Origin: Heterodontus francisci
Lineage: Eukaryota
DNA length: 64,000 nucleotides
NCBI RefSeq assembly: GCF_036365525.1
Contig: NC_090391.1
Span: 34,864,591-34,928,590 of the forward strand
Reading direction: 5' to 3'
Below the pieces are notes generated by a model, which worked only from the letters and a program-made list of their open reading frames with translations, ran no database searches and was not told the origin of the DNA. Shown here one piece after another: positions 1 to 64,000 of this stretch. The translations under genes were made by a program, and so were the position numbers. The number at the start of each line of letters is the position of its first letter. Positions within the stretch are counted from its first letter, which is position 1.

Positions 1-8
1 AATGGCAG

Positions 9-305
9 ATCTCCCAAAACCAAATCTATCAGTGGATTCTAGTGTTAGTACTCAGGGTGAAGAGGTCTTACTTAACTGTACAAGCCCCAGGGACCTTCCT
101 GGCATCACATTTTATATATACAGACAAGGAGAAGCCGATTACTCAGATGTCCAGTCTGCTGATGCAGGGAGTAATTCTGTCAACTTCAACATCAGGAATA
201 TAGATCATGGTAAAGGAGGAAATTATACCTGTCTGTATGAAGCTGCGGTAGGTGGAAGGAGGCTGATATCAATAGTGAGTGACACTGTACACATCACTGT
301 AAGAG
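9..305 (+). CDS. Ig-like (C2-type) domain exon of an Ig-superfamily receptor (LILR/OSCAR/FcR-like); upstream exons lie outside the window
   Basis: Translation DLPKPNLSV...GEEVLLNC...FYIYR...GGNYTCLY...SDTVHITVR has the PKP start, B-strand Cys and GxYxC motif. AG acceptor at 7-8, GTGAGT donor at 306, phase 1-1 as typical for Ig exons. Confidence 0.85.
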
Positions 306-729
306 GTGAGTGACATTCTCACACTCACTGTGTTTATTGGATCTCAGTAAATGCGGCATCTGTTGATTTTCAGTCTGTGCCAGTTGTGTATGGACCGGTA
401 TACCACGGTTTGAAATGACAGCCAGATGTAAAAACGCATCTTGAGCTGAATCGAAACTGCCTCCCTCTTTACAACCCGCCCAATATTCACTTGCATTGAC
501 TTCAATGGAGCTGAATATCAGGCAGGACCAAAAGCAGGTGGGCCGTGCAACACCGTCGATTTTGCTCTGCTGCACCAAGATTTTTCATTTCATATTTCAT
601 TATGCTCTCGGTTTATCGTGTAATAGCATTCCAGTTGCAATTTATGTCCTGTGTTAAACATCAGATTATTTATCTTGTTAGAAGCTGTTCATTAACTTGA
701 TGCTACGTTGTCTCCTTCTTCTGATTTAG

Positions 730-809
730 TGAAATCCATTGCACTGGTGGCTCTGCAGTGATTCTAATTCTCATCCTTGCTCTGTTGGGTGTTTGCCTTT
801 GTAGGAAAG
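730..809 (+). CDS. Transmembrane exon of the same receptor (frame problem at the upstream acceptor)
   Basis: Polypyrimidine tract with TTTAG at 725-729, hydrophobic GGSAVILILILALLGVCLCRK, donor GTAGGT at 810. In frame with the Ig exon only via the CAG acceptor at 756-758 or if one G is restored. Confidence 0.75.
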
Positions 810-914
810 GTAGGTTAAACCCAATGTAGTAACCGTTCAGTATCGATGCTCAGACTAAGGTAACTGTCACCTCTTCTTCACGACTACTAACCAAATCCCT
901 AAAACATTTGGGTT

Positions 915-1240
915 GGCCCAGTGGCGCAGTGGTTAGCATCACAGCTCTAGGGACCTGGGTTTGATTCTGAGTACTGCCTGTGCGGAGTTTGCAAGTTCTC
1001 TCTGTGACTGTGCTTGTTGCAGATTCCTCCCACAGCCAGGAACTTGCAGGTTGATTTGTAAATTGGCCATTGTAAAATTTCCCCGAGTGTAGGGAGATGG
1101 TAGGAGAATTGAGGGAAGGTGGGGATGTGGTAGGAAATATGGGATTACTGTAGACTTAGTATAAATGGGTGGTTGTTGGTCGGTCCAGGCTCGGTGGGCT
1201 GAATCGCCTGTTTCAGTGCTGTATCTCTAAATAAATAAAA
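915..1240 (+). mobile_element. tRNA-derived V-SINE (HE1-like)
   Basis: A box (GTGGCGCAGTGG), B-box-like GGTTTGATTC, V-domain-like TGCGGAGTTTGCAAGTTCTC and CR1-like 3' tail GCCTGTTTCAGTGCTGTATCTCTAAATAAA. Confidence 0.85.
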
Positions 1241-2554
1241 GTAAACAAATTTAGCAACTGACATCTAACCTTTAAATGTAGGGCGATCATGACCTGAAAG
1301 GTGGAATAACCAATGGCGAAGTTGGGAGTGACTGGGGTAGAAATTCACCTTGGGTAGAATGCCAAGAGAAGCAATCTCTCAATGCCCGCCCGTTGCACTC
1401 GGCATCAGATATTGAGTTCCATAGTTTTCCTTGAGCTGAATGAATGTATGGGTTTATAATGTGGTATCTCAGCCACAAGACTACTTCTGGGCCATATGGC
1501 TGTGTTAGAAATTTTCCATGGCTGTGAAAAAACAGAGGGGCTGTATAGCACAGGCCGATCCAACAAAGACAGTTCCATGTCGCATTCATGCCCATTCCTG
1601 AGGAATGAGTGGGATATCTTAGGCTTCTCTCTCTCGAGGGTGATCACGGTGAAGTGACTATATAGATGTTGTTCAGATGGTATCGAAGAAAGAAAGCTGG
1701 AACGTGGAAGGAAATGAGGGCGAGTCAAAGGGATGCAGACTCAATGTGGTGAGAGGAAAGCCTGTACATATATAAAGGAGTTGGCCTTGAATGAGTAATG
1801 GTGCTAGGATGGACTCCCAACTACAGTTCCGGATGAGAATATGTGGAATCATGACAAAATATTTAGTTGCTGCAATTGGGGCAGGGGGAACTTAAGCGAC
1901 GTTCTGGAAGATGATTGAGATGCAGTGCCCCTATGCATAGGACTCTTGTCCTTCAAAGTCAAAGATAACCCACCTCTCCACGTGACTCCTTCCCACCACT
2001 CCGCTTCCAAGTCGCCTGCCCTTCTCCCTTGGGTAACCCTCTCCAACTACACTGCGTATTTTTGATAGCCCCTCACCGATCATAGTTAAACTTACCCGTC
2101 CATGAGACCGACTGACAGCTCAATGGACTCGCTCCCTTCTGAACATCTCCACAAACAACTTCCTCACCTCAGTTCAATCAACACATTGATCCTCTTTTGG
2201 CTTAGTCAAGACATCCCTCGAAAGTGCTGTCATCAAGAAACTATCTCCAGTTCTTCTGAGCTCCTCACATCTTGATCATCTCTCAAACCTGTGTCCTGCT
2301 CAGAAAACCTCCTGAGAGCGGTTTGCTTCCATTGCTACTTCTATGTATCCTAAACTGGGCATCACATTGTAGACTATAGCTTCATCTCACTTGTCTGTAC
2401 AACATTTCAATTGTAACCTAGGTTCTATCCTTCAACATATTCATCATCATCTTACACCTTAGCACTGTTGATAATTATGTAGTTGAAGTCCGTCCCTCAT
2501 ATGACCATTTCACACTAGGCATTTTTTGGGCACCTCCATATAAACATTTCATGC

Positions 2555-2740
2555 TTATTATTCATTAATGGGATAGGTGGCTCACTGGAAAAGCCAGTAT
2601 TTATTGCCCTTGAGAGCATTACAGAGGTAATGTAAGATTTGGCCGCATTGTTGTGGATTCTGGAATCAAATATCGGCCTGACTGGGTAAATGTGGCGGAT
2701 TTGTATCCTGAAAGGGCATCAGTGCGACATCCGGGCTTTT
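2555..2740 (-). mobile_element. Degenerate short non-autonomous derivative of the 5030-8175 LINE family
   Basis: Resembles both the 3' end (5035-5105) and the 5' region (8000-8120) of that LINE, as does the copy at 52400-52660. Confidence 0.55.
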
Positions 2741-2741
2741 T

Positions 2742-3100
2742 CTTTAGTTTAGTTTAGTTCAGTGATACAGCACTGAAACAGGCCCTTCGGCCCACCGAGT
2801 CTGTGCCGACCATCAACCACCCATTTAAAACAATGCTACAATAATTCCATATTCCTACCACATCCCCACCTGTCCCTATATTTCCCTGCCACCTACCGAT
2901 ACTCGGGGCAATTTATAATGGCCAATTTACCTATCAACCTGCAAGTCTTTGACATGTGGGAGAAAACCGGAGCACCCGGAGGAATCCCATGCAGACACAG
3001 GGAGAACTTGCAAACTCCGCACAGGCAGTACCCAGAATTGAACCCGCGTCGCTTGAGCTGTGAGGCTGTGGTGCAACCATTGCGTCACTGTGCCGCCCCG
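2742..3100 (-). mobile_element. HE1-like V-SINE
   Basis: Reverse complement of the 915-1240 family, with a (TTTAG)n tail at 2743-2758. Confidence 0.9.
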
Positions 3101-3379
3101 AAAGGTTGGTATTACTCGCTTGATTATTCTACACTTGTTGAATTAACTGATTTTTAATTCGTCAACTGACATGATGGGATTTGTACTCTCGTTTACAGAT
3201 CATTCGTCGAAGCTTGCAGATAACATGCCTCATCACATAGCCACAAAGCAAATCCGCCTGTTGTAATGGACATTGGGGCTTGAAGAACGTTTCTGCTCTT
3301 TGCTTTCTCTCATGCTCCTAATCTGTCGACCAGTAACTGGCTCGCAATTCCTGACACTTTTTTTATGTTTTCTTCGCAG

Positions 3380-3407
3380 GGAAGTGCAGCAGCAGCAGAG
3401 AAATATG
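3380..3407 (+). CDS. Small cytoplasmic exon (GKCSSSREI)
   Basis: Acceptor TTTTCTTCGCAG ending 3379, donor GTGAGA at 3408, phase 1 to 2, open in the frame continuing from the TM exon. Confidence 0.55.
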
Positions 3408-3634
3408 GTGAGAATATTAAACCTTCAATCACAACAGACCATCATAATGCTCAGAAGCAAATGATTTGAAAAATGTATCCTCTCTGGATGCATTGTGTCT
3501 TTTTCATTTAAGATATGAGCTCCCCCATTCATGCACACACTTAAAAGAAAACTACAGTCCACAATTAGACATAAGTTGAACTTCAAAACACATGGGTGTC
3601 TTTTTTTTTCAGGAGTCACTGAAAGCTAGCATTT

Positions 3635-4155
3635 AATTTTTATTCATTCACGAGATGTGACCATCGCTGGCAAGGCCAGCATTTGTTGCCCATCCCTAAT
3701 AGCATTCATTGCCCATCCTTAACTGCCCTTGAGAAGGTGGTGATGATCTGCCTTCTGGAACCGCTGCAGTCCTTGGGCTCTTGTGACACCAATAGAGCTG
3801 TTAGGAAGTGTGTTCCAGGATTTTGACCCAGCGACAGTGAAGGAACAGTCGACATATTTCCAAGTCAGGATGGTGTGTGGCTCCGAGGGAAACGTGCAGG
3901 TTGTGGTGTTCCCAAGCATCTGCTGCCCCTATCGTTCTGGGTGGTTGAGGTCGCGGGTTTGGAAGGTGCTGTCGAAGTGCCTTGGTGAATTGCTGCACTG
4001 CGTCTTGTAGATGACACTGTGTGTCAGTGGTGGAGGAAATGAATATTTATGGCTGGGGTGCCAATCAAACTGGGTGCTTTGTCCTGGATGGTGTCGAGCT
4101 TTTGAGTGCTGTTGGAGCTGCACCCATCCAGGCAAGTGGAGAGTATTTCATACAC
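3635..4155 (-). mobile_element. 3' fragment of the 5030-8175 LINE family
   Basis: Colinear with 5035-5530; encodes RQHLPNPRP. Confidence 0.8.
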
Positions 4156-4639
4156 ACTCGAACCAACAATCACACACATACATATACTCGCAGGAAAAGA
4201 ACATACCCACTCCCACTATAATAAACGCACCTACATACTCATCTGAACATTTGCAGCATTTGTTCAACTCAATAATTTGTGTTCACGATAAGTAATACAG
4301 ATGAGCTTTGATCAGTTTGACAGGCACATGTTTCTGACCATGCAAATAAGCCCACTTTTGCACATAACGCAGAAACCACGCCGATAATCCATTCAATACC
4401 TGCCCGAATAAGTAGATAACCAGGGTTGTGAAAGTTACTGCGAAAAATTTGTGATGGTTAATTATTTGATGGACCACAGCACCTCCGAGGGACCAAACTA
4501 GCAAAGCCCTTACATAAAGTTCTGTTTTGCGTTTCTGCTTCCAGAATCGTCATTAACATTTAGAATGTTCTTAGCATTTAATGAATAAGAATGTAAGAAT
4601 AGTCATTAGAGCATTACTAGTAATTGTCTGTTGATTATT

Positions 4640-5010
4640 CCAATTAGGACCTAACCAGAGATTTATAAAAGTTCAGCATAATTTAATGAAGCCCAAGATC
4701 CCATATGTTTTACCAACAGCTCTCTCAATATGTCCTGCCACCTTCAAAGAGCGATGCACATGCACCCCCAGGTCCCTCTGTTCCTGCACACTCTTCAGAA
4801 CAGCGCCATTAAGTGTATATTGTCTCTCCCTATCATTCTGTCAAAATACATCACCTCACACTTGTCTGTATTAAATTCCATTGGCCCCCTCACTGCCTAT
4901 TATACTAGTCCATCGATGTCCTCTTGCCGGTGATTCATATCATCTTAAATATTTCTCACATCTCCAAGTTTGGTGTCATCAGCACATTTTGTGTTTCTAC
5001 TCTGTATTCC
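4640..5010 (-). mobile_element. Degenerate CR1 RT fragment
   Basis: Similar to the RT C-terminal region of the other CR1 copies (e.g. 30400-30780). Confidence 0.6.
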
Positions 5011-5029
5011 AAGATCCAAGTCATGTAGG

Positions 5030-8000
5030 TTTTTTTTATTCATTCATGGGATGTGGGCGTCGCTGGCCAGACCAGCATTTATTGCCCATCCCTAATTGCC
5101 ATTGAGAAGGTGGTGGTGAGCTGTCTTCTTGACCCGCTGCAGTCCATGTGGGGTAGGTATACCCACAGTGCTGTTAGGAAGGGAGTTTCAGGATTTTGAC
5201 CCAGCGGCAGTGAAGGAACTGCGATATAGTTCCAAGTCAGGATGGTGTGTGACTTGGAGGGGAACTTGTATTGCCATGTGTGTGCTGCCCTTGTCCTTCT
5301 AGTTGGTACATGTCGCGGGTTTGGAAGGTGCTGTCGAGGGAGCCTTGGTGCATTGCTGCAGTGCATCTTGTAGATGGTACACACTGCTGCCACTGTGCGT
5401 CGGTGGTGGAGGGATTGAATGTTTGTAGATGAGGTGGCAATCAAGCGGGCTCCTTTGTCCTGGATGGTGTCGAGCTTCATGAGGTTTCTTGGAGCTGCAC
5501 CCACCCAGGCAAGTTGAGAGTATTCCATCACACTCCTGACTTGTGCCTTGTCGATGGTGGACAGGCTATGGGGAGTCAGGAGCTGAGTTACTCTTCTCAG
5601 GATTCCTAGCCTCTGACCTGCTCTTGTAGCCACGCTATTTATATGGCTACTCCAGTTCAGTTTCTGGTCAATGGTCGCCCCTAGGATGTTGATAGTGGAG
5701 GTTTCAGCGATGGTAATGCCGTTGAATGTCAAGGGGAGATGGTTAGATTCTCTCTTGTTGGAGATTGTCATTGCCTGGCACTTGCGTGGCGCGAATGTTA
5801 CTTGCCACTTATCAGCCCAATCTTGGATATTGTCCAGGTCTTGCTGCATTTCTGCACTGACTGCTTCAGTATCTGAAGAGTCACGAATGGTGCTGAACAT
5901 TGTGCAATCATCAGCGAACCTCCCCACTTCTGACCTTATGATTGAAGGAAGGTAATTGATGAAGCATCTGAAGATGGTTGGGGCTTGGACACTACCCTGA
6001 GGAACTCCTGCAATGATGTCCTGGAGCTCAGATGATTGACCTCCAACAACCACAACCATCTTCCTTTGTGCTCGGTATGCCTCCAGCCAGTGGAGGGTTT
6101 TCCCCCTGATTCCCATTGACCTCAGTTTTGCTAGGGCTCCTTGATGCCATACTCGGTCAAATGCTGCCTTGATGTCAAGGGCAGTCACTCTCACCTCACC
6201 TCTTGAGTTCAGCTCTTTTGTCCATGTTTGATTCAAGGCTGTAATGAGGTCAGCAGCTGAGTGGCCCTGCCGGAACCCAAACTGAGCGTCACTGAGCAGG
6301 ATATTGCTTCGAAAGTGCCGCTTGATGGCACTGTTGATGACACCTTCCATCACTTTATTGATGATTGACAGTAGGCTGATGGGGCGGTAGTTGTCCAGGT
6401 TGGACTTGTCCTGCTTTTTGTGTACAGGACATACCTGGGCAATTTTCCACATTGCAGGGTAGATGCCAGTGTTGTAGCTGTACTGGAACAGCTTGGCTAG
6501 GGGCGCAGCAAGTTCTGGAGCACAGGTCTTCAGTACTATTGCCGGAGTATTGTCAGGGCCCATAGCTTTTGTAGTATCCAGTGCCTTTAGTCGTTTCTTG
6601 GTATCACGAGGAGTGAATCGAATTGGCTGAAGTCAGGGATCTATGATGCTGGGGACCTCAGGAGGAGGCCGAGGTGGATCATCAACTCGATACTTCTGGC
6701 TGAAGATTGTTGCAAAGGCTTCAGCCTTATCTTTCGCACTGATGTGCTGGGCTCCCCCATCATTGAGGATGGGGATATTTGTGGAGCAACCTCCTCCAGT
6801 TAGTTGTTTAATTGTCCACCACCATTCACGGCTGGATGTGACAGGACTGCAGGGCTATGGGATCACTTAGCTCTGTCTGTCGCATGCTGCTTACCCAGTT
6901 TGGCATGCAAGTAGTCCTGGTTTGTAGCTTCACCAGGTTGACACCTCATTTTGAAGTATGCCTGGTGCTGCTCCTGGCATGCCCTCCTGCACTCTTCATT
7001 GAACCAGGGTTGCTCTCCTGGCTTGATAGTAATGGTAGAGTGGGGGATATGCCGGGCCATCAGGTTTCTGGTTGTGGTTGAGTACAATTCTGCTGCTGCT
7101 GATGGCCCACAGCGCCTCATGGATGCCAAGTCTTGCATTGCTAGATCTGTTCGAAATCTATCCCATTTAGCACGGTGATAGTACCACACAACACGATGGA
7201 TGGTATCCTCAATATGAAGGCAGGACTTCGTCTCCACAAGGACTGTGCGGTGGTCACTCCTACCAATACTGTCATGGACAGATGCATCTGCGGCAGGCAG
7301 ATTGGTGAGGACGAGGTAAAGTATGTTCCTCCCTCGTGTTGGTTCCCCCACCACCTGCCGCGGACCCTGTCTAGCAGCTATGTCCTTTAGGACTCGACGA
7401 GCTCGGTCAGTAGTGGTGCTACCGAGCCACTCTTGGTGATGGACATTGAAGTCCCCCACCCAGAGTACATTTTGTGCCCTTGCCACCCTCAGTGCTTCTT
7501 CCAAGTGGTGTTCAACATGGAGGAGTACTGAGTCATCAGCTGAGAGAAGGCGGTATGTGGTAATCAGTAGGCGGTTACCTTTTCCATGTTTGACCTGATG
7601 CCATAGGACATCATGAGGTCCGGAGTCAATGTTGAGGACTCCCAGGGCAACTGCCTCCCTACTGCATACGACTGTGCCACCACCTCTGCTGGGTCTGTCC
7701 TCCCGGTGGGACAGGACATACCCGGGGATGTTGATCGCAGTGTCTGGGACATTGTCTGTAAGGTATGATTCTGTGAGCTTGACTATGTCAAGTTGTTGCT
7801 TGAATATCCTGTGGGACAGCTCTCCCAACTTAGGCAGAAGCCCCCAGATGTTAGTAAGGAGGACTTTGTAGGGTCGACAGCGCTGGGTTTGCCGTTGTCG
7901 TTTCCGGTGCCTTGGTCGATGCTGGGTGGTCCGTCCGGTTTCATTCCTTTTTATTGACTTCGTAGCGGTTAATTACTCTTGAGTAGCTTGCGAGGCCATT

Positions 8001-8175
8001 TCGAGGGCATGTAAGAGTTAACCACATTGCTGTGGATCTTGAGTCACATGTAGGCCAGACCAGGTAAGGCCAGCAGATTGCCTTCCCTGAAGGACATTAG
8101 TGAACCAGATGGGTTTTTACAACAATCGACAATGGTTTTACGGCCATCATTAGACTAGCTTTTGATTCCAGATTT
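5030..8175 (-). mobile_element. Near full-length single-ORF non-LTR retrotransposon (CR1/L2/Jockey group), disrupted
   Basis: APE ORF 6863-7828 (VGDFNVHH, SDH) and RT ORF 5079-6563 (YRPISLL, QFGFR, LDIKAAFDRVWH, GVPQGS, FADD), broken between them. No ORF1 visible. Confidence 0.92.
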
Positions 8176-8869
8176 ATCAATTAAATGTATAGTTAAAGAA
8201 AACAGTAGTCTCAGAAATGACCCTTGGGGAACACCACAGTCTACCATCTGAAAAGCTCATATTTATGGTGACTCGCAGTTTCTGTCGCTCAGCCAATGTT
8301 TTATCCAACTGTACACTGAACCTCCTATTCTATTTCCCTGGACAGTTTCTAATGGTGGAGATGTGGTGGCCATAGGTTGTTATAATGGGAAGACAGTGAC
8401 ACGTAGGTAGGATATGAAACATGACCACAGCTGGACAGGAATTCTAGATGGGGAACAAGATCAAAAATGGCAGCTAACCAAATATGTTATCGTTAATGCA
8501 TTTCGATGTGGAAATTCTTTGGACGACAGCACATGGATAAATACATATTGATAGTCAAAGTGAAAAGTGATACAGTTAAACAATCATTGTGACTATTGGT
8601 CAGCTCAAGACTGGACACTCCAATGCTGCATTAGTGTGAGCCGTAACAATAACAAGTCACACACAGAAAATCTACTGCCCATCTCCAGGGAAATCTTGGC
8701 CATCCCGTAAGCATCTGCAGCAAGAGTTGAAATGGGAAAGGGAAGGTCAGCAAAGGAGGTACATTCGCTTCTTCATGAACAATCAAAGAGTCTTTAGGGT
8801 TTGTCAAGTACCAGTTGCTCCCAACACTTGGCAGTAGAGTCAGTGTTCCTTCCATATGATACAATAACT

Positions 8870-9170
8870 ACCTATAATTATATAGCGCCTGTAATGTACC
8901 AGAACAACACAAAGAAATTCACAAGAAGGTTATCCAGCAAAATTAGATATTGAGTCAAATAAAGCGATAATATGGCAGGTGGTAATAAGGCTTGTTCAAA
9001 GAGGTCCACTTTAAGGAGCATCTTGAAGGAAGGAAGAGCGGTGGAGCATTGGAGAGTGTTCGAGAGGGAATTCGGGAGTTTGAGGACCAGGCAGTTTAAG
9101 GCACGGTTGCCAAAGCTGGAGTTAATAAAATCGGGAATGCTCATTCGGTGCAATGATATATTGATGTGAA
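8870..9170 (-). mobile_element. L2-type LINE 3' remnant
   Basis: Reads FGNRALNC...LPNSL...SFKMLLK like an L2 C-terminus, ending in TATATAGCGCC-type 3' sequence. Similar L2 debris at ~22300-23200 and 37060-37190. Confidence 0.6.
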
Positions 9171-9683
9171 AATGAGGAAGATCTATCAATCAACATATAA
9201 CTCTTCAAAACACGAGCAAATATTTTAAGTATTTTCACATCTATGATTTATTGCTTTGTTTTGTTTCATTTAGATGCAGTCCTTAAGCTGAACGTACAAC
9301 CGGAGAGAAACTAAGTAAGTTAAAAATGGCCCAGAAGGTTATATCTATCGTTTGATGTTTCATCTTATTTTACTCATTCATACACTTAGGAAGAAGTGCC
9401 CTAATATCTTGCTGCTTTCTCTACTGAGTCCATGTTCTGCTTTTAATATCTCAGCTACCTTGTTCTATGAATAAATATTCGTGAGGACAAATAGTTTTCC
9501 GTTCACATTTCGAACTATCTTAAAATGGCCACAGAAATGTACACAGGCAAGGGAAGTGAACAGTTTGTGTTTGTCTCAGTGGATTGAACCTCATTATATA
9601 ATGAATATTTGAGCAGTGAAGAGCAGAGCTGCTCAATCGAGAAGAAGTTAAGGACATTGGCAATTACGTTTGGACTTTTACAG

Positions 9684-9717
9684 TGTATATGTTACATATA
9701 CTGTTATATAACCAGAT
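9684..9717 (+). pseudogene. Cytoplasmic exon with ITIM-like VTYTVI followed by in-frame TAA
   Basis: Acceptor TTTTACAG ending 9683, donor GTAAGT at 9718. Phase 2 to 0 joins the 3380 exon to the last exon and reads VYVTYTVI*PD. Confidence 0.5.
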
Positions 9718-9799
9718 GTAAGTATTGTTTTTTTCAGGTTGTTTTTCTTCAGGTTTGCACTTGCTGATGTTCTATATTCAGTATATTCACACCTAATCT

Positions 9800-10066
9800 G
9801 TACTAATGCTTTGTCTTTCAAAACACCATTAACATATTGTTTGCCTTTGCTCCGTGACCTTTTGGTCAGCTATGTGGCCTGGTCCAATCTGCACCTTCTC
9901 CTTTGTTATCTCTTGCCCAACCCCCACCTCACTTGTTTATAATCTGTGACTTTTCTAATATTTGTCAGTTCCGAAGAAGGGTCACTGACCCGAAACGTTA
10001 ACTCTGCTTCTCTTTCCACAGATGCTGCCAGACCTGCTGAGTGATTCCAGCATTTCTTGTTTTTGT
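9800..10066 (+). mobile_element. Penelope-like element terminal repeat
   Basis: Contains a hammerhead core followed by ACAGATGCTGCCAGACCTGCTGAG...CCAGCATT. The same motif flanks the GIY-YIG remnant at 25625-26250. Confidence 0.8.
9967..10003 (+). ncRNA. Minimal type I hammerhead ribozyme motif (U4C core variant)
   Basis: AGTT-CCGAAGA-A-GGGTC act GACCC-GAAA-CGTT-AACT gives stem I AGUU/AACU, stem II GGGUC/GACCC and a palindromic stem III (AACGTT). Confidence 0.7.
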
Positions 10067-10273
10067 TGTGTAACTATTGTACAGCAGTTACTGTTTCACT
10101 GTTGGTTTATGTGCGGACTAGGAAGAGTATTGTTTGGTCTAAACAAGGCATTTCTAAAAATTAATTTTCGATTCATTCTGCTGCTGTCCACTGCTAAGAG
10201 AATTTCACTTAACTTTGAACAGATTTTAAGACAATGGGTTGATTTTTATGACCAATTTCACCATTTACTTCAG

Positions 10274-10339
10274 TGTCAGCCAGAGACCACCCGGAACCTC
10301 GGTGAGGACTTCACCCTCTATGCAGCGGTGAAGATTTAG
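10274..10339 (+). CDS. Terminal exon with ITSM-like TLYAAV
   Basis: Acceptor TTTACTTCAG ending 10273; reads CQPETTRNLGEDFTLYAAVKI*, with TxYxxV two residues from the C-terminus. Confidence 0.65.
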   Translation, partial: CQPETTRNLGEDFTLYAAVKI

Positions 10340-10929
10340 AACATTTACAGATCTCCTGGGCACAAGGCATGCCCCCCTCAACAAGAGGTCCAGTGCTAAG
10401 CAACATGATGATCATTGACACATCATTCAATGTTGCCAAGAAAGATTAAGTATTTCCAAACAGCCAGCTTGAGAAACAGAATCTACAAGAGAATCCCGAC
10501 CCCACTCTTGGTATGGAGTTTCCTATACATGTCAATCAAACGACGTTTTTGAAAACAGCAAACAGGAGTAGGCCATTCAGCCCTGCTCGCCTGATACCAT
10601 TCAATTATATCATGGCTGTTCTGCACCTTAGCTCTCTTTATCCGCCTTAGTTCCATCAACCCGTGATCCCTGTATAAAACAAATATCGCAGTCTCTAAAG
10701 CTGCAACTATGTGTCACCATCCACCGCCCTTTGTGGGAAAGAGTATAAACTTTTTGTGACTGTTGTGTGCAAATATGCCTCCTGATTTTGCTCCTGAGCT
10801 GCTCGCTCTCATATAGGAAGAGGGCTAGTCCATTCGGACCCATGAGCCTGCTCCGCCATGCAACTAGAACATGCAACACGATGGGCCGAAGGGTCTCCTT
10901 CTGTGCTGCATGACTCTATGACTCTATGG

Positions 10930-11830
10930 CTGATGTTCTACCTCAACACCATTTTCCTGCTCTATCTTCACATCCCTGGATATTTTAATACCTAAAACCT
11001 ATCCATCTCTGTCTTGAATATACTCAATGACTGAGACTCCACTGCCCGCTGGGATAGGGAATTCCAAAGATTCACCACCCTCTGAGTGAAGATATTCCTC
11101 CTCCTCTCAGTCTTAAGTGGCCTGCCCCTTATTCTGAGAATGTGTCCCTTGGTTCTAGACTCCCCAGCCAGGGAAAACATCCTTCCTGCATCCAACGTGT
11201 CACGCCCTGGAAGAATTTTGTATATTTGAATAAGATCACCTCTCATTATTCGAAACACCAGAGAATACAGGCACAGTTTCCTCAACCTCTCCTCATAGGA
11301 CAAACCTGCCATCTCAGGGATCAGTCTGCTGAACCTTTGTTGTACTCCTTCTATGGCAAGTATATCTTTCCTTAGGTAAGGAGACCAAAACTGTGCACAA
11401 TACTCCAGGTGCAGTCGCACCAATGCTCTATACAATTTCAGCAAGAGTTATTTACACTTGTACTCAAACCCTCTTCCAATAAAGACCAACATGCCAGTTG
11501 CTTTCCTAATTGTTTGCTGCACCTATATGTTACCTTTCAGTGACTCTTGAACAAGGACAGCCAGGTCCCTTTAGATAACAACACTTCCTGACCTCTCACC
11601 ATTTAAGCAAAACTCTGCATTTCTGTTTTTCCTACCAAAGTGGACTACTTCACATGTTTCCATATTATATTTAATCTGCCATGTTCTTTTCCACTCACTC
11701 AGCCTGTAAAAATTCCCTTTAAACCTCCTCACATCCTCCTCTTAACCCACATGCCCACCTAATCTCGTGTAATTTGTAAACTTGGAATAATTATGTTTGG
11801 TCCCCACATCCAAATTCTTGATGTATATTG
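10930..11830 (-). mobile_element. 5'-truncated CR1 LINE
   Basis: ORF 10992-11444 LYRALVRLHLEYCAQFWSP...FTQRVVNLWNSL is the CR1 ORF2 C-terminus. Confidence 0.9.
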
Positions 11831-13289
11831 TTGTATAATAAGTACCTCGATTTGACCTCCCATCAATCTTCTTTAGACAACGGAATACAAACCTCACGAA
11901 AGCAGCCTGCCCTCATAATGTAACCCAATGAGCTCAATATCATCTAGTCAATCTGTGCTGCAACTTCTCAAAGGCTAATAGATTCTTGAACTGAACACAG
12001 CGACTCCAGAAGGGTTCTTACTATGAACGCATGCACCTGAAACAGCACTTCCATCCTTTTGTATTCCCAAACGTCTTGAGGTAACTGCATACTGAATCGC
12101 TGTTTCGGCGTATTATGGGCATAAAACACCAACTTGGCCCCCGGTGCAAGAATTTGAACAGTGGGTTAACCAGGTGAATGGGGGTGTGGAATTTCACAAA
12201 GAGGTGCAACGCTCACCTTGTTTTCGGAGTGTAGAAGCTGGAGTCATCGAGTCTTAGAGTCACAGTGTCCTTCATGGCACAGAAGGAGTCCATTCGGCCC
12301 ATCCAGTTCATGCCAGCTCTCCACGGAACTATGAAGTCTTTCCCACTCCCTGGCACGATCCCCCTTACCTCTACTAGCATCAGTAATGGCGAAAGAGGGA
12401 ACTGTTCCACTGGAAAGGGCTCCACTTAAACCGAGCTGGGAACAATGTCCGAGTGAATTGAATAACCCGGACACTGGGTCAAAATCCTGGAACTCCCTCC
12501 CTAATAGAACTGTGGGTGTACCTGCCCGACATGGATTGCAGCGGGTCAAACAGGCAGCTCAGCACAATCTTCTCAATGGCAATTAAAGATGGGCAATATA
12601 TGTTAGGCTTTGCTAGCAATGCCCAGACACCTGCAGAAGAGATGATTCAAAAGAAAAATCCCTGTTCAGCTGCCAAGACAAAAAGAGACCGGCAAAAAAA
12701 CAACTGCCAGGAATGACAATGTGACCCTTATGGAATGTGCCAGATGCCTTTACATTGATAGTATGGATGTTTTAACCTGTTAGCGCTGCGGGATTGCTTC
12801 CTTACTCTAACTAATTTCTTCTCTATTCTGAGGCCAGGTGCCAATCCAATATGACAGGAGAATTTTGTTGTGTTTCTTTCTGGGAAGCGGCCTTGCATTG
12901 ATAGATAGTTAAGATGCTTTAATAATTTTATAAAGTAATGCACATTTCATTGTACAGCAATACTGCGTTTTCAATGTCTCAATAAACGCATGACAATTTC
13001 ACAACTGACACTGTACTGGTGTTTTTCTAGTGCTACCAGAGGGAAGTGATGTTCCACAATAATCAGTTCTGAAAGCATAATTTATATTAGTGAGACAGGG
13101 ATCCCATTTATTCTCACTGCCTCTTTCTCTCCCTCTCTGTTATAGGAACGGGAGGAGATCATTCAGCTCCTTGATCCTGCTCTCATTCAGTGACATCTCA
13201 GCTGATCTGGATCTTAACCCTATCTGCCTGCCTTGGTTGTTACACCGTTAATCCCCGTGTTCAACAAAAATCTATGTGGGGTCGCTTAC

Positions 13290-15880
13290 CCTTATCTGTC
13301 GCATGCCACTTCTGGTGATTGGCATTATTACATACTTTAAATTCACCAGGTATCTTCTCGTGTGAATTACTACTGCATATTTCACATTTTTCCAGACGAG
13401 GCCTGGTTTGCATTGTTATTGTTTGACATTTACCAGATTTGGTCCAGCGTGCCTTATTATTAAATGTTCCACACTTACCGGATGCTTCCAAGTGTGCATT
13501 ATTATCTAAATGTAATACATTCCAGATGTGAGCTAGTGTGCATTATTATTAAATGTTTCTTAATTACCTGATGTGGTCCAGTGCACATCATTACTAAAAT
13601 CTTCACATTTATCAGCTGCTGCCCAACGCGCTTTATTGCTAAATACATATTTACCAGAGTGGTCAATGTGCATTATTATTAAATGTTTCACATTTATCAG
13701 ATGCAGTGCAATGTGAACTATTACTGAATGCTTCTTTATTTACCAGATGTGATCTAGTGGGCATATTGATTAAATGCTTCACACTTACCAGATGCTGCCC
13801 AGTATGCATTATTACTAAATGCTTCACATTTACCAAATGTGGTCCTATGTGTAGTATCATTAAATGCTTCATATCTTCGAGTTGCAGTCTTGTTTGCATT
13901 AGAATTAAAGGCTTCACGTTTACCAGAGGTGATCAAATGTGCTCTTTTAATAAAGGCATCTTATTGACCAATTATGGTCTCGTGTGCATTATTAATAAAT
14001 GTTTCACATTTACCAGATGTGGTCGAGAGTGAATTATTATTGAACACTTCTTATTTACCGATGTGCTCTTGTGGGCCATATTATTAAAGGCTGCACATTT
14101 ACCAGATGTAGCCCAGCATGCATTATTACTAAGGGATTAACATTTACCAGATGTGGTCTAATGTGCGTTAGCAGTATATTTTTCACATTTTCCAGATGCT
14201 GCCCAGTGAGCCTTATTATTAAATAATTAAATTTATCAGAGATAGTCCAGTGTGTATTACTATTAAAATTTTCACATTTTCCGGATACAGTCTGCTGTAC
14301 ATTGTTATAAATTGTTTCACTTATCCCTGATGTGGTCCAGTTTGCCTTATTATTAAATGTTTCACAATTACCAGATGCTGCCAGGGTGCATTACTAGTAA
14401 CAGTTTCACACATTCCAGTGTGGTCCAGTATGCATGATTATTATTAAATGTTTCAGAAGGTTCAGATACGTCTAGTGTGATTCATTATTAAATACTTCAC
14501 ATTTACCACATTAAATCTGCTATGCATTATTATTAAATGTTTTGCATTTATTTGTTGCTGCCAGTGCGCAGCATTATTAAATACTTCACATTTACCAGAT
14601 GTGGTCAATGTGTGTATTGCTATTAAATATTTTACTTTTGCCAGATGTGATTATGTGTACAATATTATTAAATGTTTCATTTTTACCTGATGTGGTCCCG
14701 TGTGCCCTATTATTAAATGTTTCACATTTATCAGATGCTGCCCAATGTGAAATATTATTACATTATACACATTTACTTGATGTGGCCCATTATTATTACA
14801 TATTTTGTATTTGCCAGAAGCAGTGTAGTATGAATTATTATTGAATGCTTAGGTTTTTTTAGCAGGTGTGATCCAATGGGCCTTATTATTAAATACTTCA
14901 CATTTAACAAACGTGGTTCCCTTCTATTATTATTAAATGCTTCACAGTTTCGAACTGCAGTCTTGTGTGCAGTATTATTCAAAGCTTCAAATTTACCAGA
15001 TGTGGTCAAGTGTGAACTATTATTAAAATCTTCATATTTACCAGATGGGGTCCAGTGTGCGTAAGAAACAAATGTTTCACATTTAGCAGATGCTGCCCAC
15101 TGAGAATTATTATTAAACACTTTACATTTGCCAGGTGCGGTCCAGTATTTATCACTAATACATATTTCACATTTTCTGGATGCGGTCTAGTGTGTATTAT
15201 TATTATTATTATTAATAATGATTTTACACTTTCCAGATGCGGTCTAGTGTGTATTATTATTATTATTATTATTAATAATTGATTCACACTTTCCAGATGC
15301 GGTCTAGTGTGTAGTATTATTATTATTAATAATTGTTTTACACTTTCCAGATGCGGTCTAGTGTGTAGTATTGCTAAATGTTTCATTGTGACCAGATGTG
15401 GCCCAATGCACTTTATTTAGTATTAAATGTTTCAGCTTGACCAATTGTTGCCCAGTGTGTATTATTGTTAAATGTGTCACATTTATCAGATTTGGTGTAC
15501 TGTATATTACTATTATAATTGTCACATTAGCACAATGTGGTCTGGTGTTCATTACATTAAATGCTTTACATTTAACACAATGCAGGGCAGTTTTCGTTAT
15601 TATTATGTTTTCCTGATGTGTCCATGTGCATTATAATTACTAGTCTCACATCTGCCTGATTTGATCAAGACTGCAATGTTATTAAACTCTTCATATTTTA
15701 CAGTTGTGGTCTAGCATGTATTATTATTGAACACTTCACATTTACCAGATTTAATCCAATTCACCTCAGTGTTATTTGTTCCACATTTAACTGATCGTGT
15801 CCAATGTGCATTATTATTGAACATTTCACGTTTGTCAGTTGTGTCCCAATTAGCATTTTATTATTACGTGCTTCACGGTG
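13290..15880. repeat. Degenerate 45-bp tandem array, consensus ~CACATTTACCAGATGTGGTCCAGTGTGCATTATTATTAAATGTTT
   Basis: CATTT(A/T)CCAG recurs at 14096, 14141 and 14186. About 55 units, with (TAT)n expansions inside units at 15195-15330. Confidence 0.92.
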
Positions 15881-16083
15881 TTCAGGTGTGTTCCATGTTT
15901 TTTATCCTCTTCTTCTGCGTTTTCCATTTTGTTTTTCTTGCATTTCAGATGCTTATTTTTTTCTATTTCATACCCATGCGAGGGGCAGGCCCGTTCTTCT
16001 GCCTATTGTATTATTTTCAAACTCTCTCGCAGAGCACCAGCCTGTTTCGGTCCATCACCAGTCAGTGTTATGAAATAGAAGAA

Positions 16084-16384
16084 GAGTTTCTTTTGGCGCC
16101 GGAGGAACCGGAAGCTGGTCGGCAGCGAGGACTCCTGGGTAGGTATTTTCCTTAAAGGTGCGGAGCTCCGTGGACTCGGCCTCATTTCCCGGCGGAGCAG
16201 CAGGAGAAGGTAGCGACTCTTCGGTGGGTGAGTGAAGGCATCAGGAGCTGTGTTTTAAAAGTAAGTACTTACTGTTTTACTTACTGTTTTCCTTGTCTTT
16301 GAGTTTCTTTTGGCGCCGGAGGAACCGGAAGCTGGTCGGCAGCGAGGACTCCTGGGTAGGTATTTTCCTTAAAGGTGCGGAGCT
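16084..16384 (+). repeat. Two identical 84-bp direct repeats in the CR1 5'UTR (16084-16167, 16301-16384)
   Basis: GAGTTTCTTTTGGCGCCGG...AAAGGTGCGGAGCT occurs twice, 217 bp apart. Confidence 0.92.
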
Positions 16385-16561
16385 GAGTAAACCCGAGCCA
16401 CTACACATGTAGTGTCTCCCACCCATCCTCCTCCTGTAACCTAATAATAAGACCCTTTTTACCCTCCTCCTCTAACCAAAAAGGACTGAGCAGGTAAGCT
16501 ATTTACTGTTTTTGTTAATATCTATAGTTGTACTTAACTAAGGGGTAATTGAATAAAAGAA

Positions 16562-17482
16562 ATGGCAGCCAGTGTAGTGTATTGCTCCTCCTGCAGAATG
16601 TTCGAGGTGAGGGAAACCTCCGGTGGCCCTGCCGACTTCACCTGCTGGAAGTGCATCCGTCTCCAGCTCCTATCAGACCGTGTTAGGGAATTGGAGCTGG
16701 AGCTGGATGAACTGAGGATCATTCGGGAAGCTGAGGGGTTGATAGATAGAAGCTACACGGAGGTCGTTACTCCACAAATCAAAGGCAGCTGGGTAACAGT
16801 TAGAGGTGGGAAGAGGTCAGTGCAGGGATCTCCTGTGGTCGTTCCCCTCAACAACAAGTATACAGTTTTAGATACTGTTGGGGGGGACGGCCTATCGGGG
16901 GCAGGCTGCAGTGACCGGGCCTCTGGCACGGGGTCCTGCACTGTGGCTCAGAAGGGAAGGAGGGAGAATGGGAGAGCACTAGTCATCGGGGACTCGATGG
17001 TGAGGAGTACGGACAGGCGGTTCTGTGGGCGCAGGCGAGACGCACGGATGGTTTGTTGCCTCCCTGGTGCCAGGGTCCGTGATGTTTGTGATCGCGTCTT
17101 CAGGATCCTTAAAGGGGAGGGGGAGCAGCCAGAGGTCGTGGTGCACATTGGCACCAACGACGTAGGAAGGAAGGGTGGCACAGATGTTAGAAGTGAGTTT
17201 AGGGAGTTAGGCTGGAAGCTGAAAGCTCGGACGGACAGAGTTGTTATCTCTGGTTTGTTGCCGGCGCCACGTGATAGTGAGGCTAGGAATAGGGAGAGAG
17301 CACAGCTGAACACGTGGCTGCAGGAATGGTGTAGGAGGGAGGGCTTCCAGTTCTTGGATAATTGGACTGCATTCTGGGGAAGATGGGACCTGTTCAAACA
17401 GGACGGGCTGCATCTGAACCAGAGGGGCACCAATATCCTGGGAGGGAGGTTTGCTAGTACTGTTCGGGAGGGTTTAAACTAG
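16562..17482 (+). CDS. CR1 ORF1p: CxxC/CxxC zinc finger, coiled coil and SGNH/GDSL esterase
   Basis: 306 aa; CSSC...CWKC, leucine-zipper-like LELELDEL, GDSMVR, HIGTND, DGLHLN. Confidence 0.93.
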   Translation: MAASVVYCSSCRMFEVRETSGGPADFTCWKCIRLQLLSDRVRELELELDELRIIREAEGLIDRSYTEVVTPQIKGSWVTVRGGKRSVQGSPVVVPLNNKYTVLDTVGGDGLSGAGCSDRASGTGSCTVAQKGRRENGRALVIGDSMVRSTDRRFCGRRRDARMVCCLPGARVRDVCDRVFRILKGEGEQPEVVVHIGTNDVGRKGGTDVRSEFRELGWKLKARTDRVVISGLLPAPRDSEARNRERAQLNTWLQEWCRREGFQFLDNWTAFWGRWDLFKQDGLHLNQRGTNILGGRFASTVREGLN

Positions 17483-17499
17483 TTTGGGAGGGGGATGGG
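17473..17499 (+). promoter_or_regulatory. Candidate -1 programmed ribosomal frameshift signal (U_UUA_AAC plus G-rich downstream element)
   Basis: ORF1 ends GGT TTA AAC TAG. The heptamer is phased X_XXY_YYZ and ORF2 lies in the -1 frame. Confidence 0.65.
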
Positions 17500-20376
17500 A
17501 ACCGGACTTGTAATCCAGGGACCAGTGGGTCCACTCAGAAAGACAAAGAGTGTAGTGAGGTATTGGGGAAGGTAGCACTGTCACAGAGGACAGATGGGCA
17601 CGGAGAAGGGTTAAAGTGCGTATACTTCAACGCAAGAAGCATCAGGAATAAGGTGAGTGAATTGAAGGCGTGGATGGGCACTTGGGACTACGATGTTGTG
17701 GCCATCACTGAAACGTGGATAGGTGAGGGGGAGGAATGGTTTTTGGAGGTACCTGGTTATAGATGTTTTCATAAGATTAGGAATGGTGGTAAAAGAGGTG
17801 GGGGGGGGGTGGCATTGTTAGTTAGAAATAGTGTAACAACTGCTGAAAGAATTTTCGAGGAGGATCTGCCGACTGAGGCACTGTGGGTTGAGGTCAGGAA
17901 CAGGAAAGGAGCAGTCACCTTGATGGGAGTTTTCTATAGGCCCCCCAATAGCAGCAGGGAGGTGGAAGAGCAGATTGGGAAACAGATTTTGGAAAGGAGC
18001 AGAAGTCACAGGGTAGTAATTATGGGGGATTTCAACTTCCCAAATATTGATTGGCAACTCTTTAGATCGAATAGTTTGGATGGGGTAGTGTTTGTGCAGT
18101 ATGTCCAGGAAGCTTTTCTGACTCAGTATGTAGACTGCCCGACCAGAGGGGAGGCAATATTGGATTTGGTACTAGGTAATGAACCAGGGCAAGTGATAGA
18201 GCTGTTGGTGGGCGAGCACTTTGGAGATAGTGATCACAATTCTGTAGCATTCACTGTGGTAATGGAGAGGGATAGGTATGTGCAACAGGGCAAGGTTTAC
18301 AATTGGGGGAAGGGTAGATATGATGCTGTCAGGCAGGAACTGAGGAGCATAAGTTGGGAGCATATGCTGGCAGGGAAGGGCACGGTCGAAATGTGGAACT
18401 TTTTCAAGGAGCAGATAGTAGGGGCCATTGATAAGCATGTCCCTGTCAGACAGGGAAGGGATGGTCATGTGAGGGAACCGTGGTTGACAAGAGAGGTTGA
18501 GAGTCTTGTTAGGAAGAAGAAGGATGCGTATATAAAGTTGAGGAAAAAGGGCACAGGCATAGCTCTGGAGGGATACAAGATGGCCAGGAAGGATCTGAAG
18601 AAAGGGATTAGGAGAGCTAAGAGAGGGCATGAAAAATGCTTGGCGGGTAGGATAAAAGAAAACCCCAAGGCCTTTTACGCGTATGTCAGAAATATGAGGA
18701 TGACTAGGGGGACCATAGGTCCGGTCAAGGACAATAGCGGGAGACTGTGTGTTGAGCCGGAAGAGATAAGTGAGGTTTTGAATGAGTACTTCTCTTCGGT
18801 ATTTACGAATGAGAAGGGGTGTATTACTGAAGAGGACGGTGTGAAACAGACTGGTAAGCTCGAGGAAGTGCTCGTTAGGAGGGAAGATGTGTTGGGGTTT
18901 TTGAATAACTTGAAGATAGACAAGTCTCCCGGGCCTGACGGGGTATATCCAAGGATGTTATGGGAAGCAAGGGATGAAATTGCAGAGCCGCTGGCAATGA
19001 TCTTTTCATCTTCTCTGCTGACGGGGGTGGTACCAGGTGATTGGAGGGTGGCAAATGTTGTGCCCCTGTTCAAGAAAGGGAATAGGAACAACCCTGGGAA
19101 TTACAGGCCAGTTAGTCTTACTTCGGTGGTAGGCAAGTTGATGGAAAAGGTGCTGAGGGATAGGATTTCTGAGCATCTGGAAAGACACTGCTTGATTCGG
19201 GACAGTCAGCACGGTTTTGTGAGGGGTAGGTCTTGCCTCACAAGCCTGATTGAATTCTTTGAGCAGGTGACCAAGCAAGTGGATGAGGGTAAACCAGTGG
19301 ATGTGGTGTACATGGATTTTAGTAAGGCATTTGATAAGGTCCCCCATGGTAGACTTATGGAGAAAGTCAGGAGGCATGGGATAGTGGGGAATGTGGCCAG
19401 TTGGATTAAGAATTGGCTAACTGATAGAAGGCAGAGAGTGGTCTTAGATGGTAAATACTCAGCCTGGAGCCCAGTTACCAGTGGCGTGCCGCAGGGATCA
19501 GTTCTGGGTCCTCTCCTGTTTGTGATTTTTATTAACGACTTGGATGAGGAAGTCGAAGGGTGGGTCAGTAAATTTGCAGATGATACAAAGGTTGGTGGAG
19601 TTGTGGATACCGAGGAGGGCTATTGTCGTCTGCAAAGGGACTTGGATAGGTTGCAGTGCTGGGCTGAAAAGTGGCAGATGGAGTTTAACCCTGAAAAGTG
19701 TGAGGTCGTCCATTTTGGAAGGACAAACACGAATGCAAAATACTGGGTTAACGGTAGGGTTCTTGGGCATGTGGAGGAGCAGAGAGACCTTGGGGTCTAT
19801 GTGCAGAGATCGTTGAAAGTTGCAACTCAAGTGGATAGGGCTGTGAAGAAGGCATATGGGGTGTTAGCGTTCATTAGCAGAGGGATTGAATTTAAGAGCC
19901 GTGAGGTGATGATGCAGCTGTACAGGACCTTGGTAAGGCCTCATTTGGAGTACTGTGTGCAGTTCTGGTCGCCTCATTTTAGGAAGGATGTGGAAGCCTT
20001 GGAGAGGGTGCAGAGGAGATTTACCAGGGTGTTGCCTGGAATGGAGAATAAGTCTTACGAGGAAAGGCTGAACATTCTAGGCCTCTTCTCATTAGAACGG
20101 AGAAGGATGAGGGGTGACATGATAGAGGTTTATAAGATGATCAGGGGAATAGATAGGGTAGACAGTCAGAAACTTTTTCCCCGGGTGGAGCAAAGCGTTA
20201 CAAGGGGTCATAAATTTAAGGTGAAGGGTGGGAGATATAAGGGGGATGTCAGGGGAAGGTTCTTTACCCAGAGAGTGGTCGGGGCATGGAATGCCTTGCC
20301 TGGGGAAGTTGTTGAGTCAGAAACTTTAGGGACTTTCAAACGGCTTTTAGATAGGTATATGGATAAAGGAGAATGA
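17479..20376 (+). CDS. CR1 ORF2p: APE endonuclease plus reverse transcriptase (no AUG before the APE; start inferred from a -1 frameshift)
   Basis: Frame is open from 17458 to TGA 20374-20376; motifs YFNARS, ITETW, GDFN, SDH, YRPVSL, DFSKAFD, GVPQGS, FADD. Confidence 0.93.
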   Translation, partial: LVWEGDGNRTCNPGTSGSTQKDKECSEVLGKVALSQRTDGHGEGLKCVYFNARSIRNKVSELKAWMGTWDYDVVAITETWIGEGEEWFLEVPGYRCFHKIRNGGKRGGGGVALLVRNSVTTAERIFEEDLPTEALWVEVRNRKGAVTLMGVFYRPPNSSREVEEQIGKQILERSRSHRVVIMGDFNFPNIDWQLFRSNSLDGVVFVQYVQEAFLTQYVDCPTRGEAILDLVLGNEPGQVIELLVGEHFGDSDHNSVAFTVVMERDRYVQQGKVYNWGKGRYDAVRQELRSISWEHMLAGKGTVEMWNFFKEQIVGAIDKHVPVRQGRDGHVREPWLTREVESLVRKKKDAYIKLRKKGTGIALEGYKMARKDLKKGIRRAKRGHEKCLAGRIKENPKAFYAYVRNMRMTRGTIGPVKDNSGRLCVEPEEISEVLNEYFSSVFTNEKGCITEEDGVKQTGKLEEVLVRREDVLGFLNNLKIDKSPGPDGVYPRMLWEARDEIAEPLAMIFSSSLLTGVVPGDWRVANVVPLFKKGNRNNPGNYRPVSLTSVVGKLMEKVLRDRISEHLERHCLIRDSQHGFVRGRSCLTSLIEFFEQVTKQVDEGKPVDVVYMDFSKAFDKVPHGRLMEKVRRHGIVGNVASWIKNWLTDRRQRVVLDGKYSAWSPVTSGVPQGSVLGPLLFVIFINDLDEEVEGWVSKFADDTKVGGVVDTEEGYCRLQRDLDRLQCWAEKWQMEFNPEKCEVVHFGRTNTNAKYWVNGRVLGHVEEQRDLGVYVQRSLKVATQVDRAVKKAYGVLAFISRGIEFKSREVMMQLYRTLVRPHLEYCVQFWSPHFRKDVEALERVQRRFTRVLPGMENKSYEERLNILGLFSLERRRMRGDMIEVYKMIRGIDRVDSQKLFPRVEQSVTRGHKFKVKGGRYKGDVRGRFFTQRVVGAWNALPGEVVESETLGTFKRLLDRYMDKGE

Positions 20377-20533
20377 TGGGGTATAGATTAAATTGTCCTT
20401 GACAGAGGACAAAGGATCGGCACAACATCGTGGGCCGAAGGGCCTGTTCTGTGCTGTATTTTTCTATGTTCTATGTTCTAATGTGGGTTGATATTTACAC
20501 AGCCTGATCCAGCTTTCTCCCAATTACTTGCTA

Positions 20534-20745
20534 TTAACATAATCTCCCATTCAGTGTGGCCAGATACTTCATCCCATTCTTCAGCTCTTCTCTGAATTCT
20601 CTTTGTGTAAGTCCATACATACACGTTTTGGTGCAAGAACTGAGAAGCTGCAGCATGAATCCCATTTGCTGGGTGATGTATATTGGGTTACCATAGTATT
20701 TGTTTGAAAAATTGTAGTTTGTCACCCGCCACATGAGGGAATGTC
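20534..20745 (-). pseudogene. GPR139/142-like GPCR C-terminal fragment (TM7/helix 8)
   Basis: PIYITQQMGFMLQLLSSCTKTCMYGLTQREFREELK is homologous to PLYITEYTAAMLQLLSSCTNTCIYAVTQTKFREELK of the 33060-33890 ORF. Confidence 0.85.
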
Positions 20746-21029
20746 CGGCAGTATTTCTCCTGAATTGTGCAATTAATGGAGTCGCCAAGTGTTATCTATC
20801 TAAACATAATTAATGAAGACCTTTGCTCATTATGGATAAACCATTCCCAGTTGTTTTGCCATCGCATCAAGTTTAAACAGCCATGTATCCGTTTGCAAGA
20901 CTGAAATGCACTGTTCGCAGCTACCTAACAACCAATCGCGTTCACACACAGATAACTGTTGGACAGCAACCTCACCAGTGGAGAGCCTACAAGGCTTGTC
21001 CTGTCCTCTTATCTCAGGTCTCCAGAAGA

Positions 21030-21145
21030 GAAAAAGTTGCTGATGAAGGGTTATCGAGCTGAACAAACTGAAATGTTAACTCTGTTTCTCTCACAACAGA
21101 AGCTGCCAGACATGCTGGTTATTTCCAGCGATTTATTTCTTTAAC
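21030..21145 (+). mobile_element. Degenerate Penelope terminal fragment with hammerhead remnant
   Basis: CTGATGAAGGG...GAAATGTTAACTCTGTTTCTCTC...GCTGCCAGACATGCTG. Confidence 0.6.
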
Positions 21146-23679
21146 TTATCATTGATATTGATCATGTAGTCTGTTTTGACAACTATTCATTTCTTTTCAA
21201 TCAATGAATGATTTTTGTCCTTTCTGTAGCAACAGTAGCTACCATTCTCCAGAACCGAGAATCTTATGGAAAATTCATAGACAACTGTCTGGCATAAACT
21301 GATTACTTTTCGGTGAAATTGGTTTGCTTGTGTTAAGTTGATATTTCTGTAAATGCAAATAATAAGTTGAAACCTCAACACAAGTAAAGGTGCACTTTCT
21401 CAAAGGATGACGGAGGTTTACATTCCATCTCATGACAGCATCTATTGGAGATAGGAGATTCTCGAGAGCATAGAACTGGGGAATAATTCGCCATTTTTTC
21501 TGGTGCTGAAACTTCTAAATAGTTGCTAATTTCTGTCAAGAAAGCGTATTAAGCAGATTGCTGAAACTACTACATGAATTGATATAATGCAATAGGCAAC
21601 TATATCACCAACGGCAATCACACGTTTGATATGTTCCCTGTTTCCTTCTCTCTTTATCGCTAGCTAACATCCTGATGCACACACACAGAGACACCATCGC
21701 TTTCTTATGTCCAAACTTATTAATACTGATATGCTGCGGTAAAAAAAGGAAAAAAAAAAGAATAGGAACAGTTCTACTGGTTTGCACTATAACCACTGTT
21801 AATTGCCTTACCGATAATGCCAACGGCTGCAAGAACAGGATAGAAGATGCATTCAAATTCAAAGATAATTGGATAGCACATTTTCCAAGTGCGGAAGTGA
21901 TGACTGTGAGACTCTGACTGAAAAGTGGCAATTCAGTCAAAGGAGACCTTATTTATACCAGTGGGCGAGGGTCTTTGTGGCACTTAGCTGGAGTGCACCA
22001 AGTTAGTTACATTCAATTAGCAACTAGAATTAATCACCCATTTCCCCCATAGCTTCTTTAGCTAACGGAATCTATGTTAAGAAATATTTAACAACACTGT
22101 AAACTTGCTTTGGAATATCTTAAAAAATAGTTCTCATGTAACCTGTGACTGAGCCGCATGAACAGCTTCATTAAACAAGCCTCTGGGTGCTGATTACATG
22201 TACAGACCCAATACTTTGAGAGTTATCTTCAAAGAATGTCCACTCAGAACTGTGTGCTGTGTAAAAGGCCCCGAAGCATTTGACTTGGGAGTTGACCTCA
22301 TCTGAAAGGACCTCACAAAGTACCAGCTGGTCCTGGTCTCCTCTTCCACAACTGTTCCCTATCTCAGGATCACCCTGAAAAGCAAGGACAACGCCGGATT
22401 CTTTTCTTCACATGCAGATCAACTTCTTAAATACCTCTCACCAGCCCTCCCTACATTCACATACAAGTACTGCGAACCTCCTGGACTTCATTACCAATCA
22501 GATTGTGAGTATCTGATTATCTGTCTCCACCACTTCGCTCCCTATCCCTAGCCCACCCGACTAAACCTTATTTATGTTTCACTCTGTGCTAGTCCTGAAC
22601 ATTCAAGTTCTTCCAGTTCCTCTCCTATCTATCCTCATGCTCTTTCCGAGTTGAGCGCGTCCATTAGACGCACCTACTGCTCCATTGACCCTATTCCCAG
22701 TAAGCTGCAGGCTACCCAACGTATCTTCCAGACCTCGATGTTAGCTGATATTAACTGTTCTCTCTCTTCCAGTAATGTCCCCACCGCTTCAACTCTGCCT
22801 TCATCACGCCTTGCCTCAAAAAAAAACTCCAGTGACTCTGCCTTTGTAATCTACACACGGATCTCCAACAACACTTTCCTTTTAAAAGTCGCTCAACCTT
22901 CTGTCGCCTCGCAAGTCCTTTTCCTGTTTTTCCTGAAACTCCATATTTGAATCTCTCCAGTCAGATTTCCACCCTTCCCAGAGTGTGGTGATGGTGGTGA
23001 CTTAGGTCATGAACAAATGTTAGCTGAGGATGATAATTTTAAAAGTAAGGTGTTGAGCGGATTGAGATCTAATCAACGTCAGTGAATGCGGCGGTGTTGG
23101 GTGAGCTGGATTTGTTGAGGGCTGGAGTTGTAAGCACCGTGTTGGTTGGAAGTAAGTTTGAGATCGAGGTGCCAGTCCGGAGTGAACCAGAGAGATCTTG
23201 TCAGGAAATGTCCCAGTTGCTATTTTACAGAAGCCACTGTAGAATCAACCGCTAAACATGTGCAATAAAAGAGAGAGGGGAGTATCAGTCTCTTCCTGGC
23301 ACCTACACTAAGTTATCAGCTGCAATCCTGCACATGGATGTACAATTTCTCATTTTAACTGTTTATGTCCTTGGATTCAGTATATACTGAAGAGAAATCG
23401 GTGACATTTATAAGTGATTTGGTATGATTGAATAATATGATTGCAATTATTTTAAACCAGTAAACAACGCTGCACATTATAGTGGGATCAATCTTGTTTG
23501 ATTACCGTTTTCAGCAATTGTCTGATTAAGATAATTTGCTCGATTTTGAATTGTTGGTTTTGTATGAACTATTTTATTTCCAATGCAGTCAAAATTGCTG
23601 ATGTAATGTGTTTGTTCAATTGACTGCCACGAATAGCAATGATCAGGGGTATAGCCGTGTCAGTGGAGACATATCCCCT

Positions 23680-23687
23680 GTATAAAG
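23680..23687 (+). promoter_or_regulatory. TATA-like box upstream of GPCR exon 1 copy A
   Basis: GTATAAAG ~25 bp before the start of the 5' region shared by both exon-1 copies (ATCAACTCAGAGTGACT). Confidence 0.4.
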
Positions 23688-23770
23688 CACTGTCTATTAG
23701 AATGGATCAACTCAGAGTGACTGCTGGAGCTGTGAGTTTCAGACCAACACAAGTCAGTGCTTCACACAGA

Positions 23771-23841
23771 AGCGAAATATCCAGCAATGCATAAGATCGA
23801 ACGTATTTACTATCCAATTCTTGCAGCCTTTGGAGTTTCCA
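23771..23841 (+). pseudogene. GPR139-like exon 1, copy A (orphan; ancestral ATG position reads GCG, alternative ATG at 23787)
   Basis: AKYPAMHKIERIYYPILAAFGVS followed by GTAAGC donor at 23842; aligns codon for codon with 28548-28617. Confidence 0.75.
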
Positions 23842-24169
23842 GTAAGCTGCATTTTCCTCCAGCTGTTAATGGTGTAAATTAGTATTAATTTAACTGCCGC
23901 ACCTGAAAGTACTTTACTCACTGTATATTTTACACAATCGTCTGTTCAGTTTGATCAGTTGAATGATGGAATGTCCTACGTGTCTGTTCATTTGGTCCTG
24001 TCGCTGCTGCCTAAACTTTGATATCTGTTCGTCAATTCCTTGCATTATTACTGGTTTATACTCTGTACTGAATGAATTAATGGATGATGGAATATTTTCA
24101 AATTCTAAATGTTCGGTCTTGTATGAGTTTCTTTATGTCTGCCATGGTTTTGTTAACCTAACACTAGAG

Positions 24170-24680
24170 TTGTTTGTCCTCGAGACGGCCAACATCCCCA
24201 GCTTATACACGCTACTGAGTCAGCAGCGCTTGAGATGGCTTGGCCATGTGAGCCGCATGGAAGATGGCAAGATCCCCAATGACACATTGTACAGTGAGCT
24301 CGCCATTGTATCAGACCCGCCGGCCGTCCATGTCTCGCTTTAAAGACGTATGCAAACGCGATGTGAAGTCCTGTGACGTTGATCACAGGTCGTGGGAGTC
24401 AGTTGCCAGCGTTCGCCAGAGCTGACGGGCAGCCATAAGGGCGGGGCTAAAGTGTGGTGAGTCGGAAAGACTTAGCAGTTGGCAGGAAAAAAATGGAAGT
24501 GCAAGGGGAGAGCCAACTGTGTAACAGCCCCGACAAACCATTTTTTCTGCAGCACCTGTGGAAGAGCCTGTCATTCTAGAATTGGCTTTTATAGCCACTC
24601 CAGGCGCTGCTCCACACACCACTGACCAACTCCAGGCGTTGTATGTCGAGATAAGGAGGCCAAAGAAGAGAGAGTTTTTT
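24170..24680 (+). mobile_element. RTE-clade LINE 3' fragment
   Basis: ANIPSLYTLLSQQRLRWLGHVSRMEDGKIP...LYSEL is the RTE C-terminal signature; GAAGAGAGA-type tail. Confidence 0.85.
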
Positions 24681-25624
24681 GTAGTTAATGTCAAAGCTAT
24701 TTGTACTGGAATCAGGTGCATGGGTCATGTCCGTAAGAATATAATCAATAGAGAAGGCGTAGGCCACTCGGCCCTTCTTGTTTCCTCTGCCTTTCTATAC
24801 GATCATTCCTAATCTGATCTTGTCCTCAAATGCCCTTTCCCGCTTCCTTGTCATCACCATTGAATCCAATTTAGTTCAATATTATCTCTATCATAGACTG
24901 ACTGCAATCAATGGCTCAGCCTCCACAGCTCTCTGGGCCAGAGACTTCCAAAGATTCAGCACCCTTTTAGAAAATAAATTTCTCCTCATCTCCTTCTGAA
25001 ATTCTCGACTTATGCACCCTACTTCTGGATTCCCCCTCGAGGGGAAACTTCCTCTCACCATCCCCCTATCAAACTCCCTCAGACTTTAACATGTTACAAT
25101 ACTTCTCTCATATTTCTAAACTCGAAAGGGTTTCACTTTGTACAACAAACCTGTCTTGGAATATTACTTCATAAAACCAATTTCAGTGATTCTCATGACA
25201 CAGCTTACAGTCTCAGTGTTACCAGGAGGCAGTACAGTTTCCTCATTCCCCAACATCATGTGTCAGTTTCACTGGGATTTCAGTATTTTTATTGGTCATC
25301 ACTTTTGTTATATCATTTCCTTCTGTGAATCTAATGCTGCTGCAAAGGTCTGGCAGCTGAACTGAGTTAGCTGCTGACACTTGGGCATCTCTTTTTCAGA
25401 TTAACTTCGTATTAATTTATGTACTTCACTTGACTTCAATGTAATAGTAAAAATGTTCATTTTATGTGGTATCACTGTGCACTGTAATTGTTGGACTCCC
25501 GAGTCCTTGTCGTTATCTGCAGAATATCAAACACCGCGTTGTTGCATCTCGTTCATTGCACAAACCCACAGACGTACTCTGAACTTTAAAATTGCAACAG
25601 AAAGAATTTCAATTGGTGTGAATT

Positions 25625-26250
25625 CAAAACAGAATATGCTGGGAATATTCAGCAGGTCAGGCAGCATCTGTGGAGAGAGAAGCAGAGTTAACGTTACTGG
25701 TCTTTGACCCTTCATCAGAACTGGCAAAGGTTAGAAAAGAATTAGGTTTTAAGCAAGTGGAGTGTGCGGAGGTGCTTTGGTGCCAATGAGAACAAAAGGG
25801 AATGTGTGTGATAGGGAAGAGGGCAGAGACAAAATACAAAGCTGTCCTGAGACAACAGCAACGAGGGTGTTAATGTTTCTGTTGAAAGACAAAGCATTAG
25901 TCCAGCGAGAGCATTAATAGCCAAATAATGAAAAACTCTGTCGACATGAAGAACAGGCACATGGTTAATGTACTATTAAAACAAATATATAAAGACAAAA
26001 AAGGCCAGTCGTGCTCTGAAATTATTGAACTCAGTGTTCAGTCTGCAAGGTTGCAGAGAGCCTAATCAAAATATCAGGTGCTGCTCCTCGAGCTTGCATT
26101 GATGTTTACTGGGACACTGTAGCAGGCCAAGGACGGAAATGTGGGCATGTGAGCTGGGGTGGACGACCAGAAGCTCGGGGTTATGCTTTCGGACTGAGTG
26201 TAAGTGTTCCACAAAGCGGTCAACCAATATGCATTTGTTCACCCTAAATA
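25625..26250 (-). mobile_element. Penelope-like element remnant (GIY-YIG C-terminus plus terminal repeat with mutated hammerhead)
   Basis: DRFVEHLHSVRK...SVLGLLQC...KLEEQHLIF; minus-strand CTGATGAAGGGTC-AAA-GACC-AGTAACGTTAACT at ~25686-25722. Confidence 0.8.
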
Positions 26251-26277
26251 GAGGCAACAGTTCTGCGTAGGAGAGGG

Positions 26278-26712
26278 ATTGGTGTAACAGCATTGTCACT
26301 AAACTCATAACCCAGGTATTTAGGGTATTATTTTGGGGACATGGGTTCGAATTCCCCATCGCTCTGATTTCAATTCATAAATCTGGAATGGAAAGCTGAC
26401 CTAATAATGACCATGAAACTATTATCGACTGTTGTAAAAGCCCATCTGGTTCCTTAATGCCCTTTCGGTATGAAATATGCTGTCCTTGTGCCTACATGTG
26501 ACTCCAGGCCCACAGCAATGTGGTTGACTCTGAAGAGGCCAAGCAAGCCACTCAGTTGTACATAACTGCTACAAAGCCAATAAGAATCAAAACTGGACGG
26601 AGGCGATGATCATCTCCAACAAGATAGATTTTAGCCATCTACCCTTGACATTCGATGGCGTTACCAGCGCTGAATCCCCCACTACCAACATCCTGGGGGT
26701 TACCATTGACAA
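26278..26712 (+). mobile_element. Internally deleted copy of the 5030-8175 LINE family with a tRNA-like head
   Basis: B box GGTTCGAATTCC at 26344-26355, then the 5' region matching the reverse complement of 7930-8175, then a jump to RT sequence matching 5665-5775. Confidence 0.75.
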
Positions 26713-27599
26713 GATACTGAGCTTGAGTCGCCATAATGCCATATATTTCAATAATTCTCTCATACCTCTTAACTTTAAAGTGTCCAGGCCGAACCTGCTC
26801 AACCATTCCTCACAAGGCAGCCCCTTCACCCGAGAAATCAACACATTAAGCCTTCTCTGAACTGCTGTCAATGCATGTATATTGTTCGTGAGATAAGGAG
26901 ACAACAATTGTACACAGGTGTGGTAATACCAAAGTTCTAAGAACATTTTCACTTTGTGGAACTAGCTTGTCCTGTAATATTACTTCATAAATCTAATTTT
27001 AGTGACTTATAATGACACACTTCACAGTCTGGCAGGCAGCAATGATGGGGCAGGATGGTGGGTGATGAATGCAGGAGGGTGGGTTTTCAAAGGCGTGGAT
27101 TGTTTCCTGCTGGGTCCCTCTGTGGGCCACAGATTGCCCACGGAGGAGGATACCCAAGCCCACAAGGAGGACACTTCATTTTACTGGGCTTATTTCCAGC
27201 AGCGGCATGAAGAGGCCCTTAAGCTGGCAATAATAGGCTCCTAAGGCCCTCAATTGGCCTCTGGGTGGGAAGGCCTTTTCCACTGACAACTTGTTGCAAT
27301 GCGATGGAAAGATGACGGGCCCTCCCTCCCCTGCCAGCCATCGCACATCTATGGGACACACGCCTCCTCGCCCATCTCGGGGAATGGGGTGGCATTAAAT
27401 CCAGGTCCAGGATTCATCACACTTCCCCCTTTGGAAAAAGCATGCCTTACTGCGTTAAGAATTTCGTTCAAACAGTTAGAAAATACAATAGGTTCTTAAT
27501 ACTGTCAACATTTTTATTCAAATAACTTATTGTGTACTGCTGAGGTGACACTTTCCTATGCAAACATAAAACACAAACTATATTTTAATAATACTATTT

Positions 27600-28478
27600 A
27601 TTATTTAGCTGACAGTGGCTGCTCGCCTCAACTGCCCTGTGGTCTCAGTATCAAATTTCGCCCAGATGGAAAACACATTAACCTCAGTCGCCTCTATGCC
27701 AAAACTAAACTATATGCCATAGACATACATGATCTACAGTTTGTGGATGACTACAGTACCATTGCCCACTCTGCTCCAGATTTCAAAGCCACTCTAGATC
27801 TCATTACTTCTACATGGAGGGGACTTGAATGTCCTTTCATGTTGCCAAAGCAAAATCGATATCGCACCGTTTTTCTGCATCTCCAAATATATCATATCCG
27901 ATATGTGTTGAAGGAGAGACTCTGGAACACGTTGAAAACTTCCCGTAAATTGACTCTCAAAAGGCCGCCATTGATGTGGAGATCCAGCACAGTTGCAGCT
28001 GTGCCAACTCAATATAGACTTCTGCAAGTCAACAAAAGACCTCATGTATAAACAGTTGCCGTCACCACACTCAGGTACGACAATGAGACCTGAACTCTGT
28101 GTCAGTGACACATAAAAGCGCTGGAGAAATTTCCTCCGCAATGCCTCTGCTGCATCCTCCAGGTTAACGGGAAGGACGATGGAAACATAAAACAAAATGC
28201 TAGATTCCTTTTCGAAATCAGCTCCACAAGCATTCATGAAAATTGCCCAAAGAACAACTTTAATGGACTGGATACTCTGTTTGGATGGTCAAAAACCTTC
28301 TTCCCTGACAGATCCTGCTTTCCCAATTCTTAATTGGCCAGCGTCACAGGAGAGAACAAAGGAAAAGCTTCAAAGACACTCTGAAGCTCTCTTTGAAGTG
28401 CAGCAGCATTGAGATTGATGACAGGAGGAGCTTGCTGCAAATCGTTCAAAATGGTGACAACTTGCCCATCTGGAACTG
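27600..28478 (+). mobile_element. Degenerate RTE LINE
   Basis: GLSIKFRPDGKHINLSRLYAKTK...DLQFVDD, plus later RTE-like segments. Confidence 0.75.
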
Positions 28479-29881
28479 AGTATCAACTCAGAGTGACTAT
28501 CGGAGCTGCGGCTTTCAGAACAACACCAGCTGGTGCTTCTCACAGAAATGGGAATTCCAGTAATATATCAGATTGAAGATATTTATTATTTAGTTCTTAC
28601 AACCATTGGATTTCCTGGTAAGCAGCTGTCCCCAGCTGTTAATGTTGCAAATCAATATTAAATCGACTGCTTCACTTGATAATGTTTTGCTTGATGACTG
28701 TTTTACCGAGTCGTCTGTTGAGTTCAGTCAGTTGAATGATGGGCTGCCTGAAGGCCCTGCTCATTTAGTGTTGCAGCAGTAGCATAATGACTGTGATGAT
28801 CTTTGTTCATAAAATCCTTGCATTGATATTATTGACTTTACTGAATGTCTATTGTTCGCTGCTAGAATGCCCGCAGATTCTAAATGTTCGGGCTTGTATG
28901 AGTTTATTTATCTGTAATGATTTGTTTTGGTCCATCACTGAGAATGTGATCAGATTAATATCTCAAATGAATGTTATGATCAGGTGCTCGGACTGAGTAC
29001 CTAAGAATATATGCAATAGGAACAAGCGTAGGCCATTTGGCCCCTCGATCCTTTCCCACAATACATTAACATAATTTGTGATTTGATCTCGGCCTCAGAA
29101 CCATTTTCTCTCTTGTTCTCCTCTACCTCATCGGGAATTTGGGGAGAGCCTCCCCGGCCATGCTAATGAGCCACCGCATTTGGAATAACGGAGGCTCCAC
29201 GAATTGGCGCTGTTTGTTTGTCGGACGTAACATTTTTCCAATCGCCACTTATTCTGGCGTCGGGCTTTGAAAATGCAGCCTCAAGAATGGGTTTCTCTGG
29301 GATTTCAATATTTTACTGGTTATCACTGTTCTGAAGTATTTCCTTGTGGGAATCTGACACTGCTTCAGAGGTCTGACAACTGAACTGAGTTTGCTGCTCA
29401 CCCGTTAACATCTCTTTCTCTGATTCATTGCCGTTCAATTCATTTACTGTTAGAGGAATTCTTGTAACTGTGTTGATTTTATGTTGTATCAGTTTGGACT
29501 GGATTTGTTGGTCTCCCGAGCCCTTCTACTTCATTACAGGTTACAAAGCACAATGTTGATGTTGTAGTTTTATTGATTGAACAAACCTACAATCCAAACC
29601 TCTACGCTTTCAAATTTTGCAGATGACATTTCAAATAGCGTGGGTTCTTTCCAGAAGATGCACTCAATTTTATTTATTCTATGCATTGTGGACAGACTTA
29701 ACAATGCCAGTGTGGAAATGAAGGTTCACCCTACCTGCATCTATTCGTGTTTGGCTTATTTGTAGGATGTACGCACGATGAGGTCAAACAACGTTTGGTA
29801 TCTGTAACTACAGTTGTGTATTTACAACACTTAAAATTATTGTACCTTTGATCTCTACGTTCCATGCATACTAGCATTCAA

Positions 29882-31265
29882 TAACATAGAACATAGAACA
29901 TAGAACAGTACAGCACATTACAGGCCCTTCGGCCCACGATGTTGTGCCGAACCTTTAACCTACCTTATGATCAAACTACCTATATACCCTTCATTCTACT
30001 ATCATTCATGTACCTATCCAAGAGTCGCTTAAATGTCCCTAAGGTATCTGCTTCTACTACCACCGCTGGCAGTGCATTCCACGCACCCACCACTCTCTGT
30101 GTAAAGAACCTATCTCTGACATCTCCCCGAAACCTTCCTCCAATCACCTTAAAATTATGCCCCCTGGTGATAGCCCTTTCCGCCCTTGGGAAAAGGTCTC
30201 TGGCTATCCACTCTTAGCTCCAATGAGAAAAGCCCTAGCTCCCTCAACCTTTCTTCATAAGACATGCCCTCCAGTCTAGGCAGCATCCTGGTAAATCTCC
30301 TCTGCACCCTCTCTAAAGCTTCCACATCCTTCCCATAATGAGGCGACCAGAACTGAACACAATATTCCAAGTGTGGTCTAACCAGGGCTTTATAGAGCTG
30401 CAGCATAACCTCATGGCTCTTAAACTCAATCCCCCTGTTAACGAAAGCCAAAACACAATACGCCTTCTTAACAACCCTGTCAACTTGGCTGGCAACTTTG
30501 AGCGATCTATGGACATGGACCCCAAGATCCCTCTGTTCCTGCACAGTACCAAGAATCCTGTCTTTAAGACTGTACTGCATTCAAATTCGACCTTCCAAAA
30601 TGAATCACTTCACACTTCTCCAGGTTGAACTCCATCTGCCACTTCTCAGCCCAACTCTGCATCCTGTCAATGTCCCGTTCCAACCTACAACAGCCTTCCA
30701 CACTATCCACAACGCCAGAAATCTTCGTGTCATCGGCAAACTTGCTAACCCAGCCTTCTACCATCTCATCCAAGTCATTTATAAAAATCACAATGAGCAG
30801 AGGTCCCAGAACAGATCCCTACGGAACACCATTGGTCACCGAGCTCCAGGCTGAATACTTTCCATCGACTACCACCCTCTGTCTTCTATGGGCCAGTCAA
30901 TGTTGTATCCAGACAGCCAACTTTCCCTGTATCCCATGCCTCCTTACTTTCTGAATGAGCCGACCATGGGGAGCCTTGCTAAAATCCATATACACCACAT
31001 CCACTGCTCTTCCTTCATCAATATGTTTTGTCACATCTTCAAAGAATTCAATAAGGCTTGTGAGGCATGACCTGCCCCTGACAAACCGTGCTGACTGTCT
31101 CTAAGCAAACGATGATTTTCCAAATAATCATAAATCCTGTCTCTCAGAATCCTCTCCAATAACTTGACCACTACCGACGTAAGACTGACTCGCCTATAAT
31201 TCCTAGGGTTATCCCTATTCCCTTTCTTGAACAAGGGAATAACATTTGCCACCCTCCAATCATCG
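29882..31265 (-). mobile_element. 5'-truncated CR1 LINE in the GPCR intron
   Basis: (AACATAG)n tail and RT fragments (FADD, LEYCVQFWSP); same subfamily as 48129-50325. Confidence 0.92.
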
Positions 31266-32244
31266 AAACAGTTCATCAAAGATACACATGCTAGAATCGC
31301 TTTATGTGTTGTGTAACTTAAGACCTGATTTTATATACTTATAGATGCTTGTGTATTCTGGTGTGTAAAGTAACTCAATGAATCAAGGTCCAACACAGGT
31401 TGTGATTATTGGTGTCTCCCAGTGATCTGGACTGAGGCCACAGCTTTTCACTGTATTTCCACATGACTTGAATTCATGATTCGAGGGACATCTATTTACA
31501 ATTGTTGACGACCCTACGTTAAGTGTCTCAATAAATAGTATAGATTAAAAGAAAACTGTGCAAAGGGTTGTCGATAGTTTAAACGATTTGTTAAACTGTG
31601 GGATCTGAAGGTGTGAGGTCATTCACCTTGCATCAAAGAGAGGTAAATCAGACTACATTCTTAGGAGCTGGGGACAAGCTGAGCGGTTTGCATATCAAAT
31701 ACAGATATCACCAGGGCTTAAATTACAATTTCAATACGGAGGCAACCGGATTAAGAATTAGGGAAACAATGCAGTGGATGCTCTTAATAGGGATAGATGA
31801 GATTTGATGGTTTGAATTGCAAGGAAGGAAAAATAAATAAACTGGAGCCGTTGGAGTTCTCCGTGCAATGCAGGTCAGCAAATGGAGCAGTGTTTCTTGA
31901 CAGGAACCTGATATGGAATAGGATAAAGGCAGAAGAGTGTTGGATTCACCAGTAAATGGACGGTGGGGGATGGACCATCAGCCAGGTGACAATTGCTATG
32001 TATGAGTCTGAATGAGACAGAGGCATGGACGTACGTTTCAATATCTGATGTACTGAGATAAGAGTGGAACCAAGAGTACTATGATGTGGAATGCGGGGGT
32101 TAACTGTTACGGCGTGACACACGGTTTTATGAACGTGACTCTGTATTGTTAAAAGAAAATGGAATTTATAGTAAAGCTCAAGAATGTTATGCCAGATTTG
32201 TGTTTAAATTAGGAGAACTGAGGGTGCCGGATTGGCAACAGTGG

Positions 32245-32422
32245 GTTCTGATGAAGGGTCGCTGACCCTTCTTCGGAACCGACAAATATTAGAAAAGTCA
32301 CTGCTTAGAAGCAAGTGAGGTGGGGGTGGGGCAAGAGATAACAATGGAGGTGTCGATTGAACAAGACCACATAGCGGACTAAAAGGTCATGGAGCAAAGG
32401 CAAACAATATGTTAATAATTAA
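32245..32422 (-). mobile_element. Penelope terminal fragment, folded back at the hammerhead
   Basis: 32265-32420 is the reverse complement of ~9825-9983 and is preceded by a plus-strand GTTCTGATGAAGGGTC. Confidence 0.7.
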
Positions 32423-34619
32423 ATGGAAACAGTTATCTACCGATTACATTTGTTGCTTCACTTTGTTTGCTTTCCAACCCCTTCTGGACCTGCCTCTCCT
32501 CCAGTTTCCAAATGTCCTTTTACGTGTCTCCCTTCAATCGACTCGCTTGCTCAGCCTCCATCTGCCTATTTCTCATGATCTGAAGTCACAAACTCACCGC
32601 AGGGGTTCTCGACCTTTTCACGTTTTGAGACAGCCCCTGTTGACTCTCTTAACCATTGAAATAAAAAGAAGTTCCCCTTTCCCCTCACTTTCTCATCCAT
32701 TGCTCTGGGTGCAAAACTGGAGTTAAACCATTGGATTACTTGTTTGAAACCCCCTTCTCCATTCCACACTGGCAGGGCGTCCTCACTCAGCCACTGTATC
32801 CAGTGATCATTATATTTCATCTCTATTTCAGATCAACTTCCCAATCAATCTTTGTTAACTGTGTTTAAAACCATTCTCTGCTGGATGCTGCAACAAAGCT
32901 GCAAATTTCACACCAGATCCTGTCAAACTGCTACTTGAGTTTGAGGTCTGATCAGTAATTTCTCTGCGTCCCTTTCTATCTATTTCAGTTAACCTGGTGG
33001 CGATTCTGACCCTATCCCGAGGAAAGTGTGGTCTCTCCAAATGTGTCACTGTCTAAGTTGTGGGAATGGCAGTGGCTGATCTCCTGGTCGTTATCACAGG
33101 TCCCATATTGAGGCGGATTTCTTGGATTTATTTCCCAGATTCATTCCTGTCCATTACTCCCATCTGCAGTTCAATTAATGTCCTGGTGTTTGCAACCGCA
33201 ATGGTTTCTGTCTGGCTGACAGTCGTTTTCACCTTTGATCGATTTGTAATCATTTGCTGTGAGAAGCTGAAGGAAAAATATTGCACTGAGAGAACAGCGG
33301 CTCTGGTTATCGGAACAGTGAGTCTGCTGTGCTCTTTGGAATGTGTTCCCTGGTACTTTATATGTGAACCGAAATATATAATTGATATTGTTCCCTGGTG
33401 CTGTATCGTGAAACAGAGCTACTATAGTTCCCCCTCATGGACCGCGTTTGAGTTGTTCCACCGCATTTTAACTGCTTGCGTACCATTCTTTCTGATTTTG
33501 CTGTTAAATGTACTGACGGTCAGACGAATTATAGCGGCCAATAGAGTCGGCAGTGGACTCCGGTGCCTCAGCAATGGAGAGAATCACAATGACCCAGAGA
33601 TGGAGAATCGAAGGAAATCAATCATTTTACTGTTTAGATTATCTGGCAGTTTTATACTGTTATGGGTGATGCAGATTGTATTTTACATCTATCAGCGAAT
33701 TACAAAACAATATGCTTCCTCGACCAATGACCCTCTTTATATCACAGAATACACAGCAGCAATGCTGCAGCTTCTCAGTTCCTGCACCAACACGTGTATT
33801 TATGCTGTGACCCAGACGAAATTCAGAGAGGAGCTAAAGAGGGTCGTGAAATACCCTCTCAATCTAATTGTTAGATTAGTTAAGTCATAAGAAAAGTGAA
33901 GTTTTCCATGTTCTCGAACTAAAGTCCATTCGACTCCACAGCCTATATTTACGATATGGTGTTAAATATTCTGTTCACAGCACCGAACCTTGAGATAATT
34001 GTAAACTTGATTTTGTAATATATTAAACATCTGACCTAATGAGGCTGGTTATTTTTGCAGAAGACACAGGAATTGTTTGTCAAAAATGACGGTGCTAAAG
34101 AGCACAGCTGGACATCAACTGAAGCAGCTCTCAATCAAAGGAGCTCCTGTTGCCTTGATGACAGAACGATAGGGTAGGTACTGGTAATGTCACTGAGTTA
34201 ATAATCCAGCAGCCTATTGTAATGCCTTGGGAACAGGGGTTCAGATCCCCTTCTAGCTGCTGGTAGAATTCAACTTCAATTAATCAGTTAAAAATCTGGA
34301 ATTGAAAACTTGTCTCAGTCATAGTGCCATGAAATAAAGAGTTAGATGATCGAGCAACTTCCTTATGGAAAAGGCCTGGCATACATTTGACTCTCATCAC
34401 ACACATTTAGAGAAAAGTACAATAAATATGGAGAAATAAGGTTCGACAGCACGAAGAAGAGAGAAGCAGAGAGGCCGGTGGAGAAGAACAGGTATGGCAG
34501 AGGGCGGATGTGACAAGTTGTAACAATCCCCAGTCCTGTTGTGGCGTATTGTGGCATGTTTAGTGTGATGGTTTTAGGGGCTAATGCCTTTCGAAAACTA
34601 CAATTTTTTTCTGCCACTC

Positions 34620-36735
34620 GCTGTCCCTTCCTTTCTGTGCCTGTCTCTCTCTGCTCTCTCAGAAACTCAGTAAAACTCCACATAAATCTGTTTGCCATTT
34701 TACGTTGTCTGCTTTGGGTGATGCCCCAAGGCAGAGGGTGCACTTCCTTATGCAGTCTGGTCAAAAACCTGTATCCCTCTATTTAACTGCATATTCTTTA
34801 AGTTTTGGTAACTGTAATTGATTAATCCCTAATAATTGATCAAATCTGACATTGATTACTGCTTGACGGTCTCTAGGTTTATTTTTCCCCCAGAGATGAT
34901 TAAAAAAAACTGTTATTAGTGTCGAGAGGAGTTCTTGTCTACCTCAGTGTTTTAAATATATCAAATCCTGATCCCATACCCACCAAAGTGTATGAAACGA
35001 TGGAACACTGCAAACATTGTTACACACTGAGTACACACAGTACCTTTATGTTGCAATAAGATGTCATCATCTCTATTCAGATAACTGCCATCCCACAGGG
35101 GCAAAGTTTTACTGTGTCAACATTCTGACCAAACACTAAAGAATTACAGAAAGCGAGTCTCACAAATTCAACACAAGTTTCCTTTTCTGAGCCTCGCTGT
35201 TCTGCTCTGATTTTCTTTTGGGTGGCATCGGCCTAGATTTTATGTTCAGACCTGAACCCACAAACGTATAACTCAGAGGCAAGATTATTACCCACTGAGC
35301 TACAGCTGGCTCCAATGTTCCCCCAAAAATTTAGTTGTTGTGCATGGCAAGTTTTTTTGTCCCGTGCACGGTACCTTAAATTTTTTAAAGAATCTTTAAA
35401 GACCTGTGTGTGTGTCTTTGGCTGTGTGTGTCTGTGTCTATGTGCCTGTGTGTGTTTCTCTGTGTGTGTGTTTCCCTGTGTGTCTGTGTGTGTGGTTGTC
35501 TATGTGTGTGTTTGTCTGTCTGTGTCTATGCCTGTTCCTCTCTCCTCTCTCAGAACCTCAGTGAAACTCCACATACATCAATTTGCCATATTAAGATGAC
35601 AGCTTTTGGTGATACCACAACTGCAGAGGGTACACTTCCTTATGCAGGCTGGTAAGAAACCCGTATCCCGCGAATTAACAGCATATTCTGTATGCTTTGT
35701 GTTGGAGAAATTTTCTTAGCTTTACTAATGAACTCTGTAGAAGCAGAAAAACAGGACACAGCTTGTAGCTAATCTAACCACAACCAACGGTCATAAATTG
35801 TAGACAGAGCAGCTAACCACAATCAGACATTACGGCCAGATATGATGTCTGGAGTGGGCATTGAATTAAGGAACTAGCTTGTTATTGTTGAAACTGATGT
35901 TTCGCTGACCTCGGACCCTGCATGGTGCACCATTACGTAGGCAGTCTTGTGGGTGCTTATCTAATTGTGAAACTGTCAGCTCTGCCTTTTTTATACCATA
36001 TAGGTCCACGGCGATCTGTAGCTCTTTGGGAGTAGCACTGAACCGCATTTAGGTAAGGTGTTATCCCCCATTTATCATGCAATAAAGGGTTTGATTCTCA
36101 ACGTCTGAGTCCGGAGAATTTGTTCAACAATTGGGCACAATCTGGATTTTCTCCAACACTTTGTATATTGTGATTGATTAATCCTTAATAATTGATCAAA
36201 TTCATCATTGAGTACTGTTTGAAATTCTCAAGGTTTACTTTCCTCCCAGGGCTGATTAAAAGTTCGAGTTCACCTCAGTGCTTTGGAAATATCAGACCCT
36301 GATCCCACACCCAGCAAAGTATTTTATATGATGGGACTCTGCAAATATTGTTATACACAGTAGGCACGGTACCTTCATGTTGCAATAAGATGTTATAATC
36401 TCTCTTCAGTTAACTCTCATCCCACAGGGGCAAACGTTCAATGGGTCAACATTCTGACCAAACACTAAAGCGTTCCAGAAAGCGAGGCTCACAAATTCAG
36501 CACACGTTTCCTTTTCTGAGTCTCGCTGGTCTGTTGTGGTTTTCTGATGTGTGCCATCAGCTTAGATTTTGTGCTCTGACCTGAACCCACAATAGTGTAA
36601 CTCAGAGGCAAGATAACTACCCATTGAGCAATAGCTGGCTCTAATATTCCCCAGAAAATTTAGTTGTCTTGCGCGGCCAGTTTTTTTTCTTCCCGTGCAT
36701 GGTCCTTTAAATTTTGAAGGAATCTTTGCAGACGT
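34620..36735. repeat. Diverged tandem duplication of an ~800-bp block (34620-35405 and 35510-36735); partial third copy at ~57780-57990
   Basis: Colinear motifs CTCTCAGAA.CTCAGT, CACTTCCTTATGCAG, TAATAATTGATCAAAT, CATCCCACAGGGGCAAA, CATTCTGACCAAACACTAAAG. A (GT)n-rich tract at 35404-35530 sits at the junction. Confidence 0.85.
35700..36158 (+). mobile_element. Solo LTR (459 bp) with 5-bp TSD
   Basis: TGTTGGAGAAA...TTTCTCCAACA 11-bp terminal inverted repeat, CTTTG on both sides, AATAAA at 36081; absent from the paralogous block near 34800. Confidence 0.85.
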
Positions 36736-39700
36736 GTGCAATTCATCACAGAACAGGACCTGCGTACTGCCTTCCAGGCTGCTGCACGCAGCTTTCTGGT
36801 AACAGTGACCAACACCCTTAATCCCAATCTCTTCCGCTTTCTCTCTGGTACTCTCTCCCCACTGTTATCCTTTCCTCTCCCTGTTATTCTCCCTCCATAT
36901 CTATCCCTGTCTTTCTCACTTTTACTCTCTCCATCTGGATGGAGGAGGAGAAAGAGCTGCAAATGTAGAGGCGGATTTACTCTGTATCTAAACCCACACT
37001 GTACCTGCCCTGGGAACTATTGTTAGAACAGAGAAGACAAAAATGTACTCTGTAGTTAATTCCTTTCCTAAACCTCGCGGTCTCACTACCTCTATTTCCT
37101 CTTTGAAGATGCTCCCTAAAATCAACTTCTTTGACCAAGTTTTTGTTCACCTAGCCTAATACTTCCGTAAGTGGCTCTGTGCCAAGCTTTTATTTAGTTG
37201 TTTTATTCATTGGTGGGATGCGCATGTCGCTGGCAAGACCAACATTTATTGCCCATCCCTAATTGTCCTTTGAGAGGGTGGTGGTGAGTTTCTTGAACCA
37301 CTACAATCCATATGTGGTAGGTAAACCCACTGTGTTGTTAGAAAGAGTTCCAGGGTTTTGACTCAGTGATAGCGAAGGAACGGTGATCTCGTTCCATTTA
37401 GGATGATGTGTGACTTTAGTTGTTGTGCGCGACCAGGATTTTCAGTGAGTAGTCTCCTTAAATGTTTACTTAATATTTTTTAACGTTGTTAGATGTAAAC
37501 TTTCTCCAACAATCTGCCTACCTCTCCCCATCTCACCCTCCATATTTCCTCCCGTCTCTCCCTCCTTCTCTCTCCTTGTCCCTCTTATGTAGTCCAAGAT
37601 CCCATATGTTTCGCTAATTACTCTCTCGATAAGTCATGCCGACTTCAAAGATCACAGGTCGTGAACCTTCAGGTCGCTCTGTCCCTGTTCCTGCACACTC
37701 TTTACAAATGTGTCACAGTGCAGTACTGTCTCTCTCTCCTATCTCAGAACTTCAAACAAAGTCAACATGGTTTCACGGAATGGAAATCGTGTTTTTTGAG
37801 GGTGTATCTAGTCACTAAATAAAGCGGATTCAGAAGATGTGTTATACTTGGATTTAGAAAAAGCTTCACACAAAAGGTTAAAATGAAAAAAAAATAAGGG
37901 TTCATGGAGTTGGGGTAACATGTTAGTGTGGATGGAGAATAGGTTAATGGACAGGAATCAAACAGTAGGGACAAACAGGGCATTTTCAAGTTGGCGGACT
38001 GTGACTAGTGTAGTGATGCAAGGTTCTCTTGCTGAGCATCAGCTATTTTTACTGAAAATATTTGTTCCGAAACCTCCCTAACTCTCACTGCCTCTCTCGA
38101 TCCCCCGGAAACTCTTTGTAACTCTCTCTGTCCACTTCTCTCTCTAAATGTCTGTCTAGATCTTGACTCAGGAGCTCCTGAACAAAACAGAATCACAACA
38201 TTAGCCATTCATTTATTAACATCAGTTTAAAAACATCACACAGCCATTTTAAGTTTGTTCTCAGTGACCATTTTATATCACCACAGCAGTGGGCCATTTA
38301 TTTGAGAGAATGGCTCCTCACTATTGTAACGTTAGAGCTTTAGACGTGACAGGGACACAGACATGGAGAAACTGAGACACACAGTACTGGACAGGAGTGA
38401 AACATTCATTAATACTAATTGTGTGCTGTACATATACAGGAGCTGACACTGTATTAAATGCATTTAAGGGATCTGGGCATCACTGACAAAGAGAGCATTT
38501 ATTGTCTAATTTCCTTTAGAAGGTGGGAATCAGCTGCTACCGTCCAGGAGTAAGTGAGCAAACAACAGTCTCCTTCCAGCAGCACATCGCTTTGGACCCT
38601 GAGTTCAGCGATCGTCATTGACACCGGGGCCTGTTCAGGGCGGGTCGTGGGCTGTTTGTAAGTGGAAGACTGTAGCAGGAACTGGTCCTGGAACATGGTG
38701 TGAGTGGCAGAAGGGAAAGGCCTTTCTTGGGGTGTATGTCGACTGGGTGAAGGAGTCAGAATGTGAAGAAGCCGCGATTGAAAATCATTGCTGCTTCCTC
38801 TCCTCAAACATGTAATGCATGTTCCTGTTTCACGCTATTTGCTGTACTTGGACAGTGAATTGTGAAAACAAAGCTGGACAGTAAGGATGGGAGCAGTTCT
38901 GCAAATGACACCTTTTGCAGGCACCAGATGAGAATATCAAGGAAATATTTTAAACAGCGGCTGTTGGTTTCCGTTGAACAATTAGTTCAATGGCAGCTGG
39001 AAATAGAATATTGACCTGCGCAAATATCCCTGCTCCATCAGGTCTTCCCATTCTGAGAACAGTGCAGATATCGGGTTGGTTCTGAACCGTACTAAATTGT
39101 AAGAAAAGCGCAAAAAATTCACCTGGCTGACTGAAGCTGAGTGCTGCAATGGAGTCAGACACTGACACAATTTGTATTGCTGGTTATTATTTGCATTTGT
39201 TCGGAATCCTTATCAATTGAAAAATCACATTAATCTATTTTCAATCTTCCATTTCACCGGATCTTGGATGACAAGTGATGATTTACTTCTTTCTTGTGGA
39301 GAAATACATGAAGGAACCAGAATAAATATGGTAACTCCTCAGCACAAGGAGCAGTGCTGTAAGTTCCTTCCAATACACAGTAGGTACGTTATTACTACCA
39401 CAGTTCAGCGACACAGACAGGCCATGCTTTCCGCAGTCACAGAGAACAGAACCAGTCAAACTCCCACTAATACCAACGTCCACCAAATTCTCAAACCAAC
39501 AGTCAATGAAAGCAGGAGGAACAGATGATATTTCCAATTCAACCCAACTCAGAACTGCTGAAAGATAGGTGCATCAATTTTAGTTCAAAATTGCAACCAC
39601 TATCAGATTGAAAGGCACTGTATCAATCTCACAAGAGTGCAGCTTTAGCTATAAATTAATTAACAGACGAACAGCTAATTGAAAGGTACAGAACAAACCA

Positions 39701-41109
39701 TAAGAATTTAGCTCTGACTGCAGACTGAGTGGCAGATTACAATATAGTACAGAGATCTCATACAGTGTCTGAAGGAAAGTTACGGTATTAAATCAATTGG
39801 TGCAGATTGCAGTGCACATTACATGTCCGTCCAATAGTCTCTCTAAGTGCCATTATGAAAAATACACTGTCAATTCGATTACTGCAAACTGAATGATTCT
39901 GATCTTCCTGACCACGCCATTTATCAGTTTGAAATATATATTATCCTTCACAGATGTGTTCAAGGTTACAGGCGAATTACTAGTCCAAAACTCTCACACA
40001 ACAACTCAATAAATCACTGATAAATGATGAAGTGATCCATATTTTAAATGAAAAATGAGAGTAGCAGATAGTGATGCAGTACAGTGTTAAACAAATAGTT
40101 CTTAATAACATATCAGAGATACACATGAAGTACAGAAACAAAAATCCTGCACTCACATACAGCACCAGTGCCCCAAACATACAGAATGAATCTCACTTAC
40201 GCAAACATTACCAGTAGCCGAAATAAATGGAATACAACTGTTCCAGAGATGGACGCACAAAGGAAAAAATTCCAAACATGCATTTAGTATCAGAGTCTGT
40301 TCTATACAGTATGAGCCCTGCATCTGCACAACATAGCCTGTGCTAAGAGTCTGCCGGATAAAATGAGATCGACAGTCACATCCAGTAATCGAGACTAACA
40401 GCTATGAAATGAATGTCATGTTCACTTATAATACAGGAAAATAATATGTGCAGAATGAATATCACTCATGTACATTGACAGAGATTGAGAGACAACAGAA
40501 TGAATCCTCCAAAGCCATCAGTACCAGATGTGCAACAGTACTGTGGGTGTACCTGCACACCAAGGACTGCAGCACTTCAACAAGGCCGCTCCCACCACCT
40601 TCTCAAGGGAAATTGGGGATGGATGGGCAACAAATGCTGGCCGAGCCAGCGAGGTCCACATCCTGCAAAACAAATAAAAAAATGATACAGAAAGAGACGG
40701 AATTAATCCCACCTGGTCAAGCAATAGAAGGCATTGAAAGACACAGGAAGAGTTGCACATTCACAAACTATACCAATCACTGACAAATACTGAAGGAACC
40801 ACATGCTCAAAGTCAGTATCACATACTGATGCAAAGAGAATTAGTTCCACACTCGTATTTAGTGTGAGAGACTCTCAGATACATAAAGGATATCCCCACA
40901 CACACAGGGTACCAGAAACTGACATGCAAAAGTCAAACTACACACATGCAAAGTCAACAGGATTGAAAGATATAGAGTTGAAAAGACATTACAATGCCAG
41001 AGACTGACAGGCACAGTACAAATCTTTGTCATGCAGACTACCAGAGGTTTTCAGGTAAAGAATGAATCTCATTTCCACATTCAGTCTAGATACTGACAAA
41101 TAAAGAAGA

Positions 41110-43470
41110 CAGACTCGGAGGGCGGAGTTCCAGACTGGTAAGTATAAAAAACCTACCTCGGGGATATTCGGAGCAGACTCGGAGGGCGGAGTTCCAAAGC
41201 GGTAAGTATATAAAAAAAACTTACCTCGGGGATTCTCGGAACAGACTCAGAATGCGGAGTTCCAGACCCGGTAAGTTACCTCGGGTGGGGAAAAAGTACT
41301 GATAAAGTGACGTCACAGGAAAGCTGCGACCTGATTGGCTGGTCGGGAATCTGTACCGAATTTGAAAATAAAACTGATAAAAATTGATTAAAACACTAAT
41401 TAACTAATTTATAAGTAGAGTAACTAAACCAGAGGGAGGATATTACTGTATTTAGACAGCATTTAATATTTATTGTAGAAATCTAGCACGAGGGGCCACA
41501 TAGTGAAGTATATCATTATTTAGGAAGGATTTAATAAGTATTTATTTATTTTATATCAATTAACTAATTATTGATAGAAATGACAGTTAGAGGGGTGTAG
41601 CGCTTCACCTGTGAGATGTGGGAAGTCCGTGACGCTTCCAGCGACTACATCTGCAGGAAGGGTACCCGGTTGCAGCTCCTCACAGACCGTATGGTTCGGT
41701 TGGAACGGCAACTGGATGCACTTAGGAGCATTCAGGTGGCGGAAAGCATCATAGACAGGAGTTTTAGAGAAGTGGTTACACCCAAAATGCAGGCAGATAG
41801 ATGGGTGACCGCTAGAAGAGGCAGGCAGTCAGTGCAGGAATCGTCTGTGGCTATCCCCCTCTCCAACAAGTACACCGTTTTGGATACTGTTAGGGGGGAT
41901 GGCCTATCAGGGAAAACAGCAGCAACCAGAGCAGTGGCACCACGGCTGGCACTGTTGTTCAGCAAAGAAGGACAAAGCACAGAAGAGCAATAGTTACAGG
42001 GGACTCTATAGTCAGGGGCACAGTTAGGCGCTTCTGTGGACGTGAAACAGACTCCAGGAAGGTATGTTGCCTCCCTGTTGCCAGGGTCAAGGATGTCTCT
42101 GAACGGACAGAGGGCATTCTGAAGGGGGAGGGTGAACAGCCAGAGGTTGTGGTACACATCGGTACCAATGACATAGGCAGGAAGAGTGATGAGGTCCTGC
42201 AGGGGGAGTTTAGGGAGATAGGTAGTAAGTTAAAAAAAGCAGGACTTCTAGGGTTGTAATATCTGGATTACTCCCTGTGCCACGTGCCTGTGAGGCTAGA
42301 AATAGGAAGATAGTGCAGCAAAACACGTGCATAGGCAGCTGGTGTAGAATGGAGGGTTTCAGATATTTTTCTGAATGGAGGGATGTGACTCGTGGTGTTC
42401 CGCAGGGATCAGTGCTGGGACCTTTGCTGTTTGTGGTATATATAAATGATTTGGAGGAAAATGTAGCTGGTCTGATTAGTAAGTTTGTGGACGACTCAAA
42501 GGTTGGTGGAGTTGTGGATAATGATGGCGACTGTCAGAAGATACAGCAGGATATATATCATTTGGAGAATTGGGCGGAGAAATGTCAGATGGAGTTTAAT
42601 CCGGACAAATGTGAGGTAATGCCTTTTGGAAGGTCTAATGCAGGTGGGAAGTATACAGTAAATGGCAGAACACTTAGGAGTATTGACAGGCAGAGAGATC
42701 TGGGCGTACATGTCCACAGGTCACTGAAAGTGGCAACGCAGGTGGATAAGGTATTCAAGAAGGCATTCGGCATGCTTGCCTTCATCGGTCGGGGCATAGA
42801 GTATAAAAATTAGCAACTCATGTTGCAGCTGTACAGAACCTTAGTTAGGCCACACTGAGAATATTGCGTGCAATTCTGGTCGGCACACTACCAGAAGGAC
42901 GTGGAGGCTTTGGAGAGGGTACAGAGGAGGTTTACCAGGATGTTACCTGGTCTGGAGGGCATTAGCTATGAGGAGAGGTTGGAAAAACTCGCATTGTTGT
43001 CACTGGAACGACGGAGGTGGAGGGGCGACATGATAGAGGTTTGCAAAGTTATGAGCGGCATGGACAGAGTGGATAGTCAGAAGCTTTTTCCCAGGGTGGA
43101 GGGGCGACATGCTAGAGGTTTGCAAAGTAATGAGCGGCATGGACAGAGTGGATAGTCAGAAGCTTTTTTCCCAGGGTGGAAGAGTCAGTTACTAGGGGAC
43201 ATAGGTTTTCGTTGCGAGGGGCAAAGTTTAGAGGGGATGTGCGAGGCACGTTTTTTACACAGAGGGTGGTGAGTGCCTGGAACTTGCTGCCAGAGGAGGT
43301 GGTAGAAGCAGATACGATAGCGACGTTTAAGAGACATCTTGACAAATATATGAATAGGAAGGGAATAGGGGGATATGGGCCCCGGAAGTGCAGAAGGTGT
43401 TAGTTTCGGCAGGCATCAAGATCGGCGCAGGCTTGGAGGGCCGAATGGCCTGTTCCTGTGCTGTACTGTT
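41110..43470 (+). mobile_element. Internally deleted CR1 LINE (5'UTR and degenerate ORF1 fused to the RT C-terminal half)
   Basis: ORF1 homology 41580-42365 (PLSNKYTVLDTV, GDS, HIGTND) joins directly to FSEWRDVTRGVPQGS. Three ~65-bp 5'UTR repeats at 41110-41285; ~80-bp tandem duplication at 43018-43180. Confidence 0.9.
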
Positions 43471-44389
43471 GTTTGTTACAATCATACACATTGCCAACCT
43501 CAGACAGATGCCGTAGAAATCACACAATATCACAGACTGATGGATAGAGAGAATCGCAAAATCATTTAATTCTTGCAGATACAGAGTTAGTCTCACTCTT
43601 ACATAAAGAACTGGAGATTGACAGATATGGAATGAGATCCAAGCTCACACATGATGGGATTAACCGACAGACTTGTTAATCAAATCCACACAGCTATATA
43701 GTACCATGGAATGGCATACAGAGAATTTAGAATTTAGAACATTAGAACATTACAGCGCAGTACAGGCCCTCAATTACACAATCAGATTCTGACTCTACGA
43801 TTGATGCTTACACAATGAATATTTCACAGATTTAGTTGCAGAGACTGACAGATTCAGAATGTTATTCACATTCACCCATCATAGCAAAGTGGTACTGAAT
43901 GAGCCCCATGTTCACATACAACACTCATGACTGACATACAGAATTAATCATGCAAGCATATTCAGTTCCTTAGACTGACAGAAACAACGGATGTATGTTT
44001 CAGTGAATTAAATTCCCTGTCAGATACTGCACCGGAGACTGATAGATTCAGAACAAGTCCCACACTCGGACAGTCCCAGAAACTAACAGTTAGAAATTTA
44101 ATCTCTTACAGCACAAAAGATGGATGAAATTTATCACACCCGTGCTCAGTCCTACTGAATGTCAGTCGCAGAATAAATCCCATACTCACAAACAGTGCCA
44201 GGGATTGCGAGAAACAGAATGAATTTTGTAGACACATGCAGTACGAAGGATAGGCATATAGAAAACAAAACTCATTCATGCAAAGCATTTAAACCACACA
44301 CACAACACACGTTACCAGAGAGGTCCAGGCATATTCATACACACGGTATTGAAAGTTGCAAAATAATTCACAATCTCTAGTACAGCACT

Positions 44390-44960
44390 CTGACTTAAGA
44401 AATAGGAGCAAGAGTAGATCATACAGCCCCTCAAGTCTTCTCTGCCATTCATATCCAATCGAGGCTGATCTTCTGTCTCAACTCGACATTTCTGTCCACA
44501 CCACATGTAGCTTTGTTCCCTGAGAGACCAACGATCCATGTGTATTAACTTTAAATATACTCAATGATAGAAAAGCCATATACCACCAGAAAATTCCAAA
44601 CATTCGCAATGCTCTGACTGAAGACATTTCTCCACATTTCAGTCCAAAAATATCGACCACTTACTCTGATCCTGTGCCCCTGTGTTCTCGGTACCCCAGT
44701 CAGAAGAAACACTGTGAATCTTCCAGTACAACTATACACTTCCTAAAATATGGAGACAACATATGGAGACAAAACTATGCACACTGCTGCATGTGTGGTC
44801 TCTCCCAAACTCTGTGCAAATGCAACTTAACTTCCCTATACCTGTACTCCAGTCTTCTTGCTGCAGAGGCCAATATGCAGTCGACCTTCCTGATTTTGTC
44901 ATGTATCTGCATGCTAATTTTCTGTGTTCTTGTATGAGCAAGCAAGGTCTCTCTGAAAAA
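44390..44960 (-). mobile_element. Degenerate CR1 3' fragment
   Basis: AAGAAATAGGAGCA-type tail and RT C-terminal homology. Confidence 0.7.
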
Positions 44961-45124
44961 TAACAGTTGAAAGTTTCATATCGTATATCAGAGACTACCA
45001 GACAGAAAGGAAGAGCCTCACTCTCACTCAGTAGCAGATACTGACATTTAAGGAATGAATCTCATATTGACATATTGGCTAATATCTCATGTTGGCTAAG
45101 GTTAATTGGGTAAATTACACATCC

Positions 45125-47145
45125 ATGTCTCACCCAGGAAGTTAAGGAGAGTATCAGACTGAAACAAAAGACCTACAATGTTCCAAATAATGGTAGCAAG
45201 TCTGAGGATTGGAAGTGTTTTAGAAACCAGCAGAAAGCCACTAAAAAGTTGATAAAAAAGGAAAAATAGAATATAAGTAAACCATCTAGCAATAGAAAAA
45301 CAAATTGTAAGAGCTTTTATAAGTCCATAAAAAGGAAGAGAATAGCTAAAGTTGATGTGAGTCCCTTAGAGGCAAAGACAGGAGAACACAGCATGGGGAA
45401 TGAAGAAATGGCAGAGGCATTGAACAAATATGTTGTGTCTGTTTCACAGTAGAAGACACAAATTCCACACCAGAAATACTCAGTAACCTCGTGGCTAAAA
45501 AGAGTGAGGAAATTAAGGATAACAATATGAGCTATGTAAAAGTGTTGGGAAAACTTGAGGGACTAAAATCTGACAAGTCTCCAGGACCAGATGGCCTACA
45601 TCGTAGAATTTTAAAAGAGATTGCTGCAGAGATCGTGAATGCTCTGGCTATGGTTTTCCAGAATTCCTTAGATTCAGGAATGAGCCCGTCAGATTGGAAG
45701 TTGGTCAATGTTTCATTGATTTTCAAGAAAGGAAGTGAAGAGAAAACAGAGAACTACTGGTCAGTTGCCTAACATCAGTCATTGGGAACATGATGGAAAC
45801 TATTATTAAAGAAGTCTTTACATTGTACTTGGAAAAGCATAGTACAATTAGAATAAGTTAGCATGGTTTTACTAAAGGGGGATCCTGTTTCCCAAATTTA
45901 GTAGTTTTTTGAGGATGTAACTAGGGTAGATAAAGGGGAACCAGTAGATGTAGTAAACCTTTTTCAAAAGGATTTTCAAAAGGCATTCGATAAGGTGCCA
46001 CGTCAAAGGTTAATAGGCAAGATAGGGCTCATGGTGTTGAGCATAATATGTTAGCATGGAGAGAGGATTGGGTAACAGACAGGAAGCACAGAGTAGGCAT
46101 AAATTGGGCATTTTCAAGTTGGCAGGTGCCGCAAGGATCAGAATTGGGGCCTCAGCTATATACACTCTATATTAATAACTTGGATGACGAGACAGAGTGT
46201 AATGTATCTATGTTTGCTGATGATAGAAAGCTCGGTGGAAAGGAAAGATGCAGGGAGGAGGTAGAGAGGCTGCAACGTGATATAGACGGGTTAAGTGAGT
46301 AGGCAACAAGAGGCAAAACGGAGTATAATGTAGGGAAATGTGAAATTGTTCACTTTGGTCATAAAAATAGAAAAGCTGAATATTTTTAAAAGGTATGAAA
46401 CTGGTAAGTGTTGATGTTCATAGAGACTTGGGCTACTCGTACAAGGAACACAAACAGTGAACATACATTGCAGCAGGCCATTAGGAAGGCAAATGACATG
46501 TTGGCCTTTATTGCAAGGGGATTGGAATACAGGAATAAGGAACTCACACTCAAATTGTACAGGGCCTTGGTGAGACTGCACCTGGAATACTGTATGCAGT
46601 TTTGGTCACCCCATTTAAGAAAGGATATACTTGCACTGGAGGCAGAGCAGTGAAGATTTATTCAATTGGTCCCTGAGATGAGGGGGCTGTTCTAAGATAA
46701 GGGACTGAGTAAATTGGGGCTATATTCTCTGGAGTTTAGAAGAATGAGAGGTGATCGAATTGAGATTGACAAGATTCTGAAAGGACTTGATAGCGTAGAA
46801 GCTGAGAGATTGTGTCCGCTCGTCGGCGAATCTAGAACACGTGGACACAGTCTCAGGATAAGGGGCCGATCATCTAGGACTGAGATGAGGAGAAATTACC
46901 ACACTCAAAGTGTTGTGAATCTTCTCAATTCTCCACCCCAGAAGATTGTGGATGCTTCATCATTGAATGCATTTAAGGATGGGGGAGATAGATTTTTGGT
47001 TTCACAGGGAATCAAGGGATATGGGGTATGGGCAGAAAAGTGGAATTGAAGCCCAAGGTCAACCATGAACGTATTAAATGGTGGAGCAGGCTCGACGGGC
47101 TATATAGTCCACTCCTGCTCCTATTTCTTGTGTTCTTGTGTTCTT
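45125..47145 (+). mobile_element. 5'-truncated degenerate CR1 LINE
   Basis: KSPGPDGLH, VPQGSELGP, FADD, LEYCMQFWSP; (TTCTTGTG)n tail. Confidence 0.92.
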
Positions 47146-48128
47146 ACATATACTCCCATAAATTCATAGATACAATGTGAATGGCATATTACATCCTACA
47201 GCAAAGATTAATGGTTGGAAATCGATGGCCAGACTCTCATACAGCTCTTTATGGACACTTATATATTCAATTTCACAGTTACCTACAGCACCAGAGACTT
47301 TGAGCTAAAACATTTATCTAACTCTCACAAAATACTGTAGACTGATAGTTACATAATCATCCACACACTCACATACAGCACCAGAGACAGACAGAGATTA
47401 AAAACAATGCCACATTGACACATAGGAATACAGACAGCAAAGTATCCAAAAAATATTCCCAGTTTGAAACAGATTAACAAAGAGACACATAGAATAAATA
47501 CATAACAAGGGACAAACTGACTGACAATTAATGAATCTCTTCCTCGCTCTCTCTCTCTCGCACACACACACACGTGCAGCCTCAATGAGTATCGGCGACA
47601 GACCGACTGTCATTAAACACAGAACATGTGATACTTATTGACAATTAATCAGCTGGAAATCGGCAGGGAACTGCGAGTGTATGCTTCAGGTACTTCAGCT
47701 CTATGGAACAGGTAGGAACAGGCGAGGGGTTGGTTGCAGGTGGGGATGGTGTATCAGCAACTGGAAAAAAACCCTAAACATGCACACAAGCACATACACA
47801 TGCAAACATAAAATCATAAATTAAAAAAACAGAGTACTGCCCCAAATCAGGAAACTCCAGGGCAGTAAGGTTAACTTTTGTTGTCGGGAAAATGCAGGAA
47901 TCTGTTATTCAAGAGGTTAAAACAAGGCCCCTAGAAAAAGGGATGTAGATACTTTAAGTGAGTGAGCACAATTGTGAAGATGGAGCTTAATGTGGGAAAA
48001 TGTAGTTTAGAAAAAACGCTGTATTATTTAAATGGAGAGAGTTTGCAGAGATCTGCGGGACAGAGTTGGGTGTCCTGGTACATGAAACCCTAAATGCACG
48101 TCCAAGTGATTAGGAAGGCAAATGGAAT

Positions 48129-50325
48129 GAACATAGAACATAGAACAGTACAGCACAGTACAGGCCCTTCGGCCCACGATGTTGTGCCGACCCTTTAACC
48201 TACTCTAAGATCAAACTACTCATTCTACTATCATCCATGTACCTATCCAAGAGTCGCTTAAATGTCCCGAATGTATCTGCTTCTACTACCACCGCTGGCA
48301 GTGCATTCCACGCACCCACCACTCTCTGTGTAAAGAACCTACCTCTGACATCTCTCCTGAACCTTCCTCCAACCACCTTAAAATTATGCCCCCTGGTGAT
48401 AGCCCTTTTTGCCCTGGGAAAATGTCTCTGGCTATCCACTCTATCTATGCCTCTCATCATCTTGTACACCTCTATCAATTCACCTCTCATCCTTCTTCGC
48501 TCCAATGAGAAAAGCCCTAGCTCCCTCAACCTTTCTTCATAAGACATGCCCTCCAGTCTAGGCAGCATCCTGGAAATCTCCTCTGCACCCTCTCTAAAGC
48601 TTCCACATCCTTCCCATAATGATGCGACCAGAACTGAACACAATATTCCAAGTGTGGTCCAACCAGGGCTTTATAGACCTGCAGCATAACCTCACGGCTC
48701 TTAAACTCAACCCCCCCCCCCCACCCCGTTAATGAAAGCCAACACACCATACAGCTTCTTAACAACCCTATCAACTTGGGTGGCAACTTTGAGGGATCTA
48801 TGGACATGGACCCCAACATCCCTCTGTTCCTCCGCACTGCCAAGAATCCTGTCTTCAAGCCTGTATTCTGCATTCAAATTCGACCTTCCAAAATGAATCA
48901 CTTCGCACTTTTCCAGGTTGAACTCCATCTGCCACTTCTTAGCCCAGCTCTGCATTCCGTCAATGTCCCGTTGCAACCTACAACAGCCCTCTACACTATT
49001 CACAACTCCATCAACCTTTGTGTCATCGGCAAACTTACTAACCCTGCCTTCCACTTCCTCATCCAAGTCCTTTATAACAATCACAATGAGCAGAGGTCCC
49101 AGAACAGATCCCTACGGAACACCACAGGTCTCCGAGCTCCAGCTGAATACTTTCCATCTACTACCACCCTCTGTCTTCTATGGGCCAGCCAATTCTGAAT
49201 CCAGACAGCCAAATTTCCCTGTATCCCATGCTTCCTCACTTCCTGAATGAGCCTACCATGGGGAACCTTATCAAACGCCTTGCAGATATCCATATACACC
49301 ACATCCACTGCTCTTCCTTCATCAATGTGTTTTGTCACATGTTCAAAGAATTCAATAAAGCTTGTGAGGCATGACCTGCCACTCACAAAGCCATGCTGAC
49401 TATCTCTAATCAAACTATGCTTTTCCAAATAATCATAAATCCTGTCTATCAGAATCCTCTCCAATAATTTGCCGACCAGCGACGTAAGACTGACTGCTCT
49501 GTAATTCCCAGGGTTATCCCTATTCCCTTCCTTGAACAAGGGAATAACATTTGCCACTCTCCAATCATCTGATACCACTTCAATGGACAGTGAAGACGTA
49601 AAGATCATCGCCAAAGACGCGGCAATCTCTTCCCTCGCTTCCGGTAATAACCTTGGCTATATCCCGTCTGGCCCCGGGGACTTATCTTTCCTCATGTCTT
49701 TCAAAATTTCCAGCACATCCTCCTTCTTAACATCAACCTGTTCGAGCACATCAGCCTGTTTCACGCTGTCCTCACAAACGACAAGGTCCATCTCACTAGT
49801 GAATACTGAAGCAAAGTATTCATTAAGGACCTCCCCTACCTCCTCCGACTCCAGGCACAAGTTCCCTCCCTGATCGATCCCACCCTCACACTGGCCATCC
49901 TCTTGTTCCTCACATAAATGGAGAATGCATTGGGATTTTCCTTAATCCTACCCGCCAAGACGTTTTCATGTCCCCTTCTAACTCTCCTAAGTCCATTCTT
50001 CAGTTCCTTCCTGGCTACCTTGTAACCCTCTAGAGCCCTGTCTGATCCTTGCTTCCTCAACCTTAAGTAAGCTTCCTTATTCCTCTTGACTAGCTGTTCC
50101 ACATCTCTTGCCATCAAAGGTTCCTTCACCCTACCATCGCTTCCTTGCCTCAACGGGACAAACCTATCCAGCAGTCGCAGCAAATGCTCCCTAAACGATC
50201 TCCACATTTCTGTCGTGCATTTCCCTGAGAACATCGGTTCCCAATTTATGCTCCCCAGTTCCTGCCTAATAGCATTGTAATTCCCCCTCCCCCAATTAAA
50301 TATTTTCCCATCCCGTCTGTTCCTG
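48129..50325 (-). mobile_element. 5'-truncated CR1 LINE nested in an older plus-strand CR1 fragment (47880-48128 and 50330-50520)
   Basis: (AACATAG)n tail and frameshifted RT ORFs. The flanks read ...GGAAGGCAAATGGAATG / ATTGCAAGGGGAATGG..., which are consecutive in CR1 RT. Confidence 0.9.
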
Positions 50326-50624
50326 ATGTGATTAATTGCAAGGGGAATGGACTATTAAAGTAAGGAAGATTTGCGACAGTTGTCCAGGGTATTGGTGGGA
50401 CCCATCTGTCATATTGTGTACAATTTTGGTCTCTTTACCGAAGAAAACATAAAATTGCATTAGAAGTGGTTCATGGAAGGTTCATTCGAATGATTGCGAA
50501 GGTGAGAAGGGGTTATCTTATGCGATCGAACCTGTCATTCAAAACGCTTGTCGGAAAACTGGAAAATAACTTAATCTGAAAATTGAACAGTTGCTATTGA
50601 AATCATTACAGTCAATGGATTCTT

Positions 50625-51865
50625 TAGAGATAGGGGATGGAGGAGGTTACAGAAAAAGGGAGGTTTGTAGAGAATGGAGGAGGTTACAGTGATAGGGAGG
50701 GTTGTTGGACTGGAGGTGGTGACAGAAAAAGGGAGGGTTGTAGGGGCTGGAAGAGGTGTCAGAGATAGGGAGAGTTGGACGGGCAGGAGGAGGTTACAGA
50801 GATAGGGTGTGTTGTGGGCACTTGGGATGTTTACAGAGACAGGGAGCTTGGAGTGGCTGCAGGATGTTAGAGAGATCGGGAGGGTTGCATGTGCTGGAGG
50901 GGAATACAGTGATAGGGAGAGCAGTAAGCACTGGAGGCGGTGACAGATCTAGGGAAGCTTCTAGGGGATGGAGGACGTTATAGAGATAGGGGCGCTGGTT
51001 GGGGTGGAGGAGGTTACAGAGATAGGGATGGCTTTAGAGGTTGGAGGAGGTTGCATTTATAGGGCGGATTGTAGGGGCTGGAGGAGTTGGCAGAGTTAGG
51101 GAGAGTTGCAGCTCTGGAGGAGGTTTCAGCGATAGGGAGCGTTGTTGGGCCTTGACTAGGTGCCAGAGATAGGGAGGGTTGGAGGGGCTGGAGGAGGTTA
51201 CAGAGATAGGGGGGATTGTCGGAGGCTGCACAGTTCGGGAGTGCTGTAGGGGCGAGAGGAGATTACAGAGCTAGGGAGGGTTGTAAGGGCTTGAGGAAAT
51301 TACAGAGATAGGGATTCTTCTAGGGGCTGGAAGACGTAACAGAGTTAGGTAGGGTTCTAGGGGCTGAGTAGGTTACAGAGATAAGCAGGTTTATCAGGTT
51401 TGCAGTAGGTGATAGAGATCGGGAGAGTTGTAGGGGCTGAACGATGTGACAAGATAGGGATAGTTGTGGAGTCAGGAGGATATGACAGAGATCGGGAGGT
51501 TTAACGGCTGGAGGAGGTAACAGATTTAGGGAGGGTTGTAGGGGCTGGAGGAGGTTAAAGAGATGGGGAGAATTGAGGTGCTGAGGAGGTAACGGAGCTG
51601 GGAGGGTTTTAGGGGCTGGAGGATGTTACATAAATAGGGAGCATTGTAGGGGTGGAGGAGACCACAGTGAAAGGGAGTGTTGTGCGGCTGAGGAGTTAAC
51701 AGAGATTGGGAGGGCTGTCGAGGATGGAGGCGGTTACAGAAATGGGGAGGGGTTTTAGGGACTGGAGGAAGTTACCAGGGAAGGGAGGATTGTTTGGGCT
51801 GGAGCAGGTGACAGAGATAGTAAGGGTTGTAGGGGCTGGCGGAGGTGACCGAGACAGGGAGTTTG
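50625..51865. repeat. G-rich 37-bp minisatellite (~GGGAGGGTTGTAGGGGCTGGAGGAGGTTACAGAGATA)
   Basis: AGGAGGTTAC at 50641 and 50678; ~33 diverged units. Confidence 0.9.
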
Positions 51866-52399
51866 GGTGCTCACTGGACACAGGAGTGGTACTGGAGTAT
51901 TGGAGAACAGCTGACATTGGACCTCTGTTTAAAAAGGGAGCGAAGGATAGACCGAGAGGAGAGGAATGAAAAAGACAGTTAGGCAGACGGAATGTGTACG
52001 AGAGACAGACATGGAATGAGAGAGAGAGAGAGAGAAAGAACGGGAACGGAAGTGACAGAGAGACAGACAGAGCATGGCAGAGAGACAGGGAGACACAGAG
52101 AGAAAGTCAGACAGATGGATCTGAATTTGTTCAACGTGTGTTTTGAGCTGAGGTTGGAATTGACATGTGTCACTGCCTCCCGAACATTCTCCAATCCCTG
52201 TGTGGGGCCTGAAAGGGGGATCAGACATTTTCAAACTGCAGTAATGTTCCCGACAAGGGTTGAGAGTTCAATGTTTTACATCAACAAAACAGGTGCACTG
52301 GTCAAACTGGTTCTGTCCTCATTGTGCTGAATTAACATGTCAATGGATCGGACCCCGAGGAACATATTTAACAACATCCCAACGAGGAACATTTTAAAA

Positions 52400-52660
52400 A
52401 ATTATTTCATAGGATGTGGGCGTCGCGAGCAAGGCCAGCATTAATTGTCCATCCCTCATTGCCCTTGAACTGAGTGGCTTGCGAGGCCATTTCGAGGGCA
52501 TGTAAGAGTTAACCACATTGCTGTGGATCTGAGTCACATGCAGGCCAGACCAGGAAAGGACAGCAGATTTCCTTCCCGGAAGGATATTAGTGAACCAGAT
52601 GGGTTTTTACAACAATTGACAGTGGTTTCACGGCCATAATTAGACGAGCTATAAATTAAA
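52400..52660 (-). mobile_element. Short bipartite non-autonomous element (5' region plus 3' end of the 5030-8175 LINE)
   Basis: 52405-52468 matches 5040-5105; 52470-52650 matches 7980-8160. Confidence 0.8.
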
Positions 52661-52883
52661 ACATATTCACTGGTGAAGCAAACTGCTGAGCTGGGTTGTG
52701 TCTGATTGGAAAGGAGTCCCCGTTCAAATCCTAAAACCTCTCCCTCCCTCTCTCTCCAGTGGAAGGGATGTTTCTCTCAGTCTGGTGTGTGTGGATTGTG
52801 TGCTCGCATTGTTTCCTCAATCGATATCACTTTTGACCCTTTGCTTTCTAACTGGCATTCGTTTGCATTGGGATGTTTTTTTT

Positions 52884-54742
52884 TTAGAATTAGAATGTTA
52901 CAGCGCATTACAGGCCCTTCGGCCCTCGATGTTCCGCCGACCTGTGAAACCATCTGACCTACACTATTCCATTTTCATCCCTATGTCTATCCAATGACCA
53001 CCTAAATGCTCTTAAAGTTGGCGAGTCTACTACTGCTGCAGGCAGGGCGTTCCACGCCCCTACTACTCTCTGAGTAAAGAAAATACCTCTAACATCTGTC
53101 CTATATCTATCACCCCTCAACTTAAAGCTATGTCCCCTCGTGTTTGCCATCACCATCTGAGGAAAAAGACTCTCACTATCCACCCTATCTAACCCTCTGA
53201 TTATCTTATATGTATCTATTAAGTCACCTCTCCTCCTCCTTCTCTCCAACGAAAACAACCTCAAATCCCTCAGCCTTTCCTCGTAAGACCTTCCCTCCAT
53301 ACCAAGCAACACCCGAGTAAATCTCCTCTGCACCCTTTCCAAAGCTTCCACATCCTTCCTATAATGCGGTGACCAGAACTGCACGCAATACCCAAGGTGC
53401 GGCCTCACCAGAGTTTTGTACAGCTGTATCATGACCTCGTGGCTCCGAAACTCGACCCCCCTACTAATAAAAGCTAACACACCATATGCCTTCTTAAAAG
53501 CCCTATTAACCTGGGTAGCAACCTTCACGAATTTATGTACCTGGACACCAAGATCTCTCTGTTCATCTGCACTACCAAGAATCTTCCCATTAGCCCAGTA
53601 CTCTGCATTCCTGTTACTATTTCCAAAGTGAATCACCACATACTTTTCCGCATTAAACTCCATTTGTCATCTCTCAGCCCAGCTCTGCTGCCTATCTATG
53701 TCCCTCTGTACCCTACAACATCCTTCGGCACTATCCACAACTCCACCGACCTTCGTGTCATCCGCAAATTTACTAACCCACCCTTCTACACCCTCTTCCA
53801 GGTCATTTATAAAAATGACAAACAGCAGTGGCCCCAAAGCAGATCCTTGCGGTACACCACTAGTAACTAAACTCCAGGATGAACATTTGCCATCAATCAC
53901 CACCCTCTGTCTTCTTTCAGCTAGCCAATTTCTGATCCAAAGCTCTAAATCACCTTCAACCCCATACTTCCGTATTTTCTGCAATAGCCTACCGTGGGGA
54001 ACATTATCAAACACCTTACTGAAATCCATATACACCACATCCACTGCTTTACCCTCATCCACCTGTTTGGTCACCTTCTCGAAAAACTCAATAAGGTTTG
54101 TGAGGCACGACCTACCCTTCACAAAACCGTGCTGACTGTCGCTAATGAACTTATTCTTTTCTAGATGATTATAAATCCTGTCTCTTATAACCTTTTCCAA
54201 CATTTTACCCACAACCGAAGTAAGGCTCACAGGTCTATAATTACCAGGGCTGTCTCTACTCCCCTTCTTGAACAAGGGGACAACACTTGCTATCCTCCAG
54301 TCTTCCGGCACTATTCCTGTCGACAATGACGACATAAGGATCATGGACAAAGGCTCTGCAATCTCCTCCCTGGCTTCCCAGATAATTCTAGGATAAATCC
54401 CATCTGGCCCAGGGGTCATATCTATTTTCACACTTTCCAAAATTGAGAACACCTCCTCCTTGTGAACCTCAATCCCATCTAGCCTAGTAGCCTGAATCTC
54501 GGTATTCTCCTCGACAACATTTTCTTTCTCTACTGTAAATACTGACGAAAAATATTCATTTAACGCTTCCCCTATCTCCTCTGATTCCACACACAACTTA
54601 CCACTACTATCCTTGATTGGCCCTAATCCAACTCGAGTCATTCTTTTATTCCTGATATACCTATAGAAAGCCTTAGGGTTTTCCCTGATCCAATCCGCCA
54701 ATGACTTCTCGTGTCCTCTCCTTGCTCTTCTTAGCTCTCCCT
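52884..54742 (-). mobile_element. 5'-truncated young CR1 LINE
   Basis: RT ORFs 53667-54833 and 52959-53663 are separated by one stop; tail TTAGAATTAGAA. Confidence 0.93.
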
Positions 54743-55019
54743 TTACTGAGAGCTTGTCAGTACAACTGAGAGAAAACAGTTTTGGGATCTTGCAACACCT
54801 ATTCCTGAGAATCTTTTGCTTTGATTTATCCAATTTAATTTATTTTACTGCTCTGCTCCTGGGGGCATTTGTTTTACTTTGAAAACTATAATGACAATAT
54901 GTGGAGAGAGTGAGAGAGTTTTGTGATGAGGAATATGATTGGACAGGCTGTCCATCCGCCCTGGAAGGATAGGTGAAGGGGAAGGGGAAAAGGAGGTGCG
55001 ATCGTGCTGTTAATGCAGG

Positions 55020-55710
55020 ACGAGACAGTACATTCGTGAGACAGTATCTGAGATCAAAGGAGCAAGATGTAGAATCAGTTTGATGGAACTAAGAAATAGC
55101 AAGGGGCAGCAAACATTGGTGGGAGATGTTTTGTAGACCACCAAACTACAGTGGTAATGTTGGACATGGTAAACATCAGGAAATTGCAGCTGCATGTAAC
55201 ATGGGCAATACAGTAACAATGGGCATCTTCAATTTACAGATCGATTGTCTCATCCTCATTAGCACTAATTCTGTGGTGGATGAATTGCTAGTCTGTGTAT
55301 GAGATGGATGACTGGAGCAGTATGTTGAAGAACCGTCTGGGGATTGAGCTATTTGAGATTTAGTATTTTGCCATGAGAAAGGGCTAATTAATAACCTTGT
55401 TGTAAAGGAGCCATTATGAAATCGTGACCACAATATGATAGAATTTTACATTTGAATAAAAAGATATAGTTCATTCTGAAAATAGGCTTTTAAATCTGAA
55501 CAAAGGAAACAGTGAAGATATGAAGGACAAGTTGCCTGCGGTGTATTGGGAAAATACATTAAATCATTTGACAGTAGCCAGACAATGGCTCGAAGTTAGA
55601 GAAGTTATTTAGTTAGAGAAGTTATTTCATGGTTGACAGCAAATGTACATTCCTCGAAGAAACAAAAACCCAAAAGAAAATGGGAATCAATCGTTGCTAA
55701 CAAAATGAGT
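55020..55710 (+). mobile_element. Degenerate CR1 APE fragment
   Basis: Nucleotide similarity to the APE region (GAACTAAGAAATAGCAAGGGG, GTGACCACAATATGATAGAATTT). Confidence 0.65.
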
Positions 55711-56746
55711 TAGTTACCATTGGGGGTAGAGTTAAATCATTGACAAAGCAAACACTTCACCTGTCTGCCCCGGAATGAATAGCAAAATTTGTGGCTATTT
55801 TATGTCTGTATACTGACAATATAGGCAGAAAAGTATATTATATGGTGGGATGCTGCAGTACGGTAGGAAAAGCAACTTCAAAACAATTGTTCGCACGTCT
55901 AGTCTAAGTTAACTACAGATTAGACCCGAAAGGTAATAAATGCCAACACTCCTGAGTTTGTTGGAGTACCTTAAGCTTTATTCTGTATGGTTTTCAGAAA
56001 TTAAACATTACACATGCACTGCAAGATTAAAGGTTACACGTAGGTTGGGTTACATAGAATTCCAGCAAATTATCACTAAAATCCCAGTGAATATTCCTGG
56101 AAAAATCAATGCTGCACATGATCCCCACAGACTCTCACATGGTCTGTGTCTTTATTTTAACCAAGTTCCCACTGATCGATGATCAGTCTTTCAGGAGGGA
56201 TCTTCTTTCAATCGCTGGCCCAGCTATCTGGACTGCAGTGTCAGATAAAGGAAAGGGACCCCCTTATATCCAGAACTGACCATCATTCTCCCCTCGTGCA
56301 CCATGTCACTGGGCTCAGTGTTGGGGTCTTTCCCTGCATGATCAATCCCTGTGTGTGATCAATATCTTTTCCGAAACTGCCTGGACCATCCCACACACAC
56401 ATTGCATTTGCTTCTACATTCCAAACCTCACCCGTACCTAATTTCTTGTCATTAAAAGACTCCATTTTATTCTCCATATCCTGCCTTCTAGTAATTCCAG
56501 GCCTTTGGTCATTCACTGTCCATATCTTGTCTTAGGAATGCATCACATAGGACATTCCAGACCCATTTCTGTTGAGTGTTTACTTGTACAAGTGAATTGA
56601 CCATTTTAATATTTTTTACTTACTTAACCCTTGTCTTCTCACAAAGATCAAGCTCGCAAATTCAACAGTGGCCACTTTGACTTCATCCCATCGTGTCTTA
56701 TGTACATTCTCACAGGATAGCAGGTATAACTGACCAGTGCTGTACT

Positions 56747-57755
56747 TCAGGGATCAGTGCTGGGACCCTTGCTGTTTGTGCAGTACATTAATGATTTAGA
56801 TGTGAATATAGGAGGTACGATCAGTATGTTTGCAGTTGAGACGAAAATTGGTGGTGCCATAAATAGTGAGGAGCAATGCCTTAGATTATAGCACAATATA
56901 GGTGGGCTGGTAAGATGGGCAGAGCAGTGGCAAAATGAATATAGTCCTGAGAAGTGTGAGGTGATGCACTTTGGGAGGACTATCGAGGCAAGGGAATATA
57001 TAATGGGTGGTAGGACCATAGGGAGTACAGAGTGTCAGAGGGACCAAGTTGTACTTGTCCATAGATCACTGAAGGCAGCAGCACAGTTAAATAAGGTGGT
57101 TAGGAAGACATATGGGATACTTGCCTTAATTTGCCGAGGCATAGAGTATACGAGTAGGGAGGTTCAGATGGAGCTGTGTAAAACACTAGTTCGGCCACAG
57201 CTGGAGTACTGTGTACAGTTCTGGGCGCCACACTACGGGAAGGATGTGATTGCACTGGAGAGGATGCGGAGGAGATTCACTAGGATGTTGCCTGGGCTGG
57301 AGCATGTCAGCTATGAAGAGAGACTGGATAGGCTGGGGCTGTTTTCCTTAGAGCAGAGTAGGCTGAGCGGGGACATGATTGAGGTATACGGAATTATGAG
57401 GGGCATTGATAGGTTAGATAGGAAGAAACTTTTTCCCTTAGCGGAGGGGTCAATATACAGGGGGCACAGATTTAAGGGGCAGGGGCAGGAGGTTGAGAGG
57501 GGATTTGAGGACAATTTCTTTTACCCGGAGGGTGGTTGGAATCTGGAACGTTCTGCCTGAAGAGGTGGTAGAGGCAGGAACTCTCACAACATTTAAGAAG
57601 TATTTAGATGAGCATTTGAAATGCCATAGCAGACAAGGCTACGGCCCAAGTGCTGGAAAATGGGATTAGAATAGGTAGGTGCTTAATGGTGGGCACGGAC
57701 ACGATGGGCCGAAGGGCCTGTTACTGTGCTGTATAACTCTATGACTCTATGACTC
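56747..57755 (+). mobile_element. 5'-truncated CR1 LINE
   Basis: QGSVLGP...LEYCVQFWAP; (ACTCTATG)n tail. Confidence 0.9.
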
Positions 57756-58189
57756 AAACTGTCGTCATAGTATTCAGCTGAAAAATAATCAGTTACATTA
57801 TTATTTCTGTCCATCTTTACAGCACACACGGTACCTTACTGTTGTAATAAAGTCATATAGTATCATTTCATCCCACTGGGGCAAAATTTCACTGCCTCGA
57901 CAATCTCACCAAATACTAAAACATTCCACAGTGCAAGACTGTCAAATTCAACATAAGTTTACTTTTCTGAGTCTTGCTGGTCTGTTCTAATTCTGTGAGG
58001 GATTACTGATGCTTATCCTCCACATGAGCAGTCGTCCTAATCCTGTGTGCCTGTTCTGCTCCCAAACCCGGCATCCGCCTATATTAAGGCAAGTGATACA
58101 GGAGCGTCTCTGTGACTGAGGCAGGTGAGTCTTGAGCCTGAGCCAGGCACAGTGAGTGACCCGGGTTAATCCGACACTCCAGGGAATGT

Positions 58190-58751
58190 TTAAACGGAGC
58201 TGTACTCTGTATCTAACAAGCGCTGTACCTTCTCTGAGTGTATTCGATGGGACAGGGTAGATGTGCAAGAGGTTATCCCTTCATTTGATCTCTGAGAAAT
58301 TGGATAAGCCAAGGTTTTTATCTGTGTCTCTCTCTGTCCTCCTCTCTGTATCTCTCCCACCTGCTATCTCTGACACGAGGAGAGAGACAGAGGGAGAGAG
58401 GGTTAGATTTGCAGAGAGAGGGCTGGAGAGAGGGATAAGGTTGTAGAGATTGAGTTTGATGGGATGGTTTGAAAGGGAAAATGTAAGATATATTCATTTG
58501 ATGAAAAGACAGTGCAGAGAGAGCTTTCCTCTCTATCTAACACCGTTTTTTCTTAGTATCGAGGGAGCTTTACTCTGTATCTAATCCCCGTTTTTTTTTC
58601 CTTTTTTTTTGTAGAGGGAGCTTTACTCTGTATCTAACCCCGTGTTGTACCTGCCTGGGTGTGTTTGATGGGACAATGTTGGGGGAACTTTACTCTGTAT
58701 CTGAGCCCCGTTTTTTTTTGTAGACAGAGCTTTGCTCTGCATCTAAACCAG
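58190..58751 (+). repeat. Copies of a ~65-bp repeat unit (GTAGAGGGAGCTTTACTCTGTATCTAACCCCGTG.TGTACCTGCC.TGGG.GTGTTTGATGGGACA), several interrupted by poly-T
   Basis: Units at 58190-58262 and 58512-58751; also 36965-37060. Confidence 0.8.
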
Positions 58752-61441
58752 TTTTTTTTTAAGGTGGCCCTTATACGCTGGGCCCCTTTTACATATTTTA
58801 TGTCGAGGGGGCCTTTATTCCTCAGGGCCCCTTAATATACATAATTATATTTTAAAAATAACTTTATTAAAAACAGAAATAAACAAAAACTCAAATTAAA
58901 ATGCCATTATCGGCGTCGACATTGCACGCCAGTCGATGTGGTGCCCACCGGTTGCGGAAGGCCTCAAGCGTACCAGCGGACACCGCATGCTCCGTCTCCA
59001 GGGACACCCGGGCGCGAACGGAACCGAGGAAGAGGGGCAGGCAACGTGAGCAGAGCCTCCGATACTTCGGCGCCCTCCGGGCTGACTTGCAGCAGGTCCT
59101 CCCACAAAACTCTGCGTGCATACTCCTTGGACGGATCCGGAGTGAACAAGGCACTGTCAGTACCGACCAGGAGGCCCATTCCCTCCGGAGCTGCTTACGG
59201 ACCCCCCGCCATTTTTCCAGCGAGTAGAAGGGTGATGCGCGGTTCACATCTTCCAGGTTCTGGATCCGCGACCTGACGTACGCGCCTCGAGACCCTATGA
59301 GCTGCAGATCCCTCAGCGCACCCTTCATCTCTTTGTACGCCTGCCACAGGGCCGGGTCCGCGACGGCATGACCGAGGCGGGACTTCAAGTCGAGCACCTC
59401 CCTCTGTAGGCATCCAATCTCAGCTTCCTGCCTCTTGGTCAACACCTTCGCATACTCCTGACAGAAGACGCGGATGTGAGTCTTGCCAACATCCCACCAT
59501 AGCCTCAAGGAGGGGAAGCCCCCATGCTTCCTTCTCCAGTCGGCGCAGAATTGACAGAACAAGTCCCTGAATCGCTCGTCCTCCAGCAGCCGGTTGTTAA
59601 AGTGCCAGTACGCGGACCCCGCCCGCGTGCGGAGCGGAATGAATTCCACACACAACAGGCGGTGGTCCGAGCACGGCACCAGCCGCATGGAGGTCGCCGA
59701 GACACGGGAGACGTATGCCTGGGAAATGTAAAGGCTGTCGATTCGGGACCCTGCTCCTCCAGTCCTCCACGTGAAGGCGCTGGAGTCGGGATGGAGATTA
59801 CGCCAGACGTCCACCAAGTTGCGGGAGCTGATCAGTTCCCTCAACTTCTCCACCAACGCTTAGCAGCACTGGGGACCGGAGCAATCCCCCACCTCGAGGG
59901 TGCAGTTAAAATCCCTCCCGAGGATGATGCACTCGCCACTATCGATGGAGCTCAAGAGAGCGGTCACTTCTTCAAAGAAGCGCGCTTGCAATGCGCCGGG
60001 CCCGGGCGCGTATACGTTCACAAAGTGGAGCGGCACGCTACCCAGGCGTACAGAAACGTGGAGCAAGTGGCCCGGCACGAGCTCCATGCCCCGCAAGATC
60101 TCCGGCTGAAAGGTCGGGGCCAACAAGATAGCCATTCCACTAGAAATAGTTTAGTTTAGTTTAGTGCTGCAGCACTGAAACCGGCCCTTCAGCCCACCGA
60201 GTCTGAGCCGACCATCAACGACCCATTTATACTAATCCTGCACTAATTCCATATTCCTACCACATCCCCACCTCTCCCTATATTTCCCTACCACCTACCT
60301 ATACCAGTGACAATTTATAATGGTCAATTTACCTATCAACCTGCAAGTCTTTTGGCATGTGGGAGGAAACCGGAGCACCCGGAGGAAACCCACGCAGCCA
60401 CAGGGAGAACTTGCAAACTCCACACAGGCAGTACCCAGAATTGAACCCGGGTCGCTGGAGTTGTGAGGCTGTGGTGCTAACCACTGTGCCGTCCTGGGGT
60501 GAGGTGACTTATGTAGACCCCGCCTTGCCACTCCTGGAGCCAGGTGGCTTCGTCTCCTGGAACGGTGTGGGTTTCTTGCAGAAAGCTCACCGCGTATCTC
60601 CTTTCCCTCAGGACTGAGAGATTGTGAAATCTGCGGTGAGACCCCCTGCTGCCGTTGATGTTGAGGCTGGCTATGGTTCTCTTCATGTCAAAGGTACTTA
60701 AATACGTCATTAACACCTCCATGTGAGGAGGGCGTGGGAGTGAACCGGGCCTTCCACTCCCGCAGCAACCCATTGAGGAGCACATTAAAACGACATCTCT
60801 CAACCAGTTTCACGCCAGCGCGCTTGCCCGCTTTCTTCAGGGCGGCACAGACGGACTGTATGATCAGCGCCAGATTCAACCAACGGCCGAGGGCCAGCTG
60901 ACCTTTATTGCAGCAACCCCTGCAAGCCGCGAGGAAATCCCGGAGATCCGCCGTGGGGATGAGAGGAGGTTTGTTGGGAAACACGACGTACTCCAACACC
61001 TCACTGGTGATGGAATCAAGGTCATCCGCCGTGCCCCACACCGAAACCCCATCCTCCTCCGGGTCATCACTGCCAGTGGCCGACACATCCACCACACACT
61101 GTGGGGCGGACGTCCCGGCCTTGGCAGCTGGTCCCGCCTCCGTCTCAATCCCACCCCCAGCATTGATGGTGGAGGAGTCCTCTCTGGGTTCTAAGATGGA
61201 AGTGGAGCCTGTGGGCGCCAGCGGTTGAGGAACCAGCCCCCACCCCCCACATCCGACCCCAGGCCAATCAGCGGTCCAGGGGAGATGGGAGTTCCCGACT
61301 GCGGAAATCCAGCTGAGACCGGAGGCGGAGAGAGGAGGCCATCTCCCGCTCCACCAGCACCCACAGTCCCAGCAGATGGGGCAGTATTCTCGGTTATAAC
61401 CGGGTCGGGTGTCTCCTGTTTGGTAGTGGACTCCGGCTGGG
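58752..61441 (-). mobile_element. Tx1-like (L1-group) LINE copy B: 5'-truncated ORF1, APE, RT deleted, intact 3' end with poly(A)
   Basis: ORF2 ATG at 60686 (MKRTIASLNING), FLQETH, CSDH, WHFNNRLL, WWDVGK, then a jump to the C-terminal RVSLETEH...FRNRWAP. T9 tail at 58752-58760. Confidence 0.88.
60148..60495 (-). mobile_element. HE1-like V-SINE inserted in Tx1 copy B
   Basis: Interrupts CTAGAAATAG/GG.TGAGGTGAC, which is contiguous in copy A (62752-62775). Confidence 0.9.
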
Positions 61442-61444
61442 AAT

Positions 61445-61530
61445 AGTGTATGATTAGTATAAATGGGTGGTTGATGGTCGGCACAGACTCGGTGGGCCAA
61501 AGGGCCTGTTTCAGTGCTGTATCTCTAAAC
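61445..61530 (+). mobile_element. HE1-like SINE 3' fragment at the junction of the two Tx1 copies
   Basis: TAGTATAAATGGGTGGTTGATGGTCGGCACAG...GTGCTGTATCTCTAAAC. Confidence 0.85.
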
Positions 61531-64000
61531 GTCCCAGAAAGCCCTGAGGAACTCCACGGTCAACCCATCCAGCCCTGGGGATTTGGCACTTGAGAGCTGG
61601 TGGAGGGCGCCAGTCAGCTCCGCCAACGTGACCGGAGCCTCCAATCCTTCGGTGCCCTCCGGGCTGACCTGCAGCAGGTCCTCCCACAAAACTCTGCACG
61701 CATTCTCGCTGGACGGATCCGGAGAGAACAACGCACTGTAATAAGTACGGACCAGGAACCCCATTCCCTCCGGATCCCTGATGGAGGATCCGTCGTTGGC
61801 CAGCAGCTCGATGAGCTGCTGACGGACCCCCCCCCCCCCGCCATTTTCCCAGCGAGTAGAAGAAGGGTGAGGCGCGGTCCAAATCTTCCAGGATCTGGAT
61901 CCGCGACCTCACGACCTCGGGACCCTATGAGCTGCAGGTCCCTCAGCGCGCCTTCTCTTTGTACGCCTGCCACAGGGCCGGGTCCGCGACGGCATGACCG
62001 AGGTGGGACTCCAAGTCGAGCACCTCCCTCTCAAGGCGCCCGATCTCGGCTTCACGCCTCTTGGTACTCCTGACAGAAGATGCGGATGTGAGTCTTGCCC
62101 ACATCCCACCATAGCCTCAAGGAGGGGAAGCCCCACTGCTTCCTTCTCCAGTCGTCCCAGAATCCACATAACGAGTCCCGAATTCGCTCGTCCTCCAGCA
62201 GCCGGTTGTTACAGTGCCAGTAGGCGGAAAACGCCCGCGGGCGGAGCGGAGTGAACGCCGCCCACACCAGGCCGTGGTCTGAGCACGGCACCAGCCGCAT
62301 GGAGGCCGCCGAGATGCAGGAGATGTACACCTGCGAAAAGTAGAGGCGAAAAGATTCGCGACCCTACCCCTCCAGACCTCCACGTGAAGGCGCTCGAGTC
62401 GGGATGGAAATTCCGCAATATGTCCACCAAGTTAAGGGAGCTGATCTGTCCCCGCAACTTCTCCACCGACGGTTGGCCGCGCTGGGGACCGGAGCGATCC
62501 CCCATCTCGAGGGTGCAGTTAAAATCCCCCCCGAGGATGATGCACTCGCCGCTCTCGATGGAGCTCAAGAGAGCGGACACTTCTTCAAAGAAGCGCGCTT
62601 GCAACACGCCGGGCCTGTGCGCGTACACGTTCACAAAGTGGAGCGGCACGCTAGCCAGGCGAACGGCGAGGTGGAGCAAGTGGCCCGGCACTAGCTCCTT
62701 GCCCCCTAAGATCTGCGGCTGAAAAGACGGGGCCAACAAGATAGCCACCCCACTAGAAATAGGGTTGAGGTGACTCATGTAGACCCCACCCTGCCACTCC
62801 AGGAGCCAGGTGGCTTCGTCTCCCGGAACGGTGTGGGTTTCCTGCAGAAAGCTCACCGCGTATTTCCCTTCCCTGAGGACTGAGATATTGTGAAATCTGC
62901 GGTGAGACCCCCTGCTGCCGTTAGAGTTGAGGCTGGCTATGGTTATCTTCATGTCAAAGGTACTTAAAACCAACAGCTCACTGTGGGGAGGGAGTGGAAG
63001 TGAACCTGGCCTTCCACTCCCCCAGCAACCCATTGAGGAACACATTAAAACGGCACCTCTCAACCAGTTTCACGCCCGCGCGATTGCCCGCTTTCTTCAG
63101 GGTGGCACGGACGGACTGTATGATCAGCGCCGGATTCGACCAACGGCCGAGGGCCAGCTGAACTTTATCGTGGCAACCCCTGCAAGCCGCGAGAAAATCC
63201 CGGAGTTCCGCCGTGGGGATGAGTGGAGAATCGGACGGAGGCACGAGGGACTCCACCACCTCACTGCCAATGGAATCAAGGTCATCCTCCGTGCCCCACA
63301 CCGAATCCCCATCCTCCTCCGGGTCGTCACCGCCAGCGGCCGACACATCCACCACACACTGTGGGGCGGACGTCCCGGCCGCGCCAGCTGGTCCTGCCTC
63401 TGTCACGATCCCACCCCCAGGATCGATGGCTGAGGAATCCTCTCTGGGTTCTATTGTGAAAATGGAGCCTGTGGGCGCCAGCAGTTCAGGACCCCCCTCC
63501 ACCTCCGTCCCCAGGCCAACGAGTGGTCCAGGGGAGACAGAAGTTCACGACTCCGGAAATCCAGCCAGAGCAGAGACCGGAGGCGGAGAGAGGAGGCCAT
63601 CTCCCGCTCCGCCAGCACCCTCAGGCCCAGCAGATGGGGCAGCATTCTCAGTTATAACCGGGTCGGGTGTCTCCTGGTTGGTGGTGGACTCCGGCTGGGA
63701 GGGCAGACCCTCTGGGGCCTCACCCTCCCCTTCACTCAGGGCACCCGACCCAGTAGCAGTGGCAGAATGGGCGGCGTCCCCAGGCTCCCCCACCACAAGC
63801 ACGGCCCCACTTACTCCTTCAGGAGGGGCCTCAAGTGCCGGGGCCTTCCCCTCCCCTCCATCCTGAGGAATAGGGTGCTCCTGCCTGGACTTTGTAACCT
63901 TGGTGCTGGCGGTAGGGGAAACCTTGGGACCCGAAACAGGAGGCAGCTTCCCTCCAACAATGGGCCCTGTGCCTCAGGGCCCCTTGTCACCTCTGTGGAG
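61531..64000 (-). mobile_element. Tx1-like LINE copy A (ORF1 3' part, APE; 3' part missing; continues past the window)
   Basis: Low-complexity ORF1 ends at 62978. ORF2 ATG at 62952 MKITIASLN...LQETH...GGDFNC; ends at KSPGLDGLTVEF..AFWD. Confidence 0.88.

Follow-up and report, generated by a model that had tools for sequence, protein, structure and literature searches.

An intact CR1 element with overlapping reading frames

The window, a stretch of 64,000 nucleotides of Heterodontus francisci DNA (NC_090391.1, positions 34,864,591 to 34,928,590), contains a LINE on its forward strand, the parts of which are collected in Table 1. Copies from the same genome align from its first base with identities of 97.5-99.8%, and the last 80 amino acids of ORF1 are 100% identical in 150 of 150 scored genome matches. 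CR1 elements carry a microsatellite at their 3' end in place of poly(A), and the window element has the anatomy of esterase-type members of that clade, with an SGNH esterase in ORF1, APE endonuclease and reverse transcriptase (RT) domains in ORF2, and such a tail. We take it to be a CR1 on this anatomy.

Table 1. Features of the CR1 element in the window (position 1 is the first letter of the window)
Feature	Positions	Strand	Basis or remark
CR1-type LINE, full-length, intact, young family	16084..20480	+	own-genome copies; both ORFs open
5' UTR	16084..16561	+	duplicated unit of ~84 bp (16084-16167; second unit ends at 16384)
ORF1, 306 aa, ending in Gly-Leu-Asn-stop	16562..17482	+	SGNH/GDSL esterase
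TAG closing the -1 (ORF2) frame	17455..17457	+	5 codons 5' of the heptamer; no ATG between
Slippery heptamer T_TTA_AAC in X_XXY_YYZ phase; predicted -1 shift site	17473..17479	+	phase, conservation
ORF1 stop TAG, directly 3' of the heptamer	17480..17482	+	sequence
ORF2 (variable linker, APE endonuclease, RT), 965 codons from the predicted shift site	17479..20376	+	-1 frame
Conserved G5 run (10 nt past the heptamer), a putative 3' stimulator	17490..17494	+	family alignment
GGACC/GGTCC hairpin, not conserved	17519..17532	+	rejected as stimulator
APE motif I YFNARS	17623..17640	+	5' of the first ORF2 ATG
First ORF2 ATG, residue 66	17674..17676	+	~residue 31 of L1 endonuclease
3' microsatellite tail (TTCTATG)n	20462..20480	+	sequence

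The ORF1 frame is open from 16553, upstream of its ATG, and closes with the codons GGT TTA AAC TAG. Its esterase was recognized in a domain search as PF13472 (E 6e-14, above the cut-off), and the N-terminal part probably comprises a CxxC..CxxC region and a putative coiled coil. ORF2 matches PF03372 at residues 49-253, starting at profile position 2, and PF00078 at residues 534-755. L1 endonuclease and exonuclease III (ExoIII) both match its APE domain, the ExoIII alignment starting with ExoIII residue 2 at ORF2 residue 46, and the N-A/V-R-S of APE motif I is kept in 8 of 8 alignment rows. The position of the first ORF2 ATG relative to L1 endonuclease therefore puts it inside the APE fold, and no AUG overlaps or adjoins the ORF1 stop. 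Beyond that stop, a G tract spans 17486-17499.

The first-pass annotation had described the heptamer as phased right before the stop, which the sequence bears out exactly, and ORF2 as lying in the -1 frame, open from 17458, which is correct and extends to 20376. Its placing of the first ORF2 ATG downstream of APE motif I agrees with the coordinates and with the ExoIII alignment, and its codon count of 306+965 for a predicted fusion does give 1271 amino acids.

Conservation of the junction among CR1 families

A single TTTAAAC is meaningless alone, with 16 occurrences in the window on both strands; it is the phase and the conservation of the heptamer that exceed chance. Among ORF1 homologues whose end lies 22-30 residues past DGxHL, 78 of 81 finish in Leu-Asn-stop, and the source labels of these include sharks, rays, coelacanth, a teleost, frogs, turtles, a snake and lizards. 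At the DNA level, the survey for a phase-conserved heptamer and stop that the first-pass annotation had suggested found TTTAAAC immediately 5' of the first ORF1 stop in 136 of 155 junctions, the ORF1 ends having been located with a profile that omits the terminal Leu-Asn. L305 and N306 are invariant in the 36 rows of an ORF1 alignment, picked among full-length matches.

In 17 family representatives, which are partly dependent since about nine are related amniote-like families, the heptamer, a TAR stop and the G-run that lies 10 nt downstream are kept in 15-17. The Leu codon is TTA in 16/17 and the Asn codon AAC in 16/17; the preceding base is T in 16/17, under nine different codons, and the lone family-level variant of the heptamer is G_TTA_AAC in L071. 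The ORF1 stop is always TAR, with TAA in three representatives, and never TGA. Synonymous sites are saturated among these families, four-fold sites being 34% identical, the background probability of TTA for Leu is 0.13, and the chance expected under the null is 0.008-0.035 for each family; L285, which is equally invariant as a residue, is encoded by four codons and never by TTA. The G-run positions +11 to +15 are common to 15-17 of the 17 families, against a GGGGG background of 1.1% in the like slot of ORF2. Two features of canonical programmed frameshifting (PRF) are present here, namely a phased X_XXY_YYZ heptamer and its conservation beyond coding need. The reading of the first-pass annotation largely withstood the refuting conditions named there: the heptamer stays in phase at synonymous positions across deeply diverged CR1 families.

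In the H. francisci genome, where CR1 is very abundant, the pattern TTTAAAC-TAR-N7-GGGGG occurs 37,769 times, compared with 48 for the reversed control. All 30 loci picked by this motif alone end an ORF1-like peptide, and 25 of them have DGLHL in phase. No relatives turned up in viral contigs or GTDB contigs.

A third canonical PRF feature, a -1 frame that is open from the heptamer into the downstream protein, is also present. The APE lies in the -1 frame without a stop in 12/17 representatives, which is 12/12 of the informative ones, the remaining five being cut short or decayed; the linker from heptamer to APE measures 37-87 codons. On the 5' side of the heptamer, the -1 frame lacks an ATG in 16/17 and is usually closed within 1-14 codons. 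The first-pass annotation had put weight on the missing AUG ahead of the APE, and this stood within the window's own cluster, where 37 of 44 copies run to APE motif I without a stop or an ATG, but not across the clade: no ATG precedes motif I in 4 of the 12 informative representatives, the window's family included, whereas the other eight, from other families, have an in-frame ATG there.

Probable frameshifting and alternative routes to ORF2

The phase of the heptamer, the ORF geometry, the fact that heptamer, stop and G-run are conserved as nucleotides, and the finding that several families have no AUG that could serve ORF2 together support the frameshift reading that the first-pass annotation gave of the window CR1, in which ribosomes would change frame at this site. 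We put at roughly 0.8 the probability that -1 programmed frameshifting yields an ORF1-ORF2 fusion in this esterase-type CR1 and its clade, from cartilaginous fish to amniotes, judging from the DNA. The majority of ribosomes would terminate at the UAR next to the heptamer, and their product would be the 306-aa ORF1 protein. The smaller share would shift back by one nucleotide at U_UUA_AAC at the end of ORF1 and read on through the variable linker into APE and RT; the predicted product is Gag-Pol-like and about 1271 aa long. A search for longer, naturally fused ORF1-ORF2 proteins gave three matches, one of them an esterase-APE gene model that crosses the site in the -1 frame; this model and two proteins resembling it have the look of decayed copies or joined gene models and were set aside as evidence of fusion. 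Transcriptional slippage on the G-run was discarded because the run lies 3' of the stop, and stop readthrough because ORF2 is out of frame.

The best of the other explanations, though an unlikely one, is termination-reinitiation or coupling of the SART1 or L1 kind, in which ribosomes resume translation in the -1 frame, from an AUG close by or from a non-AUG codon, and produce a free ORF2 protein; on this view the conserved bases would be a coupling signal that mimics a slippery site, or coupling would operate beside frameshifting in some lineages. In 7/17 representatives an ATG is no more than three codons away from the stop (two TAATG, four TAGnnATG and one later), UAGnnAUG being a described reinitiation layout, and a GTG lies near the stop in three more; one large H. 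francisci family carries TAATG, the SART1 stop-start pentamer. In addition, initiation of L1 ORF2 is AUG-independent, so the lack of an AUG does not by itself require a frameshift. However, neither ATG nor GTG is found in 7/17, the window's family included, and among close families of the H. francisci genome the start bases vary freely where heptamer and G-run are kept. Reinitiation also predicts no fixed frame, unlike the constant -1 position of the APE in the informative representatives, and leaves unexplained why X_XXY_YYZ is in phase and why its synonymous bases are fixed. Of the copies of the TAATG family, 13 lack the ATG and 15 have a synonymous heptamer change, and both groups resemble post-insertion decay.

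Less probable still is that nothing is recoded and that the bases are held by protein-level conservation, either of the C-terminal Leu-Asn of the esterase or of Phe-Lys-Leu-x-x-x-Gly in ORF2, or by another cis signal such as one for RNA packaging. The invariance of L305 and N306 fits this idea, as does that of the Gly four codons into the -1 frame, which is nearly invariant, but constraint on the protein cannot account for a fixed TTA, AAC, preceding T and third-position G's while other synonymous sites are saturated, and the -1 frame, usually closed upstream without an ATG, then offers no earlier AUG entry.

G-runs are known splicing elements and TAG ends in AG, so ORF2 might come from a separate RNA, through splicing at the stop's AG or an internal promoter, with the motif as a splicing or transcription signal; this is the most improbable of the explanations, as the three families with TAA have no AG, an acceptor at the stop would still yield no AUG in the window's family, and contigs from two studies' runs cross the junction unbroken with 0/8 listed joints of the GT..AG type, two weak points read from contigs whose RNA status is a guess.

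What speaks against frameshifting is that the search for a canonical 3' stimulator came up empty. Downstream of the heptamer, the first-pass annotation had noted the G tract and the GGACC/GGTCC hairpin. Both are present, but the hairpin fails as a stimulator: it starts 39 nt past the heptamer, scores z -0.31 to +0.25 against shuffles and is missing from other families. Nine correctly placed 3' segments showed no stable or shared fold (z -1.54 to +1.74, by a tool whose model does not extend to pseudoknots), and no conserved hairpin or pseudoknot, as in canonical PRF, was found 5-9 nt 3' of the heptamer. A long-range search found no conserved C-rich partner for the G-run; pairing with YRPP, CCLPGA, a C-rich ORF1 stretch or the 3' UTR was rejected, none offering a cross-family site, and the CCLPGA codons are unconstrained except for one Cys codon. 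A three-tier G-quadruplex was likewise rejected, being possible in only 1/17 representatives; a two-tier one is possible in 8/17. The G-run, at +11 to +15 and without a detected fold, corresponds to the conserved motif about 10 nt past the shift site that characterizes PRRSV-type PRF, and the best stimulator candidates would be this run, protein-bound or as a weak quadruplex, together with slow decoding of the adjacent stop. A bolder proposal, which we regard as possible though doubtful, is that the heptamer, the immediate stop and the unstructured G5 at 10 nt form a -1 frameshift signal of a new type, kept in vertebrate CR1 LINEs since before the split of sharks and bony vertebrates and under the control of a host protein that binds G-runs or of the ORF1 protein, and that the resulting esterase-endonuclease-RT fusion would be carried in an ORF1 particle like retroviral Gag-Pol.

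Reviews call the translation of LINE ORF2 an open question, with reinitiation or coupling as the known answers, and no repeat is more common than CR1 in the chicken genome. A clade-wide frameshift, if true, would mean that the real CR1 enzyme is an ORF1-ORF2 fusion, which would bear on CR1 annotation and on the building of a working retrotransposition assay; it would also be an ancient instance of -1 recoding that vertebrate genomes carry in many copies, with a stimulator unlike viral pseudoknots. Should the G5-switch proposal hold as well, the host could regulate its most abundant LINE at the level of translation. No description of the mechanism for CR1 was found in the literature searched: programmed frameshifting for CR1 is unmentioned in the available parts of PMC3905857, PMC8665684, PMC11835228 and PMC4255032, key older CR1 papers lying outside the search.

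Comparison with known systems

Esterase-type CR1 LINEs share with the window element the domain content, the two ORFs and the microsatellite tail (PMC3905857, partial text). SART1, with its UAAUG coupling, and L1, with unconventional reinitiation, face the same problem of obtaining ORF2 from a bicistronic LINE RNA, and some CR1 families have the SART1-like TAATG, whereas the window's family has no AUG ahead of the APE. Both routes yield ORF2 as a separate protein and work without a slippery heptamer, unlike the proposed CR1 fusion.

With coronaviruses of the IBV type, the window CR1 shares U_UUA_AAC as a phased heptamer at an ORF overlap and a polymerase in the -1 frame. This sequence is named among the shiftiest sites for mammalian ribosomes, and the G_UU(A) form is listed for equine arteritis virus, matching the L071 variant G_TTA_AAC (PMC5009743, partial text). 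In contrast to viral -1 PRF, the CR1 junction has no detected pseudoknot or stem-loop 5-9 nt downstream, its stop adjoins the heptamer, and CR1 is a non-LTR retrotransposon.

The -1/-2 PRF of PRRSV nsp2 has an unstructured, protein-bound stimulator with a 10-nt spacer, and CR1 resembles it in having a short conserved unstructured motif at the same spacing (PMC4937337, partial text). The CR1 motif is G-rich and not C-rich, the heptamers differ, and a trans-acting protein would be hypothetical for CR1. A stated precedent among non-LTR elements is provided by TRE5-A and TRE3-A of Dictyostelium, in which, according to a review, translation of ORF2 (APE-RT) requires a -1 frameshift, and which differ from CR1 in their ORF1 and host group (PMC5911963, partial text).

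The CR1 junction in the window

The window carries an intact CR1 element whose ORF1 ends on a T_TTA_AAC heptamer, and the first-pass annotation had read this as a -1 frameshift site. Re-derivation from the window sequence gave all its coordinates as correct, and both the phasing of the heptamer and the open -1 frame of ORF2 were confirmed.

Features of the CR1 element and its surroundings in the window
Feature	Position	Strand	Remark
Intact LINE (CR1)	~16084-20480	+	both ORFs present
ORF1, 306 aa	ATG 16562	+	SGNH/GDSL esterase
TAG closing the -1 frame upstream of the heptamer	17455-17457	+	
Heptamer T_TTA_AAC	17473-17479	+	X_XXY_YYZ phase, directly before the stop; ORF1 end GGT TTA AAC TAG
AAACTAGTTT around the ORF1 stop	17473-17486		perfect 10-bp palindrome in the window's family, absent from other families
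ORF2	-1 frame, open after 17455-17457 to 20376	+	endonuclease (APE) plus reverse transcriptase (RT)
First ORF2 ATG	17674	+	residue 66, counting from the shift site
Duplicated ~84-bp unit	16084-16167, ~16301-16384		5' UTR
5' flank	16072-16083		reverse complement of a TTCTAT word resembling the tail at 20462-20480
AT-rich degenerate tandem repeat	13600-15900		just upstream of the element; unit roughly 50 bases (by eye)
Distant APE-RT fragment	5364-7897	-	5'-truncated, CR1/L2-like ORF2; 23-29% identity
Further 5'-truncated CR1/L2-like ORF2 fragments, of many	10995-11846, 30004-31300, 48233-50351, 52974-54746	-	
The same	42367-43358, 45108-46998, 56730-57542		

The Pfam APE profile match starts at ORF2 residue 49, the exonuclease III alignment begins at residue 46, and residue 57 pairs with residue 22 of the L1 endonuclease, so that initiation at the first ORF2 ATG would, as had been claimed, truncate the endonuclease: its fold would lack roughly 30 N-terminal residues, the motif I Asn among them. 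This is presumably the same residue as the conserved early endonuclease Asn of Zorro3, mutation of which leaves retrotransposition below 5% (PMC1965478).

Some genome copies give extra overlapping alignments in the 5' UTR, which suggests further ~84-bp units resembling monomer promoters. Inspection by eye of 16072-16083 and 20462-20480 revealed no clear target-site duplication.

Conservation of the ORF1 end

Junctions were collected by six protein searches of the shark's own genome and one metagenome scan (54 loci), and ORF1 ends were placed with a profile lacking the last alignment columns, among them the terminal Leu-Asn (LN). This gave 162 hits, 155 with enough remaining sequence to score, and TTTAAAC stands immediately before the first ORF1 stop in 136 of these, bearing out the phase conservation that the annotation had set as a check. 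The other 19 comprise 5 without a stop inside 30 codons and 14 single variants, for the most part with a point change or an indel. The 140 junctions with a stop at the expected distance form 18 clusters at 80% identity; excluding L133, whose junction is deleted, 17 natural copies (4 from the own genome, 13 from metagenome records) represent them, although some nine belong to related amniote-like families and the count thus overstates independence. The three most distant aligned APE domains share only 32-37% identity with that of the window's element.

Heptamer positions are common to 16-17 of the 17 representatives, the stop is TAG in 14 and TAA in 3, and G-run positions +11 to +15 downstream of the heptamer are shared by 17, 17, 15, 17 and 15, respectively. 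Nearby, identity is 34% at four-fold third positions (140/413) and 38% for amino acids. The codon of L305, the terminal Leu, is TTA in 16/17 (background 0.13); the equally invariant L285 is encoded by CTG, CTA, CTT and CTC. The codon preceding L305 takes nine forms, T-ending in 16/17. Across 28 conserved ORF1 columns, comparable codon fixation is seen at just one more position, a Cys. Since the codons are fixed amid variable synonymous sites, the constraint at the junction is at the nucleotide level. The heptamer-stop feature is real and clade-wide.

At the protein level, the best 120 of 175 ORF1 homologues were analysed. A DGxHL-type motif occurs in 87, of which 81 terminate 22-30 residues beyond it, 78 with Leu-Asn and three with IN, VN and NG. 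Source labels include sharks, rays, coelacanth, a teleost, frogs, turtles, a snake and lizards, with identity down to ~30%. NCBI labels one homologue (P0001), 89% identical to the window's ORF1, as Pseudomonas aeruginosa; host contamination is the probable cause.

Exact matches to TTTAAAC-TAR-N7-GGGGG number 37,769 in the own genome versus 48 for the reversed control. The first 30, picked regardless of ORF1 (7 being one tandemly repeated copy), all close an ORF1-like peptide with LN, DGLHL being in phase at 25; APE motif I lies in the -1 frame at 17, in other frames at 2 and was not found at 11, and 14 are stop-free, 6 of them without ATG. Between close families the seven spacer bases differ, and the heptamer-stop and G-run on either side persist.

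Variants were also observed. One distant family (L071, 680-690) has G_TTA_AAC and a G-run one codon closer; another distant group (L073-L075, L083, L097) has 3-5 additional residues before LN and retains, besides the heptamer, a G5-6 run at the 10-nt spacer. A long tandem array (L211-L217, G000 C1:71668-183165) holds seven ORF1-end copies with identical peptide, spaced ~18-19 kb.

Routes to ORF2

The reading to which we assign a probability of about 0.8, from sequence, is that a fraction of ribosomes would shift -1 at U_UUA_AAC, yielding an ORF1-ORF2 fusion of ~1271 aa. The -1 frame is stop-free from heptamer to APE motif I in 12/17 representatives, spanning 37-87 codons, the remaining 5 being truncated or decayed; upstream of the heptamer it lacks ATG in 16/17 and is mostly closed within 1-14 codons. 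The annotation's point that no AUG precedes the APE holds in the window's cluster, where 37/44 copies are open without ATG, and in 4 of the 12 open representatives; it fails in the other 8, which have ATGs at scattered places.

Termination-reinitiation, the main rival, is improbable as the route to ORF2, accounting for neither the phased heptamer nor the fixed frame. Nevertheless, an ATG lies within 3 codons of the stop in 7/17 representatives, SART1 employs UAAUG (PMC3894237), the UAGnnAUG layout is already known, and L1 can dispense with the AUG of its ORF2. It may operate alongside frameshifting in some lineages: a large own-genome family (L031-L050, L160-L179) combines the heptamer with an overlapping TAATG stop-start and may therefore use two routes. 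Among copies of the TAATG family, 13 lack the ATG versus 15 with a synonymous heptamer change, and both look like post-insertion decay. Splicing at the junction is unlikely, given TAA stops in 3/17 representatives and, as a weaker point, contigs that run across the junction with no GT..AG among the joints listed.

Recoding has precedents in non-LTR elements: the -1 frameshift stated for Dictyostelium TRE5-A/TRE3-A (PMC5911963), Paramecium LINEs, where a +1 shift or readthrough has been suggested, and HeT-A gag. A full-text literature search found no paper on CR1 frameshifting, and the available portions of PMC3905857, PMC4255032, PMC11835228 and PMC8665684 mention no programmed frameshift for CR1; older primary papers might conceivably comment on the CR1 overlap already, though this is rather doubtful. 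ORF2 initiation is considered open in the accessible text of PMC3894237, with frameshifting not among the options given.

The 3' element and known shift sites

Viral -1 signals are usually followed by a structure at a distance of 5-9 nt (PMC7618472). The CR1 feature is predicted to work like a viral -1 shift site, but it failed the test for a canonical stimulator: nine 3' segments folded as shuffled sequences do (z -1.54 to +1.74) and had no fold in common, and no recurrent long-range pairing partner was found across families. The GGACC/GGTCC hairpin, proposed in the annotation as the downstream element, was rejected, as it starts 39 nt from the heptamer and is confined to one family. Two-tier quadruplexes are possible in 8/17 representatives (background 6%) and a three-tier one in 1/17. 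The fixed 3' element is the G-run behind its 10-nt spacer, and ribosomes might be paused by this run, the adjacent stop, or both.

U_UUA_AAC ranks with the shiftiest heptamers on mammalian ribosomes, and the one CR1 family variant corresponds to the G_UUA_AAC form of equine arteritis virus (PMC5009743). PRRSV carries a protein-bound C-rich motif at the same 10-nt spacing as the CR1 G-run (PMC4937337).

Follow-up and report, generated by a model that had tools for sequence, protein, structure and literature searches.

Target-specific LINEs are usually viewed as restricted by a fixed supply of targets in the host. Target preference, tandem stacking and the trans-mobilisation of other RNAs to the preferred target have been described for families of the Tx1 clade, and satellites are among the target classes in the legend of Fig. 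3 of the same source (PMC4494074, available portion). For L1, serial and orphan 3' transductions that leave two homopolymer stretches are described in the accessible part of PMC4859970, and 3' transduction by the site-specific R1-clade elements R7Ag and R1Bm appears in the accessible part of PMC7265360, in the context of retrotransposition assays. Target preference and 3' transduction are each known, but the literature searched contained no case of the two coupled, in which a LINE disperses the very sequence it targets. Nor was a match found there for the pairing of a shark Tx1 element with a satellite or for the unit motifs; Repbase and most subscription papers were beyond reach, and the family may be catalogued in them.

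The window (the whole stretch of DNA that was analysed, 64,000 nucleotides) contains a stack of motif copies and T-runs next to the 3' end of a LINE. Such stacks are probably the result of serial 3' transduction of the target by a recently active LINE of the Tx1 clade. Like Keno, Kibi, Koshi and Tx1-Mar, as these are presented in the portion of PMC4494074 available, the element prefers one site in a multicopy sequence and stacks in tandem around the TSD. Like Tx1-Mar, which brings SINEU-3 to its target (PMC4494074, same portion), it is associated with apparently trans-mobilised RNAs at its own target. The 68-bp minisatellite target, the frequent serial transduction of that target and the dispersal of whole arrays set it apart from the Tx1 families described in that portion. 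At least two homopolymer stretches and source flank within the new TSD are features in common with L1 as described in the accessible part of PMC4859970, where TSDs of 4–20 bp are given, similar to the 4–15 bp seen here; read-through past a weak poly(A) signal would be another. In that account L1 has little site specificity and the flank it carries is unique DNA, whereas the flank carried here is the element's own target. The product therefore looks like a long TSD and supplies fresh targets. R7Ag and R1Bm are likewise target-specific APE-type LINEs that copy downstream read-through sequence; they belong to another clade, and the accessible part of PMC7265360 describes no genome-wide dispersal of their target.

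Membership of the Tx1 clade, proposed in a sequence-only reading of the window, is borne out by protein comparison. There are six intact copies among the 40 loci fetched, with an ORF1 of 671–693 aa and an ORF2 of 1252 aa from stop to stop. ORF2 has an N-terminal APE endonuclease domain (PF03372) and an RT domain (PF00078). Tx1L of Xenopus laevis has the same two ORFs, with APE and RT in ORF2, and its ORF2 (YTX2_XENLA) is the best of 53 matches, at 50% identity across 99% of the length. Among named protein fragments, the closest come from a stingray and a horn shark (in the latter 93% across 28% of ORF2), which suggests a cartilaginous fish as the host. Poly(A) tails, 5' truncations and short TSDs, which are hallmarks of Tx1 elements, were all found. 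Pairwise identity is 99.0–99.5% among five of the six intact copies, which indicates that the family is young. Judged by its sequence, the element is a young Tx1-clade LINE. Its 3' end differs between copies (reference positions 1, 34, 85, 96 and 107). Loci L062, L064, L074, L077, L082 and L084 represent subfamilies with differing 5' UTRs, and in part differing ORF1 ends, that retain a similar terminal motif mimicking the left half of the target.

The copy in the window is dead, its RT having been deleted (Table 1). The body is interrupted at 60150–60495 by a dispersed SINE-like repeat, and the overlapping segment referred to as copy A extends 1,701 bp beyond the window to its 5' end. Four units of motif and T-run are present where the sequence-only reading placed them (T-runs at 58546–58551, 58591–58610, 58711–58719 and 58752–58760), each T-run being preceded by a motif copy that ends in CCCCG or a variant of it. 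As that reading also stated, the 3' end of the LINE follows the fourth T-run and the unit continues without interruption; the continuation can be traced from 58643 (TGTTGTACC) to 58710. The restart of the same motif after the first three T-runs stands as regards position, with restarts of about 35–36, 32 and 32 nt, but the motif copies are degenerate. The 31-mer quoted in that reading occurs twice in the window with up to 3 mismatches (exactly at 58611 and with 3 mismatches at 58558), where shuffles (n=100) lead to an expectation of 0; the remaining motif copies were recovered by blastn. Exact matches in the genome number 1,337 for the motif plus T8, 158 for T7 plus a GTAGAG restart, 3,836 for empty sites and 1,401 for element 3' ends, and the reversed-pattern controls all gave 0. 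The pattern is not due to chance.

Table 1. Positions of the features in the window, and repeat pieces enclosed by short TSDs at other loci
Feature	Location	Strand	Remarks
Multi-copy flank (segmental repeat), outside the LINE	57760..58502	.	40/40 scored matches at 90–100%
Degenerate empty target unit	58190..58255	+	blastn; paralogous flanks compared
Outermost partial unit, ends at the cut bond	58508..58545	+	
T-run 1 (poly(A) of minus-strand RNA) and unit fragment of ~35–36 nt	58546..58590	-	
T-run 2 and 32-nt restart	58591..58642	-	Missing from C45 paralog L158
AGTAAA on the element's sense strand	58622..58627	-	Sequence; restart histogram
Intact minisatellite unit of 68 bp (right half of the target and next left half)	58643..58710	+	
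T-run 3 and 32-nt unit fragment	58711..58751	-	
Tx1 LINE poly(A) tail and 3' end	58752..59044	-	92% to intact copy L065
AATAAA hexamers in Tx1 3' end	58814–58819 and 58863–58868	-	
Tx1 body with internal deletion	59042..61442	-	Reference 283–2522 lost, RT domain included
Copy A, second overlapping Tx1 segment	61529..64000	-	APE endonuclease and ORF1; without RT and without its own 3' end
Two serial pieces, 43 and 47 nt	L090+		12-bp TSD
35-nt piece	L090-		11-bp TSD
Enclosed unit fragment	L139		12-bp TSD
Stack of ~550 bp with three T-runs and intact units	L140		8-bp TSD; build like that in the window
About 11 units	L182		11-bp TSD with one mismatch; flank itself simple repeat, so a weaker case

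In the 6.0-Gb genome, the locus of the window is present as six near-identical segmental copies (L001–L006) and an older paralog on C45 (L158). Four T-runs are found in the window and three in the C45 paralog. The piece associated with T-run 1 is present in both and would be a transduced piece. T-run 2 is the leading candidate here for a body-less insertion that came later, and on its own it may fit such an event and the sequence-only reading's model equally well. The motifs on either side of T-run 3 have many differences; two of these are also in the C45 paralog, so that the motifs already differed before that duplication. The outermost partial unit is likely to be the true insertion site of the stack, and past 58502 five of the six distant paralogs that were read go on without any unit. 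The left-flank paralogs were considered as simple empty sites and rejected; the stack starts at a TTTGATG microhomology with the flank. The scars of the window, which has no identifiable outer TSD closing them, are assigned by analogy with other loci and not one by one. The stack would be one old, since-rearranged product of serial transduction that was later multiplied by segmental duplication. A lone degenerate copy of an empty target unit is also present in the window at 36964–37014 (plus strand).

The commonest natural unit of the minisatellite is 68–69 bp, and the preferred bond within it is CCCCG^TGCTG. Among the outermost flanks of 33 independent insertions, classified by eye in a sample biased to copies resembling that of the window, 20 are the unit at this one bond, 10 are off-target, 2 are the 5' end of an element already in place and 1 is ambiguous. 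This sample consists of the 40 best 3'-end matches minus the six segmental window copies and one duplicate (L086), with the C45 paralog kept as the stand-in for the window; target occupancy is based on it and on the exact-match counts. One type of flank thus exceeds the 20% by which Kojima recognises target preference (PMC4494074, available portion). The target-specific family of the sequence-only reading is retained as one with a strong preference for a single bond that is used repeatedly (20/33), but this preference is not absolute (10/33 off-target). TGCTG is present at 53 of 55 full-length 5' junctions versus 137 of 219 in arrays. A transcript start inside the unit was considered for this excess and set aside; read by eye, truncated copies and retrocopies lean the same way, and the excess is better read as target preference.

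Sequence runs from four other organisms cover both element and unit, with depth over the unit exceeding that over the element by a factor of about 15 to several hundred, and X9 and X11 have one contig apiece that spans tail and unit. This hints that the pairing of element and unit is common to other organisms. On contigs C1–C6, target sites from the first 100 listed, whether filled or empty, are concentrated no more than about 20 Mb from the contig ends. A search of L098:600–1200 for the unit as a structural RNA found no Rfam match at E≤1.

The insertion site, the orientation and the size of the TSD are evident from the junctions. A TSD of ~32 bp had been proposed, and this size was not encountered: classed by eye, none of 29 foreign-body 5' junctions has a duplication of 16–50 bp, 25 have a TSD of 4–15 bp and the other 4 are small deletions or a microhomology join. 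Of the 25, 12 belong to on-target copies that are truncated, 7 to off-target insertions and 6 to inserts other than Tx1; the set omits the unclear junction of L177 and copies whose 5' side had been disrupted by later events or lay out of range. At the 5' end of copy A, where GTAGAG...CCCCG was to be looked for, the element joins TGCTGTACC directly. The same direct join is present in all 30 loci retrieved by their 5' end, many of which are segmental duplicates, and it recurs without a long duplication in 35 long loci, at 42 junction contexts of full-length copies, with the qualification that zero and one whole added unit look alike in tandem arrays. In paralogous flanks of the single empty unit at 58190–58255 (L071 and L086), a full-length Tx1 sits at the target bond, and the empty and filled pair shows that no unit was added by the insertion. 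Full-length 5' ends abut the right half of the target without a TSD. The 5' end of the element (...CAGCCAATCCCAG) resembles the left half of the target and has in turn received insertions in L066, L076, L077, L082, L087, L097 and L174, resulting in head-to-tail arrays.

The lengths of 70 T-run restarts fall mostly between 16 and 50 nt (53), with 11 at 7–15 nt and 6 above 50 nt; the most used is 32, in 8 of the 70. Fourteen restarts of at least 18 nt, read by eye, have no unit on their left and are therefore not duplications of the insertion site. Unit fragments and whole arrays are carried inside short TSDs at unrelated sites: five stacks of motif and T-run, of up to ~11 units, lie within TSDs of 8–12 bp (Table 1). 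Long restarts that have no motif on the left and are enclosed by short TSDs have thus travelled with the RNA. The L140 stack reads, in order, T-run, 50 nt, T-run, 32-nt GTAGAG restart, intact units, T-run, 23 nt, units, T-run and element. In L076, a rare variant within the 13-bp TSD agrees with the outer motif, not with the motif beside the element. The mark of 3' transduction, downstream source sequence with a poly(A) tract on either side and enclosed by the new TSD, is present in L090+, L090-, L139, L140, L182 and L076. Pieces of the 5' UTR of the next element follow T-runs in L074, L077, L100 and L148, as is predicted by read-through in a tandem array.

It is improbable that the long restarts represent insertions of poly(A) only in which the second-strand nick lies ~32 bp off and the motif is duplicated as a TSD. 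This would agree with the 17 rows in which body-less scars are followed by an intact unit, with the one scar that the window has more than the C45 paralog, and with the short restarts, which lie within the measured range of TSDs. It does not agree with the lack of any 16–50-bp duplication at the foreign-body junctions, nor with the 14 restarts that lack a motif on the left, five of which are enclosed by a different, short TSD. A motif duplicated as a TSD would also carry its sequence variants across the T-run, and here sharing is at the level of shuffled pairs: 34 motif pairs across a T-run have 1 shared variant (28 on the left, 31 on the right; shuffled mean 0.59), whereas 160 pairs of adjacent intact units, an imperfect positive control since arrays are homogenised, have 21 (87 and 82; shuffled 2.7), a difference with Fisher p=0.01. 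Segmental duplicates and the amplified run of L103 were left out of this comparison. The contrast in C-run length is weak (12/34 versus 85/160, Fisher p=0.09), and L072 and L101 each share a variant across a T-run, which favours the long TSD and counts against transduction. As a general cause, a long TSD is largely refuted. The poly(A)-only scars of the sequence-only reading survive in part: body-less scars exist, and the short ones (7–15 nt, 11/70) fit an ordinary TSD and are probably poly(A)-only insertions, but the long restarts do not support that origin.

Duplication of the motif and T-run unit at the DNA level, through slippage or unequal crossover, is a real secondary process. It is seen in L103 (C1:9.68 Mb), a secondary array of ~46-bp units of motif and T-run in an alternating two-unit pattern, and identical scars are found three times in L065 (18 nt) and twice in L172 (34 nt). 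That it is the main source of the stacks is very unlikely, given that successive units, in the window as at most loci, vary in the length of the restart and in the variants they carry, and that tandem duplication cannot put the motif at a unique site within a TSD. There is next to no likelihood that the units are a constant component of the 3' UTR in a family without target preference. Transduced units do accompany the element, and 10 of the 33 insertions lie off-target, which speaks for it; of these 10, however, 6 have a plain poly(A) end that lacks the motif, and the 5' junctions run into the right half of the unit. The latter cannot be ascribed throughout to 5' transduction of the right-half flanks, which is excluded by the truncated copies. 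The empty and filled pair formed by 58190–58255 and L071 also stands against a fixed 3' UTR, as does the presence of unrelated RNAs (RPS20, a SINE-like repeat) with TSDs at the target bond.

Serial 3' transduction would proceed as follows. The LINE would nick the T-run strand of the ~68-bp minisatellite at ...TCTAACCCCG^TGCTGTACC and insert by target-primed reverse transcription, leaving TSDs of 4–15 bp. Through a leaky 3' end, its RNA may often extend beyond the A-tract in the genome, enter the repeat that lies downstream and gain a second poly(A) 16–66 nt, or sometimes several units, further on. Insertion of this read-through RNA, usually at another unit, would give the order motif, T-run, motif, T-run, element, mimicking a long TSD, and repeated rounds would build the stacks. 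Internal priming on A-rich stretches of the read-through RNA would be expected to give the same product as such a second poly(A). Should reverse transcription halt in the carried piece of repeat, pairing between the cDNA and the target could produce a body-less scar. Both AGTAAA and TATAAA are weak variants of the poly(A) signal. TATAAA is the hexamer nearest the tail of the family, and AGTAAA is on the sense strand of the unit, 11 nt ahead of the commonest restart point. Restarts 10–30 nt past AGTAAA number 31 of 70 versus about 23 if they were uniform, a modest enrichment that lends weak support to AGTAAA as a candidate weak poly(A) signal. As intact ORF2 copies that are 99% alike exist, both the endonuclease and the read-through model are open to test.

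Host RNA has also been retrocopied into the target bond. An RPS20 processed pseudogene in L077 (7616–8126 in T-run orientation; C40) is located at the exact bond with a 15-bp TSD, and this copy was presumably made by ORF2 of the Tx1 LINE. Five other polyadenylated inserts that are not Tx1, a SINE-like repeat and four inserts of ~170–380 bp, are at the target bond in L137, L143 and L147. Processed pseudogenes are in this way funnelled into one repeat. Within the 12-bp TSD of L139, a tRNA sequence (L139:1915–2009; Rfam RF00005, 38 bits; 95 nt) is joined to a truncated Tx1 5' end. This fusion is a template-switch chimera, and from its length of 95 nt the tRNA is probably an intron-containing one.

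The young family has demonstrably created intact new targets at unrelated sites (L140 and L182). To a site-specific element this offers an escape from saturation, and to satellites a retrotransposon route of dispersal. It is conceivable, though doubtful, that LINE and minisatellite form a self-seeding loop, in which the repeat is targeted, serves as the element's read-through terminator, has intact units seeded off-target and receives later insertions there, and that this loop accounts for much of the spread of the repeat; many arrays have no poly(A) boundary, which counts against so large a share. If the loop were real, a sizeable part of the dispersal of the repeat across several related genomes would be due to its own parasite, retrocopies of host mRNAs would also land in seeded units, and the target mimicry of the 5' end would be selected, keeping occupied sites usable. 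For annotation, 3' transductions can be expected to resemble long TSDs wherever the flank is the target.

The window contains several further features. A near-intact LINE with a GDSL-esterase ORF1 and an ORF2 with APE and RT lies at 16553–20376 (plus strand), and we take it to be CR1/L2-like. Other fragments of LINEs, with an RT or an APE domain, are present at 5079–7972 and 52959–54839, both on the minus strand. Degenerate tandem arrays of 45 bp and 37 bp occupy 13420–15372 and 50631–51861, respectively. A 277-aa open frame at 33057–33890 (plus strand) matches 7tm_1, the rhodopsin-family GPCRs, and a receptor gene cluster may account for the segmental duplications.
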